DNA of 64,000 bases from Phyllobates terribilis. Taxonomy: Eukaryota. Every line of letters starts with the position of its first letter. Position 1 is the first letter of the stretch. The notes under the pieces are model-generated. The model saw only the letters and a list, made by a program, of their open reading frames with translations. It had not been told where the DNA came from and did no database searches. The position numbers and the translations under genes were made by a program. Of the stretch, positions 1 through 64,000 are shown piece after piece. Where the stretch lies: contig NW_027362764.1 in NCBI RefSeq assembly GCF_046119375.1, positions 802,590,001-802,654,000 on the forward strand, in the 5' to 3' direction.

Positions 1-347
1 TTACCCGCCTGTTACCTGCTGTCTCCATCAGCTCGCTCACCTGGGAGCGCCCGCCAGTTACCTGTCAGGTATCCGCCTCGCCTGTCTACCCAGAGACTGT
101 CCCCGTCACTTGCTGTGACCACCTGCCTGTCTACCCAGAGACTGTCCCCATCACTTGCTGTGACCACCTGCCTGTCTACCCAGAGACTGTCCCGTCACTT
201 GCTGTGACCACCTGCCTGTTTACCCAGAAACTGTCCCCGTCACTTGTTGTGGCTGCCTGCTTGCCTTCCCTGGGAGTCACCTGCTTCCTTACAAGGACTT
301 CCCCCTTGTATTGCAGCTCAGAGGTTCCACCTCCCGGACCCGTAACA
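1..347 (-). mobile_element. Probable LTR-retrotransposon terminus inserted into hAT copy 1
   Basis: Minus strand begins TGTTACGGGTCC (TG terminus). Identity with the hAT transposase starts abruptly at 348. The other end is outside the window. Confidence 0.45.
78..252. repeat. 45-bp tandem repeat, ~4 copies
   Basis: Unit CCTGCCTGTCTACCCAGAGACTGTCCCCGTCACTTGCTGTGACCA read directly. Confidence 0.85.
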
Positions 348-1294
348 ACATGTTTCCACATATTTGTGGTATTGAGGTTGCTGACACTTTTCCCTCTTTT
401 CACTTTTTGATTACACAGCTTGCATTTGACAAAGCACATGTCATCTGCAACTGTGTCAAAAAAGGACCAGGCACTGCAAGTCTTGGGAGCGCCCGCTTTG
501 GATTTTGGAAGAGCCATGCTCCTAATGGGTGCCGAAGTGGAGGCTACAGGCAACCAAATCAGCCCCCTCCCTCTCCCTCCTTTTTGGGCTGTTCGGGGAA
601 TCTCTTCCTCAGAGTTGCTCCCACCACCTTCCTGTCCCTCACGCCATGATGGGTCAAGGACCTCATCATCTACACCACCCTCTTCAAACAACTGCTTCTC
701 CTGGGTAGTCTCGACAGCACAGTACGCAACAGAAAGTGGCACCTGAGTCTCATCATCAGATGCGTACTGAGGTGTGCTGCTGACCATAGGCACTGGCCCA
801 CCTGCCTCTTCAGATTCAGAGAGACAAAACGGTTGCGCATCACTGCATACTACCTCTTCTTCAAATTCTCGAATTCTGCTTGGCTGGTCCCCTCTTTCCA
901 AGCCAAGAGATTCAGAGAACAGAAGTAGAGATGGCTCCTGTCCAGGGCTCTCTGACTGCCTGGGCAATTTGGCAGGTGGTGAAGAGACAGATGGGTGCTC
1001 TTCAGTGCTCAGGACCTGAGAGGATCTGGAACTAATTGAAGTCGATGCGTTAGCTGCCATCCATCCGACAACGGCTTCAATTTGGTCCTCCCGCAGCAGT
1101 GGGGTACGGCTAGCTCCTACAAAGCTGGGCATTAAGGACTGTTCCCTGGTAAAACTGGGGGATGCTGAGTCACTGGTGCCCGCAGCAGGCACAGAATCCC
1201 CACGTCCTCTCCCTGCAGGCACAGAATCCTCACGTCCTCTCCCTGCAGAAACTCCACGCCCACGACCACATGCCTTACTCCCTGCCTTCTTCAT
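348..1294 (-). pseudogene. Truncated hAT transposase (N-terminus to BED finger)
   Basis: Matches the 1130-aa ORF up to NMWKHV, then runs into unrelated sequence. Confidence 0.9.
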
Positions 1295-2291
1295 CTTGGT
1301 AGACTGATAAAGATAGGCAGAAAAGCACTAAGGGCTTAGTGTGCTTATTCCTGAACAGCTGCTAACAGGTATAAGAAACACTAATTTTATAAAGTGTGGA
1401 CTAGACTTTAATATGAGCTAATGTGGCCTACACAACTGTAAAGTGGAGTGTTTGGTGAACTTTATTTAGATTTTTTTGTCACAAAAAGACACTGGATGTG
1501 CCCAAAGATGTAATACCGATAGTATCACAAACTTTTTGTAGCTATTACAATGTAGGAAGGTAACCTACAATGCAATAGATGAGGCTGCAAAAAATAGGCT
1601 AATACTAATCTGGCTGGGGCTGCAGGGCCCAATGCTGCAGAAAAGCTCCTCTATCTACTCCTATATAGTGTGTTTGGAACCAATGTAGCTGAATACGGAT
1701 GGAACCACCACACTAATAGGAGGAATCAGGAAAAATGATCAATTAGCAAAAAAGGAAAATGTATGAGGCAGTGACGCACGCTGAGTGCACTACAACCAGA
1801 CGTGGCTGAAGCACACACTACAGGGTGAGCTGCACTCACACACACAGACCTTGCAGACAGCGGTGAACAGCACAGAGAACTGTGTACTAGCACTGCAAGG
1901 CACAGCGATTTATAAAGTAGCTTGGGTAAAGCACAATAGAGCAAATAGGTAGCTAAAACTGTCCCTCAGAACAGCAGCGTCCTATCCCTAACTGAATTCA
2001 CAGCAGAGGGAGCTCAAAATGGCGGCGGCGGCTTTTATAGTGCATCATGACATCATTTCAGCAGCCAATCACAGCCATGCCATTAGTTAAGATGCCTACA
2101 TGCCTAACAGGATGTGCCCACACTTCTTAGGATCCTCATTGGCTGAATAAAATGAAACTGGCTCATTGAATTATGGGAACTTCCGATTCTGGTATACGAT
2201 ATTCTAAAAGTATTGTAATTAAGTATCGGAATTCCGATACCGCGAATATCGGCCGATACCTGATATTTCAGTATCGGAATGCTCAACACTA
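348..2291 (-). mobile_element. hAT DNA transposon, copy 1 (5' part only)
   Basis: Near-identical to 42871-45097. Ends in the same terminus (TAGTGTTGAGC on minus) with CCGATA-type subterminal repeats. Confidence 0.92.
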
Positions 2292-2686
2292 ACCAGAAGG
2301 TAAAAGAACTTTTAGCCCATATGCTGCGGAATGGTGTAATCCACGAAAGTCAGAGTCCTTGGGCAGCTCCTATTGTGCTAGTTCGAAAAAAAGACGGTAC
2401 TCTGAGATTTTGAGTAGATTATCAGAAATTGAATGCATGTACTGTGCGAGACTCTTAACCATTACCCTGAATAGAAGAATCTCTATCCGAGTTAGGAAGT
2501 GCTAAATTCTTCTCTTGACTTGGCCAGTGGCTATTGGCAGGTCCCAGTAGCTGAGAAAGATCATCCGAAAACTGCCTTTGTTCTTCCTATGGGTTTGTTT
2601 GAGTTTAACCGGATGCCGTTCGGGCTGACAAATGCACCAGGAACACTCCAAAGAGTGATGGAGAGATGCTTGGGGGACCTCAACTT
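2292..2686 (+). pseudogene. Ty3/Gypsy reverse transcriptase, N-terminal fragment
   Basis: SPWAAPIVLVRKKDGTLRF..DY.KLN, LDLASGYWQV, FNRMPFGLTNAP; contains stops and a frameshift. Confidence 0.92.
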
Positions 2687-2919
2687 TTTCTTCTATCCTT
2701 CCAGTAGACGGACATGGCGTCAAGAGATGGAACAGGATCCTTGATGTGAACAACTGGCTGAGACGATGGTGCAGACAACACGGATTTGGATTCCTGGACC
2801 ACGGTGTGAATTACCTCTATGACGGACTCCTTGCCAGAGACGGACTACACCTCAACAAATCCGGGAAACACACATTCGCCAGGAGACTCGCAACACTCAT
2901 CAGGAGGGCGTTAAACTAG
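2687..2919 (+). pseudogene. CR1 ORF1 C-terminus (SGNH esterase-like)
   Basis: Own translation: SILPVDGHGVKRWNRILDVNNWLRRWCRQHGFGFLDH...DGLHLNKSGKHTFARRLATLIRRALN*. Confidence 0.8.
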
Positions 2920-2930
2920 AAGAAGAGGGG

Positions 2931-3459
2931 ATGGGAAGAAAAACGCCGGACACGAACATGCAACCAGAGAACATACTAATGAAAGATATGAAGTGCGACA
3001 AAGAAGGTCCAAGACAAGATACTTGGAAGGGAGGTAAGAAAATTTCTAATACAATCCACAGGGAGAAGATTGGAACAATACAAAATCGTGTAAACTGCGT
3101 GCTAGCAAATGCCAGAAGCCTGACAAACAAGATGGATGAACTGGAAGCAGAAATATCTACAGGTAACTATGACATAGTGGGACTAACCGAGACATGGTTG
3201 GATGAAAGCTATGACTGGGCAGTTAACTTACAGGGTTACAGTCTGTTTAGAAGGGATCGAAGAAGTCGGAAAGGGGGTGGAGTCTGTCTATATGTAAAGA
3301 CGTGTCTAAAGCCTACAATACGGGAGGATGTATGGGAGGGAAATGAGGAGGTCGAGTCCTTATGGGTGGAGATACATGGGGCAAAAAACAAGAATAAAAT
3401 TATCATAGGAGTCTGTTATAAACCACCAAATATAGCAGAAGCCACGGAAAGTCTATTAA
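2931..3459 (+). pseudogene. CR1 ORF2 endonuclease, N-terminal part
   Basis: NARSLTNKMDELE..YDIVGLTETW..GGGVCLYVK..IGVCYKPP; cut at TTAA 3456-3459. Confidence 0.9.
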
Positions 3460-4279
3460 CCCCTTAAGCCCCGCGGGTGGTTTGCACGTTAATGACCGGG
3501 CCAATTTTTACAATTCTGACCGCTGTCACTTTATGAGGTAATTACTCTGGAACGCTTCAACGGACCCCCCTGATTCTGAGACTGTTTTTTCGTGACATAT
3601 TGTACTTCATGATTGTGGAAAAATTTCTTCGATATCACTTGAGTTTATTTGTGAAAAAAACGGAAATTTGGCGAAAATTTGGAAAATTTTGCGATTTTCA
3701 AAATTTGAATTTTTAAGCCCTGAAATCAGAGCGATATGTCACACAAAAGAGTTAATAAATAACATTTCCCACATGTCTACTTTACATCAGCACAATTTTG
3801 GAACCAAAATTTTTTTTTGTTAGGGAGCTATAAGGGTTAAAAGTTGACCAGCGATTTCTCATTTTTCCAACAAAATTTATAAAACCATTTTTTTAGGGAC
3901 CACATCACATTTGAAGTCACTTTGAGAGGTCTTTATGACAGAAAATACCCAAAAGTGACACCATTCTAAAAACTGCACCCCTCAAGGTGCTCAAAACCAC
4001 ATTCAAGAACTTTATTAACCCTTCAGGTGCTTCACAGGAATTTTTTGAATGTGGAAGAAAAAAATAAACATTTAACTTTTTTCACAAAAATGTTATTTAG
4101 ACCCAATTTTTTTTATTTTCACAGGGGTAACAAGAAAAAATGGACCCCAAAATTTGTTGTGCAATTTCCCCTGGGCACGCAGATACCCAATATTTGGGGA
4201 ACAAACACTGTTTGGGCGCACGGCAGGGCTCGGAAGGGAAGGAGCGCCATTTGACTTTTTGATTGTAAAATTTGCTTGA

Positions 4280-6265
4280 ATAATTAGCGGACACCATGTT
4301 CTGTTTGGAGAGCCCCTGTGTGCCCAAACTTTGGAGCTCCCCCACAAGTGACCCCATTATGGAAACTAGACCCCCCAAGGCACCTTTCTAGATGCACAGT
4401 GAGCACTTGGAACCCCCAGGTGCTTCACAAATTGATTCGTAAAAATGAAAAAAAAAACACTTTTTCATTTTTACGAATCAATTTGTGAAGCACCTAGGGG
4501 TTCCAAGTGCTCACTATGCATCTAGATAGGTGCCTTGGGGGGTCTAGTTTCCAAAATGGGGTCACTTGTGCGGGAGCTCCAATGTTTGGGCACACAGGGA
4601 CTCTCTAAATGCAACATGGTATCCGCTAACAAATTGAATGGAAAATCGGCTCAAATTGTTAGCGGACACCACATTGCGTTTGGAGAGCCCCTCTGTGCCC
4701 AAACTTTGGAGCTCCCCCACAAGTGACCCCATTTTGGAAACTAGACCCCCCAAGGCACCTTTCTAGATGCATAGTGAGCACTTGGAACTCCCAGGTGCTT
4801 CACAAATTGATTCGTAAAAATGAAAAAGTGAAAAAAAAAACACTTTTTCATTTTTACGAATCAATTTGTGAAGCACCTAGGGGTTCCAAGTGCTCACTAT
4901 GCATCTAGATAGGTGCCTTGGGGGGTCTAGTTTCCAAAATGGGGTCACTTGTGGGGGAGCTCCAATGTTTGGGCACACAGGGACTGTCTAAATGCAACAT
5001 GGTATCCGCTAACAAATTGAATGGAAAATCGGCTCAAATTGTTAGCGGACACCACATTGCGTTTGGAGAGCCCCTCTGTGCCCAAACTTTGGAGCTCCCC
5101 CACAAGTGACCCCATTTTGGAAACTAGACCCCCCAAGGCACCTTTCTAGATGCATAGTGAGCACTTGGAACCCCCAGGTGCTTCACAAATTGATTCGTAA
5201 TAATGAAAAAGTGAAAAAAAAAACACTTTTTCATTTTTATGAATCAATTTGTGAAGCACCTGGGGTTCCAAGTGCTCACTATGCATCTAGATAGGTGCCT
5301 TGGGGGGTCTAGTTTCCAAAATGGGGTCACTTGTGGGGGAGCTCCAATGTTTGGGCACACAGGGACTCTCCAAATGCAACATGATATCCGCTAACAATTT
5401 GAGCCGACAATTTGTTAGCGGATATCATGTTGCATTTGGAGAGTCCCTGTGTGCCCAAACATTGGAGCTCCCCCACAAGTGACCCCATTTTGGAAACTAG
5501 ACCCCCCAAGGCACCTTTCTAGATGCATAGTGAGCACTTGGAACCCCAGGTGCTTCACAAATTGATTCATAAAAATGAAAAAGTGGTTTTATTTTCACTT
5601 TTTCATTTTTACGAATCAATTTGTGAAGCACCTGGGGGTTCCAAGTGCTTACTATGCATCTAGATAGGTGCCTTGGGGGGTCTAGTTTCCAAAATGGGGT
5701 CACTTGTGGGGGAGCTCCAAAGTTTGGGCACAGAGGGGCTCTCCAAATGCAATGTGGTGTCCGCTAACAATTTGAGCCGATTTTCCATTCAATTTGTTAG
5801 CGGATACCATGTTGCATTTAGAGAGTCCCTGTGTGCCCAAACATTGGAGCTCCCCCACAAGTGACCCCATTTTGGAAACTAGACCCCCCAAGGCACCTTT
5901 CTAGATGCATAGTGAGCACTTGGAACCCCAGGTGCTTCACAAATTGATTCATAAAAATGAAAAAGTGTTTTTTTTTTTCACTTTTTCATTTTTACGAATC
6001 AATTTGTGAAGCACCTGGGGGTTCCAAGTGCTTACTATGCATCTAGATAGGTGCCTTGGGGGGTCTAGTTTCCAAAATGGGGTCACTTGTGGGGGAGCTC
6101 CAATGTTTGGGCACACAGGGGCTCTCCAAACGCAACATGGCGTCCGCTAACAATTTGAGCCGATTTTCCATTCAATTTGTTAGCGGACACCATGTCGCGT
6201 TTGGAGAGCCCGTGATGTGCCTAAACAGTGGAGCTCCCCCACAAGTGTCCCCATTTTGGAAACTA
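4280..6265. repeat. Array of ~383-bp palindromic units, itself mirrored about ~5404
   Basis: The same short ORFs recur on both strands (4535/4562, 4918/4945, 5300/5327, 5673/5700). Loop sequences flip orientation across 5404. Confidence 0.9.
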
Positions 6266-6368
6266 TACCCCTCAAGGATTTTATTAAGGTGTATAGTGAA
6301 CATTTTGAACCCAGAGGTACGGCACAGAATTTGTTTACATTAGGTCATCATATTGAATAAGTTGTCAT

Positions 6369-6668
6369 TATTCTTGAGCGCAAGTGCTCGCTACTTGAGT
6401 TTGCATCGGGTACTCAGGTATGCACCATGTACAGCGTGTGCTTGAGTGACATGCTCGAGTCCCTGCTCCGCATGTTTCACGGTTATTAGGCACCCAAAAA
6501 AAAACATGCGGGGATCGCTCGTGCATGGCAGGCAATCCCCGTAAAGTTTTTTGGCCGCGAAGCATATGGGGCAGAGACTCGAGCATGTCACTCAAATACC
6601 CACGATACTCAATGCATACCAGAGCACCCGATGCAAACTCAAGTAGCGAGCACTTGCTCTCAACACTA
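6369..6668. mobile_element. hAT-type MITE (~300 bp)
   Basis: ~47-bp TIR (..TTGAG.GCAAGTGCTCGCTACTTGAGTTTGCATCGGG). Right end is TAGTGTTGAG on minus. Flanks GTTGTCAT/GTCACCAT are only a degenerate TSD. Confidence 0.75.
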
Positions 6669-6708
6669 GTCACCATATCGTCATCTTTTTTTCTTACTTT
6701 TGAAAAAA

Positions 6709-6851
6709 ATCCCAACCCCAGCCCTAGCCCTAGCACAACCCTAGCCCTAGCACAACCCTAGCCCTAGCACAACCCTAGCCCCAGCACAACCCTAGCCCCA
6801 GCACAACCCTAGCCCCAAACCCAGCCCTAACCCTAGCCCAATCCTAACCCA
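6709..6851. repeat. (AACCCTAGCCCTAGCAC)-type minisatellite
   Basis: Read directly; degenerate CCCTAG/CCCTAA hexamers. Confidence 0.8.
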
Positions 6852-8324
6852 AGAGTTTATTTTTGACGCCGTTCCTTGTGCGGTATAAGTGATTAGACGA
6901 CTTTATTCTTCGGGTCGGTGTGATTACAGCAATGCCAGAATCATATGGGGTTTTTATGACTGACAGCTGTCACACACTAAAAGACGCATTTTTTGTAAAA
7001 TCTAGTTTTTGCATCGCCATATTTTGAGAGCTATAATTTTTCCAGATTTTGGCAGACAGTCATGTGACGGCTCGTTTTTTGCGGGATGACTTGACGTTGT
7101 TATTGGTGCCATTTTCAGGCACGTGACATTTTTTGATCGCTTTCTATTCCGATTTTTGGGAGGCAGAATAAACAAAAACCAACAATTCAGGAATTGTTTT
7201 TTTTTTTTTTTTTTTATTCTGTTCCGCGTGTGGTAAAATTGATGAGGTAGCTTTATTCTTCGGGTCAGTACGTTTACAGCGGTACCACATTTGTATAATT
7301 TTTCTATGTTTTGGCGCTTATACACAATAAAAGCTATTTTATAGAAAAAAATATTTTTTAGCATCGCTTTATTCTGAGAGCTGAAACTTTTTTATTTTTC
7401 GGCTGATGGAGCTGTATGGCGGCTTGTTTTTTGTGGGACGAGATGACGTTTTCAGCGGTATCATTTTTATTTATATGCGTCTTTTTGATCGCGTGTTATT
7501 CCACTTTTTGTTTGGCGGTATGGTGATAAAGCATTGTTTTTTGCTGCGTTTTTTTTTTTTTACCGTGTTCACTGAAGGGGTTAACTAGTGGGACAGTTTT
7601 ATAGGTCAGGCTGTTCCGGACGCGGCGATACCAAATATGTGTACTTTTATTGTTTTTTTTTAATTTTTTTTATAATAATATTTATTGATGGGTACATTAT
7701 ATTTTTATTTTTGGTGTATTATTTTTTTTATTTTTTTATAATATTTTTGCACATTTTTTTTTTTCCACTTTCAGACAGTTTGTACACCTTATTACTTTGT
7801 CCCACTCTGGGACTTTCACTTTTTTTTTTCTGATCGCCTGCATGGCATAGGAATGGAGCACCATCCCTATGCCATGCAGGCTGTCAGAAGTGCACAGTGT
7901 TAAGATTGCTTGGAGATGCACTGCGCATGTCCAAGCAATCTTCCTGCTCTCTGGTGACCCGGATGTTGTCATGACGACATCGGGTCGTCATGGCAACACC
8001 CGGGAAGCAGCTGCAGTCTGCGCTGGAAGCCGGAAGAGGAGGTGAGTATCGCCGATCACCTCCCCTTGCCCCCGCAATGCCGCGATCGATTTCGATCGAC
8101 TTCGATCGCAGCATAGCGGGGGTTAATGTGCTGGGAGCGGTGCAGGACCGCTCCCTGCACATAGTACTGGGTGTCAGCTGTGACAATCAGCTGACACCCG
8201 GCGGCGATCGCGCCCGCACAGCCTGTGTGCGCGCGCGATCGCCATGACGTACTAATACGGGTCTGGCTCTTAAGTCCCAGGGCACAGACGCGTATTAGTA
8301 CGTCAAATGTTATTAAGGGGTTAA

Positions 8325-10722
8325 TGAGACAAATAGACGAAGTAGCAAAAAATTACGAGGTGATTATTATGGGGGACTTCAACTACCCCGATATAGACTG
8401 GGAAACCGAAAGCTGTAGATCTCAGAAAGGAAACAGGTTTCTGTCAATTATCAAAGACAATTATTTGTCACAACTTGTGCAGGAACCAACTAGAGGGACG
8501 GCCCTTTTACACTTAATATTAACTAACAGGCCAGACAGAATAACTGAGGTGCAGGTCGGGGGGCACCTGGGAAATAGTGACCCCAACATTATACAATTCC
8601 ACATGTGCTTCAGTAGGTGCCCAGCAAGGGAGTCACAAAAACACTGAACTTCAGCTAAGAGATGCCCTTCACCTTATAGACTGGGATAGTATCTTCAGTA
8701 ATAGGAGCACGGATAAAAAATGGGAAATTTTCAAAACAGTCCTACATAGTCACTGTAGAAGGTACATACCTTATGGGAATAAAAGGGCTAGGAATAGGAG
8801 GAAGCCAATGTGGCTAAATAAGGAAGTCAAGAGGGCAATGAAAAACAAAAAAAGGGCTTTCGGTAAACTTAAACAAGAAGGCAGCGAGGAAGCACTAATA
8901 TCTTATAGGGAAAAAAAACAAAATCTGTAAGAAACAAATAAGAATAGCAAAAGAGGAGACAGAGAGACTAATTGCCAAGGAAAGTAAAACCAATCCCAAA
9001 CTGTTCTTTAACTCTATAAACAGTAAAAGGATTAAAACTGATGGCGTTGGCCCATTGAAAAATAACCTGGGTAAAATCCTAGAGGGCGATGAGGGTAAAG
9101 CAAACCTACTCAATAGCTTCTTCTCCACTGTTTTCACAAAAGAAAACAATTTATCGGAGGAAATGCAGAGTGATAAAGTAAACCCTCCGCTAAATATCAC
9201 CCACCTAACCCAGGAGGAAGTTCAGAAACGCCTAAATAATATCAAAATAGACAAGTCACCAGGCCCAGATGACATACACCCCCAGGTACTAAAAGAATTA
9301 AGTAATGTGATAGACAGACCGCTGTATCTTATATTCAAGCACTCTTTATGGACAGGGACTGTCCCACTAGACTGGCGCCAAGCAAATGTGGTACCAATAT
9401 TCAAAAAGGGGTCTAAAAGTGACCCTGGGAACTATAGAGCAGTCAGCTTAACGTCTATTGTGGGTAAATTGTTTGAAGGATTTCTTAGAGATGCTATTGT
9501 AGAATATCTTAATGATAATAACTGTCTAACTCCATATCAACATGGATTCATGAGGGATCGCTCCTGCCAAACAAACCTGATGGCCTTCTACGAGGAGGTG
9601 AGCTCACAGCTGGACCGGGGAGAGTCAGTGGATGTTGTAGACCTTGACTTCTCCAAAGCGTTTGATACCGTGCCACACAAAAGGTTGGTATATAAAATGA
9701 GAATGCTTGGTCTGGGGGATAATGTGTGCAAGTGGGTAAATAGCTGGCTGAGTGATAGAAAGCAGAGGGTGGTTATCAATGGAGTAAGCTCAGGGGGTGT
9801 CAGGGTTACTAGCGGGGGGCCTCAAGGGTCTGTCTTGGGCCCTATATTATTTAATATATTTATTAATGATCTAGTGGAAGGGTTGCATAGTAAAATAGCA
9901 ATATTTGCAGATGATACTAAACTTTGTAAAGTAGTTAATACAGATGAGGATAGGGCACAGCTACAGAAGGATTTAGATAAATTGGGGAGTTGGGCCAAAA
10001 AATGGCAAATGCGGTTCAATGCCGATAAATGTAAGGTCATGCACATGGGAAAGAAAAACAGCAGTCACCCATACATATTAAATGGGAAACCGTTGGGGAA
10101 ATCTGACATGGAGAAGGACCTGGGCGTCTTGGTTAATAGCAAATTAAATTGGAGTGCCCAGTGTCAGGCAGCAGCTGCGAAGGCAAATAGAGTCATGGTA
10201 TGCATCAGAAGAGGAATAGGGGCATATGATGAGAACATTGTTCTTCCTCTGTATAAAGCGCTGGTAAGGCCGCACTTAGAATATTGTGCACAGTTCTGGG
10301 CTCCGGTGCTCAGGAAAGACATATTGGAGCTAGAGAGGGTACAAAGGAGGGCGACTAAGGTAATAAAGGGAATGGAGGGACTAGAATACCCAGAGAGGTT
10401 GTCAAATTTAGGCCTATTTACATTGGAAAAGAGAAGGCTTAAGGGAGACCTCATAAACATGTATAATTACATCAGGGGGCAGTACAGAGATCTCTCCCAT
10501 GACCTGTTTATACCAAGGATGGTGACAAAGACGAGGGGGCACACTATGCGTCTGGAGGAAAGGAGGTTCCTGCACCAGCATAGAAGGGGATTCTTTACGG
10601 TCAGAGCCGTGAGACTCTGGAACTCTCTGGGAGAGGAAGTGGTGATGTCCAACTCACTTAATGATTTCAAGAGAGGCCTGGACACCTCTCTTGAGAACAA
10701 TAAAATTACATCTTATGCTTAG
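8325..10722 (+). pseudogene. CR1 ORF2, rest of endonuclease plus RT (frameshifted)
   Basis: IIMGDFNYPDIDW, LDFSKAFDTVPH, QGSVLGP, FADD. Split over ORFs 8225, 8577 and 9055; the last is 555 aa and open. Confidence 0.93.
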
Positions 10723-10907
10723 TTAATTAATCCAGATTGGTGTCGGGAAGTGAATTTTTCCTCAATAATGTAAATTGGCCTATACCGCATGTTTTTTTTT
10801 TTGCCTTCCCCTGGATCAACGCTGCGGAATAGCTGCAGTGCACGAGAAATAGGCTGAACTGGATGGACGTTTGTCTTTTTTCGGCCTTATAAACTATGTA
10901 ACTATGT

Positions 10908-12175
10908 AACTTCGAAGCTACTTTAATCTATCTGTATGATATAATTATTTATTCAGCCACGTTTGAAGATCATCTCCGCCGACTGGAACAAGTACTATAA
11001 CGACTTCAGAGGCATGAATTGAAAATCAAGCCTTGTAAGTGTCATCTCTTCAAACGAGAAATTGAATATTTGGGGAACACTGTATCCAGTGCGGGAGTGT
11101 ATCCCACTGCTGAGAAAGTAGCTGCAGTGCAGAAGTGGCCCACACCGGTCAACTTAAGGGAGTTGAGAGCATTTCTAGGACTCGCTAGATATTACCGCAG
11201 ATTCATAAAAGATTTTGCTAAGATTGCGGCCCCGCTTAGTGAATTACTAAGGGGAATGGCTGGAGGAGCAAAGCGGCAACCTATTCCGTGGGGACCACGA
11301 CAAGAAGAGGCGTTTCGAGCATTGAAAATGGCACTAAGGAATGCCCCAATACTGGCCTATGCTGATTTCTCACAGCCTTTTGTATTGTACACTGATGAAA
11401 GTCTATATGGACTGGGAGCAATGTTGGCTCAAGTGCAAGAAGGAAAAGAGCTAGTGATCGCGTATGCCAATTGGTCACTTCGGGACGCTGAGAAGAATCC
11501 AGATAACTACAGTTCGTTCAAACTGGAGCTCCTGGCACTGGTATGGGCCTTGACTGAGAAATTTGCGGAGTTCTTGTCAGGTTCAGAAATATAAGTGCGG
11601 ACGGACAATAATCCTTTGGCTCATTTGGAAAACGCAAAGTTGGGCGCATTGGAACAGCGGTGGGTTGCAAGGATGTCTAAATATCAGTACAAAATCGCTT
11701 ATCGGTCTAAGGCCCTAAACACAAAGGCAGATGCTCTGTCTTGGGTCACTCAGATGGGGCCGAAGAGAGATATAGATGAACAGCTGGAAGGTGACGAGAC
11801 TCTGGATTTTCGTCAATTCGCTGCAGCTATAATCGATGCTCAGAACTCCAAAGAAAAGGCAAGGCCCACTCAAATCCTGGGTCGGTGAAGAGAAAAGTGG
11901 ATGCAGAGTTGGCAAAGCTTAGGGAATGGGTCGCTATAGGTCAGAGACCCGACCAGGAGGCTAGAGCTGCTTCACTCCCAACTACCGTACAAATATTAGG
12001 TCAGTGGGAAAGACTCTTTTTGAAGGATGGCTTGCTATGCCGGAAAATCCAGCTGCCTCAAGAGTTTGACGTGACCTGGCAGGTATTAGTCCCAGGAACA
12101 CTAGTAACACAATTAGCCCAGGAGGCTCATGGAAGAGGTGCCCATTTCGGCGTGGAGAAGACCTTCCGGTGATTA
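10908..12175 (+). pseudogene. Gypsy RT (resumed), RNase H and integrase zinc-finger start
   Basis: NFEATLIYLYDIIIYS continues GDLNF from 2686 (YLDD changed to YLYD). Also FVLYTDESL.GLGA, SSFKLELLALVWA, TDNNPL, AHG..AHFGVEKT. Confidence 0.92.
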
Positions 12176-13320
12176 TGTGACGCCCAGCTGTGCTTGGTAT
12201 CACAGATCCTAGAAGGGTGTATTGACGGATTCCTCCACAAGAGGCCCCCATAACCATTCACACATCTCCACCTTCCACCTCAGACCACCAGAGGGAGCCC
12301 GTTAGGCATAGATAAATAGGGAAGATGAAGCCAGACAGCAGTTAGTCTGGTCTAGACAGGAGTCGAAAGAGAGCAAACCTGTTGAGAGAGTTCCTGCAGT
12401 AAAGAAGCCTGAGAGAGGTCAGTCCGCAGTGGAGCACAGTCCAGACTCAGTTGTAGCTCAGAATGGTGAGCTTTAGGTGTGCCGGCGCCATAAGATCGGT
12501 GATGCGCGGCGAGCTGCCGTTAGTGTGAGTAGCCTAGTGAGGGCCCGAGTAGGCCGAAGGCAAGAGGAGAGTTAGTACATAGGGGGCAGAGGAGCTTAAC
12601 TAGCTCACCCCGAAACAGTTACCGTACACCGGGTCCGAAGTTTTCCGGGATCTCTATGACCCAGTAAGATATAACCGGAATCCCTGGGGAACTTCAAGTC
12701 CCAAGATCGCTAAAGTGCTGATACGTAACAGAGCCAGGAGACACATAGGCCCCGCAAGCTGAGGATTGTGTACTCCAAGAAAAGGCCCTACCACAAGGTC
12801 AGCCAGCGCAGGACAGAGACAAAGTTAGGCCTAGCTCCAGGCAGGTCAGAAACTTACTACGCAGAAGCAAGAAACAGGAGGCCCAAAGTCCGCTCATTGG
12901 GGAGGATCCTGACATGCACCCTTCACCCTACAGTGCTCTGGGACGTGCTTGAATTTCCATCAGTAAAAGGTACTGAAGTGACTATCGCGTCTGTCCCTGT
13001 TCTTGCTCTGACCCGGCTCGCTCTCGCCTGTCCTGCATTCCCCGTTATTCACTGCCTTGAGGCCTAGCTCCACCTGTAGAGAGCTATACCATGAAGCTGC
13101 CTTATCATCGGCCTCAGTGGACTGAGCAGCGCTGGTGATCCTCACCAGAAGCCACAGGTGGAGTCACAAACTCTTTTATAAACTTAACAAATTATCCACC
13201 CTTTTTAAGGAGAGACTCCAGGGTACGGGCCCGGGAGCCGACCACCGCGACATCCCTGAAGGCCAGGTTAAAGACCCGGGTACCGAGTCATCCCCCATTC
13301 CCCTGGACGAGTCATCTCCA
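12176..13320 (+). mobile_element. LTR 1 (1145 bp) of a tandem non-autonomous Gypsy-type element
   Basis: Starts TGTGACGCCC, ends CA two nt before the PBS; near-identical to 14259-15403. Confidence 0.88.
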
Positions 13321-13322
13321 AC

Positions 13323-13340
13323 TGGCGTCACGAACAGGAT
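13323..13340 (+). other. Primer-binding site, tRNA-Ser(CGA)
   Basis: TGGCGTCACGAACAGGAT is complementary to the vertebrate tRNA-Ser(CGA) 3' end as I recall it (..ATCCTGTTCGTGACG-CCA). Confidence 0.75.
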
Positions 13341-13703
13341 CACGTGGCCGCTGCAACGACGCCGTGTTTTGCCCGTTGCCACCAGGTACTGTGCGCCTTT
13401 ATTCTGAACTGTGTATGTAAAGTTGTGGTGAAGGTTGCCGCCATTGTTGGGCCGTTGAGCGAGAAGAAGGGCGTAACCGCGGGAAAATTAGGGGCGTACC
13501 TGCAAAAGAGCGCGAAGCTTTGGACACGCCCCCCGCCTCAACGTCAAATCGGGAAGCGCCAGGTCCTGTTAGGAGCGTCGCGAAACGCGCTGACGTATGA
13601 CGCAAGCGACGCAAGGTCCTGAAGACAACCGTCACCTTCGGAGCTGCGGCCTACCGGAAGAAAAACCAGAAGGTAGGCCACGGTTAACTAGGGGGGCGCT
13701 AAG

Positions 13704-13940
13704 ATGTCTGACGAGCAGCAGAACGCCGACCTGCCGGTCAACGTCCCTGAAGTTCAACCCGCGCTCGATGATGAGCAGGCCGAAGCCGCCGCCCCACCAG
13801 CAGCGCCTGTAACACCTGTAATTCCTATGACTTTACTGTACATTCCTGGAGTAAAGTGGCTCCCCCAGTACAACGGCAAACCAGATACCCTGTCCGGATT
13901 CAAACGGAAGATATGTGGTATCTTGGACATGTACTCCATG
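13704..13940 (+). pseudogene. Gag N-terminal fragment in a 938-bp deleted internal region
   Basis: MSDEQQ..IPGVKWLPQYNGKPDTLSGFKRKI; lies between PBS and PPT. No pol. Confidence 0.55.
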
Positions 13941-14249
13941 ACAGGCAGGAGCAGCCGCCCCGTCAGCAGGACCCATATCGCCTATCATACCCATGGCCCT
14001 GAATGTCCACAAGGTGGGGGAGGAGAGCAAACCCCCGCCATCTACGGCTGATGACCCGGCTGGGCCAGCCTATCATGGACAGGTGCTTCCCCGGAAGGAG
14101 TACCATTATTGAACTGCTGAAAATGTTTTAAATGTTTTTGTTATGCAACGTTTAAGAAATGTGCCTCCCATAAAGGGAAGATTGTTCATGTTTCCTATTG
14201 TTATTGTTTTATAAAAATGTACTTCAGCCCGGGAGTGCTGAGTTTAACT

Positions 14250-14258
14250 AGGGGGGAA
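14250..14258 (+). other. Polypurine tract
   Basis: AGGGGGGAA immediately before TGTGACGCCC. Confidence 0.8.
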
Positions 14259-15403
14259 TGTGACGCCCAGCTGCGCTTGGTATCACAGATCCTAGAAGGG
14301 TGTATTGACGGATTCCTCCACAAGAGGCCCCCATAACCATTCACACATCTCCACCTTCCACCTCAGACCACCAGAGGGAGCCCGTTAGGGATAGATAAAT
14401 AGGGAAGGTGGAGCCAGACAGCAGTTAGTTTGGTCTAGACTGGAGTCGACAGAGAGCAAACCTGTTGAGAGAGTTCCTGCAGTAAAGAAGCCTGAGAGAG
14501 GTCAGTCTGCAGTGGAGCACAGTCCAGACTCAGTTGTAGCTCAGAGTGGTGAGCTTTAGGTGTGCCGGCGCCATAAGATAGGTGAAGCGTGGCGAGCTGC
14601 CGTTAGTGTAAGTAGCCTAGTGAGGGCCCGAGTAGGCCGAAGGCAAGAGGAGAGTTAGTACATAGGGGGCAGAGGAGCTTAACTAGCTCACCCCGAAGCA
14701 GTTACCGGACACCGGGTCCGAAGCTTACCGGGATCTCTATGACCCAGTAAGATATAACCGGAATCCCTGGGGAACTACAAGTCCCAGGATCACTAAAGAG
14801 CTGATACGTAACAGAGCCAGGAGACACTTAGGCCCCGCAAGCTGAGGAGCGTGTACTCCAAGAAAAGGCCCTACCACAAGGTCAGCCAGCGCAGGACAGA
14901 GACAAAGTTAGGCCTAGCTCCAGGCAGGTCAGAAACTTACTACGCAGAAGCAAGAAACAGGAGGCCCAAAGCCCGCTCATTGGGGAGGATCCTGACATGC
15001 ACCCTTCACCCTACAGTGCTCTGGGACGTGCCTGAATTTCCATCAGTAAAAGGTACTGAAGTGACTATCGCGTCTGTCCCTGTTCTTGCTCTGACCCGGC
15101 TCGGTCTCGCCTGTCCTGCATTCCCTGTTATTCACTGCCCTGAGGCCTAGCTCCACCTGTGGGGAGTTATACCATCAAGCTGCCTTATCATCAGCCTCAG
15201 TGGACTGAGCAGCGCTGGTGATCCTCACCAGAAGCCACAGGTGGCGTCACAAACTCTTTTATAAACTTAACAAATTATCCACCCTTTTTAAGGAGAGACT
15301 CCAGGGTACGGGCCCGGGAGCCGACCACCGCGACATCCCTGAAGGCCAGGCTAAAGGCCCGGGTACCGAGTCATCCCCCATTCCCCTGGACGAGTCATCT
15401 CCA
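14259..15403 (+). mobile_element. LTR 2 (1145 bp), followed by a second PBS (15406-15423) and repeated leader to ~15750
   Basis: Direct repeat of LTR 1 at offset 2083. The leader repeats until AAGAAAAACCA. Confidence 0.88.
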
Positions 15404-15749
15404 ACTGGCATCACGAACAGGATCACGTGCCCGCTGCAACGACGCCGTGTTTTGCCCGTTGCCACAGGGTACTGTGCGCCTTTATTCTGAACTGTGTATG
15501 TAAAGTTGTGGTGAAGGTTGCCGCCATTGTTGGGCCGTTGAGCGAGAAGAAGGGCGTAACCGCGGGAAAATTAGAGGCGTACCTGCAAAAGAGCGCGAAG
15601 CTTCGGACACGCCCCCCGCCTCAACGTCAAATCGAGAAGCGCCAGATCCTGTAAGGAGCGTCGCGAAACGCGCTGACCTAGGACGCAAGCTATGCAAGGT
15701 CCTGAAGACAACCGTCACCTTCGGAGCTGCGGCCTACCGGAAGAAAAAC

Positions 15750-18480
15750 CATTTAGGTTGGTTGTGTACCTTTCCACCTGGAAAGTGTTCGGCAGCAGCC
15801 CACCTGGCTGCATCACGGACCCCGGGGTCTGTTGCATTCCATTTAAATAAAGTTGTCTGCAATCGCCCCCCTAACAGTATCTGAGCGCCAGGGTCTTGCC
15901 GAACATGGCCGACAATAAACAACTGCAGCGGTACATACAGCAACTGGAGGCCAGACTTAAATCTCTGGAACAAACTGCTCCGGTCGCTGATATTACTGCA
16001 GTAGCTACTCAGGCGGCTACTCTAGCAGCCAATATTATTAACTCAGCTGTGGTGAATTCTACAACCACTGCAAGTGCCCCATTACCCCATTTTGCTCTCC
16101 TGGAAAAATTTTCTGGAGATAGTAAACTTTGCAGGGGTTTTATTAACGTATGCTCCATTCATTTGGAGATAATGGAGGCACGGTTCCCCTCCGAAAGAGC
16201 CAAAGTGGGTTATATCATTTCATTACTCTCACACAGGGTTCTGGAGTGGGCTACTCTTCTATGGGAGCGGAACGACCCGATTGTAGTAAATGCGGGTCGA
16301 TTCCTTAAGACTCTAAAAAGTGTTTTTCTGGGTCCTCAGGTCACGCATGATACGGCTCTTAAGCTTCTTGCGTTGGTCCAGGGTTCAGCCACCGCCAGCC
16401 ACTATGCCGTCCAGTTCAGAACCCTAGCGGCTGAACTGGATTGGTCTGAGCGGTCGCTTATCCTGGTATTCTGGAGGGGTCTGGCTGGGCATATTAAAGA
16501 TGCTTTATCTACTAGAGAAATCCCAACCTCTCTGGAGGAGTTAATATCTCTTGCTGACCGTATTGACTTGCGTCATGCGGAACACAAGTTAGAGCTGGAG
16601 GTTGCCAGACCTCAGTATCTGTTTGCACCATCCGCCTTTAGACCCATTTTCAAACCCAAGACACTCGACCCGGAGCCTAAGGCTACGGATGTACCCCGGT
16701 CTAAGTCTAGTTCCTCTCGTTCCCGTTCTGCACATATCTCGGAGCTCCCCGTAAATAAGGGTTCCAAGCAGTCGGTAAAACGAGTAGGTCTTACCACCGT
16801 TGGAGGAGGGGTATTAAATTCCGGGACTTCTTCCTCCAAATTATTACATAATGTGACTTTGTCCTTTGATAAAGCTGCAGTCACTGCCAAGGCGTGGGTG
16901 GATTCTGGTGCTGATGGCAATTTTTTATCATCTACGCTTGCCCAGAGGCATGCCATCCCTATTGAGTTACTCTCAAGACCAATGAACATTAGTATTGTCA
17001 ATGGTTCACTCCTGGATGTAGAAATCACCCACCAGTCGATTCCTCTCACCATGTCATTTCCCCAGGGCCACCGGGAGGTTATTTCATTTCTTATTATTCC
17101 CGGTGGATTAGACGAGGTGTTATTGGGGCTCCCCTGGTTACGTTGTCATACTCCACACATTGACTGGAATACGGGGAGAATATCTTCCTGGAGTGAGAAT
17201 TGTGCATCTCAGTGTTTAGTCAAAGTCACCCGGAGGGTAGTCTCTGATCCTCCTATCATTGCGACATCCGGTACAGATTCCTTGTCTGTTTCCAGGACCC
17301 GGGCCTTGTCAGATAATGTCGCAAAGAACTCTCAGGAAGAGAGGGTGGCTGCAGTGTCCTCCAACCCGGTTTGGTCAGGGAGGACGTTTGTTTCCCCTAA
17401 TCTACAGAGTAAGGTGCTCTCCTGGGCTCATGCTCCTAAGACCAGAGCTTACCTGGGGGTCAAACGTACCACTAAGTCCCTTCTACGGTCCTATTGGTGG
17501 CCCCAGTGGTGCCAGGAAGTCAAGGACTTTGTTCTCGCGTGTCCCGTCTGTGCGAGAGATAAATCTTTTCGCCAGAGACCGGCGGGTCCTTTCTCCCTGT
17601 CACCCATGAAGGATCCCACACATAGAGAACCAGTTGTCACTTCTTGCCATCCTGCTTCCCGTCCTAAAAGAGGGTACCCTGTACACCGGAGGGGTCACTG
17701 TTTCATGAATCCTCTCTGTGACCCGTTGGACCACATCACCAATGGCGCGTCGATGAGCAGGGCTTAGTCTTTAAAAGGCCCGCCCACAAACAAGGCGACG
17801 CGCTCAGATCATTTTTGCAAGTGTTGCTGTTGTGTGGACAAGTGTATTCCACGTGCTCCCTAGCTGCTCTCTCCGTGACCTGCCGATGCCAGAGTTCGCT
17901 CGGCTGATTATCACAGGTCACTCAGGCAGGCTTAGATTTGCTTAGGTAGGTAGCTACGTCTTGCAGCCTGGCTCAGCCAAAGGGGTCGCCTAACACCTCG
18001 AGCAGCCTGCAGACGCCCTGTCCACGGCTATCGCCTGTTAGCCACGTGGAGTAGTACCCTTCAGTCCGGTGGCACGCCGGCTGGAGGCTCGTGTACCCGT
18101 CGCGTAGTCACACACGCATCCTAGCGCCAATCCCTACAGCGTAGCGCCTGTATCGAAGACAGGGCTACTGCTTTTCCCCCGGTCGCACGTCTCCCTGCGG
18201 TTCTTGGCACTGAAACCCGCTCCGTGTGCATCAACACGGAGTGGTTCTTCAGTTAAGTAGGAGCTATCCAGGTCACTCTTCTCCCACGCAGTTAACGGAG
18301 ATAGAGCGAACCGCTATACCCGTTCCTGTGTGCTGTAACACGGAAGGGTTTAACATTTAGGTTGGTTGTGTACCTTTCCACCCGGAAAGTGTTCGGCAGC
18401 AGCCCACATGGCCGCATCGCGGACCCCGGGGTCGGTTGCGTTCCATTTAAATAAAGTTGTCTGCAACCGCCCCCCTAACA
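15750..18480 (+). mobile_element. Sushi/chromovirus-like Gypsy element, internally deleted; 5' LTR remnant 15750-15876, 3' LTR ~17699-18480
   Basis: 15750-15876 repeats at ~18355-18480 (AATAAA..CCCCCTAACA). Purine tract GGAGGGG precedes TGTTTCATG at 17699. Confidence 0.8.
15905..17767 (+). CDS. Gag-aspartic protease fused in frame to an integrase zinc-finger remnant (no RT/RNase H)
   Basis: LEKFSGDSKLCRGFI..AKVGYIISLL..EWA (retrotransposon gag), WVDSGADGNF (protease), WAH..LGVKRT..YWWP..CPVC (IN zinc finger). First ATG at 15905. Confidence 0.75.
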   Translation: MADNKQLQRYIQQLEARLKSLEQTAPVADITAVATQAATLAANIINSAVVNSTTTASAPLPHFALLEKFSGDSKLCRGFINVCSIHLEIMEARFPSERAKVGYIISLLSHRVLEWATLLWERNDPIVVNAGRFLKTLKSVFLGPQVTHDTALKLLALVQGSATASHYAVQFRTLAAELDWSERSLILVFWRGLAGHIKDALSTREIPTSLEELISLADRIDLRHAEHKLELEVARPQYLFAPSAFRPIFKPKTLDPEPKATDVPRSKSSSSRSRSAHISELPVNKGSKQSVKRVGLTTVGGGVLNSGTSSSKLLHNVTLSFDKAAVTAKAWVDSGADGNFLSSTLAQRHAIPIELLSRPMNISIVNGSLLDVEITHQSIPLTMSFPQGHREVISFLIIPGGLDEVLLGLPWLRCHTPHIDWNTGRISSWSENCASQCLVKVTRRVVSDPPIIATSGTDSLSVSRTRALSDNVAKNSQEERVAAVSSNPVWSGRTFVSPNLQSKVLSWAHAPKTRAYLGVKRTTKSLLRSYWWPQWCQEVKDFVLACPVCARDKSFRQRPAGPFSLSPMKDPTHREPVVTSCHPASRPKRGYPVHRRGHCFMNPLCDPLDHITNGASMSRA

Positions 18481-19699
18481 CTGATGATCGGATTATCTGA
18501 CGATTGGAGCTTCATACAAAGGCTACGGGCATTGTTTGGTAATGACCGATCACTTCACCAAGTTTTCAGTGGTGATACCTACTAGGGATCAGACGGCAGA
18601 AACCGCAGCCAAGGCCATTTGTCAAGATTTCATTTGGATCTATGGGTGTCCGAAGCGGATACAGTCTGACAAAGGGGCCTGCTTCCAAGTGCGAGTCATG
18701 GATGAGTTATATCACATTTATGGGATCAACAGATCTCAAACAATGCCCTATTACCCCCAGGGAAATGGGGCATGTGAGCGATTCAACCGAACCTTGTTGC
18801 AGATGTTACGGACATTGGAAGAGGACAAGAAAATTAAATGGCCCGAGTTCGTGTCCGAGTTGGTGTGGGTGTATAATAATCGAGTTCATGCGACTACTGG
18901 TTACACACCCTATATGCTGCTGTTTGGAAGGAATGGACGAGAGATTACTGAGCTGGAGCTAGACTCAGAAGATTCAGGTCCGTACAACAGTCCGAGTACC
19001 TGGATTCGAGAACACAGACGGCGGCTTCATACAGTGAGAAAACTGGTTGAGCAGAAATTTCAGGAAATAGAGGATACAGGGCGGCCCCCGATTTCAGTGA
19101 GCCCACTCCAACCAGGAGATCGTGTGTTAGTAAGGGCCAAACCGGTTGGGAGTATGCTAGACCATCATTGGGAAGCGGCACCATATCGAGTGGTGAAGCA
19201 GATCCATCCAAAGTATTCAGTCTACGAGGTTAGGCCTGAAGTGGGTGATGCCACGACATCTAGGGTGTTGCACCGTAATATGCTACGACCCTGTTCGTCC
19301 GAAGCAGAGGACTGTAACAGAATTGAGCCTGCGGAAAAACTAACTGAAGTGCCACACATGGTGACCCTGGAAGACGAAGAAGGATGGGCTACAATGCAAA
19401 TGAGCCCTTCAGTTCCGAGTGAGATACAAAATGGATCAGGAGGCGATTTACAATCTTCACTGCTTGATTTATCAGATACCCCGGAATCACCTTTGCAGGA
19501 GGAACCCCGCAGAACCGAACGGGCTAATGCCGCTATCCCTCCTAACCGATATGCTCAACAGGAGTTTATCTGGTCTCAGATTCAACAGAAAACTGTGCTC
19601 ACCTCTTGTCTGAACTTACGCTGCCTTGAAGGAGGCATCGATCTCGCAAAGAATCCACTCGCCCGGGGACTGGCGATCACAAAGGAGGGAGGAATGTAA
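18481..19699 (+). pseudogene. Gypsy integrase core and C-terminus
   Basis: LVMTDHFTKF, PKRIQSDKG, PQGNGACERFNRTL, YNNRVHATTGYTPY, GPF/Y-type tail. Probably belongs to the host element of 2292 and 10908. Confidence 0.88.
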
Positions 19700-20046
19700 T
19701 AGAAGGAAAAAAGTCTTTCAGAGAATCAGTGCGAGATGTATGTAATAAGGAGAAAGAGCGCCATCTGGTGAGCATTTCAAGTTTGCACGCTGGACCTGGT
19801 CAGGTGACCTCCAGCAGAGGATTTCAAAATGTAACGGAGGAGCGCGCAGTGCCTGAGGTGATTTCGGCGCCAGACACAGAGAGAGACGTGACGCAGGCCG
19901 GACGCGCTGAAGGAACCAGCGAGAGAGACCGGGGTGAGAGACCCGTAAGGCAAGACGGGTGGCTGCCGGTGAACGAGCGCGGGATTCAGCGAAGCGGTTC
20001 CTTGGGTGTCACTGCTAAGGAAGAGGACTGAGACTTGGATACGACA
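19695..20046 (+). mobile_element. Gypsy 3' LTR start, truncated
   Basis: PPT GGAGGGAGGAA then TGTAAT; cut by a TTAA insertion at 20047-20050. Confidence 0.65.
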
Positions 20047-20050
20047 TTAA

Positions 20051-21143
20051 CCCGTTAAGGACCGAAGCATTTTCCATTTTTGCGTTTTCATTTTTTGCTC
20101 CCCTTGTTCCCAGAGTCATAGCGTTTTTATTTTTTGGTCAATATGGCCGTGTGAGGGCTTATTTTTTGCGGGACGAGTTGTACTTTTCAACGCCATTACT
20201 AGTTTTACCATATCGTGTACGGAAAAAAAATTCCAAGCGCCGTGAAATTGCAAAAAAAGTGCAATACCACAGATGTTTTTTTTTAGTTTTTTTACCACGT
20301 TCACTGAATGCTAAAACTGACCGGCCATCATTATTCTCCAGGTCATTACGAGTTCATAGACACCAAACATGTACAGGTTCCTTTTTATTTAAGTGGTGAA
20401 AAAAAATTCCAAAGTTTGGTAAAAAAAAAAAATGGTGCCATTTTCCGAAACCCGTAGCGTCTCCATTTTTTGGGATCTGGGGCTGGTGAGGGCTTACTTT
20501 TTGCACACCAAGCTGAAGTTTTTATTGATGCTATTTTGGGGTAGATCCGATGTTTTGATCACCCGTTATTGCATTTTATTGCAATGTTGCAGCGACCAAA
20601 AAACGTAATTCTGGCGTTTAGAATTTTTTTCTCGCTACGCTGTTTACCGATCGGATTAATTCTTTTTTTATATTGATAGATCGGGCGATTCTGAACGCGG
20701 CAATACCAAGTATGTGTTTTTTTTATTATTATTTTATTTTGAATGGGGCGAAAGGGGGGTGATTTAAACTTTTATATTTTTTAAAACATTTTTTTTCACT
20801 TTTTGCTTGCTTCTATAGTCTCCATAGGAGACTAGAAGCAGCACTCACTTGATCGGCTCTGCTGTATACAGGGGACGAGCAGATCCCCCGCATGGAGAAG
20901 AAATGGTCCTGTGCTATGAGCGCCGACCACTAGGTTGCGCTCATATTGACCAGCTCATGACAACCACTGGTGTCTGCTGCAGACCCAGGGTTGTCATGAC
21001 CACCCATCGGCGACCCGCGATCATGTGACGGGGTTGCCGATGGGCGGGGCTTAGTACCCGCTTCCCGGAAGCGCGAGTTAAATGCCGCTGTCGGAGATTG
21101 ACAGCGGCATTTAAGATGTTAACAGCCGCGGGTGGATCGCGAT
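20051..21143. mobile_element. TTAA-target non-autonomous element, right end missing
   Basis: TTAA|CCCGTTAAGGACC terminus. Interior resembles 6850-8320. Runs straight into the GA satellite. Confidence 0.6.
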
Positions 21144-22128
21144 GGAGGGAGCAGGAAGGAGAGAGCAGGAAGGAGAGAGCAGGAAGGAGAGAGCAGGAAG
21201 GAGGGAGCAGGAAGGAGAGAGCAGGAAGGAGAGAGCAGGAAGGAGAGGAAGGAGGGAGCAGGAAGGAGGGAGCAGGAAGGAGAGAGCAGGAAGGAGAGAG
21301 CAGGGAGGAGAGAGCAGGGAGGAGAGAGCAGGGAGGAGAGAGCAGGAAGGAGAGAGCAGGAAGGAGAGAGCAGGAAGGAGAGAGGAGGAAGGAGAGAGGA
21401 GGAAGGAGGGAGCAGGAAGGAGGGAGCAGGAAGGAGGGAGCGGGAAGGAGAGAGCGGGAAGGAGAGAGCGGGAAGGAGGGAGCGGGAAGGAGAGAGCAGG
21501 AAGGAGGGAGCAGGAAGGAGAGAGGAGGAAGGAGGGAGCAGGAAGGAGGGAGCAGGAAGGAGAGAGGAGGAAGGAGGGAGCAGGAAGGAGAGAGCGGGAT
21601 GGAGGGAGCAGGAAGGAGAGAGCAGGAAGGAGAGAGGAGGAAGGAGAGAGCAGGAAGGAGGGAGCACGAAGGAGAGAGCAGGAAGGAGGGAGCACGAAGG
21701 AGAGAGCAGGAAGGAGGGAGCAGGAAGGAGAGAGGAGGAAGGAGGGAGCAGGAAGGATAGAGGAGGAAGGAGAGAGCGGGAAGGAGGGAGCGGGAAGGAG
21801 AGAGCGGGAAGGAGAGAGCGGGATGGAGGGAGCAGGAAGGAGAGAGGAGGAAGGAGAGAGCAGGAAGGAGAGAGGAGGAAGGAGAGAGCAGGAAGGAGAG
21901 AGCACGAAGGATACAGCAGGAAGGAGGGAGCAGGAAGGAGAGAGCAGGAAGGAGAGAGGAGGAAGGAGAGAGGAGGAAGGAGGGAGCAGGAAGGAGAGAG
22001 CGGGAAGGAGGGAGCGGGAAGGAAAGAGCAGGGAGGAAGGAGAGAGCAGGGAGGAGGGAGCAGGGAGGAGAGGGCAGGAAGTAGAGGGCAGGATGGAGGG
22101 GGCAGGAAGGAGAGAGCAGGAAGGAGAG
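21144..22128. repeat. 14-bp purine-rich satellite (GGAGAGAGCAGGAA)n, ~70 units
   Basis: Read directly; the plus strand is almost devoid of T. Confidence 0.95.
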
Positions 22129-22707
22129 ATCAGGACGGTCTCCAGTGTCTGCTCACCCTCCATCCCCCACTGCAGCAGCCAGTAATCTGCAGGAGAAGCG
22201 ACAACCTGAGCAGCAGCAGAGGCTGACGGACCCGAGCTGAGATCGCAGGATGGAGCGGACGTCAATATATATTTACACTGGTCCTTTGTATCTCAGCTGC
22301 CGGTGATCGCTCTGAGAACAATGCGCCGATCTCTACATCACACACTTCCATGGTAGTTTCCGGGCTCATTGAACGTTCCCCAGGTGACGATTGTCCTGGT
22401 CAGAACAGATGTCCACGCTGCAGACGATCGCAGTTAGCAGAGCAGGTTGTTCTATACACATTCCTGCTGCTCTGTACAGGGGAGAGGGGGCGGCGCAGAG
22501 TTCCGGGGTCTGCTGCAGTCTGCACTGATATCAGGGGACGTCATGTCGCAGAGCTCTGCGGGGGGAGGGGTCGCTCCATGTGGGATCTATAGAAACCAGT
22601 GCAGCCCGGAGTGTAGAGCGATGATGGGGAGATCTGTACAGCGCCGTGTACGAGACATGGAGACTCAGGGAGCGGAAGTGTGTCATGTGGCCAGGTAGTC
22701 GGTCACT

Positions 22708-23259
<552 letters not shown>

Positions 23260-23288
23260 ATCTGCCCGGGCCCCGAGGACAACACAAA

Positions 23289-23304
23289 GGCTCTTTTCAG
23301 AGCC
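23289..23304 (+). terminator. Histone 3' stem-loop (H3)
   Basis: GGCTCTTTTCAGAGCC then ACCA; GAGCTG HDE-like motif downstream. Confidence 0.97.
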
Positions 23305-24646
23305 ACCAAATCCTCCAAGACGAGCTGAGAACTCTCATGATTAACCGCCATTCTGCTCCTCTGTCCGTATCCTCCGCGCAGTTACTATCTGTATAATTAT
23401 AGGGGATCTAGTAGTGAGTGAACTATATTGTGAAAAATGCAATAAGCAGAGGAATAACGTTACATCCATCACGTGATCAGTAATAGAAGCCGCACCTGTG
23501 TGACCAGAGCAGCGCGATGCGTTTTGTGCACTGCCGGGGTCTGGGGGAGAGAAGGCGCCGGAGGAAATGTCTACATAAGGAGGAGCGCGGGCACTGAGGG
23601 CTTCCATGGAGGAGGAGACTTGTGGTCGGGGATTGGTCGGTTCCTGTGGGCGGAGCTTTACTCCGATGTTTCCTTCTCATTCACTGATCAGTTGGTGGTT
23701 GTGAATTTCCCGCTCAGTCGCTGCTCGCGCTCCGGAGGATCATTACCGGTCACTGCTGAGAGCGGAGATCACTGACGTCATTACGGATCGGTCACCACGT
23801 CCCTCACCCGCGCTGGGTCCTAGTGCCGCCTGAGCCCATGGTTTGCCGGTTGTGGACGGATGGGCTGTTAACTCTTTCACTGCTCCGCTGCTTTCAGTTG
23901 TGCTCTCATCCGCTCTGATCGACCTTTCTGCACTGGATAAATAATATTTCCTCCCCAGACCGGTGACGGCTGCTGCCGATCATTATACCCGGTTCTTATG
24001 GTAAGGATTTAGTTTCGGATCCGAATCTCACTTTGTTTTCTTGATGTCATTGATGAAGATAGATCCTTCTCGTGCTCTACAGATCACATGACCGATGTAA
24101 TTATCTTTGAGTTGTGTCTCATCTGCTCCGGGGATGGATCCGCCCGGGGCCCCGTTACTTGCTGCTCCCCGCTCTGTAGTGACCGGTAATGGCCGCCCGT
24201 CCGGGCACCACGTGTAGCATGGACGAGGAGTGACTGCGGGGATGTGATCAGTGATGATGATGATGATCGGCCGCTGCCACTTTCCTGAAGATTTAATGTT
24301 TTCGTTTTCTAATATTTTACTTTGGCAGCTGGAGACAGCGACAGAAATTGTACAATGAGCGGGAAATTCACAATCACCCGCTGATCTGAGCTCAGCGAAT
24401 CAGAGGGGAGGAGCTAATAATGCAAATTCATTAAAAACCATATCAACCGGGAAGCGCGTCTTCTATTTGGAAGGATACGTTATTACATGGAGGTATACAG
24501 CAGTAAGTGGGGAATACTGCATTACATGGGGGTAAAGTGTTGTGGAATATGTTGGCTCTATATAAATACAAATTATTATTACACTGAAGTATATGGAGCT
24601 ATACAGCATATACACCGGGTTTGCAGCACTCTATGGAGATATACGG

Positions 24647-24784
24647 CCAATGGGAACAAGACTTGTGGAGCCACCAATGAGCTGCAGTGGGCGGTGCTTA
24701 TTTCATTTTTGGTCACATGACTTTGTCAGCCATTAGAATAGCGATCTGACAGCGGGGCTCATTTGCATGGCTGGGCTATAAATA
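24647..24784 (+). promoter_or_regulatory. H2B promoter
   Basis: Two CCAAT boxes, octamer ATTTGCAT 24761-24768, TATAAATA 24777-24784. Confidence 0.88.
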
Positions 24785-24828
24785 CCGCCGCTCTGGAGGA
24801 GCAGGATCATTGTTCTTCTGACTTGTGA

Positions 24829-25230
<402 letters not shown>

Positions 25231-25263
25231 TCTGCTCCTCAGTGCTCTGCACCCGCAACCAAA

Positions 25264-25279
25264 GGCTCTTCTAAGAGCC
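25264..25279 (+). terminator. Histone 3' stem-loop (H2B)
   Basis: GGCTCT-TCTA-AGAGCC; AAGAGCTG begins 16 nt downstream. Confidence 0.95.
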
Positions 25280-25284
25280 ACCAC

Positions 25285-26064
25285 CCCGTCACTTCAAGAG
25301 CTGCTCCTCACCTGCCTCCTGTAGCTCCATGTCCCGTCACTGCAAGAGCTGCTCCTCACCTCCCTCCTGTAGCTCCATGTCCCGTCACTGCAAGAGCTGC
25401 TCCTCACCTGCCTCCTGTAGCTCCATGTCCCGTCACTGCAAGAGCTGCTCCTCACCTCCCTCCTGTAGCTCCATGTCCCGTCACTGCAAGAGCTGCTCCT
25501 CACCTGCCTCCTGTAGCTCCATGTCCCGTCACTACAAGAGCCGCTCCTCACCTTCCTCCTGTAGCTCCATGTCCCGTCACTACAAGAGCTGCTCCTCACC
25601 TGCCTCCTGCAGCTCCATGTTCAGTGACAAGAGCTGCTCCTCACCTGCCTCCTGTAGCTCCATGTCCAGTCACTACAAGAGCTGCTCCATGTCCCGTCAC
25701 TACAAGAGCTACTCCTCACCAGCCTCCTGTAGCTCCATGTCCCGTCACTACAAGAGCTGCTCCTCACCAGCCTCCTGTAGCTCCATGTCCCGTCACTACA
25801 AGAGCTGCTCCTCACCTGCCTCCTGTAGCTCCATGTCCTGTCACTACAAGAGCCTCTCCTCACCTGCCTCCTGTAGCTCCATGTCCCGTCGCTACAAGAG
25901 CTGCTCCTCACCTGCCTCCTGTAGCTCCATGTCCCGTCACTACAAGAGCCGCTCCTCCCCTGCCTCCTGTAGCTCCATGTCCCGTCACTACAAGAGCTGC
26001 TCCTCACCTGCCTCCTGTAGCTCCATGTCCCGTCACTACAAGAGCTGCTCCTCACCTGCCTCCT
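25285..26064 (+). repeat. 48-bp minisatellite containing the H2B HDE, ~16-17 units
   Basis: Unit CCCGTCACTACAAGAGCTGCTCCTCACCTGCCTCCTGTAGCTCCATGT. Confidence 0.95.
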
Positions 26065-26592
26065 GGCGGGTACGATGTGGAGAAGAATAACAGCCGCCTG
26101 AAGTTGGCCGTCAGGTCTCTGGTCACCAAGGGCGCCCTGCTGCAGGTGAAGGGCAGCGGCGCCTCCGGCTCCTTCAAGCTGAACAAGAAGCAGGAGACTA
26201 AGGACAAACCGGCCAAGAAGAAGCCGGCGGCTGCGGCCAAACCCAAGAAACCCGCAGCCAAGAAAGCGGCCAAATCCCCAAAGAAGCTCAAGAAGGCTCC
26301 GACCGCAGCTAAGAAAAGCCCGAAAAAAGCCAAGAAGCCCGCAGCAGCCGCGGCCAAGAAAGCGGCCAAATCCCCAAAGAAGCTCAAGAAGGCTCCGACC
26401 GCGGCCAAGAAAAGCCCGAAAAAGGTCAAGAAGCCCGCAGCAGCCGCAGCCAAGAGCCCCAAGAAGCCGAAGGCCGCTCCGAAGCCCAAGAAGATGACGA
26501 AGAGCACGGCTAAGAAGGCGGCCAAACCCAAAGCTGCCAAGAGTCCAGCTAAGAAGGCGACTAAAGCCAAGAAGCCCGCGGCTAAGAAATAA
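26065..26592 (+). pseudogene. H1: Histone H1 lacking promoter, ATG, N-tail and first part of the globular domain
   Basis: Starts at [27 protein letters not shown], followed by a K/A/P tail with SPKK motifs and a normal stop. Confidence 0.92.
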
Positions 26593-26622
26593 GCCAAAGC
26601 CGTCCTGTTATTACACCACAAA

Positions 26623-26638
26623 GGCTCTTATCAGAGCC
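26623..26638 (+). terminator. Histone 3' stem-loop (H1)
   Basis: GGCTCT-TATC-AGAGCC; AGAGCTGTA begins 16 nt downstream. Confidence 0.95.
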
Positions 26639-26640
26639 AC

Positions 26641-27122
26641 TACCTTGTCCCTGCAGAGCTGTATGATCAGTGCCACCACCTTGTTCCTGCAGAGCTGTAT
26701 GATCAGTGTCATCACCTTCTCCCTGCAGAGCTGTATGATCATTGTCACCGCCTTCTCCCTGCAGAGCTGTATGATCAGTGCCACCACCTTCTCCCCGCAG
26801 AGCTGTATGATCAGTGCCACCACCTTGTCCCTGCAGAGCTGTATGATCAGTGTCACCGCCTTCTCCCTGCAGAGCTGTATGATCAGTGCCACCACCTTGT
26901 CCCTGCAGAGCTGTATGATCAGTGCCATCACCTTGTCCCTGCAGAGCTGTATGACCAGTGTCACCACCTTGTCCCCTCAGAGCTGTATGATCAGTGCCAC
27001 CACCTTGTCTCCGCAGAGCTGTATGATCAGTGCCACCACCTTGTCTCCGCAGAGCTGTATGATCAGTGTCACCACCTTGTCTCCGCAGAGCTGTATGATC
27101 AGTGCCACCACCTTGTCCCTGC
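26641..27122 (+). repeat. 36-bp minisatellite containing the H1 HDE, 13 full units
   Basis: Unit TTGTCCCTGCAGAGCTGTATGATCAGTGCCACCACC. Confidence 0.95.
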
Positions 27123-27418
27123 TGTACAGCGCTGTATCTGCTGTGCAATCTCATATAATCGCCTTCCAGATAACAATGGAATCATTCACATTTGGAGAAA
27201 TAACTAAACCGAATCAATTTCTAAAACAGAAATGAGACCGAAGAATCAGATCTGAGGAGCAAAGGCTGAAATAAAAGTCACTGAGCTTCTATCAGAAATG
27301 AGCAGTACAGTATTAAAAGATCTGATCTGTGAAGAAGCCAGAAGCAGCCGAAGCTTTCTCACAACCTGCTATTTACCCTGTGAGAGACCCGGGCTGTGAA
27401 CAAGACACAGGAGCAGCC

Positions 27419-27512
27419 ACAGCTCTGATGTAGATGGGGTGGTGGCGGGAGCAGAAGCACTGAGGAGCAGATCACTTGGCGCTGCTCATCCTCCACACAA
27501 CCAAAGGCTCTT
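27419..27512 (-). pseudogene. Inverted remnant of an H2B 3' end with its stem-loop deleted
   Basis: Minus strand CAGCGCCAAGTGATCTGCTCCTCAGTGC matches 25218-25246. A plus-strand half stem-loop CAACCAAAGGCTCTT follows. Confidence 0.7.
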
Positions 27513-27657
27513 AAACTAATAATTATCTAAATTTATTAGTAATGTAAAAAAAGTGGCATTAAAACAAAATAGTAAAAAGTTAACAGCGAAGACTCAGGTG
27601 ATTGTGGCATATAGTCCACACAAATTAGGAGGGGGGCAAATAAAGTGTGAACACAAA

Positions 27658-27658
<1 letters not shown>

Positions 27659-27707
<49 letters not shown>
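27659..27707. repeat. (TA)n microsatellite
   Basis: Read directly. Confidence 0.98.
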
Positions 27708-27708
<1 letters not shown>

Positions 27709-28011
27709 TAGATGGTGGCCCGATTATAACGCATCGGGTATTCTAGAATATGTATGCAGCCGACCGGGCGCGACCAATCAGCGAACCGTGTTAGTGAGGA
27801 CCGGGGAGCGGCGCTGCCTGTGCGGGTATTTCCGCTGCGAGCAGCCGGTCATCTCCCGGCTACATCGCCGCTGGCCTCCATGCGGCAGATGAGCCGCTAA
27901 CGGCCGCCATCTTGTTCTGAAATCCTGCGTCGCTGATTGGCCGCGGCTGGACCAATCAGTGACGCGGGATTTCCTGGACAGACAGACGGGATAAGCCGAT
28001 TATATAGTAGA
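27708..28011 (-). mobile_element. Non-autonomous Helitron-like element
   Basis: Minus strand A|TC...CCCGAT-loop-ATCGGG hairpin...CTAG|T; no TSD. Confidence 0.6.
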
Positions 28012-28017
28012 TATATA

Positions 28018-29642
28018 CAGTACAGACCAAAAGTTTGGACACACCTTCTCATTTAAAGATTTTTCTGTATTTTCATGACTTTGAAAATTGTACATTCGCA
28101 CTGAAGGCATCAAAACTATGAATTACCACATGTGGAATTATATACTTAACAAAAAAGTGTGAAACAACTGAAAATATGTCTTATATTCTAGGTTCTTCAC
28201 AGTAGCCACCTTTTGCTTTGATGACTGCTTTGTACACTCTTGGCATTCTCTTGATGAGCTTCAAGAGGTAGTCACCGGAAATGGTCTTCCAACAATCTTG
28301 AAGGAGTTTCCAGAGATGCTTAGCACTTGTTGGCCCTTTTGCCTTCACTCTGCGGTCCAGCTCATCCCAAACCATCTCGATTGGGTTCAGGTCTGGTGAC
28401 TGTGGAGGCCAGGTCACCTGGCGTAGCACCCCATTACTCTCCTTCTTGGTCAAATAGCCCTTACACAGCCTGGAGGTGTGTTTGGGGTTATTGTCCTGTT
28501 GAAAAATAAATGATGGTCCAACTAAACGCAAACCGGATGGAATAGCATGCCGCTGCAAGATGCTGTGGTAGCCATGCTGGTTCAGTATGCCTTCAATTTT
28601 GAATAAATCCCCAACAGTGTAACCAGCAAAGCACCCCCACACCATCACACCTCCTCCTCCATGCTTCACGGTGGGAACCAGGCATGTAGAGTCCATCCGT
28701 TCACCTTTTCTGCGTCGCACAAAGACACGGTGGTTGGAACCAAAGATCTCAAATTTGGACTCATCAGACCAAAGCACAGATTTCCACTGGTCTAATGTCC
28801 ATTCCTTGTGTTCTTTAGCCCAAACAAGTCTCTTCTGCTTGTTGCCTGTCCTTAGCAGTGGTTTCCTAGCAGCTATTTTACCATGAAGGCCTGCTGCACA
28901 AAGTCTCCTCTTAACAGTTGTTGTAGAGATGTGTCTGCTGCTAGAACTCTGTGTGGCATTGACCTGGTCTCTAATCTGAGCTGCTGTTAACCTGTGATTT
29001 CTGAGGCTGGTGACTCGGATAAACTTATCCTCAGAAGCAGAGGTGACTCTTGGTCTTCCTTTACTGGGGCGGTCCTCATGTGAGCCAGTTTCTTTGTAGC
29101 GCTTGATGGTTTTTGCAACTGCACTTGGGGACACATTCAAAGTTTGCCCAATTTTTCGGACTGACCGACCTTCATTTCTTAAAGTAATGATGGCCACTCT
29201 TTTTTCTTTACTTAACTGCTTTTTTCTTGCCATAATACAAATTCTAACAGTCTATTCAGTAGGACTATCAGCTGTGTATCCACCAGACTTCTGCACAACA
29301 CAACTGATGGTCCCAACCCCATTTATAAAGCAAGAAATCCCACTTATTAAACCTGACAGGGCACACCTGTGAAGTGAAAACCATTTCCGGTGACTACCTC
29401 TTGAAGCTCATCAATGCCAAGAGTGTGCAAAGCAGTCATCAAAGCAAAAGGTGGCTACTTTGAAGAACCTAGAATATAAGACATATTTTCAGTTGTTTCA
29501 CACTTTTTTGTTAAGTATATAATTCCACATGTGTTAATTCATAGTTTTGATGCCTTCAGTGTGAATGTACAATTTTCAAAGTCATGAAAATACAGAAAAA
29601 TCTTTAAATGAGAAGGTGTGTCCAAACTTTTGGTCTGTACTG
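28018..29642 (-). mobile_element. Full-length Tc1-superfamily transposon (DD38E)
   Basis: TA flanks on both sides; ~265-bp TIRs (28018-28285 and 29380-29642) starting CAGTACAGACC. Confidence 0.95.
28181..29233 (-). CDS. Tc1-like transposase, intact 350 aa
   Basis: Paired-like HTH, GRPR, WSDES, QQDN..SPDLNPIE with 38 residues between the second D and E. Confidence 0.93.
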   Translation of the reverse strand: MARKKQLSKEKRVAIITLRNEGRSVRKIGQTLNVSPSAVAKTIKRYKETGSHEDRPSKGRPRVTSASEDKFIRVTSLRNHRLTAAQIRDQVNATQSSSSRHISTTTVKRRLCAAGLHGKIAARKPLLRTGNKQKRLVWAKEHKEWTLDQWKSVLWSDESKFEIFGSNHRVFVRRRKGERMDSTCLVPTVKHGGGGVMVWGCFAGYTVGDLFKIEGILNQHGYHSILQRHAIPSGLRLVGPSFIFQQDNNPKHTSRLCKGYLTKKESNGVLRQVTWPPQSPDLNPIEMVWDELDRRVKAKGPTSAKHLWKLLQDCWKTISGDYLLKLIKRMPRVYKAVIKAKGGYCEEPRI

Positions 29643-30009
29643 TATATAATCATCTTTAGTGTACATGGCAAAAGCACTGAGGTGTCCACGGGGGCTAAGC
29701 GCCAGAACTGGAACATCTAATGGATCACCATTTCTGGGGCAGCTCGTATTTTTAGGCTGGAAGGGGGCCAATATCCAGGGATCTTTTCAGCCTATTTATA
29801 CCAGCTCACAGTGGTCTGCTTTACCTTTGTAGGTTAACAAAAATGAGGGGGGCCGCATATAATTTTTTTAGGTTCGCTCCCACTTTTTATAACCAGCAAA
29901 GGTTAAGCAGACAGTTGGGGGACTATATTATCAGTCTGGGAAGGTCCATGGTTATCTTCCCATTCCCATCCTAAAAATACCAGCCCCCAGCTGTCTGCTT
30001 GACCCAATC

Positions 30010-32402
30010 CCATCCCACCTCATGCCTAACCTTACTATAGTCTTCATCTCAACCCTAATCCACCTCTTCAACCTGTCACTAACAACTGGTGTCTTCCCCT
30101 CATGCTTCAAACGTGCCTCAATCACACTTATCCTCAAAAAGCCCTCCCTTGACCCATCATCTCTGACTAGCTATTGCCCCATATCACTTCTCCCATATGC
30201 TTCAAAACTACTGGAACAACTGGACCTGTCAACTGTCTACAACACAGTAGACCATGCCCGCTTAATAGAGACTTGGCCCTATCTTGGATCTTCTCATACC
30301 TAACAGACAGGACATTCAGTGTCTTCCAATCACATACCATAGGGCCCCTTCTCTTCTCCATCTACACCTTTGACCTGAGACACTCTTAGAGTCTCGCGGT
30401 TTTCAGTATCACCTCTATGCTGATGACACACAGATCTACCTCTCTGGACCTGATATCTCCTCCCTACTAACCAAAATCCCACAATGTCTGTCTGCTATTT
30501 TATCCTTCTTCTCTGTGAGATTTCTAAAACTTAACATGGATAAAACTGAATTCATCACCTTTCCACCATCTCACTCAACCACCCCAACAGACCTATCCAT
30601 CAACGACAATGGCTGCTCACTCTCCCCAGACCCATGAGATCGCTGCCTCGGGGTGACCCTGGACTCTGATCTCAAGTTCAAACCACATATCCAAGCCCTT
30701 TCCACTTCCTGCCGACTCCAACTCAAAAATATCTCCCGGATCCGCACATTCCTCAACCACGAATCTGCAAAAACACTAGTGCACGCCCTCATCATCTCCC
30801 GCCTTGACTACTGCAACCTCCTGCTCTGTGGCCTCCCATCCAACACTCTTGCACCCCTCCAATCTATCCTAAACTCTGCTGCTCGACTAATCAACCTGTC
30901 CCCCCGCTATTCCCCGGCCCCTCCTCTCTGTCAATCTCTTCACTGACTCCCCATTGCCCAAAGTCTCCAGCTCAAAATCTTAACCACAGCATACAAAGCC
31001 ATCCACAACCTGTCTCCTCCATACATCTGTGACTTAGTCTCCCGATACTTACCTGCACGCAACCTCCGACCCTCACAAGATCTCCTTCTCTACTCCCCTC
31101 TAATCTCCTCCCACAATTACATACAAGATCTCTCCCGTGCATCCCCCCTCTACCCCAACATATCAGACCCTCACCTACCGTGGAAACCTATAAAAGGAAC
31201 CTGAAGACCCTCCTCTTCCGACAAGCCTACAACCTGCAGTAACCACCGCTCCACCATACCGCTGCACGACCAGCTCTACCCTCACCTACTGTATCCTCAC
31301 CCATCCCTTGTATATTGTGAGCCCTCGCGGGCAGGGTCCTCGCTCCACCATACCGCTGCACGACCAGCTCTACCCTCACCTACTGTATCCTCACCCATCC
31401 CTTGTAGACTGTGAGTCCTCGCGGGCAGGGTCCTCGCTCCACCATACCGCTGCACGACCAGCTCTACCCTCACCTACTGTATCCTCACCCATCCCCTGTA
31501 GACTGTGAGTCCTCGCGGGCAGGGTCCTCGCTCCACCATACCGCTGCACGACCAGCTCTACCCTCACCTACTGTATCCTCACCCATCCCCTGTAGACTGT
31601 GAGTCCTCGCGGGCAGGGTCCTCGCTCCACCATACCGCTGCACGACCAGCTCAGCCCTCACCTACTGTATCCTCACCCATCCCTTGTAGACTGTGAGTCC
31701 TCGCGGGCAGGGTCCTCGCTCCACCATACCGCTGCACAACCAGCTCTACCCTCACCTACTGTATCCTCACCCATCCCTTGTAGACTGTGAGTCCTCGCGG
31801 GCAGGGTCCTCGCTCCACCATACCGCTGCATGACCAGCTCTACCCTCACCTACTGTATCCTCACCCATCCCCTGTAGACTGTGAGTCCTCGCGGGCAGGG
31901 TCCTCGCTCCACTACACCGCTGCACGACCAGCTCTACCCTCACCTACTGTATCCTCACCCATCCCTTGTAGACTGTGAGTCCTCACGGGCAGGGTCCTCG
32001 CTCCACTACACCGCTGCACGACCAGCTCTACCCTCACCTACTGTATCCTCACCCATCCCTTGTAGACTGTGAGTCCTCACGGGCAGGGTCCTCTCTCCAC
32101 CATACCGCTGCACGACCAGCTCTACCCTCACCTACTGTATCCTCACCCATCCCTTGTAGACTGTGAGTCCTCACGGGCAGGGTCCTCGCTCCACCATACC
32201 GCTGCACGACCAGCTGTACCCTCACCTACTGTATCCTCACCCATCCCCTGTAGACTGTGAGCCCTCGCGGGCAGGGTCCTCGCTCCTCCTGGACCAGTCG
32301 CTGACTCGTTTTTGTTCAAGATTATTGTAAATGTTTCTGCTATTTATACCCCCTTTTTTCACATGTAAAGCGCCATGGAATAAATGGCGCTATAATAATA
32401 AA
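30010..32402 (+). mobile_element. L2 LINE, 5'-truncated and decayed
   Basis: RT remnants (HLYADDTQIY, LKNISRIRTFL, SRLDYCN); terminal GTAAAGCGCCATGGAATAAATGGCGCTATAATAATAA. Confidence 0.88.
31250..32290 (+). repeat. 94-bp tandem array from the L2 3' UTR, ~11 units
   Basis: ORF period 94; unit contains TAGACTGTGAG.CCTCGCGGGCAGGG. Confidence 0.93.
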
Positions 32403-33387
32403 ATAGTGATGTGTATCCCGACACCCCCATATAGTGCTGTATAGTGGAGAAGTTACTACAGGCGAGGAGTCTTGTTGATGAGCGGCTGCTGCTTCTTATC
32501 CTGAAGGATTTTTTCTGTTCAACATACTTTTAAAAAAACAGAAATGTTACAATGAGCGGGAAATTCTAAATCACTAACTGCTCTGTGACCGACCAATCAG
32601 AGAGAAGGAGATGAAGGTGAAATCCGGTAACATACACGCCCTGATCCGCGTCATCAGTCTCCTCTCTGGTCCGCACAGCCGGGTGCTCATCTGTCCTCTG
32701 CTCGGTGACTGCAGGGGATGTTCCGCCCGGTAGGACGATCGGGTGTGTATTTATCCCCAGAGCAAACGTCAGGCTCCGGTCACTGAGGAATAAGGAAATC
32801 ACCGATTATGGAGAACGGCGGCAAGAAATGGTTAACACTGGCGTCTCCTGTGGGCGGAGCCGTGACCTGATGCTCAATGATGATTGGCTGAACCCAGAAT
32901 TTGAACTTCCCGTTCACTCCTCCTCGCTTTGTCCTCATCCATGTAACACGCGGCGTCAGTGCTGCGGATCTCGGGCGATCTGCTCGTGTATAGTGATCAG
33001 CGGCCGATCTCACTCCACACAGGGGAGATCAGACACCAATCTGTACAGGGTCTTATGTCTCCAGATCCAGAATTCTCCCCTGATCACAGCGCAGACCCTC
33101 ACTGCACTTCATGCCTCATTCTGCAGCCAGTGATCCTGTCAGATCCTCAGCCCTCACAGCTGCGACATCGGTCACCGATCACTTACACATCCGCCGATCT
33201 GCTCATCACCGAGCACTCGCCCCTTCTCTCCCCGGTCACTGATGTGACGGATCCCGGGAGCTCAGGGTGGGGGCTTCTGTTTCTCTGTCCTGCAGATATT
33301 TCCCCTCATTCCCGCAATTATCAGAGCACAGGACACAACCCCCGGCCCCGCAGCAGGAATCACAGCTTCTCCACTGTACATGTGGGG

Positions 33388-33403
33388 GGCTCTGATAAGA
33401 GCC
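33388..33403 (-). terminator. Histone 3' stem-loop (H4)
   Basis: Minus strand GGCTCT-TATC-AGAGCC; GAGAAGCTGT downstream. Confidence 0.95.
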
Positions 33404-33435
33404 TTTGGGGGGTGAGAATGGAGCGGAGAACACAA

Positions 33436-33750
<315 letters not shown>

Positions 33751-33795
33751 TCAAGAAATCTTCCACCGACTGAGAGATCAGCGCTAAGTCCTCCA

Positions 33796-33895
33796 CTATA
33801 TAGAGAGTGAACGGACCATAGAGAGAACCGTACAGTGATGACGCCTCTGTGGGGCGTGTCGCACTATAGGCTCCTCCCTCACTATCACTGATTGG
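33796..33895 (-). promoter_or_regulatory. H4 promoter
   Basis: TATATA ~33797-33802, H4-type GGTCCG element 33812-33817, CCAAT ~33890. Confidence 0.75.
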
Positions 33896-34539
33896 CTGAT
33901 CACACGTCTGTATTTCCCCTTCTTTCTTTCTACTCAGTTATGTGTGATGAGTTGTGTAGTGATAATAACACATCCGGGCCTTGTGTATGATATCCGGACG
34001 TAGAGACTAGAAGGCGGAAGTGACTATAACTCCTATCCGGCAGACAAAGCGGGATTCCTGTCCTGTTAGTTACCTGCATTGAGCCGTTCTCTGTAGTGAC
34101 CACACGGGGGCGATATTACCACACATATTGACCGCACTGACTGACTCATTGCCCCCTAGTGGCAGATCTTAGTGCAGACACATGTATCATTATTGGTCCT
34201 TGTCTTATTTATGAGCAGTAATAATAATTACTAGTGTTGAGCGATACCTTCCGATATCGGGAAATATCGGATCGGATTGGATCGGACCGATACCGAAAAA
34301 GTATCGGATATCGCCGATTCCGATACCGGAAACCAATGCAAGTCAATGGGACATAAATATCGGAATTAAAATAAACCCTTTCTTTCCTTGTAGGTTATTT
34401 CTACATGAAGGAAAACAACTAAGAATAATGTAGAATGTATTGGGGGAGGTGGGGGAGACAATAAAGGCATAGAGGTTTAGCCCAATCAAATGGAATAGCA
34501 GGAATTAATATTTTTTTATTATGTTCTGAGTTACGGAAA

Positions 34540-35420
34540 TATTAACTATGTTAAGTATTTTTATATTTTGTCAGATATTTATGTTTCACTACTTCCATGC
34601 TCTTCACCTTCTTTTTTACTTCTCCCACACTTTCTCCTTCATCATCCTCAGCATCTTTTTCATCCACTTCTTCTTCACCTTCTTCTTCTTCACCTTCTTC
34701 GTATTATTCTTTTTTTTACATTCTTCATATTCTACTTCTTCATCTTCTTCTTCTTCATCATATTCTTATTTGTGACAGGCATTCCTGTAGTTGTTATCTA
34801 TAAAAGGTTGGACATTACACCTTTCGTTCTGCCCGTCACAAAAGATTTACAACAGGATTTGTCCGCGTTCAGTTTGGCCTGCAGCAGCAGGTCTTTTCCA
34901 GGGGCACCACGAGGAGGAACGGACTCACCCCCATACACTGCTTAGTCATCTTCTGCTTATAATTTAGATATTATCTTTTGCTCTGATTTTTAGTCTTATG
35001 CTTAATGTTCTTCCGCTTTTTGTTCTGCAGCTTCTTGTATTTCTGCTTCTTGGTTTTCTGTCTCTTGTTTTTCTGTATCTTGGTGCTTGTCTTCTCTTCT
35101 TTGTCTTCTTGGTCAACTTCTTCAGGGTCATCTTCTTGGTCTTCTTCGGGGTGGTCTTCAGGGTCGTCGTCTTCGGGGGTCCTCGTCTTCGGGGTCCTCG
35201 TCTTCTTCGGGTTGGTCTTCTGGGTCCTCGTCTTCGGGGTCCTCGTCTTCTTCGGGGTGGTCTTCAGGGTCCTCGTCTTCTTCGGGGTGGTCTTCAGGGT
35301 CCTCGTCTTCTTCGGGGTGGTCTTCAGGGTCCTCGTCTTCAGGGTCATTGTCTTCGGGGTCCTCGTCTTCTTAGGGTTGGTCTTCAGGGTCCTCGTCTTC
35401 AGGGTCCTCGTCAGGGAGAT
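34540..35420. repeat. Low-complexity CTT-rich tract and (GGGTCCTCGTCTTC)-type repeats
   Basis: Read directly; inside the hAT 3' region. Confidence 0.8.
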
Positions 35421-35494
35421 CCAGAGTGATTACCAAGAACCATTTCAAAAAGCTTGAACTTGGAAATGTAGCAGAAGGTACAAGAAAGCTGAGG

Positions 35495-37300
35495 AACTAC
35501 CGAGGACCAGCTGACGGTACTGGAACCCGGATGGATAGCAGAAGGTACAAGAGCCAATGGAACTACCGAGGACCAGCTGATGTTACTGGAACTCGGTTAC
35601 TAAGCAGGAGGTACCTGTGCCAGAAAGCACTACCAAGGACCAGCAGACGTTGGTGGAACTTGGATACCGAGAAGGAGGCACCTAATCCAAAGGCACTGCC
35701 GAGAACCAGCTGACGGTACTGGAACCCGGATGGGTAGCAGAAGGTACCCATGTAAAAAAAAAGTTCAAGGCCGCGAGCCGGCCGCAGTTACCAAAACCCA
35801 CAGTCCTACAGAGGGTGCTTGTCCTATTGGCACTATGGAACCAGCCTTCATTGCCAGATCCCGCAGCCCACATAGGAGTCACCTAAACTGCAGGCACCAT
35901 AGAGTCGGCTAACCCGACCGCAACACGACAGGACAACGCATTGGAGGCAAAGTGACGTTGACACTACCCGGAAACAGCTGGCGTGCTGGAACCAGGCTGG
36001 GCAGGAGGGAGTACCCGTGCCAAAGACACTGCCGAGAACCAGCTGACGGTACTGGAACCCGGATGGGTAGCAGAAGATACAAGAGCAAATGGAACTACCG
36101 AGGACCAGCTGACGGTACTGGAACCCGGATGGGTAGCAGAAGGTACAAGAGCCAATGGAACTACCGAGGACCAGCTGATGTTACTGGAACTCGGTTACTA
36201 AGCAGGAGGTACCTGTGCCAGAAAGCACTACCAAGGACCAGCAGACGTTGGTGGAACTTGGATACCGAGAAGGAGGCACCTAATCCAAAGGCACTGCCGA
36301 GAACCAGCTGACGGTACTGGAACCCGGATGGGTAGCAGAAGGTACCCATGTAAAAAAAAAGTTCAAGGCCGCGAGCCGGCCGCAGTTACCAAAACCCACA
36401 GTCCTACAGAGGGTGCTTGTCCTATTGGCACTATGGAACCAGCCTTCATTGCCAGATCCCGCAGCCCACATAGGAGTCACCTAAACTGCAGGCACCATAG
36501 AGTCGGCTAACCCGACCGCAACACGACAGGACAACGCATTGGAGGCAAAGTGACGTTGACACTACCCGGAAACAGCTGGCGTGCTGGAACCAGGCTGGGC
36601 AGGAGGGAGTACCCGTGCCAAAGACACTGCCGAGAACCAGCTGACGGTACTGGAACCCGGATGGGTAGCAGAAGATACAAGAGCAAATGGAACTACCGAG
36701 GACCAGCTGACGGTACTGGAACCCGGATGGGTAGCAGAAGGTACAAGAGCCAATGGAACTACCGAGGACCAGCTGATGTTACTGGAACTCGGTTACTAAG
36801 CAGGAGGTACCTGTGCCAGAAAGCACTACCAAGGACCAGCAGACGTTGGTGGAACTTGGATACCGAGAAGGAGGCACCTAATCCAAAGGCACTGCCGAGA
36901 ACCAGCTGACGGTACTGGAACCCGGATGGGTAGCAGAAGGTACCCATGTAAAAAAAAAGTTCAAGGCCGCGAGCCGGCCGCAGTTACCAAAACCCACAGT
37001 CCTACAGAGGGTGCTTGTCCTATTGGCACTATGGAACCAGCCTTCATTGCCAGATCCCGCAGCCCACATAGGAGTCACCTAAACTGCAGGCACCATAGAG
37101 TCGGCTAACCCGACCGCAACACGACAGGACAACGCATTGGAGGCAAAGTGACGTTGACACTACCCGGAAACAGCTGGCGTGCTGGAACCAGGCTGGGCAG
37201 GAGGGAGTACCCGTGCCAAAGACACTGCCGAGAACCAGCTGACGGTACTGGAACCCGGATGGGTAGCAGAAGGTACAAGAGCCAATGGAACTGCCGAGAA
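35495..37300. repeat. 598-bp tandem repeat, ~3 units with ~60-bp subrepeats
   Basis: Identical ORFs at 35952, 36550 and 37148. Confidence 0.92.
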
Positions 37301-40300
37301 CCAGCTGGCGGTGCTGGAGCCCAGGGTAAATACTAAAAACAGAAGAGCCAGAGGTGTATTTGGAGGAGGTTTTAAATCCGTACTACAGTGGATGTGGACA
37401 AAGCAGGAGAATTTGCCGGACACACAGCTGGGGATCAGCTGACGTTACTGAATCCCAATAACACTGGAGCAAGCGTTGACTGTGCAGACGGCACTTCTGA
37501 GCAGCAACTAGCGGTATTGGAGCCCAGGGTAAATACTAAAAACGGAGGAGCCAGAGGTGTAATTGGAGCAAGTTTTAAATAAGTAGCACAGTGAATATGG
37601 ACAGAGCAGGAGAAATTGCCGTGAACACAGCAGGGGAACAGCTGACGTTACCGAACCCCAATAACACCGCAGCAAGTGTTGACTGTGCAGACGGCACTTC
37701 TGAGCAGCAACTAGCGGTATTGGAGCCCAGGGTAAATACTAAAAACGGAGGAGCCAGAGGTGTAATTGGAGCAAGTTTTAAATAAGTAGCACAGTGAATA
37801 TGGACAGAGCAGGAGAAATTGCCGTGAACACAGCAGGGGAACAGCTGACGTTACCGAACCCCAATAACACCGCAGCAAGTGTTGACTGTGCAGACGGCAC
37901 TTCCGAGCGCCAACTGGCGGTGCTGGAGCCCAGGGATAAGAATGAAAACAGAGGAGCCAGAGGTGTAATTCGAGCAACTTTAAAATCTGTAGTAGTGAGA
38001 ATGTGGACAGAGCAGGAGACATTGCCGTCCGCACAGCAGGGGAACAGCTGACGTTACTGAACCCCAATAACACGGCAGCAAGTGTTGACTGTGCAGACAG
38101 CACTTCCGAGCGCCAACTGGCGGTGTTGGAGCCCAGGGTAAATACTAAAAACGGAGGAGCCAGAGGTGTAATTGGAGCAAGTTTTAAATAAGTAGCACAG
38201 TGAATATGGACAGAGCAGGAGAAATTGCCGTGAACACAGCAGGGGAACAGCTGACGTTACTGAACCCCAATAACATGGTAGCAAGTGTTGACTGTGCAGA
38301 CGGCACTTCCGAGCGCCAACTGGCGGTGCTGGAGCCCAGGGATAAGAATGAAAACAGAGGAGCCAGAGGTGTAATTCGAGCAACTTTAAAATCTGTAGTA
38401 GTGAGAATGTGGACAGAGCAGGAGAAATTGCCGTCCGCACAGCAGGGGAACAGCTGACGTTACTGAACCCCAATAACACGGCAGCAAGTGTTGACTGTGC
38501 AGACACACTTCCGAGCGCCAACTGGCGGTGTTGGAGCCCAGGGTAAATACTAAAAACGGAGGAGCCAGAGGTGTAATTGGAGCAAGTTTTAAATAAGTAG
38601 CACAGTGAATATGGACAGAGCAGGAGAAATTGCCGTGAACACAGCAGGGGAACAGCTGACGTTACTGAACCCCAATAACATGGTAGCAAGTGTTGACTGT
38701 GCAGACGGCACTTCCGAGCGCCAACTGGCGGTGCTGGAGCCCAGGGATAAGAATGAAAACAGAGGAGCCAGAGGTGTAATTCGAGCAACTTTAAAATGTG
38801 TAGTACAGTGGATGTGGACAAAGCAGGAGAAATTGCCGTCCGCACAGCAGGAGAACAGCTGACGTTACTGAACCCCAATAACACGGCAGCAAGTGTTGAC
38901 TGTGCAGACGGCACTTCCGTGCGCCAACTGGCGGTGTTGGAGCTCAGGGATAATACTGAAAACAGAGGAGCCAGAGGTGTAATTGGAGCAACTTTAAAAT
39001 CTGTAGTAGTGAGAATGTGGACAGAGCAGGAGAAATTGCCGTCCGCACAGCAGGGGAACAGCTGACGTTACTGAACCCCAATAACATGGTAGCAAGTGTT
39101 GACTGTGCAGACAGCACTTCCGAGCGCCAACTGGCGGTGCTGGAGCCCAGGGATAAGAATGAAAACAGAGGAGCCAGAGGAGTAATTGGAGCAACTTTAA
39201 AATGTGTAGTACAGTGGATGTGGACAAATCAGGAGAAATTGCCGTCCGCACAGCAGGAGAACAGCTGACGTTACTGAACCCCAATAACACGGCAGCAAGT
39301 GTTGACTGTGCAGACGGCACTTCCGAGCGCCAACTGGCGGTGCTGGAGCCCAGGGATAAGAATGAAAACAGAGGAGCCAGAGGTGTAATTGGAGCAACTT
39401 TAAAATCTGTAGTAGTGAGAATGTGGACAGAGCAGGAGAAATTGCCGTCCGCACAGCAGGGGAACAGCTGACGTTACTGAACCCCAATAACACGGCAGCA
39501 AGTGTTGACTGTGCAGACAGCACTTCCGAGCGCCAACTGGCGGTGTTGGAGCCCAGGGTAAATACTAAAAACGGAGGAGCCAGAGGTGTAATTGGAGCAA
39601 GTTTTAAATAAGTAGCACAGTGAATATGGACAGAGCAGGAGAAATTGCCGTGAACACAGCAGGGGAACAGCTGACGTTACTGAACCCCAATAACATGGTA
39701 GCAAGTGTTGACTGTGCAGACGGCACTTCCGAGCGCCAACTGGCGGTGCTGGAGCCCAGGGATAAGAATGAAAACAGAGGAGCCAGAGGTGTAATTCGAG
39801 CAACTTTAAAATGTGTAGTACAGTGGATGTGGACAAAGCAGGAGAAATTGCCGTCCGCACAGCAGGAGAACAGCTGACGTTACTGAACCCCAATAACACG
39901 GCAGCAAGTGTTGACTGTGCAGACGGCACTTCCGAGCGCCAACTGGCGGTGCTGGAGCCCAGGGATAAGAATGAAAACAGAGGAGCCAGAGGTGTAATTC
40001 GAGCAACTTTAAAATGTGTAGTAGTGAGAATGTGGACAGAGCAGGAGAAATTGCCGTCCGCACAGCAGGGGAACAGCTGACGTTACTGAACCCCAATAAC
40101 ATGGTAGCAAGTGTTGACTGTGCAGACAGCACTTCCGAGCGCCAACTGGCGGTGCTGGAGCCCAGGGATAAGAATGAAAACAGAGGAGCCAGAGGAGTAA
40201 TTGGAGCAACTTTAAAATGTGTAGTACAGTGGATGTGGACAAATCAGGAGAAATTGCCGTCCGCACAGCAGGAGAACAGCTGACGTTACTGAACCCCAAT

Positions 40301-40372
40301 AACACGGCAGCAAGTGTTGACTGTGCAGACGGCACTTCCGAGCGCCAACTGGCGGTGTTGGAGCTCAGGGAT
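37300..40372. repeat. ~203-bp tandem repeat, ~15 units
   Basis: ORF period 203; variant unit types recur in blocks. Confidence 0.93.
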
Positions 40373-40436
40373 TACAGTTCAGGTGGTAGAAACATGAACA
40401 GAACAGGAGACCTGGATACTGTTGCCAACCAATTAT

Positions 40437-43400
40437 TTATTCTGGAAGAGGACTGGCAAATTCATGAGAGATCCAGGCCTTGTTCATTTTGAGAAAAGTA
40501 AGCCGGTCAACGTTATCGGAGGATAGTCGCATGCGACGGTCTGTTAGTACACCACCTGCGGCACTAAAGACGCGTTCCGATAATACACTAGCAGCAGGGC
40601 AAGCTAGCACCTCCAGTGCATACTGACTAAGCTCTGGCCATGTATCCAGCTTACAGACCCAAAACTTGAAGGGAGAAGAGCCGTCTGGGAGTACACTAAG
40701 AGGGCAAGACATGTAGTCTGTCACCATCTGACGGAAACGTTGCCTCCTGCTGACTGGAGCTGTCTGTGATGGTGTAGACATTTGTGGCGGCGGGGACACA
40801 AAACTTTGCCACATTTCGGCCATACTGGTCTTGCCTTGTGCTGAGGTGCTGCTTCTGCTCCCTCTTTGTGCAGAGCTTCCTCCACTGCCTCGACGCACTG
40901 AGCTGCTTTGTAAAGCACTAGCAGCACTGCTCTCGGTTGGAATGGAGAACATGATGGAATGCACCAGTGCGTCTTGGTACTCCCGCATTTTACGCTCCCG
41001 GTTCAATGGTGTTATGAGGCTTTGTAAGTTGTCCCGGTAGCGAGGATCTAGGAGGGTGGACACCCAATAATCAGCCGTGTTGAGAATGTGGGCGATGCGG
41101 CGGTCGTTTCTGAGGCACTGCAGCATGAAATCAACCATGTGCTGCAGACTGCCAACTGGCCAAGAAACGCTGTCCCCTGCTTGAGGCGTGATCTCTGCCT
41201 GCTCTGCATCACCCCACCCTCGCTCTAGATACTGACTACTAGAGCATTGTGTACCTCCCTCCTCTGGACAGATGTCTTCCTCATCCATTGACTCCTCCTC
41301 ATCCTCCTCACAAAGTGTCCCCTGCCTAGGCCTTTGTGAGGAACCACGTTGCGCAGACTGTAGAGAAGCAGATGGCATTTGTGACTCCTCATCCTCCACC
41401 TCTTCCAAAACCTCGTCCCTTAGTGCTTGCAGTGTTTTTTCAAGCAGGCAGATAAGGGGGATAGTCATGCTGACTAGTGCATCATCTGCACTCGCCATCC
41501 GCGTGGAATAATCGAAGGCACGCAAAACGTGGCAAATGTCCTTCATAGAGGCCCACTCAGTGGTGGTGAAGTGTGAACGGCGCGCACTGCGACTTGTTTG
41601 CGCCTGCTGCAGCTGGTACTCCATTACTGCTGCCTGCTGCTCACACAACCTCTCCAACATATGTAACGTTGAATTCCACCTGGTGGGTAGGTCACATATG
41701 ATGCGATGTTCCGGAAGACATAATCGGCGCTGCAGAGCTGCAATGTGTGATCTTGCATTGCTGGAACGCCGCAAGTGAGCGCACTCTATGCGGACCTTGT
41801 GAAGCAGTGCATCAAGATCCGGATAGTCCCTCAAAAAACTCTGCACGACCAAGTTGAGCACATGTGCCAGACATGGGATGTGAGTGAGGTTGCCTAGGCC
41901 CAGAGCTGCCACCAGATTTCGGCCATTGTCACACACTACCATGCCTGGCTGGAGATTCGCTGGCACAAACCACACGTCACTCTGCTGCTTGATGGCATTC
42001 CAGAGCTCCTGCGCTGTGTGGCTTCGATTCCCCAAAGAAATTAATTTTAATACGGCCTGTTGACGTTTGGCCACGGCTGTGCTCATATCGGTCATCATAA
42101 CAGGTAACCGTTCACGGGTCGATGTGGAGGTAGACCGTGACGGCTCCTGCAGCGCTGATTCAGAGGAACTGGAGTATGAGGAGGAGTCAATGTGTACAGA
42201 CTGGATTCCTGCAATCCTTGGAGTTGGCAGAACACGTACAGCGCCACTCTCAAGATCTGTACCCGGCTCCACAACATTTACCCAATGGGCAGTGAGGGAA
42301 AGGTATCGTCCCTGTCCATGCTTACTGGTCCACGCATCAGTGGTCAGGTGGACCTTGCTACTGACGGCGTTTTGTAGCGCATGTTTAATTTTTCCCTCCA
42401 CATGATGTTGCAGGGCAGGGACGGCTTGCCTGCTGAAATAAAAGCGGCTGGGCACGTTGTATTGTGGGACTGCCAATGCCATAAAGTTACGGAATGTGTC
42501 AGTCTCCACCAGCCTGAATGATAGCATTTCAAGGGCCAGTAGTTTAGCAATGCCAGCATTCAGAGCCTGTGCTCGGGGGTGGTTTGCCGAGTATGGGCGC
42601 CTTTTCTCCCATGCCTGTGCTAACGATGGCTGTAGACTGGCCTGGGAGTGTGAGGATGACTGGGAAAGTGGTGCTGTGGGTGGAATTACACTGTGTCTCT
42701 GTACAACAGTGCCAGAGATTCTTCCATGGCGATCCTGTGAGGAAGCCGAACCAGCTGTGTGTGAGCTGGAGGAAGAGGCTACAACACGAGCTGAAGAGGT
42801 GGTAGGTGGCGCTGTAGGTTGGCCTAGGTCTTCAGTGTGTTTGTGTAACTCCACCACGTGCTTGGTCCGCACATGTTTCCACATATTTGTGGTATTGAGG
42901 TTGCTGACACTTTTCCCTCTTTTCACCTTCTGATTACACAGCTTGCATTTGACAAAGCAAATGTCATCTGCAACTGTGTCAAAAAAGGACCAGGCACTGC
43001 AAGTCTTGGGAGCGCCCGCTTTGGATTTTGGAAGAGCCATGCTCCTAATGGGTGCCGAAGTGGAGGCTACAGGCAACCAAGTCTGCCCCCTCCCTCTCCC
43101 TCCTTTTTGGGCCGTTCGGGGAATCTCTTCCTCAGAGCTGCTCCCACCACCTTCCTGTCCCTCACGCCATGATGGGTCAAGGACCTCATCATCTACACCA
43201 CCCTCTTCAAACAACTGCTTCTCCTGGGTAGTCTCGACAGCACAGTACGCACCAGAAAGTGGCACCTGAGTCTCATCATCAGATGCGTACTGAGGTGTGC
43301 TGCTGACCATAGGCACTGGCCCACCCGCCTCTTCAGATTCAGAGAGACAAAACGGTTGCGCATCACTGCATACTACCTCTTCTTCAAATTCTCGAATTCT

Positions 43401-43829
43401 GCTTGGCTGGCCCCCTCTTTCCAAGCCAAGAGATTCAGAGAACAGAAGTAGAGATGGCTCCTGTCCAGGGCTCTCTGACTGCCTGGGCAATTTGGCAGGT
43501 GGTGAAGAGACAGATGGGTGCTCTTCAGTGCTCAGGACCTGAGAGGATCTGGAACTAATTGAAGTCGATGCGTTAGCTGCCATCCATCCGACAACGGCTT
43601 CAATTTGGTCCTCGCGCAGCAGTGGGGTACGGCTAGCTCCTACAAAGCTGCGCATAAAGGACTGTTCCCTGGTAAAACTGGGGGATGCTGAGTCACTGGT
43701 GCCCGCAGCAGGCACAGAATCCCCACGTCCTCTCCCTGCAGGCACAGAATCCTCACGTCCTCTCCCTGTAGAAACTCCACGCCCACGCCCACGACCACGA
43801 CCACATGCCTTACTCCCTGCCTTCTTCAT
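40437..43829 (-). CDS. hAT transposase, intact 1130 aa
   Basis: BED finger (WSFF..CKLC..H..H), TTDAW, CDNG, CLAH, TRWNS, SERVFS and C-terminal dimerisation domain; no stops or introns. Confidence 0.95.
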   Translation of the reverse strand: MKKAGSKACGRGRGRGRGVSTGRGREDSVPAGRGRGDSVPAAGTSDSASPSFTREQSFMRSFVGASRTPLLREDQIEAVVGWMAANASTSISSRSSQVLSTEEHPSVSSPPAKLPRQSESPGQEPSLLLFSESLGLERGGQPSRIREFEEEVVCSDAQPFCLSESEEAGGPVPMVSSTPQYASDDETQVPLSGAYCAVETTQEKQLFEEGGVDDEVLDPSWREGQEGGGSSSEEEIPRTAQKGGRGRGQTWLPVASTSAPIRSMALPKSKAGAPKTCSAWSFFDTVADDICFVKCKLCNQKVKRGKSVSNLNTTNMWKHVRTKHVVELHKHTEDLGQPTAPPTTSSARVVASSSSSHTAGSASSQDRHGRISGTVVQRHSVIPPTAPLSQSSSHSQASLQPSLAQAWEKRRPYSANHPRAQALNAGIAKLLALEMLSFRLVETDTFRNFMALAVPQYNVPSRFYFSRQAVPALQHHVEGKIKHALQNAVSSKVHLTTDAWTSKHGQGRYLSLTAHWVNVVEPGTDLESGAVRVLPTPRIAGIQSVHIDSSSYSSSSESALQEPSRSTSTSTRERLPVMMTDMSTAVAKRQQAVLKLISLGNRSHTAQELWNAIKQQSDVWFVPANLQPGMVVCDNGRNLVAALGLGNLTHIPCLAHVLNLVVQSFLRDYPDLDALLHKVRIECAHLRRSSNARSHIAALQRRLCLPEHRIICDLPTRWNSTLHMLERLCEQQAAVMEYQLQQAQTSRSARRSHFTTTEWASMKDICHVLRAFDYSTRMASADDALVSMTIPLICLLEKTLQALRDEVLEEVEDEESQMPSASLQSAQRGSSQRPRQGTLCEEDEEESMDEEDICPEEGGTQCSSSQYLERGWGDAEQAEITPQAGDSVSWPVGSLQHMVDFMLQCLRNDRRIAHILNTADYWVSTLLDPRYRDNLQSLITPLNRERKMREYQDALVHSIMFSIPTESSAASALQSSSVRRGSGGSSAQRGSRSSTSAQGKTSMAEMWQSFVSPPPQMSTPSQTAPVSRRQRFRQMVTDYMSCPLSVLPDGSSPFKFWVCKLDTWPELSQYALEVLACPAASVLSERVFSAAGGVLTDRRMRLSSDNVDRLTFLKMNKAWISHEFASPLPE

Positions 43830-44184
43830 CTTGGTAGACTGATAAAGATAGGCAGAAAAGTACTAAGGGCTTAGTGTGCTTATTCCTGAACAGCTGCTAA
43901 CAGGTATAAGAAACACTAATTTTATAAAGTGTGGACTAGACTTTAATATGAGCTAATGTGGCCTACACAACTGTAAAGTGGAGTGTTTGGTGAACTTTAT
44001 TTAGGTTTTTTTTGTCACAAAAAGACACTGGATGTGCCTAAAGATGTAATAACGATAGTATCACAAACTTTTTGTAGCTATTACAATGTAGGAAGGTAAC
44101 CTACAATGCAATAGATGAGGCTGCAAAAAATAGGCTAATACTAATCTGGCTGGGGCTGCAGGGCCCAATGCTGCAGAAAGGCTC

Positions 44185-44724
44185 CTCTATCTACTCCTAT
44201 ATAGTGTGTTTGGAATCAATTTAGCTGAATATGGATGGAACCACCACACTAATAGGAGATATCAGGAAAAATTATGAATTGGCAATAAAGGACAATGTAT
44301 GAGGCAGTGACACACACTGAGTGCACTACAACCAGACGGGGTTGAAGCACACACTACAGGGTGAGCTGCACTCACACACCAGACCTTGCAGACAGCGGTG
44401 AACAGTACAGATGCAGAGCACTGTGCACTAGTGCTGCAAGACGGAAAAAAATTTCTCTATCTACTCCTATATAGTGTGTTTGGAACCAATTTAGCTGAAT
44501 ACAGATGGAACCACCACACTAATAGGAGATATCAGGAAAAATTATGAATTGGCAAAAAAGGACAATGTATGAGGCAGTGACACACACTGAGTGCACTACA
44601 ACCAGACTTGGCTGAAGCACACACTACAGGGTGAGCTGCACTCACACACACAGACCTTGCAGATAGCGGTGAACAGCACAGGGAACTGTGCACTAGCACT
44701 GCAAGGCACAGTGATTTAGAAAGT
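44185..44724. repeat. 270-bp tandem duplication upstream of the transposase
   Basis: CTCTATCTACTCC block at 44185 and 44455; single copy in hAT copy 1. Confidence 0.85.
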
Positions 44725-45542
44725 AGCTTGGGTAAAGCAGTATAGAGCAAATAGGTAGCTAAAACTGTCCCTCAGAACAACAGCGTCCTATCCCTAACTG
44801 AATTCACAGCAGAGTGAGCTCAAAATGGCGGCGGTGGCTTTTATAGTGCATCATGACATCATTTCAGCAGCCAATCACAGCCATGCCATTAGTTAAGATG
44901 CCTACATGCCTAACAGGATGTGCCCACACTTCTTAGGATCCTCATTGGCTGAATAAAATGAAAATGTCTCATTGCATTATGGGAACTTCCGATTCCGGTA
45001 TACGATATTGCAATAGTATCGGAATTAAGTATCGGAATTCCGATACCGCGAATATCGGCCGATACCCGATATTTCAGTATCGGAATGCTCAACACTAATA
45101 ATTACACATCAGAACAAACAGTCGCACGATTCTGGTAAATCGTGAAAGAGCAGCAATATCAGCAGAGAAGGAATGATCTGAACTTACTCTGAAATTACAC
45201 CTCATCCTTTAACCCCCTCCTGCAGTAGTTACATTTTTCCTTTTTCTATGTATTTCATCACCTTCATCATCCAAGTGTTGTGATCAGCGGATCAGTAAGA
45301 TTCCAGTTTAGCAGGAAATTTGATTTGTCTTTGTCCCTGGGAGGTCGTGACGACAAGTCATGTGGGAAAAGTCCTGCAACAAAGGGCATCACCAGCCTCT
45401 CATGTGCAGCCCCTCCCCCGCAAGCCAGATCTTCCATCTGACTGGTAACTGACTCTTAAGTTCTGCTTATATCTTTTGTACCACTACTGTTGTGTTTGCA
45501 TCTCTGACCATTATGTATGACCCTTATGTATATAGTGTAATG

Positions 45543-45725
45543 CAGTGTTTCCCAAACTCCAGTCCTCACGGCCCCCACAGATCATGTTTTCAGGATCTCC
45601 TTAGTATTACACAGGTGAGAGAATTCCTGATGCCTTGATAGTATTTCCATCACATGTGTAATACTAAGAAAATCCTGAAAACATGACCTGTGGGGGCCGG
45701 GAGGTCTGGAGTTTGGGAAACACTG
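45543..45725. mobile_element. hAT MITE (183 bp, fold-back)
   Basis: CAGTGTTTCCCAAACTCCAG TIRs; perfect 8-bp TSD GTGTAATG. Confidence 0.93.
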
Positions 45726-45986
45726 GTGTAATGTCTAGTGTGCCCATAAGGGGATTAAATATATAATTTAACCTTGAGCCGCTCTATTATCTCGATCCAC
45801 GAACCCACATGTCTGTTGTTTGGCCTAATCCTCATGCTACCGTGGAGGGTTTCTGGCCCGATATAATTCCTGTTAACGGACCGGGGACTTATATCTAATA
45901 GAAACTGGTGGCAGCTCTACCAGGCCGACAAGGTTCTACTTCACTGGAGTTAGTGAAGGGGCCTCTCAGCCTTTCAGGGGTGTGAA

Positions 45987-46931
45987 CAGGGGCGGAATTA
46001 ACCGCCCATGCAGCCCGTTCATTGAACGGGGGCCCCGAGGGAGAGGGGGCCCCTTCAGCCTCCGGCAGGGCCGCCATCAGGGCATGACTACCCTGACTCC
46101 AGTATGGGGCCCCTAAAGTCGGGGCCCCTTCGGAGCCCCATTAAGGCCCCCCTCTTGTGCGTCTCCTCATGGGGCCCCCGGCCCCATGTTGAGCGTTAAG
46201 CTCCGGGACATCTCAGCGCTGCTTTCCTCTGCGGCAGCACCTTCATGATTACCCTGACTTCCGGTCATGTGACGGGGTGAGATGCATATGGGGGGGTGAG
46301 AGATGCACGGGGGGGTGAGATGCACATGGGGGGGTGTGAGATGCACGGGGGTGTGAGATGCACATGGGGGGTGAGAGATGCACATGGGCGGATGAGAGAT
46401 GCACGGGGGGGGGATGAGAGATGCACATGGGCGGATGAGAGCTGCACGGGGGGGGATGAGAGATGCACAGGGGGGGATGAGAGCTGCACATGGGCGGATG
46501 AGAGCTGCACATGGGGGGATGAGAGATGCACGGGGGGGGGATGAGAGATGCACATGGGGGGGTGAGAGATGCACATGGGAGGATGAGAGATGCACATGGG
46601 GGGGGATGAGAGGTGCACATGGGGGGGATGAGAGATGCACATGGGGGGGGTGAGAGATGCACATGGGGGGGGTGAGAGATGCACATGGGGGGATGAGAGA
46701 TGCACATGGGCGGATGAGAGCTGCACATGGGCGGATGAGAGCTGCACATGGGGGGTGAGAGATGCACATGGGGGGGATGAGAGCTGCACATGGGGGGGAT
46801 GAGAGATGCACATGGGGGGATGAGAGATGCACATGGGGGGGATGAGAGATGCACATGCATTTTTTGCCCTATGAAGTGTGGGGGCAAAAATTTCTTGCAC
46901 AGGGGCCCACTACAGTCTGTGTCCGCCCCTG
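45987..46931. mobile_element. Non-autonomous hAT-type element containing a G-rich ~20-bp minisatellite (46270-46855)
   Basis: CAGGGGCGGA...TCCGCCCCTG; TSD GGTGTGAA/GGTGTGAG. Confidence 0.8.
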
Positions 46932-47214
46932 GGTGTGAGCGAGTGTGGTGCGATGTCAATGACTGAGTGGGCCACGTGGTCTCACTCCTGGTGCCTTCCT
47001 GTATCCGTGTGGAAAGGGGGTGTCTGTATAGAATTGTACCAATCTGATCTTACGCATCCTCGAGGGGGTGCGGAACGTCACATTGGTGCAAACGGCAGAT
47101 TCATATCACATGTTCCATCTTACGTAACTGCGACGTCGGGTGGGTGGCGAGGTGTGGATCCTTCACAAGTGGTGGCAGCGGTGGGATTCTGCGGGATCTC
47201 TCTGCTGCCATTCT

Positions 47215-48130
47215 TCACAGGGTGCATTATATTAAATGGAGGGCTATGGGGGTTGCATTATATTGTATGGAGGGCTATGGGGGGTGCATTATACTGTATG
47301 GAGGACTATGGGGAAGCATTATACTACATGGAGGACTATGGGGGGTGCATTATACTGTATGGAGGACTATGGGGAGCGCATTATACTATATGGAGGACTA
47401 TGAGGAGTGCATTATACTATATGGAGGGCTATGGGGAAGCATTATACTACATGGAGGGCTATGGGGAGCGCATTATACTATATGGAGGGCTATGGGGAGC
47501 GCGTTATACTATATGGAGGACTATGGGGAGCGCATTATACTATATGGAGGGCTATGGGGAGCGCATTATACTATATGGAGGGCTATGGGGAGCGCGTTAT
47601 ACTATATGGAGGACTATGGGGAGTGCATTATACTATATGGAGGACTATGGGGAGCGCATTATACTATATGGAGGACTATGGGGAGCGCATTATACTATAT
47701 GGAGGGCTATGGGGGGTGCATTATACTGTATGGAGGACTATGGGGAGCGCATTATACTATATGGAGGACTATGGGGAGCGCATTATACTATATGGAGGGC
47801 TATGGGGGGTGCATTATACTGTATGGAGGACTATGGGGAGCGCATTATACTACATGGAGGGCTATGGGGAGCGCATTATACTATATGGAGGGCTATGGGG
47901 AGTGCATTATACTATATGGAGGACTATGGGGAGCGCATTATACTATATGGAGGACTATGGGGAGCGCATTATACTATATGGAGGACTATGGGGAAGCATT
48001 ATACTATATGGAGGACTATGGGGAGTGCATTGTATTGTACAGAGGACCATGGCAGTACATTATACTGTATGGGAGACCATGGGGTGTACATTATACTATA
48101 TGCAAGGCTATATGGGGCCATTATACTGTA
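47215..48130. repeat. 31-bp minisatellite (shorter copy at ~50700-51070)
   Basis: Unit GGAGGACTATGGGGAGCGCATTATACTATAT. Confidence 0.92.
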
Positions 48131-48292
48131 TGCAAACAATTATACAGTGTGACGGTCTGTCTGTGGTCTATTATTTTGTGTGGCTAGTGCGGGCCATTAT
48201 ACAGTGTTGGGTCATTATATTGTATGTAGGTCCATTCTACTGCATGGATGGTTGTAAGGGCTGTTGGGGGAGGGGGTACAGTAGGGTCATTA

Positions 48293-49435
48293 TGTGGCGC
48301 CCCTGAGGGTTCAGTCGCCACAGGGGTACTGCACCTCAGATAGAGGTGTGGTATCTCCTCTTCCAGGTAAGGATGGATCATCACCCTGGACCCCACTTCA
48401 CACTCAACGCTACACCACTCCTGTCCTGCAGGGGGCCTAAATGCACCAGGGTGCTGCCCCGTTCCGGGATAGAGGAGATGGGGGGGAACCAAAGATAGTG
48501 GGAACAAAGTAGTGGGTGAGGGTGGAGGAAACACTTACAGGAAGCACTTATAGAATCATATATAATATATGGCCATCTTAGTTCAAGGTCTTTTGATTGT
48601 GGTCTTCTGTCAGGGTCCAGCAAGGGTTTGTAGCTGGCTGAAGATTCACGGTCCTCGTTCTCAGGCCTTGAGACGAGGAGCGGGTCAGAGTTAACCACTG
48701 TCTCTGCCCGGTCAGGGTCCTGTTCTAAGAAGGCCTGGAGGGGAGCGGAGGAGATAGGCTCCACAGGCAAAAGGATCCCAGGGGGATACGGACGGAGCGG
48801 AGTCGCCACCTGTATTCTTCACTCTGGCCTAGCCAGAGGGATTCCTGCTACAAGAGGGGTGACCGGCCCCCGATATCTGACTGTGTACTTCACGTCACTG
48901 TTGGAAAAGCCCGGCGGCTTAGTGGATCCCAGGGAGGGACACAAGCGGGAGGAGAAGGAGAGGAACACACCAACGGGGTCTTTACACGTGCTCCTGATCT
49001 ACCTGGGAAGTGCTAAACCCCCTTCCTGGTGGCCGCAGCGCGCCACGAGAAGCAGAGAGAAGCTTTGCAGCTGCTACTTCACTAAAGTGAGTAAAACCTG
49101 GATGACTTCATTTACCGTCTCCGCTTGGTTATTCCCGCGCGGCACTGCACCCACCATCCCTCCACACAGTTCATCTAACACTGCCCTGAGGCCTACTCTG
49201 CCTGTGGGGAGTAGTACCAACCGAGCCAGAACATCAGACTCAGAGGACGGTGGCAGCGCTGGTGGCCTTCACCAGAAACCACAGGTGGCGTAGTCGATCA
49301 ACCACTCATCCAAAAAGCCCATTTTTCATGTGGCAGCCCTGGGCACTGACCGGGTCACGGCCACGACGACATCCCACACCGCCACCCTACATTGGCCCGG
49401 CACCGAGTACCCCACCGCTCAGGGAGGGCATCACA
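48293..49435 (+). mobile_element. Solo LTR (1143 bp)
   Basis: TGTGGCGCCC...GGGCATCACA with 4-bp TSD ATTA; shares motifs with the 1145-bp LTRs. Confidence 0.9.
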
Positions 49436-49659
49436 ATTATACTGTGCATGTGTAGGAATTCACCATGGGGGCATCATACAGTGTTTGGTGTATCTTACTT
49501 TATGGAGGCAATAAAAGAGGAATCTAGGACTTCAGCAGGAGGAAAATGTCTATGTAAAGGCTGGAAAGTTGTGAGACTTTCCAGCCTTTATGCAATTATT
49601 GGGGGGACCCAATTAGAACTTCTGCTATGAGGCCCCATGATTACTATGTATGCCCCTGA

Positions 49660-50102
49660 GTGGAGGGTGTATGAACAGATGATATGAGGAGCCTAATTTG
49701 GAAGAAAGTTTTTGTGTGGGCAAAACAGGGATAGTTTGATAAGTGAGGTGAGGCGATAGGTTGGTCTAAAGAAATGCATTTTTAGGCCACGCTTAAAACT
49801 GTGGGTATTGAGGATTAATTGAATTGTCCTAGGTAGTGCATTCCAAAGAAGTGGTGAAGCATGAGAGAAAACTTGTAGACGGGAATGGGAGGTTCGGATT
49901 ATTGAGGATGTTAGTCTTAGGTCATTGGCAGAACGGAGGGCGCGGGTAGGGTGGTAGAATGAGACGAGGGAGGAGATGTAGAGTGGTGCTGAAGCATGGA
50001 CGCTTTGTGGGTGAGAGTGATATGTTTATATTGAACTCTGTATTGGATGGGTAACCAGTGCAATGACTGGCACAGGGAAGATGCATCGGTGTAGCGGTTG
50101 GA
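49660..50102 (-). mobile_element. L2 3' fragment (longer copy at ~52590-53294)
   Basis: LCQSLHWLPIQYRVQYK; copy B adds LKNISRIRPFL. Confidence 0.82.
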
Positions 50103-51218
50103 TGGGGGGGTGAGAGATGCACGGGGGGGTGAGATGCACATGGGGGGTGAGAGATGCACGGGGGTGTGAGATGCACATGGGGGGTGAGAGATGCACGGGG
50201 GGGATGAGATGCACGGGGGATGAGAGCTGCACATGGGGGGGATGAGAGCTGCACATGGGGGGATGAGAGATGCACATGGGCGGATGAGAGATGCACATGG
50301 GGGGGGATGAGAGATGCACATGGGGGGATGAGAGATGCACATGCATTTTTTGCCCTATGAAGTGTGGGGGCAAAAATTTCTTGCACAGGGGCCCACTACA
50401 GTCTGTGTCCGCCCCTGGGTGTGAGCGAGTGTGGTGCGATGTCAATGACTGAGTGGGCCATGTGGTCTCACTCCTGGTGCCTTCCTGTATCCGTGTGGAA
50501 AGGGGGTGTCTGTATAGAATTGTACCAATCTGATCTTACGCATCCTCGAGGGGGTGCGGAACGTCACGTTGGTGCAAACGGCAGATTCATATCACATGTT
50601 CCATCTTACGTAACTGCGACGTCGGGTGGGTGGCGAGGTGTGGATCCTTCACAAGTGGTGGCAGCGGTGGGATTCTGCGGGATTTCTCTGCTGCCATTCT
50701 TCACAGGGTGCATTATATTAAATGGAGGGTTATGGGGGTTGCATTATATTGTATGGAGGGCTATGGGGGGTGCATTATACTCTATGGAGGACTATGGGGA
50801 AGCATTATATTGTACGGAGAACCATGGGGGTGCATTATAGTGTATGGAGGACTATGGGGAAGCATTATACTACATGGAGGACTATGGGGAGCGCATTATA
50901 CTATATGGAGGACTATGGGGAAGCATTATACTACATGGAGGACTATGGGGAGTGCATTGTATTGTACAGAGGACCATGGCAGTACATTATACTGTATGGG
51001 AGACCATGGGGTGTACATTATACTATATGCAAGGCTATATGGGGCCATTATACTGTATGCAAACAATTATACAGTGTGACGATCTGTCTGTGGTCTATTA
51101 TTTTGTGTGGCTAGTGCGGGCCATTATACAGTGTTGGGTCATTATATTGTATGTAGGTCCATTCTACTGCATGGATGGTTGTAAGGGCTGTTGGGGAGGG
51201 GGTACAGTAGGGTCATTA

Positions 51219-52361
51219 TGTGGCGCCCCTGAGGGTTCAGTCGCCACAGGGGTACTGCACCTCAGATAGAGGTGTGGTATCTCCTCTTCCAGGTAAGGAT
51301 GGATCATCACCCTGGACCCCACTTCACACTCAACACTACACCACTCCTGTCCTGCAGGGGGCCTAAATGCACCAGGGTGCTGCCCCGTTCCGGGATAGAG
51401 GAGATGGGGGGGAACCAAAGATAGTGGGAACAAAGTAGTGGGTGAGGGTGGAGGAAACACTTACAGGAAGCACTTATAGAATCATATATAATATATGGCC
51501 ATCTTAGTTCAAGGTCTTTTGATTGTGGTCTTCTGTCAGGGTCCAGCAAGGGTTTGTAGCTGGCTGAAGATTCACGGTCCTCGTTCTCAGGCCTTGAGAC
51601 GAGGAGCGGGTCAGAGTTAACCACTGTCTCTGCCCGGTCAGGGTCCTGTTCTAAGAAGGCCTGGAGGGGAGCGGAGGAGATAGGCTCCACAGGCCAAAGG
51701 ATCCCAGGGGGATACGGACGGAGCGGAGTCGCCACCTGTATTCTTCACTCTGGCCTAGCCAGAGGGATTCCTGCTACAAAATGGGTGACCGGCCCCCGAT
51801 ATCTGACTGTGTACTTCACGTCACTGCTGGAAAAGCCCGGCGGCTTAGTGGATCCCAGGGAGGGACACAAGCGGGAGGAGAAGGAGAGGAACACACCAAC
51901 GGGGTCTTTACACGTGCTCCTGATCTACCTGGGAAGTGCTGAACCCCCTTCCTGGTGGCCGCAGCGCGCCACGAGAAGCAGAGAGAAGCTTTGCAGCTGC
52001 TACTTCACTAAAGTGAGTAAAACCTGGATGACTTCATTTACCGTCTCCGCTTGGTTATTCCCGCGCGGCACTGCACCCACCATCCCTCCACACAGTTCAT
52101 CTAACACTGCCCTGAGGCCTACTCTGCCTGTGGGGAGTAGTACCAACCGAGCCAGAACATCAGACTCAGAGGACGGTGGCAGCGCTGGTGGCCTTCACCA
52201 GAAACCACAGGTGGCGTAGTCGATCAACCACTCATCCAAAAAGCCCATTTTTCATGTGACAGCCCTGGGCACTGACCGGGTCAAGGCCACGACGACATCC
52301 CACACCGCCACCCTACATTGGCCCGGCACCGAGTACCCCACCGCTCAGGGAGGGCATCACA
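51219..52361 (+). mobile_element. Solo LTR, duplicated copy
   Basis: Same termini, TSD and flanks as 48293-49435. Confidence 0.9.
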
Positions 52362-53929
52362 ATTATACTGTGCATGTGTAGGAATTCACCATGGGGGCAT
52401 CATACAGTGTTTGGTGTATCTTACTTTATGGAGGCAATAAAAGAGGAATCTAGGACTTCAGCAGGAGGAAAATGTCTATGTAAAGGCTGGAAAGTTGTGA
52501 GACTTTCCAGCCTTTATGCAATTATTGGGGGGACCCAATTAGAACTTCTGCTATGAGGCCCCATGATTACTATGTATGCCCCTGAGTGGAGGGTGTATGA
52601 ACAGATGATATGAGGAGCCTAATTTGGAAGAAAGTTTTTGTGTGGGCAAAACAGGGATAGTTTGATAAGTGAGGTGAGGCGATAGGTTGGTCTAAAGAAA
52701 TGCATTTTTAGGCCAGGCTTAAAACTGTGGGTATTGAGGATTAATTGAATTGTCCTAGGTAGTGCATTCCAAAGAAGTGGTGAAGCATGAGAGAAAACTT
52801 GGAGATGGGAATGGGAGGTTCGGATTATTGAGGATGTTAGTCTTAGGTCATTGGCAGAACGGAGGGCGCGGGTAGGGTGGTAGAATGAGACGAGGGAGGA
52901 GATGTAGAGTGGTGCTGAAGCATGGACTCTTTGTGGGTGAGAGTGATATGTTTATATTGAACTCTGTATTGGATGGGTAACCAGTGCAATGACTGGCACA
53001 GGGAAGAGGCATCGGTGTAGCGGTTGGAAAAGAATATGATCCTGGCTGCTGCATTCAGGACGGATTGTAGAGGGGAGAGTTTAGTAAGAGGGAGACCGAT
53101 TAGTAGAGAGTTGCGACTGTCCAGACGAGAATGAATAAGAGCGTCAGTAAGAGTTTTGCTGAGTCAAAAGTAAGAAAAGGTCGGATTCTGGAGATATTTT
53201 TGAGGTATAAGTGACATGAGCGATCGGATGTGAGGAGTGAAGGAAAGATCTGAATCAAAGTTGACCCCAAGGCAGCGGGCATGCTACTGGGGAGTAGTGA
53301 TGGGCGAGCACTAAAATGTTCGGGTACTCGTTGCTTGGGTCGAGCACATTGGAATACTCGGGTGCTCGACCCGAGTAACAAGCCCAATGTTAGTCTAAAC
53401 TCGAGCATTTTTCCGGCGGCTCCTCCCGGCGGTCTGCAGGGGGCCTAAAAATTGCCCAAATCGATGGGAACAGTGCTCAAATGACATGGGAACAGCATGG
53501 GGAAGACCCCTGGAAGCATCTCTGACTCCCAGATCACTGCTGTTAACAACGTGGTCAGAGGTATTACGCCACTTTTACGGACTCACAATAAAACATACAA
53601 AAGCGAAACCAAAATGGATTTTCGTGGGAAATATGTTAAGGAACATCCTTTCCAGGGTAATGACTTGTATATAAGGCAAAATAAATAACCAAAAATACTC
53701 CTCCACAACTTGGGCTATGTTCACACGTAGCATTTTTGATGCGTTTTTGCACTTTTGCATTGCCTTCAACCAAGACAAATGCATTCAACAGGAAATGTCA
53801 TTTTAAGATTTTACAACCTTATCTGGCCATGTGGTGTGTGACACATGCATACAGTGCTGAAAAGACATGGGAACAGCATGGGGAAGACCTCTGGAAGCAT
53901 TTCTGACTCCCAGGTCACTGCCTAAAAGT

Positions 53930-55130
53930 GTGCCCATCATACGTGATCCTTGGCGCATGCGAAGATGCCTCCCGCCATGCACCTGTCATTGCAGACTTGC
54001 AACAATCACCGTCCACGTCCTTGTCCCAGTGGAGCGTTCAGTTGTCCCTACCCCATTCCTTGGAATGCAAGCGCAAGTATGCCGCCAGCCACCTACCCAC
54101 AGGCTGCAATACTATACTGCCAAATTTTTGACAGCTGTTTGCACTTGAAATGTGGCCTTTTAGGCTCGTGGAGGTGGAAGCTTTTCACAACCTCATGCCG
54201 ACGGCGTTCCAGGTATCCATACTCGGTCACCAGCCGCCACTATTTATCCTGGTATCGTCTCCGTGTTCCACAAGCACGGGTCCCACAACATTACCCGTGC
54301 CCTCCCCAGTGCTCTTACTGGGAAGGACCGCCTAACCACAAACACGTGGACAGGTGTATGTGGCCCAGGACGGTACAGAGCCAGTCCACAGCTTTTTTTG
54401 CTGAGACTTGTATTTCACTTCAGCCATATTCTTTAGCTCGGTGAAAGGACTGGCATAGAGGGAAACCGTATCTACTCTGGGTGTCATTTCTCCCAGGAAG
54501 TCCTCTAATGCAGCTTGTTGCAGAAGCAATGGCAGCCCGTCCAACATCAGCTTGCACTTGTCGGTGGTGCTTCGACACACAAACATCTTTCTTTGCGCCT
54601 TTAATTTCATGACTACAGTGTTGGGCAATGGACTGATCTGTAATGCAGTTTGAGAAATAACATGCATAAGCATGTCCAATCCAAATTAAAAAAGCAGCCA
54701 TAAAGTGTCCGGAAACCTTCCCACATACTTTTCTTAGCCAGGGCTGCTTCTCGGTAGGGTTGGACGGACCCACTATAGAACCGGAGACTCCTCCGGTGGG
54801 CCCTGGCTTCTCCTTCAGGAGAGTTCATAGTGCCGAGGTGAGGCCATGATGATGATAGAGGCCACCATCTGCTTAGTTTTCTGTTACTTGGAATGCAAGC
54901 GCAAGTATGCAGCCAGCCACCCACCCACCCACCCACAGGCTGCAACACTAAACTGCCAGATTTCTGGGCAGCTGCTTGCACTTGAAATGTGGCCTTTAAG
55001 GCTTGTAGAGGCGGAAGCTGTCCACAACCTCATGGCGGCGGCCGGGGGTCCATACTCGGTCCCCAGCCGTCAATATTTCTCTCGATGTTGTCTCCGCCTT
55101 CTACAAGCACGGGTCCCTGAACATTACCGC
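53930..55130 (+). pseudogene. Two inverted hAT transposase fragments
   Basis: QLSLPHSLECKRKYAASH..ALEMWPFRLVE at ~54030 and again at ~54890, opposite to the main copy. Confidence 0.7.
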
Positions 55131-55377
55131 TGGTACTTTTCTGTGGGAATCTGCTTGCCTTCTGCCAGCCTGGAATATTTCCAGTAAACTATGGTTCAAC
55201 GCCATGGTGTTAGCACTGCCCCCAGTACCAGTAGCGAAGCCATCCCCAATTTCCGTCTCAGGAATTTCATTTGGTAGACTCATTGGCTGCCCTAATACAT
55301 TAGTTTCTCACAAAGGAGCTGAAGATAGAGTGGCAGTAGGTGCAAGTTTCTCCAGCCTGTTAGATATCAGAGGGTGA

Positions 55378-55510
55378 ACGGCAGCACATTGGATCAGTGG
55401 TTAGCACTGAAGCCTTGCCGCGCTGGGATCCTGGGTTCAAATCCCAGGAAGGACAACACCTGCAAGGATTTTGTATGTTCTCCCCGTTTTTGCTTGGGTT
55501 TCCACCTCAG
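55378..55510 (+). mobile_element. tRNA-derived SINE 5' fragment (V-SINE-like)
   Basis: A box TGGATCAGTGG, B box GGTTCAAATCC, then TTTGTATGTTCTCCCCGT body. Confidence 0.75.
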
Positions 55511-57198
55511 TAAAAAAGCAGCCATAGAGTGTCCGGGAACCTTTTCACACACTTTTCTTAGCCAGGACTGCTTCTCGGCGGGGTTGAACGGTCCCACCAG
55601 AGAATCCTCTGGTGTGCCTTGGCTTCTACCTCAGGAGAGTTCATGATAGTGCTAACTTTGCAGCTGCTATGGGGCTCTTGAGCAGGAGAGAAAGGTTAGC
55701 CCTCAGAATCAAATCCTCTGGTGGGCACAATGTTTTTCAATCTGAAACAGCTTCTCAGTGGGAGTTGTATTTCACCACAGCCATATTCTTTAGCTCGGTG
55801 AAAGGACTGGCATAGAGGGAAACTGTATCTACCCCGGCTGTCATTTCTCCGTCACCAAGTTAAGCCCATTGTCAGAAATGACCATGCCTGGCTGTATGTT
55901 CAGCGGTGAGAGCCACAGATCAGGCTGCTGTGTTACAGCTTTCAACAACTCTGCAGCGCTGGGCGGTTTGTCACCTAAGCATTAAGCATGTTATCTTCAG
56001 CACAGCCTGTTGCTGCTTGGCCAAGGCAGTGCTGCAGTGCTGTCAGCTTGTGACTGATGTGGTCATTTCGGAAATGGAGGAGGAGGTGCATGAGCTGAAC
56101 AATGTGATTACATTGAGGTTACATTGGTGACTCTGTTTTTTATACTAAAGAAAGATACTACTTTTTTTTACGTTATTTTTTAAGACAAATGCATTCACCG
56201 GGAAATGTCATTTTAACATTTTACAACCTTATCTGGCAATGTGGTGTGTGACACATCATCAGACACTTCCTGTTTCATTTAAGATGGAGGGACTCTGAAA
56301 GTCATAAAGCCTATTTTTATAGGGCCATCAGGCGGCCCTTACTATTCTTAAAAGGCCAGCAGTCGGCCCTCGCTATTGTTAGAGAGCCATCAGCCGGCTA
56401 TGCTTTGTTGTTCCCATTATTAATGAGTTGGTCTTCTATACTGTTATTGCATATGCAGTGACTGCAAGGGCTGCCAAAAATTCGGACGCAACCCAATACT
56501 CCTTTGAAGAGACATAGAGGAGGGTTTCAGTAAAAAAAATGTTCTCATTATAAAGCAACGGGTCTCCAATAGTGGTAATGCCCATGCTGTGACTGCAAGG
56601 GCTGCCAAAATTTGGGAAAAACTCCACTAAGAATTTAAAGACACAGAGCAGGGCCATAGTAACGACAAATTCCCATTAGAAAGGAGAGAGTCTGCTATAC
56701 AGTTATAGGGTATGCAGTGAGTGCAACGGCTGACCAAATTTAGGAAAAACCCCACTAACAATTTAAAGGGTCTCCCATACTGTTGGCCTATGCAGTGAAT
56801 GCAATGGCTGCCAAAAATTGGGAGGCACTCTAATGCCCCTTGGAAGAGAAGTAGAGGGCCTCATATAAAAATGTTCCCATTAGAAAGGAGCGGGCCTCCT
56901 ATACTTGTAATACCCATGCACTAAGTGTATGGGCTGACAAACATTTACCCCTGGGGGGTATACATGAACATACTGTATAAATTTTTTTTTTATGGGCATC
57001 ATAAACACCCTTTAAAAAAATTATTTGGGTGTTGCATCACGGACCACGGTCACCCTGGTGATATGGTGGTGGAGTATGAGGAGAAGGAGGAGGACAAGAG
57101 AAAATAGCCAAAATCAGGAAGTGTATGTATACCCATGAGTGGGTGTAAAAAGGTGCATGGGAGAATACACCTCTAAAGAAAAGAAACTGGATTTGAGT

Positions 57199-59145
57199 TT
57201 ATGTTACGCTGCTATCATTCGGTGGTGTTGAGAAGTCTGGCCCAATCCAGCCCTTGTTCATTTTTATAGGAGTCAGCCTGTCAGCATTTTCAGTTGACAG
57301 GCGGATGCGCTTATCAGTTATAATTCCACCAGCGGCACTAAAAACCCGCTCTGATAAAGCGCTGGCGGCAGGGCAGGCCAGGACCTCCAAGGCGTAGAGA
57401 GTCAGTTCATTCCACGTATCCAGCTTGGATACCCAATAATTATAAGGCACAGAGGAGTCACGGAGGACGTTGGTACGGTCGGCAAGGTACTCCCTCAGCA
57501 TCTTCCCAAACTTTCCACTCCTTGTGAGAGTACCCCGCGCCTCAGGGTCTCTGCAATGGGAGGGTCTGAGAAAACTCTCCCAGAACTTTCACAGTGTTCC
57601 CCTGCCTCTGCTGGATTGAAGTTGTGTCTCTCTCGCCTGTACTCCTTGGTTGTCCAACGAAGTGTGACCTCTGCCACCAGCGTTTTCAGATGGAAATTTG
57701 TTTAATCGTTCCGCAACAAGGGCCTTCTGGTACAGCCACAGTTTTGTAGACCTGTCCGCCTCAGGAATAACAGATATAAAGTTCTCCTTGGGTCTAGAAG
57801 TGTCACCAACCAGTAATCACTGTCACCCAAAATTTTGAAAATGCGAGGGTCATGGGAAAGGCAGCGTAACATAAACTCAGCCATGCGTGCCAGAATGCTA
57901 ACAGGCAAGACTTCCATGTCTTCACCAAGAGGACGAGTGACCATGCTCTCCTCCTCTTCCTCCTCTCTGTCCTCAGGCCATCCACGGTGAACAGACGGTA
58001 TGACAGTTGTGCAGGTAGTAACGTCTATAGTGCATGAAACTAGCTCCTGTTCTTCCTCCTCCTCCTGCTCTTCCTCATTGTCACCCAATCCAGGTTGGGA
58101 TGGGATGAGGCTGGGCTGTATGTGATCACTCTGTATGGTTCCTTGCTCCATCTCATTGTGCTCCGCCTGCAATGCATCCTCTTTGATTGTGATCAGAGAG
58201 CTTTTCAGAAGACAGAGAAGCAGGATGGTGACGCTAATTATGGCGTCATCACCGCTCACCATCTTGGTGGAGTTCTCAAAGTTTTGGAGGATGGTACATA
58301 TGTCTGACATCCATGTCCACTCCTGAGGTCTTATGTGTGGAGTCTGAACTGAATACAAACGGCCTTGCTGATGCTGGTACTCAACAACTGCCCTCTTCTG
58401 CTCACAAATCCTTCCCAACATCTGCAGTGTAGAGTTCCAACGCGTTGGGACATCACACACCAGTCTGTTAGCCGGAAGCTGCAAACGCTGGTGAAACACG
58501 ACAAGGGCGGCGGAAGCTGTAGGTGACTTTCTAAAATGGGCACACAGGCGGCGTACTTTAACAAGCAGATCCGGCAGCTCAGGGAAGGATTTGAGAAACC
58601 GCTGAACCACGAGGTTAAGCACATGGGCCAGGCATAGTACGTGTGTGAGCTCGCCTCGCCTCAGAGCCGCCACCAGGTTCCGGCCATTGTCACACACGAC
58701 CATGCCTGGCTGTAGGTTCAGCAGTGTGAGGCACAGATCTGCCTGCTCTTTCACAGCTGTCCACAACTCTTCAGCATTGTGCGGTTTGTCACCTAAGCAT
58801 ATTAGCTTCAGCACAGCCTGCTGCCGCTTGGCCGAGGCAGTGCTGCAGTGCTTCCAGCTTGTGATTGATGTGGTCATTTCAGAGATGGAGGCTGAAGAGG
58901 AGTAGGAGGCTAAGGAGGATGAGATGCAAGAGCTGTAGACTGTGGGGGAAACCCTGATTGACCTAGGGCCCGCAATCCTTGGTGTCGGGAGGACGTGTTC
59001 CGTTCCAAGGTTCCACTGGGACCCGGCTTCCAGTATGTTAACCCAGTGTGCCATCAGCGAGATGTACCGTCCCTGCCCACAAGCACTTGTCCACGTGTCC
59101 GTGGTTAGGTGGACTTTCCCGGTAACTGCTTTGGTGAGGGCACTG
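57199..59145 (-). pseudogene. hAT transposase core and C-terminus (frameshifted)
   Basis: VHLTTDTW, VCDNG, CLAH, TRWNS, CPAASALSERVFS. Confidence 0.9.
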
Positions 59146-59985
59146 CAGGGACGGACTGGGACTGAAATTCAGCTCTGGCATTTGAACTCACACAGGCCCA
59201 TGCTGTCCCCATCCCCAAGCACCAGATGGGGATAAATATCTAATATTACCCTGCCTGGAGGAAATCAAAATTTACTACAAGACCAATATTTCTAATAATG
59301 CCAGTTTTACCGCTATATAAGATTAAACAATTATAATATCAAAATAATAACATTGCAATATTACAGGTAAATAACAACAAACCAGAACCAGATATTGTCA
59401 GCATATACAGTATTGATAATACCACTATACTGATTGCTAAAGGGGTTGAGGTTAAAGTTGGGCATTGGGAGCGGCATGTGACCACAAGTATGCGATTTTC
59501 ACACCTCCAGCCACATTCCGTCTAATTGTACTCGGCTTTGCTAATTTCACTTATATTAAGTGATGCGTGCACGTCTGACAGTCATATCGCATACTTGCAG
59601 TGACATGATTAGGAGCGTCACTACAGCAGGTGCGAGGGTTGCATTCGCTCAAGGAGCCTAGGGGGCCCCAAAAGTCCCTTTGGCTTATATGAAAACACCA
59701 ATGCTATTAATACTTGCAGTAATTGGTGGCCCCATTAGAGCTTTTGCTTTGGGGCCCATTGCTGTTCAAATTACGCCACTGCACATGATCACCAACTCCC
59801 AGCGCCTGCACCAGAGAATCCCCTCAGCAAGCAAGCTCTGTGAAGATTCAGAGGTCTGCAATCACATAGATTCACTTATCTTCAAACTTAGACAACTACT
59901 TTTACCAAAAACACAGTACTAAGACTAATATTACTACCATATAATGTTAATATCAGTTTTACACCAGTGCTCTGCAGACCATATA

Positions 59986-61037
59986 CAGTTGAAACCAGAA
60001 GTTTCCATACACTATATAAAAGTACACATCTGCATGTTTTTCTCAATATCTGACATGAAATCAGAATAAACCTTTCCCGTTTTAGGTCAATTAGGATTTA
60101 CCATCATTTTTAATATTTGCCAATTGCCAGTATAATGAGAGAGAATGTTTTAAGGCATTTTTATTAGTTACTGCAAAGTCAACAGCTTACATACACTAAG
60201 ATTACTATGGACGGCCCATATGATGATGTTATGTGTTTGGAAGCTTCTGACAGTTTTTTGGCAACATCTGAGTTAATTAGAGACACACCTGTGGATGTAT
60301 TTTAATGCACACCTGAAACACACTGCTTCTTTGTGTAGCATCATGGGAAAGTCTAAAGAAATCAGTCAAGATATCAGGAAGAGAATTGTGGACTGCACAA
60401 GTCTGGCTCATCCTTGGGTATAATTTCAAGAAACCTGAAGGTGCCTCGTTCATCTGTACAAATAATTAAACGCAAGTATAAACAAGATGGGAATGTCCAG
60501 CCATCCTACCGCTCAGGAAGGGGACGGGTTCTCTGTCCCAGAGATGAACGTGCTTTGGTCCAACATGTGCATATCAAAGGACAAAAGCAAAAGACCTTGT
60601 GAAGATTATGGTGGAAGCTGGTAAGATTTTGTCAATATCCACAGTGAAACGAGTACTGTATCAACATGGGCTGAAAGGCCACTCTGCCAGGAAGAAGCCA
60701 TTACTCCAAAAGAAACATAAAAAAGCCAGATTATTGTTTGAAAATGCACACAGGAACAAAGACCTTCATTTTTGGAGACATGTCCTGTGGTCTGATGAAA
60801 GTAAAATTAAACTTTTTGGGCATAATGACCATCGTTACGTTTGGTGGAAAAAGGGAGAAGCTTGGAAGCCTAAGAACACCATCCCAACTGTGAAACACAG
60901 GGGTGGCAGCATCATGTTGTAGGGTTGTTTTGCTGCAGGAGGGACTGGTGTACTTCACAAAATAGATGGCATCATGAGGAAAGAAGATTATGTGGCAATA
61001 CTGAAGCAACATCTCAAGACATCAGCCAGGAAATTAA
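59986..61037 (+). mobile_element. Sleeping Beauty-like Tc1, left IR/DR plus truncated transposase (ATG 60343)
   Basis: TA|CAGTTGAAACCAGAAGTTT; inner DR ~60180; MGKSKEISQDIRK..WSDESKIKLFGHNDH. Has frameshifts and a stop; cut at TTAA|AGGGGTTGT. Confidence 0.9.
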
Positions 61038-62089
61038 AGGGGTTGTACACTACTATTTAAAATACGCCAAAGCGTTTTTATGATGAAAAGCAGCTTCTTT
61101 ATAATTAGCTCTCTCTGGTTTTTCTGCCTGTGAGCGGCGCTATTACTGGCTGCTCACAGGCAGCACGTGAACCTCCGCTGATGTTCTGTCTATTGAGGCG
61201 TCACTCAGCACGGGGGTCCCCGGTGGCTGCTGGGTTGTGGGCGGGGTTACCCCACCGCGTCACACCCAGCATCCACCGTGTGCTTTCCTAATGAATGGGG
61301 ATTTGGCAAATATTAAAAATGATGGTAATCCTAATTATCCTAAAACGGGAAAGGTTTATTCTGATTTCATGTCAGATATTGAGAAAAACATTATATGTGG
61401 CTTTTTATATAGTGGATGGAAACTTCTGGTTTCAACTGTATGTGTATATTGTGCAGGTTCTCAGCACTGACGTTCTCGCTGATTGTTGTCATTCATGTTC
61501 CCCTTTCCTTTGCATTCGGTCCAGAGCACCATGACCTCTTCTTCCATCCATAACTCGTCCCTGTAAAATGTAACATACAGACATGTTCACTTTACTGATC
61601 TTCCAGGACCCTCCTCACATCCCCCCCCGATACACAAGCAACAACTTGTGCTGACTTACAATAATTCCCCTGTGCCTCTTTTAATAATGCTCCCCCTTGA
61701 CCTCTTATAATAATGACCCTATACCTCCTTATAATAATAAAAATATCCTCTGTACTTTCTGATATTAATAATAATGACTCCTTGAATCCCCTAAAAATGC
61801 TAATGATCCCCCTATTGTGCCTCCTTATAATAATCGCCCTCAGTGCCTATTTATTGTAATAAGGCTCATGAGCAGGGGAGTACATCGAAATAGCAGGCGC
61901 CCCGTAAAAAAAGTCATATCACGTCACAAACTTATAGTCAAAGAAGAGCATATCTCCCAACTTTTTAAGAAACGGAGAAGGAAATGTATTGCAGCACTTG
62001 GACAGTTATTTTGCCCTTACTGAAGCCCCCAAGTGGTCTCACTTTATCTCACTCACTTTGATACTACTTTCATGACCCCCGTAGAGTAG

Positions 62090-62900
62090 AGTATTATGCC
62101 CCTACAAAGTATGATGACCCAACACAGTATGATTGCCCCACAAATCTTGCACAAAATATGATGCCCCACAGCACCCCACACAGTAAGATAGTCACCACAG
62201 CCTCCCATACAGTATGTTATCCACCACAGCCCCCACTATACAGTATTACAGGTACCACAGTCCCTCACACAGTATGATGTCCACCACAGGCCCTATATAA
62301 AGTGTGATGTACACCACAGACCCCCATATATTATGATTAGCCCACAGCCCCTATATAGTATGATGTCCCCCATTACCATCCCATGCACTTTGATAATCAC
62401 CACAGTTTCCAAAATAGTATAACGTACCCCATAGACCTCCACACAGTATAATGTCCACCACAGCCATCCTACACAGTAAGATGATCACCCACAGCCACCC
62501 CACACAGTATGATAGATCCCCCATAGACTATGAAGATCCCCCATAACTCCAATACTGTATGACGGTCCTCCCACAGCCCCCTAAATAGTATGATGGTCCA
62601 CCTCACAGCCCCCAATATAGTATGATGGTCTCTCCAAGAGTCCCCTATATAATATGATGGTCCCCCCAACACCCCTATATAGTACGATGTTCCACCCCAT
62701 AGTTCATTGTATATTATGATGGTACACAGCATATCCTCCCATATAGTATGACGGTCCACCTCACAGTCTCACATATAGTATGATGGCCCCCCCCAACAGC
62801 CCCCTATTTAGTATGATGGTCCCCCCAACAGTACACTATATAGTACGGTGGTCCAACTCACATAGCCCCATATAGTGTGATGGTACCCCAGAGCCCCCAA
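62090..62900. repeat. Degenerate ~30-bp minisatellite (CAGTATGATG..CCACAGCCCC)
   Basis: Read directly. Confidence 0.8.
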
Positions 62901-63253
62901 ATATAAAAAAAATCCCTATACTCACCTAATCCAGACTTCTCATCCTTCGCAGCATCTGTCTCCTCTTCTACCCATTCTCACAGTGGATGCTGGCGGCGCA
63001 ATGCAGTGACGTTATTGCACCGCTGACGTCCCCTGCTAGGTGCAGGCCTCCAGCAGGCCGCAGACAGAAGGGACACCCACAGCCTGCTGGCGTAAGTGAT
63101 GGGGCCAGCAACTTTGTGCTCCATCACAGCTGTTAACAGTATGAGTGATTTGAGGATTCCGATTCTGTTAACAACATAGCAGATAAGGCAGCCCACAACC
63201 AGACAGGCCCTTCTGGCATTTGCCAGAATTGCCAGATGGCCAGTCCGGCCCTG

Positions 63254-64000
63254 GGGAACGGCTAATGTTTTGGGACACGTGCTTGTGTAATGAGGGGACG
63301 GCACACCTGGAGAAATAGTGGTGGCTCGGGACCGAGAACCGAGGAACGGCCGCCGCCATCAGGTTGCGGAATGCTTCCGTCTCCACAAGCCTAAAAGGCA
63401 ACATTTCTAGTGCAAGCAGTTACAAAATGTGGGGGAATTTAGTAGTGAGGCCTGTTGGGCGTCGGCTGCGTTTTTGCGCTTGTGTTTCTAAGGACTGGGG
63501 TATGGACAACTGAACGCTGCGCTGGGACAAGGACATGGACGTGCTTCCTGATGCTGCTACTTGAGAGTGCGCAACGACAGGTGCAGGGCAGGAGGCATCT
63601 TCCCATGCACCATGGACAGGGGATTGGCTTGCATGCACAACAGCGGAAGAAGCAGTGGTGCCACCCGCAGACACTGTTCCTGGACCCTGGAGTTCGGCAA
63701 AGAAAGTCGGGTGCTTTGCTGCCATGTGCCTGATCATGCTGGTGGTGATCAGGCTGGTCGTCCCTGCTGATGCTGGCCTGGCAGATGGTGCAAATGGCCT
63801 TTTTGGGGTTATCGGCAGAGTCTTCAAAAAACAACCAGACTCGGAAAGCCCTAATAGTTGTACTGGCAACTTCCTTTGTGTTGGTGTTACGGGGAACAGT
63901 TGCCTGCCTTCTGTCTACGGCCACCACGCTGCTTCTTCCTGCCTGTTGGGGTGCTCTGCCTCCCTCCCCCTGTGTGCTGCTGTCGTCTCTCTGCATGTCC
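63254..64000 (-). pseudogene. hAT transposase N-terminal part with BED finger remnant
   Basis: VWLFFEDSADNPKKAICTIC..MIRHMAAKH; MLPFRLVETEAFRNLM. Confidence 0.85.

Follow-up and report, generated by a model that had tools for sequence, protein, structure and literature searches.

A probable minisatellite seeded from the 3' processing flank of a poison-frog histone H2B gene

Introduction

When the downstream half of a histone 3' processing signal has been multiplied in tandem, do the extra copies work, or has a repeat simply grown out of one working copy? The question is raised by a histone H2B gene in a 64-kb stretch of poison-frog DNA, here called the window, in which a long tandem array follows directly upon the 3' stem-loop of the gene. 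The original prediction, made from the letters of the sequence, took this array for the H2B downstream element amplified into about 16 U7-binding sites. It listed fail-safe or multiple cleavage, concentration of U7 snRNP and termination as possible functions, with a mutational origin as the alternative. We analysed the structure of the array, its predicted pairing with U7 and the variation among its units, and compared it with histone loci of other frogs. The reading that we favour, at a probability of about 60%, is that the H2B array is a lineage-specific minisatellite seeded from the 3' flank of the H2B gene by slippage, in which only the first unit is functional.

Results

Histone genes and stem-loops in the window

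A pattern search of the window returned four histone stem-loops, one at each gene end (H3, H2B, H1 and H4; Table 1). Upstream of the H2B coding region, inspection of the sequence revealed an octamer (ATTTGCAT) together with TATAAATA. The H2B stem-loop was scored by the Rfam Histone3 model at 32.1 bits (E 7.7e-7 in a 2.1-kb search), slightly below the gathering score of 34, and its TCTA loop is also present in H2A/H2B genes of Leptodactylus and Pristimantis. Directly after the stem, the sequence ACCAC (25280-25284) contains the predicted cleavage position, which is placed by the usual rule for the canonical site. The H3 and H4 genes have single downstream elements and are without an array.

Table 1. 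Histone genes, stem-loops and flank-derived arrays located in the window.
Feature	Position	Strand	Basis and remarks
Orphan 45-nt x 4 array	73..260	+	TRF; unit ACCACCT..TGTCTAC..CAGAG(A)CTGTCCCCGTCAC
H3 gene	22849-23259	+	
H3 stem-loop	23289-23304	+	Rfam 35 bits; single HDE ACGAGCTG after it, no array; control
H2B coding region	24850..25230	+	ORF list and sequence; middle masked with N
H2B 3' stem-loop GGCTCTTCTAAGAGCC (GGCTCT-TCTA-AGAGCC)	25264-25279	+	Pattern search; Rfam Histone3
48-nt tandem array, 17 units	25285..26066	+	TRF; hand-made unit table and column variation
Unit 1 of the H2B array (the gene's own downstream element)	25285..25332	+	
Partial H1 (5'-truncated remnant)	26065..26592	+	BLASTP and sequence
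H1 3' stem-loop (GGCTCT-TATC-AGAGCC)	26623..26638	+	Pattern search; Rfam 31.9 bits
36-nt x 13.7 array, from within the H1 stem-loop (loop + 3' arm)	26630..27122	+	TRF
H4 stem-loop	33388..33403	-	Pattern search; no array within 150 nt downstream; control
H4 gene	33750-33436	-	

A 48-nt tandem array begins at the H2B processing site

TRF reported a period of 48 in two rows, 25285-25688 (8.5 copies, 93% matches) and 25684-26065 (8.0 copies, 95%), and division by hand gave 17 units, of which 14 are 48 nt long, one 45 and one 27, the last being cut at 38 nt. Tandem amplification of the H2B downstream element, put at about 16 copies in the original prediction, is thereby borne out. That prediction also had the array start at the cleavage site; it does begin at the 3' processing site, but at 25285 rather than at 25280. 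The period-48 homology sets in 5 nt past the stem, between ACCAC and CCCG, which is 1-2 nt beyond the canonical cleavage position. As had been proposed, unit 1 is the gene's own histone downstream element (HDE): its U7-pairing core, AAGAGCTG, occupies 25296-25303, at a distance of 16 nt from the stem, where an HDE would be expected. Most units keep this core, again as claimed; it is intact in 13 of 17, and the other four deviate only at the last two core positions.

The units differ from one another in an ordered way. Column 10 divides them into sub-families, with T in the first unit, G in the next four and A in units 6-17; an alternating 96-nt higher-order pattern runs through units 2-5, and neighbouring units have variants in common. 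The deletions seen in the 27-nt and the 45-nt unit are multiples of 3. With units of 10-100 bp arranged head to tail, variants among them and a higher-order structure, the H2B array has the make-up of a minisatellite.

Arrays are hard to assemble, and an assembly artefact might have produced the array or the junction at which the H1 remnant follows it. Such an error is very improbable in our judgement: the units carry structured variants and are not identical copies, and 31-mers of the H2B array are present in independent sequencing runs, including many in runs labelled as other organisms. The latter runs have more 31-mers of the stretch in common with it than the mRNA part alone could supply. 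Array 31-mers being common to them, the unit is therefore nearly unchanged beyond one sample. The 253-aa ORF of the H2B array, used as a query for contigs carrying the repeat, gave no match.

H2B, the array and the H1 remnant lie in one reading frame, in which the stop codon of H2B is the sole interruption; the H2B stem-loop is interposed as well. We do not take this shared frame to be meaningful; its chance is estimated at ~0.2, because the unit is open in two of its three sense frames and all indels have lengths divisible by 3.

Two arrays adjoin histone stem-loops, and the 48-nt unit is not scattered through the window

Tandem repeats make up 21.5% of the bases of the window, against 1% at the Xenopus tropicalis locus and 7% at the Leptodactylus fuscus locus, and 13 arrays are at least 300 nt long. 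Two of the four stem-loops, those of H2B and H1, adjoin such an array within +/-8 nt, for which the probability, given the array density of the window, is ~6e-5. Both arrays stand in the sense orientation and adjoin the processing site, in two different gene classes.

The window also contains many transposons (with hAT, LINE and retroelement ORFs) and minisatellites, a setting in which the 48-nt unit could belong to a transposable element or a dispersed repeat that has nothing to do with histone 3' ends. The original prediction had named such an origin as an observation that would speak against it. What was found is different: the unit motif has 16 matches in 64 kb, against 0.48 expected, and all of them fall within the H2B array. 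Moreover, unit 1 is correctly positioned as the H2B HDE, and homologues of the unit are present in the single-copy histone flanks that other frogs have (see below). An origin from a dispersed repeat is hardly credible in the face of these observations.

Downstream of H4, by ~1.1 kb and on the strand of that gene, lies another array (94 nt x 11, window:31247-32286). Its unit has a SINE-like core (..TGTAGACTGTGAGTCCTCGCGGGCAGGGTCCT), and AGAGCTG occurs in the H4 sense in about nine units. We did not count it as a histone-flank array, because this 7-mer is expected by chance in ~1% of units of 94 nt, and large arrays number 13 in the window; its presence is probably fortuitous.

Every unit is predicted to pair with U7, and one stands behind a stem-loop

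The 5' end of U7 was represented by the first 20 nt of human U7, taken from PMC7026596, a human/mouse 5' end that serves as a proxy for the frog's own. AAGAGCTG is complementary to CAGCUCUU of human U7, in line with the pairing that the original prediction had proposed. The duplexes predicted with human U7 ranged from -12.7 to -15.4 kcal/mol for all 17 H2B units, as against -7.0 +/- 2.1 kcal/mol for shuffles, and the mean for 28 genuine frog flanks with the same U7 was -14.7 kcal/mol. In sequence terms, each unit of the H2B array is thus predicted to pair with U7 no less well than a genuine HDE.

These values would be expected if the arrays formed a transcribed platform of U7 snRNP sites, providing fail-safe cleavage or termination or concentrating U7 at the histone locus, and the consistent sense orientation of the arrays next to the processing site in two gene classes points in the same direction, as do the array 31-mers common to runs of other organisms. 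In amphibian oocytes, moreover, U7 snRNP is a constituent of the histone locus bodies, once known as spheres, that are located at the histone genes, and satellites on lampbrush chromosomes are transcribed by read-through (PMC12046345).

The surroundings of the units argue otherwise. No stem-loop was found in front of units 2-17 by pattern search, and no unit scores with Rfam Histone3. A position ~10-15 nt past the cleavage site, after an SLBP-binding stem-loop, is held by unit 1 only. Units 2-17 fail one defining feature of a working site because they have no upstream stem-loop. The words sampled from RNA runs are likewise no more than the mature mRNA part would supply, a weak piece of evidence against a transcribed platform.

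The U7-pairing core is variable in the H2B array and invariant in the H1 array

The original prediction had also stated that it would be refuted if the core positions mutated as freely as the rest of the unit with no effect on processing, and in the H2B array no constraint on these positions was apparent. Compared with the consensus, 5 of 136 core cells differ, against 18 of 646 elsewhere (Fisher p = 0.58, odds ratio 1.3), and 4 of the 17 units have lost perfect U7 pairing. The U7-pairing block of the H1 array gave a different picture, with 0 of 104 cells changed against 27 of 364 elsewhere; counted by events, 0 of 8 core columns and 12 of 28 others had changed (p ~0.05). For both arrays these counts come from small samples of units that are not independent of each other. 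The free variation of the H2B core tells against a platform of U7 sites, and the block unchanged in 13 of 13 H1 units tells in favour of one.

The H1 array and a third candidate array lie apart from intact genes

The H1 gene next to the H2B array is a remnant. Measured against a dendrobatid H1 of 215 aa, it begins at residue 70; it has neither start codon nor promoter and is joined directly to the H2B array. By BLASTP it is identical at 43 of 44 positions to residues 70-113 of H1 of Phyllobates terribilis, and its globular domain is 98% identical to the H1 of Phyllobates terribilis and Ranitomeya. The 175 codons left after the truncation are open, and the lysine-rich tail contains an internal duplication of 96 nt x 2.1 (26252-26455).

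Although residues 1-69 are missing, the remnant has retained its stem-loop and its own array of 13 units. In this array the period-36 homology sets in inside the loop, at ATCAGAGCC, 9 nt ahead of where the stem ends. CAGAGCTG is intact in 13 of 13 full units and CAGAGCTGTATG is invariant in all 13, while the distal unit is degenerate.

At the left end of the window lies an orphan array of 45-nt units, in every copy of which an inserted A interrupts the U7-pairing core. No stem-loop or gene was found upstream of it within the window. Its unit aligns to the H4 flank (z 6-7) and the H2A flank (z 4.5) of L. fuscus, and by this resemblance it may be a third histone-flank-derived array, now decayed. 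This orphan array does not belong to the hAT copy next to it. In the window, hAT-type transposase genes are present in two copies (window:348-1294 and window:40437-43829), one of them an intact 1130-aa ORF; the second copy ends near window position 345 with its first ~330 residues left, and the homology between the copies runs from about 348.

Arrays can thus persist without a working gene, because the H1 remnant keeps its 13-unit array and the orphan array has broken cores. This persistence behind a dead H1 gene, and as an orphan, is not what would be expected of a platform of U7 sites maintained for its function.

Other frogs carry the same flanks in single copy

The histone clusters of X. 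tropicalis (L003), L. fuscus (L004), Pristimantis euphronides (L006) and Mixophyes fleayi (L007) were used as outgroups. An array followed none of the 24 genuine stem-loops in these four genera, so the four do without what a platform of U7 sites would supply. At the E. coqui locus (L005) no histone stem-loop was found, and two AT-rich H1 contigs from Logan (L001 and L002), which have no array behind the stem-loop, were left out of the comparison. In X. tropicalis a tandem array of tRNA genes directly follows the histone cluster (L003:13700-20858; 2.39-kb period, 18 tRNA hits in 7 kb), and three hits of the stem-loop pattern inside this tRNA repeat are false positives.

The units of both poison-frog arrays were recognisable in these single-copy flanks. 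Columns 1-23 of the H2B unit align with a flank of Mixophyes (z 7.8-9.2) and columns 8-39 with the H2B flank of X. tropicalis (z 4.2); the H2B flank of L. fuscus likewise gave z 4.2. The H1 unit is identical to the single-copy H1 flank of L. fuscus at 29 of 30 positions (z 22.5). A common origin of the H1 and H2B units was considered and set aside, their alignment to each other being non-significant (p = 0.10) and each fitting the outgroup flank of its own gene. As judged from these alignments, the H1 and H2B arrays are independent, lineage-specific amplifications of old, conserved processing flanks. The claim that the H1 gene has an array of its own with a different unit, so that two of four genes are affected, holds accordingly: its 36-nt unit fits the flank of the same gene in other frogs.

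The H2B gene of P. euphronides (L006:13120-13192, minus strand) carries a duplication in two copies with a period of 26, starting from the last 2 nt of the stem. It consists of a 12-nt perfect match (CCGCCCACATCT) with 9 of 10 further positions matching, followed by TGT.ACAGAG, and gives this one gene two HDE-like cores. This duplication is an incipient version of the poison-frog arrays that arose independently in another frog family.

The poison-frog H2B flank (window:25279-25306, CCCCGTCACTTCAAGAGCTGCTCC) is closest to the H2A flank of Mixophyes (L007:11105-11133), and not to its H2B flank. This likeness points to an exchange of 3' flanks among the classes of histone genes.

Discussion

The data are consistent with the following course of events. 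A single-copy flank of ~48 nt, reaching from just past the cleavage site through the U7 core and ~30 nt further, gave rise to a head-to-tail duplication that subsequently expanded; in our model the expansion came about through unequal exchange or replication slippage. Unit 1 would still serve the H2B gene, with U7 snRNP pairing to its core and cleavage of the pre-mRNA 4-5 nt beyond the stem-loop, behind ACCA(C). The remaining 16 units would fall in the short-lived downstream cleavage product and drift as passengers. The anchoring of the arrays could be explained if the region of the 3' arm of the stem (AGAGCC + ACCA) tended to have short direct repeats downstream of it that act as slippage substrates. 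The H1 array would have had a separate origin in the same way.

Short direct repeats are a classical substrate for slippage or unequal exchange. In the single-copy H1 flank of Pristimantis, CCAGTGCC occurs exactly 36 nt after the TCAGAGCC of the stem, a distance equal to the length of the poison-frog H1 unit, and a direct repeat of the right spacing therefore existed, or exists, in unexpanded flanks. In several frogs CAGAGC recurs 22-23 nt apart, in the 3' arm of the stem and in the HDE core; the two share this motif because the 5' end of U7 resembles the 5' arm of the stem. The explanation by direct repeats is well supported for H1 only, and for H2B this step is proposed by analogy. A pre-existing repeat with a spacing of 48 nt could not be shown for the H2B array. 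The turnover of the array, with variants shared by adjacent units, the 96-nt pattern and deletions inside the array, fits the dynamics typical of a minisatellite.

Some of our findings go against a minisatellite grown by slippage. The arrays are anchored at stem-loops in a non-random way, in two gene classes and perhaps three; the pairing block of the H1 array is invariant; and the 31-mers of the array are found in runs labelled as other organisms.

The first of these findings could also be accounted for by a site-specific mutational hot spot arising from histone 3'-end biology, through pausing or termination, collisions in S phase, or R-loops, with direct repeats playing no part. The histone genes are heavily transcribed during S phase, the arrays start at the processing site in both H1 and H2B, and the small duplication in Pristimantis H2B arose independently at the same place. 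However, the H3 and H4 genes of the window and the 24 stem-loops of the four other frogs share this 3'-end biology and have no arrays, and the match between the H1 unit length and the spacing of the direct repeat in a single-copy flank makes a special hot spot unnecessary. DNA prone to R-loops has a G-rich non-template strand. The R-loop version is disfavoured because the sense strand is C-rich here (GC skew -0.43 for H2B and -0.20 for H1). Altogether a hot spot of this kind seems improbable to us. The mutational origin that the original prediction had offered as its alternative is thus retained in part: its R-loop form is disfavoured, and the arrays are better accounted for by a simpler process, in which short direct repeats at the stem-loop gave rise to slippage.

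The functions proposed for the arrays have fared less well. Fail-safe or multiple cleavage, concentration of U7 and termination are unsupported, given a core in the H2B array that varies like the rest of the unit and an array that stands behind a dead H1 gene. The idea of a working array of U7 sites is accordingly without support, and for the H2B array it is somewhat contradicted. We consider a transcribed platform unlikely, in spite of the favourable pairing energies. That the poison-frog arrays do real work, whether by capturing read-through transcripts or as an RNA scaffold on which the histone locus body is built, is likewise an improbable proposition.

If the H2B array is indeed a neutral minisatellite, it offers a clean and datable example of a short functional RNA signal seeding a satellite, with the seeding direct repeat visible in related frogs. 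It is also a natural experiment, in which histone genes have either 1 or ~17 potential U7 sites behind them. The effect of extra downstream elements on cleavage, on termination and on the assembly of the histone locus body could be asked in poison frogs; amphibian oocytes are a classical system for such questions.

Full-text literature searches turned up no account of arrays or satellites that go back to the histone downstream element, and a family of tandem repeats made up of the U7-binding half of the histone 3' signal is apparently undescribed. Unit 1 itself conforms to the canonical histone 3' processing signal, with a stem of 6 bp, a loop of 4 nt, ACCA and, at 16 nt from the stem, a purine core that complements CAGCUCUU of U7. 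The canonical signal, however, has its downstream element once, whereas the poison-frog H2B gene has it 17 times, 16 of the copies being without a stem-loop in front.

The nearest known case is the newt Notophthalmus. Its histone clusters, in work from 1981 by Diaz et al. (Cell 24:649) and by Gall et al. (Chromosoma 84:159), reportedly lie within satellite DNA, and on lampbrush loops this satellite is transcribed by read-through. As in the poison frog, amphibian histone genes are there directly flanked by tandem repeats in the path of polymerases that fail to stop. The unit of the newt satellite is reportedly a few hundred bp long, and we know of no derivation of that satellite from a processing signal, whereas the unit of the poison-frog array is the processing flank itself.

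The frog satellite PcP190, which is derived from 5S rDNA, is similar in another respect: a functional region of a multi-copy gene has seeded a tandem repeat family that spreads and drifts. In the poison frog, by contrast, the source is an RNA-processing signal of ~48 nt beside the gene, not the gene body, and the arrays stay at the genes from which they came.

Follow-up and report, generated by a model that had tools for sequence, protein, structure and literature searches.

Stephenson, Erba and Gall (1981) and Diaz et al. (1981) reportedly described newt (Notophthalmus) histone clusters that lie in satellite DNA, with read-through transcription on lampbrush loops; the unit of this satellite is reportedly of about 220 bp and unrelated to the processing signal. 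In amphibian oocytes, the "spheres" at histone loci contain the U7 snRNP, and the satellite DNA of lampbrush chromosomes is read through (PMC12046345; PMC2114352). In histone 3' processing, the U7 snRNP, which is about 500-fold rarer than the spliceosomal snRNPs, is anchored by SLBP bound to the stem-loop (PMC7026596). Without SLBP, mammalian extracts process only strong-duplex (16 bp) substrates, and processing in these extracts is severely inhibited when the uninterrupted pairing with U7 is cut to 9-10 bp (PMC7026596). The 5' region common to human and mouse U7 is given in the same paper (PMC7026596).

The window considered here is the whole analysed stretch of 64,000 nucleotides of Phyllobates terribilis DNA (NCBI RefSeq assembly GCF_046119375.1, contig NW_027362764.1, positions 802,590,001 to 802,654,000 of the forward strand), which carries a 36-bp tandem array behind an H1 sequence. 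This is probably a small array of a poison-frog satellite family that was founded by an H1 3' processing signal and that is functionless and neutral at this site.

Anatomy of the 36-bp array and of the H1 remnant ahead of it

The histone genes of the window and the elements attached to them are as follows.

22849-23259, plus strand: H3 gene, with its stem-loop at 23284.
24838-25230, plus strand: H2B gene, with an N-masked middle (24951-25087) and its stem-loop at 25259-25303.
25285-26065, plus strand: 48-bp array from the H2B downstream element (TRF, H2B stem-loop, variability table).
26065-26592, plus strand: H1 remnant, consisting of the late globular domain, the lysine-rich tail and a TAA stop (Pfam, alignment).
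26623-26638, plus strand: sole complete histone stem-loop of the H1 locus, with a 6-bp stem GGCTCT/AGAGCC and a 4-nt loop TATC (Rfam, MFE fold).
26630-27122, plus strand: 36-bp tandem array of 13 full units (26630-27097) and a 25-nt partial unit (TRF, register and per-position tables, motif hits).
26655-26663, plus strand: first, genuine HDE AGAGCTGTA (sequence, U7 duplex).
27123-27150, plus strand: putative decayed end of the array, with a TGTA insertion followed by a diverged HDE and unit start CAGCGCTGTATCTGCTGTG, 14/19 matching (read from the sequence).
33436-33750, minus strand: H4 gene, with its stem-loop at 33408-33363.

No H2A ORF of at least 90 aa was found in the whole window.

The anatomy of the 36-bp array can be read directly. 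TRF gave a period of 36, 13.7 copies, 92% matches and 0% indels, so the units are of constant length and stand head to tail, as in a tandem satellite. The earlier note on this DNA had let the repeat start right after the stem, at 26639; the periodicity actually starts in the hairpin loop, at 26630, and the unit therefore includes the 3' stem arm, unit 1 being the H1 gene's own processing signal (ACTACC, AGAGCC). The hairpin at 26623-26638 is present in the MFE fold, and Rfam RF00032 matched positions 26618-26664 with 31.9 bits (E = 5.8e-06), slightly below the gathering score of 34. The first HDE begins 16 nt past the stem, that is, 11 nt past the expected cleavage site. As had been proposed, the unit spans a cleavage-like site and the HDE: in the register table, the 3' stem arm leads to a cleavage-like ACCACC, and a spacer separates this from the HDE. 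The distance of 11 nt from the cleavage-like ACCAC to the HDE is the same in every unit. The 17-mer CAGAGCTGTATGATCAG, which holds the HDE, occurs 13 times in the window, always within the array, with 0 occurrences expected from shuffles.

Units 2-13 differ from unit 1 in carrying AGTGCC for AGAGCC, which breaks the stem pairing, and ACCACC for ACTACC, and the 5' stem arm is absent from all of them. The two differences common to units 2-13 show that these units come from one altered founder, and not from repeated copying of unit 1. In total, the H1 locus contains 13 HDEs but one stem-loop, the 16-nt stem-loop feature being present at unit 1 alone. The 36-bp unit is distinct from the H2B unit, as the earlier note had it, with only the AGAGCTG core common to both, and the two arrays are therefore independent amplifications; TRF, the register table and the 13 motif hits agree with the proposed independent amplification of the H1 downstream element into 13 copies.

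Two further candidates were rejected. A structured RNA or hairpin encoded by the 36-bp array was discarded on folding z-scores of +0.29 and -0.79 for the two strands. A three-unit higher-order repeat was weakly hinted at by mean differences of 2.56 at lag 3 versus 2.7-3.7 at other lags, with T at unit position 8 recurring in units 4, 7, 10 and 13, and was not retained.

The 9-nt U7-complementary AGAGCTGTA is identical in all 13 full units, exactly as had been noticed before. In silico, the duplex of each unit with the 5' region of human/mouse U7 has 9 contiguous pairs and an energy of -14.0 kcal/mol, the U7 used being mammalian and not that of the frog. The genuine H2B, H3 and H4 HDEs of the window gave duplexes of -14.1, -12.4 and -14.3 kcal/mol with mammalian U7, so the pairing of the units falls among those of the genuine cluster HDEs (range -12.4 to -14.3 kcal/mol), and the combination of U7 pairing and spacing that characterizes the histone signal was found in silico in all 13 units. 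Having no stem-loop and only 9 bp of pairing, a unit would, by the mammalian standard, be a poor processing substrate.

The truncation of the H1 gene ahead of the array is likewise a direct observation. Pfam Linker_histone matched the remnant only at profile positions 38-74 of 74, and the remnant aligns with residues 70-215 of the 215-residue Phyllobates terribilis H1 (P0001); it has neither a promoter nor the first 69 codons, and its sequence starts in the middle of the globular domain at 26065, exactly where the H2B 48-bp array ends. The best protein matches are H1 of dendrobatid and related frogs, with identities of 134-136/143-146 residues in full-length alignment to the proteins of Phyllobates terribilis, Ranitomeya variabilis, R. 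imitator and Anomaloglossus. The tail contains a 96-bp x2.1 tandem duplication (26252-26455, 94% matches by TRF), which amounts to approximately 29-32 extra residues compared to the dendrobatid H1 proteins. At this duplication, 84 nt are skipped in one paralogue RNA contig.

Contigs from four runs (independent DNA, same-species RNA and two other-organism labels) depart from the window at 26068-26071, and beyond this point they encode ALKKALSAGG, the missing part of the globular domain. Intact H1 paralogues therefore exist, and it is these that the RNA shows. Expression of the remnant itself was rejected as unsupported: no mismatch-free RNA contig was found, and the long RNA contigs run on into intact-paralogue sequence. 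So, the gene ahead of the 36-bp array is a dead, promoterless remnant, and the intact, expressed histone gene that a working signal requires ahead of it is lacking here. The description of the array as following an H1 gene holds for the stem-loop and the H1 match, but what is present is only the 3' part of the gene, from 26065 onward. The absence of the array from functional H1 genes, which the earlier note had named as the finding that would speak against its proposal, is nearly reached at this locus, the gene being a promoterless remnant.

Around the histone genes there are a reverse-transcriptase ORF of 555 aa (9055-10722, plus strand), gag/integrase-like ORFs of an LTR-type element (15896-19699, plus strand) and a Tc1/mariner-like transposase ORF of 350 aa (28181-29233, minus strand). 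The window also contains a hAT-transposase-type ORF of 1,130 aa (40437-43829, minus strand), which has a near-identical partial copy at 176-1294 and a diverged copy at 57199-59054 (both minus strand), and a 203-bp x15 array (37290-40372) adjoins the long copy. Two more arrays lie near H3 and H4: one of 14 bp x71 (21144-22135), some 700 bp upstream of H3, and one of 94 bp x11 with 97% matches (31247-32286), some 1 kb downstream of H4.

Uneven variation across the units

The per-position table of the 13 units contains 12 variable sites, all at unit positions 2-24, and positions 25-36 together with position 1 form a 13-nt invariant run. For the 9-mer, the probability of containing none of the 12 variable sites is 0.014 with uniform sites and 0.025 when the sites are drawn within base classes, and an invariant run of at least 13 nt has a probability of about 0.02 (0.021). 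Variable sites 13 (A/G) and 23 (T/C) correspond to CpG versus CpA/TpG pairs; CpG sites are expected mutation hotspots in methylated vertebrate repeats, owing to CpG decay. The same statistic applied to five other arrays of the window gave P = 0.10-0.62, beside which the H1 array is only modestly exceptional.

The H2B array had been put forward as parallel support for constraint, and this support fell away. In the variability table, 5 of its 19 variant cells lie within its own HDE, compared to approximately 3 expected. Of 14 clean units, 5 have a changed HDE-like AAGAGCTG, which ends in ..CCG in three of them, in ..CTA in one and in ..CCT in another. The H2B array gives its own HDE no protection.

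At the level of the whole family, the abundant variants seen in contigs have single bases inserted after unit positions 19-24 and loose ends that read CGGCAGAGCTGTAT, and the HDE is intact in them, those of the organism B run included. A neutral course could produce such a picture. The apparent conservation of the HDE may be due partly to chance and partly to CpG-decay hotspots elsewhere in the unit, and the units may exchange with copies beside working H1 genes, where the first HDE would be under real selection and the spacer free.

Because the CpG sites, the other arrays, the H2B array and this neutral exchange route all weaken the signal, constraint on the HDE is unproven: 12 sites give a hint of it, with a significance of roughly 2%. 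The uneven variation reported in the earlier note was thus present, all variable sites lying outside the HDE, but the constraint read from it is unsupported by P values of 0.014-0.025 that come from 12 sites, two of them CpG.

A selective reading of the same data is that of a fail-safe array, in which polymerases that miss the first cleavage site would meet further U7 sites with cleavage-like sites, and cleavage at any unit would lead to 5'-3' degradation and prevent read-through into the next same-strand gene. ACCACC and a correct spacing of 11 nt are indeed kept in every unit, and the U7 complement matches the genuine cluster HDEs in strength, but no repeated unit has a stem-loop, and a pairing of 9 bp belongs to those that are poorly processed without the help of SLBP. 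The invariance of the HDE, with P about 0.02, would suit a fail-safe array; the HDE of the H2B array, which is free to mutate, speaks against one. The same-strand H2B and H1 both bear arrays and the H3 and H4 of the window do not, which would also suit this reading; however, the H1 in question is a dead remnant, and the thousands of copies indicated by sequencing depth are far beyond the need of a terminator. Fail-safe termination is, in view of this evidence, quite unlikely.

Abundance in the genome and signal in RNA libraries

The abundance of the unit across the genome was observed directly in DNA run X5, whose sample and study are independent of the best-matching runs. Word depth in X5 was 13,000-92,000 in the array bins, 19-25 in the unique flank (27163-27315) and 75-330 in the H1 coding sequence. 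Words of the 36-bp unit were about 1,000-4,800 times deeper than the single-copy flank, and these depth ratios indicate thousands of copies of the commonest unit variants; with a depth of up to 92,000 against approximately 20, the unit has the abundance of a high-copy, multi-locus satellite. Words of the H2B 48-bp array reached a depth of about 1,860 in X5, roughly 100 times single copy, so the H2B array is likewise multi-locus. Downstream of the 36-bp array, the short repeat at 27367-27468 had a depth of 830-1,250 in DNA and occurred in RNA libraries, too. In three runs, its contigs have an inverted joint (27438/27404) whose two sides are separated by AGAG, and the repeat probably belongs to a small foldback or to a transposon end.

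The 66-mers of the array were also found, with 2-6 mismatches, in runs labelled organism B and organism D, so that the family may predate one species. A comparison of the array ORF with the protein collection, made for taxonomic spread, gave no hits, and the invariant 20-mer had no exact occurrence in the metagenome contigs scanned.

One rival explanation is that repeat-rich reads were mis-assembled, which would affect the array itself, the number of its copies or the point at which the H2B array joins the H1 remnant. Among the contigs listed, none spans the 26065 junction or the entire array, and X5 depth is zero at 26704-26754. A gap between contigs is, however, no proof, long reads easily span an array of 0.5 kb, and words of both the unit and the junction are deep in independent DNA samples and in other-organism runs, which makes an assembly artefact extremely improbable.

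In the RNA libraries, the array 66-mers had a depth of 2-20 (X9) and 65-93 (X19). The RNA-to-DNA depth ratio was 4e-5 to 4.5e-4 for the array, 2.3e-2 for the repeat at 27418-27468 and 0.31 for the H1 coding sequence, and a carry-over of genomic DNA at approximately 0.005x coverage would be enough to account for the array signal. Per copy, the array is very weakly represented in RNA, and its transcription is putative.

This result bears on a second selective reading, in which the satellite would be a platform or a sponge for the U7 snRNP. Its transcripts, arising by read-through (on the lampbrush chromosomes of oocytes, for instance), would bind many U7 snRNPs and either help to bring U7 together at the histone locus body or titrate it. 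The thousands of genomic U7-complementary sites, clustered at histone loci, the U7-containing oocyte spheres and lampbrush read-through of satellites (PMC12046345, PMC2114352) and the scarcity of U7 (PMC7026596) are all consistent with such a role, and array words do occur in the RNA libraries of two organisms; given the copy number, however, the carry-over of DNA would account for their depth, and the unit contains neither a structure nor an extra motif. A platform or sponge is considered very improbable.

Taken jointly, the selective alternatives of fail-safe termination and a U7 platform are unlikely. It is distinctly doubtful that, more broadly, the satellite derived from H1 has a role in histone expression in poison frogs, through backup cleavage and termination or the gathering of U7, with the HDE selected across arrays and species. 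The earlier note had regarded this array as a candidate for an undescribed system, and a working system is not supported: the repeated units have no stem-loop, a promoterless remnant stands ahead of them, and the unit is a genome-wide satellite. For testing function, no member of the family is less informative than this array, because it lies behind a dead gene copy.

Proposed origin and comparison with known systems

Tandem arrays make up 21.5% of the window (32 arrays, 13 of them of at least 300 bp). Arrays start directly at two of the four histone stem-loops, those of H2B and H1, for which the chance probability is about 2e-4; the H3 and H4 stem-loops in the window are without such arrays. 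In the H2B array, of approximately 16 copies, the repeats begin directly at the H2B cleavage site. There is, then, some link between histone 3' ends and the birth of arrays. The preferred reading, which we infer, is that histone 3' ends are a mutational hotspot for tandem duplication; arrays at two of four stem-loops would fit selection, too.

A separate observation concerns Logan contig L001 (SRR15600130), which carries at 2114-2760 an H1 gene with an ordinary single stem-loop and has no tandem repeat in its 3.7 kb. Its use as an outgroup lacking the array is a weak argument. A contig of Pristimantis breaks off within the H1 gene.

Under the preferred neutral origin, the founder unit would have extended from the hairpin loop through the cleavage site to the U7-binding HDE of an H1 gene. 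The first duplication may have occurred by replication slippage or template switching at the hairpin; this is favoured by a unit boundary within the hairpin loop and by short ATCAG/ATCTG-like repeats on both sides of the founder unit. The birth of the array could have been promoted by a perfect DNA hairpin within a gene whose transcription in S phase is heavy. Unequal crossing-over and gene conversion would then have led to its expansion and to its spread behind H1 genes and into large blocks. Both the slippage mechanism and the neutrality of the array are what we infer, whereas its anatomy, the truncation, the abundance and the unit words in other-organism runs were observed.

If the neutral reading is true, this family represents a clean, datable birth of satellite DNA, in which a 36-bp RNA-processing signal beside a hairpin grew to thousands of copies, and histone 3' ends are suggested as hotspots of tandem duplication. 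If the functional reading were true, this would be the first genome known to multiply U7 snRNP binding sites, and a natural system for the study of how scarce U7 is concentrated at histone loci and how transcription ends behind histone genes. A search of the literature for HDE-derived satellites and for histone-linked satellites in dendrobatids found no description, and the satellite family, which is of unusual origin, is apparently undescribed.

Compared with the histone 3' processing signal, unit 1 is alike in all of its parts, having the 6-bp stem, the 4-nt loop, ACTACC, the 11-nt spacer and a purine-started HDE, and in the later units the cleavage-like site, its distance from the HDE and the HDE itself are preserved. 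Unlike such a signal, units 2-13 have no SLBP site, the element is repeated 13 times, and the H1 upstream is truncated. The array derives from a histone 3' signal yet fails as a working one, since it has no stem-loops in its repeated units and no intact gene ahead of it.

At the same time, the array fits the definition of a minisatellite or satellite. With minisatellite and satellite families that arose from genic segments it shares the head-to-tail units, the many loci and the thousands of copies, as well as variants common to neighbouring units and one decayed array end. It is unlike them in that its founder is an RNA-processing signal and each monomer is a potential snRNP-binding site.

The newt clusters resemble this locus in that amphibian histone genes are flanked downstream by a satellite that transcription would reach if 3' processing failed. 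The difference is that the satellite of the frog is the processing signal itself and that read-through into it is putative.
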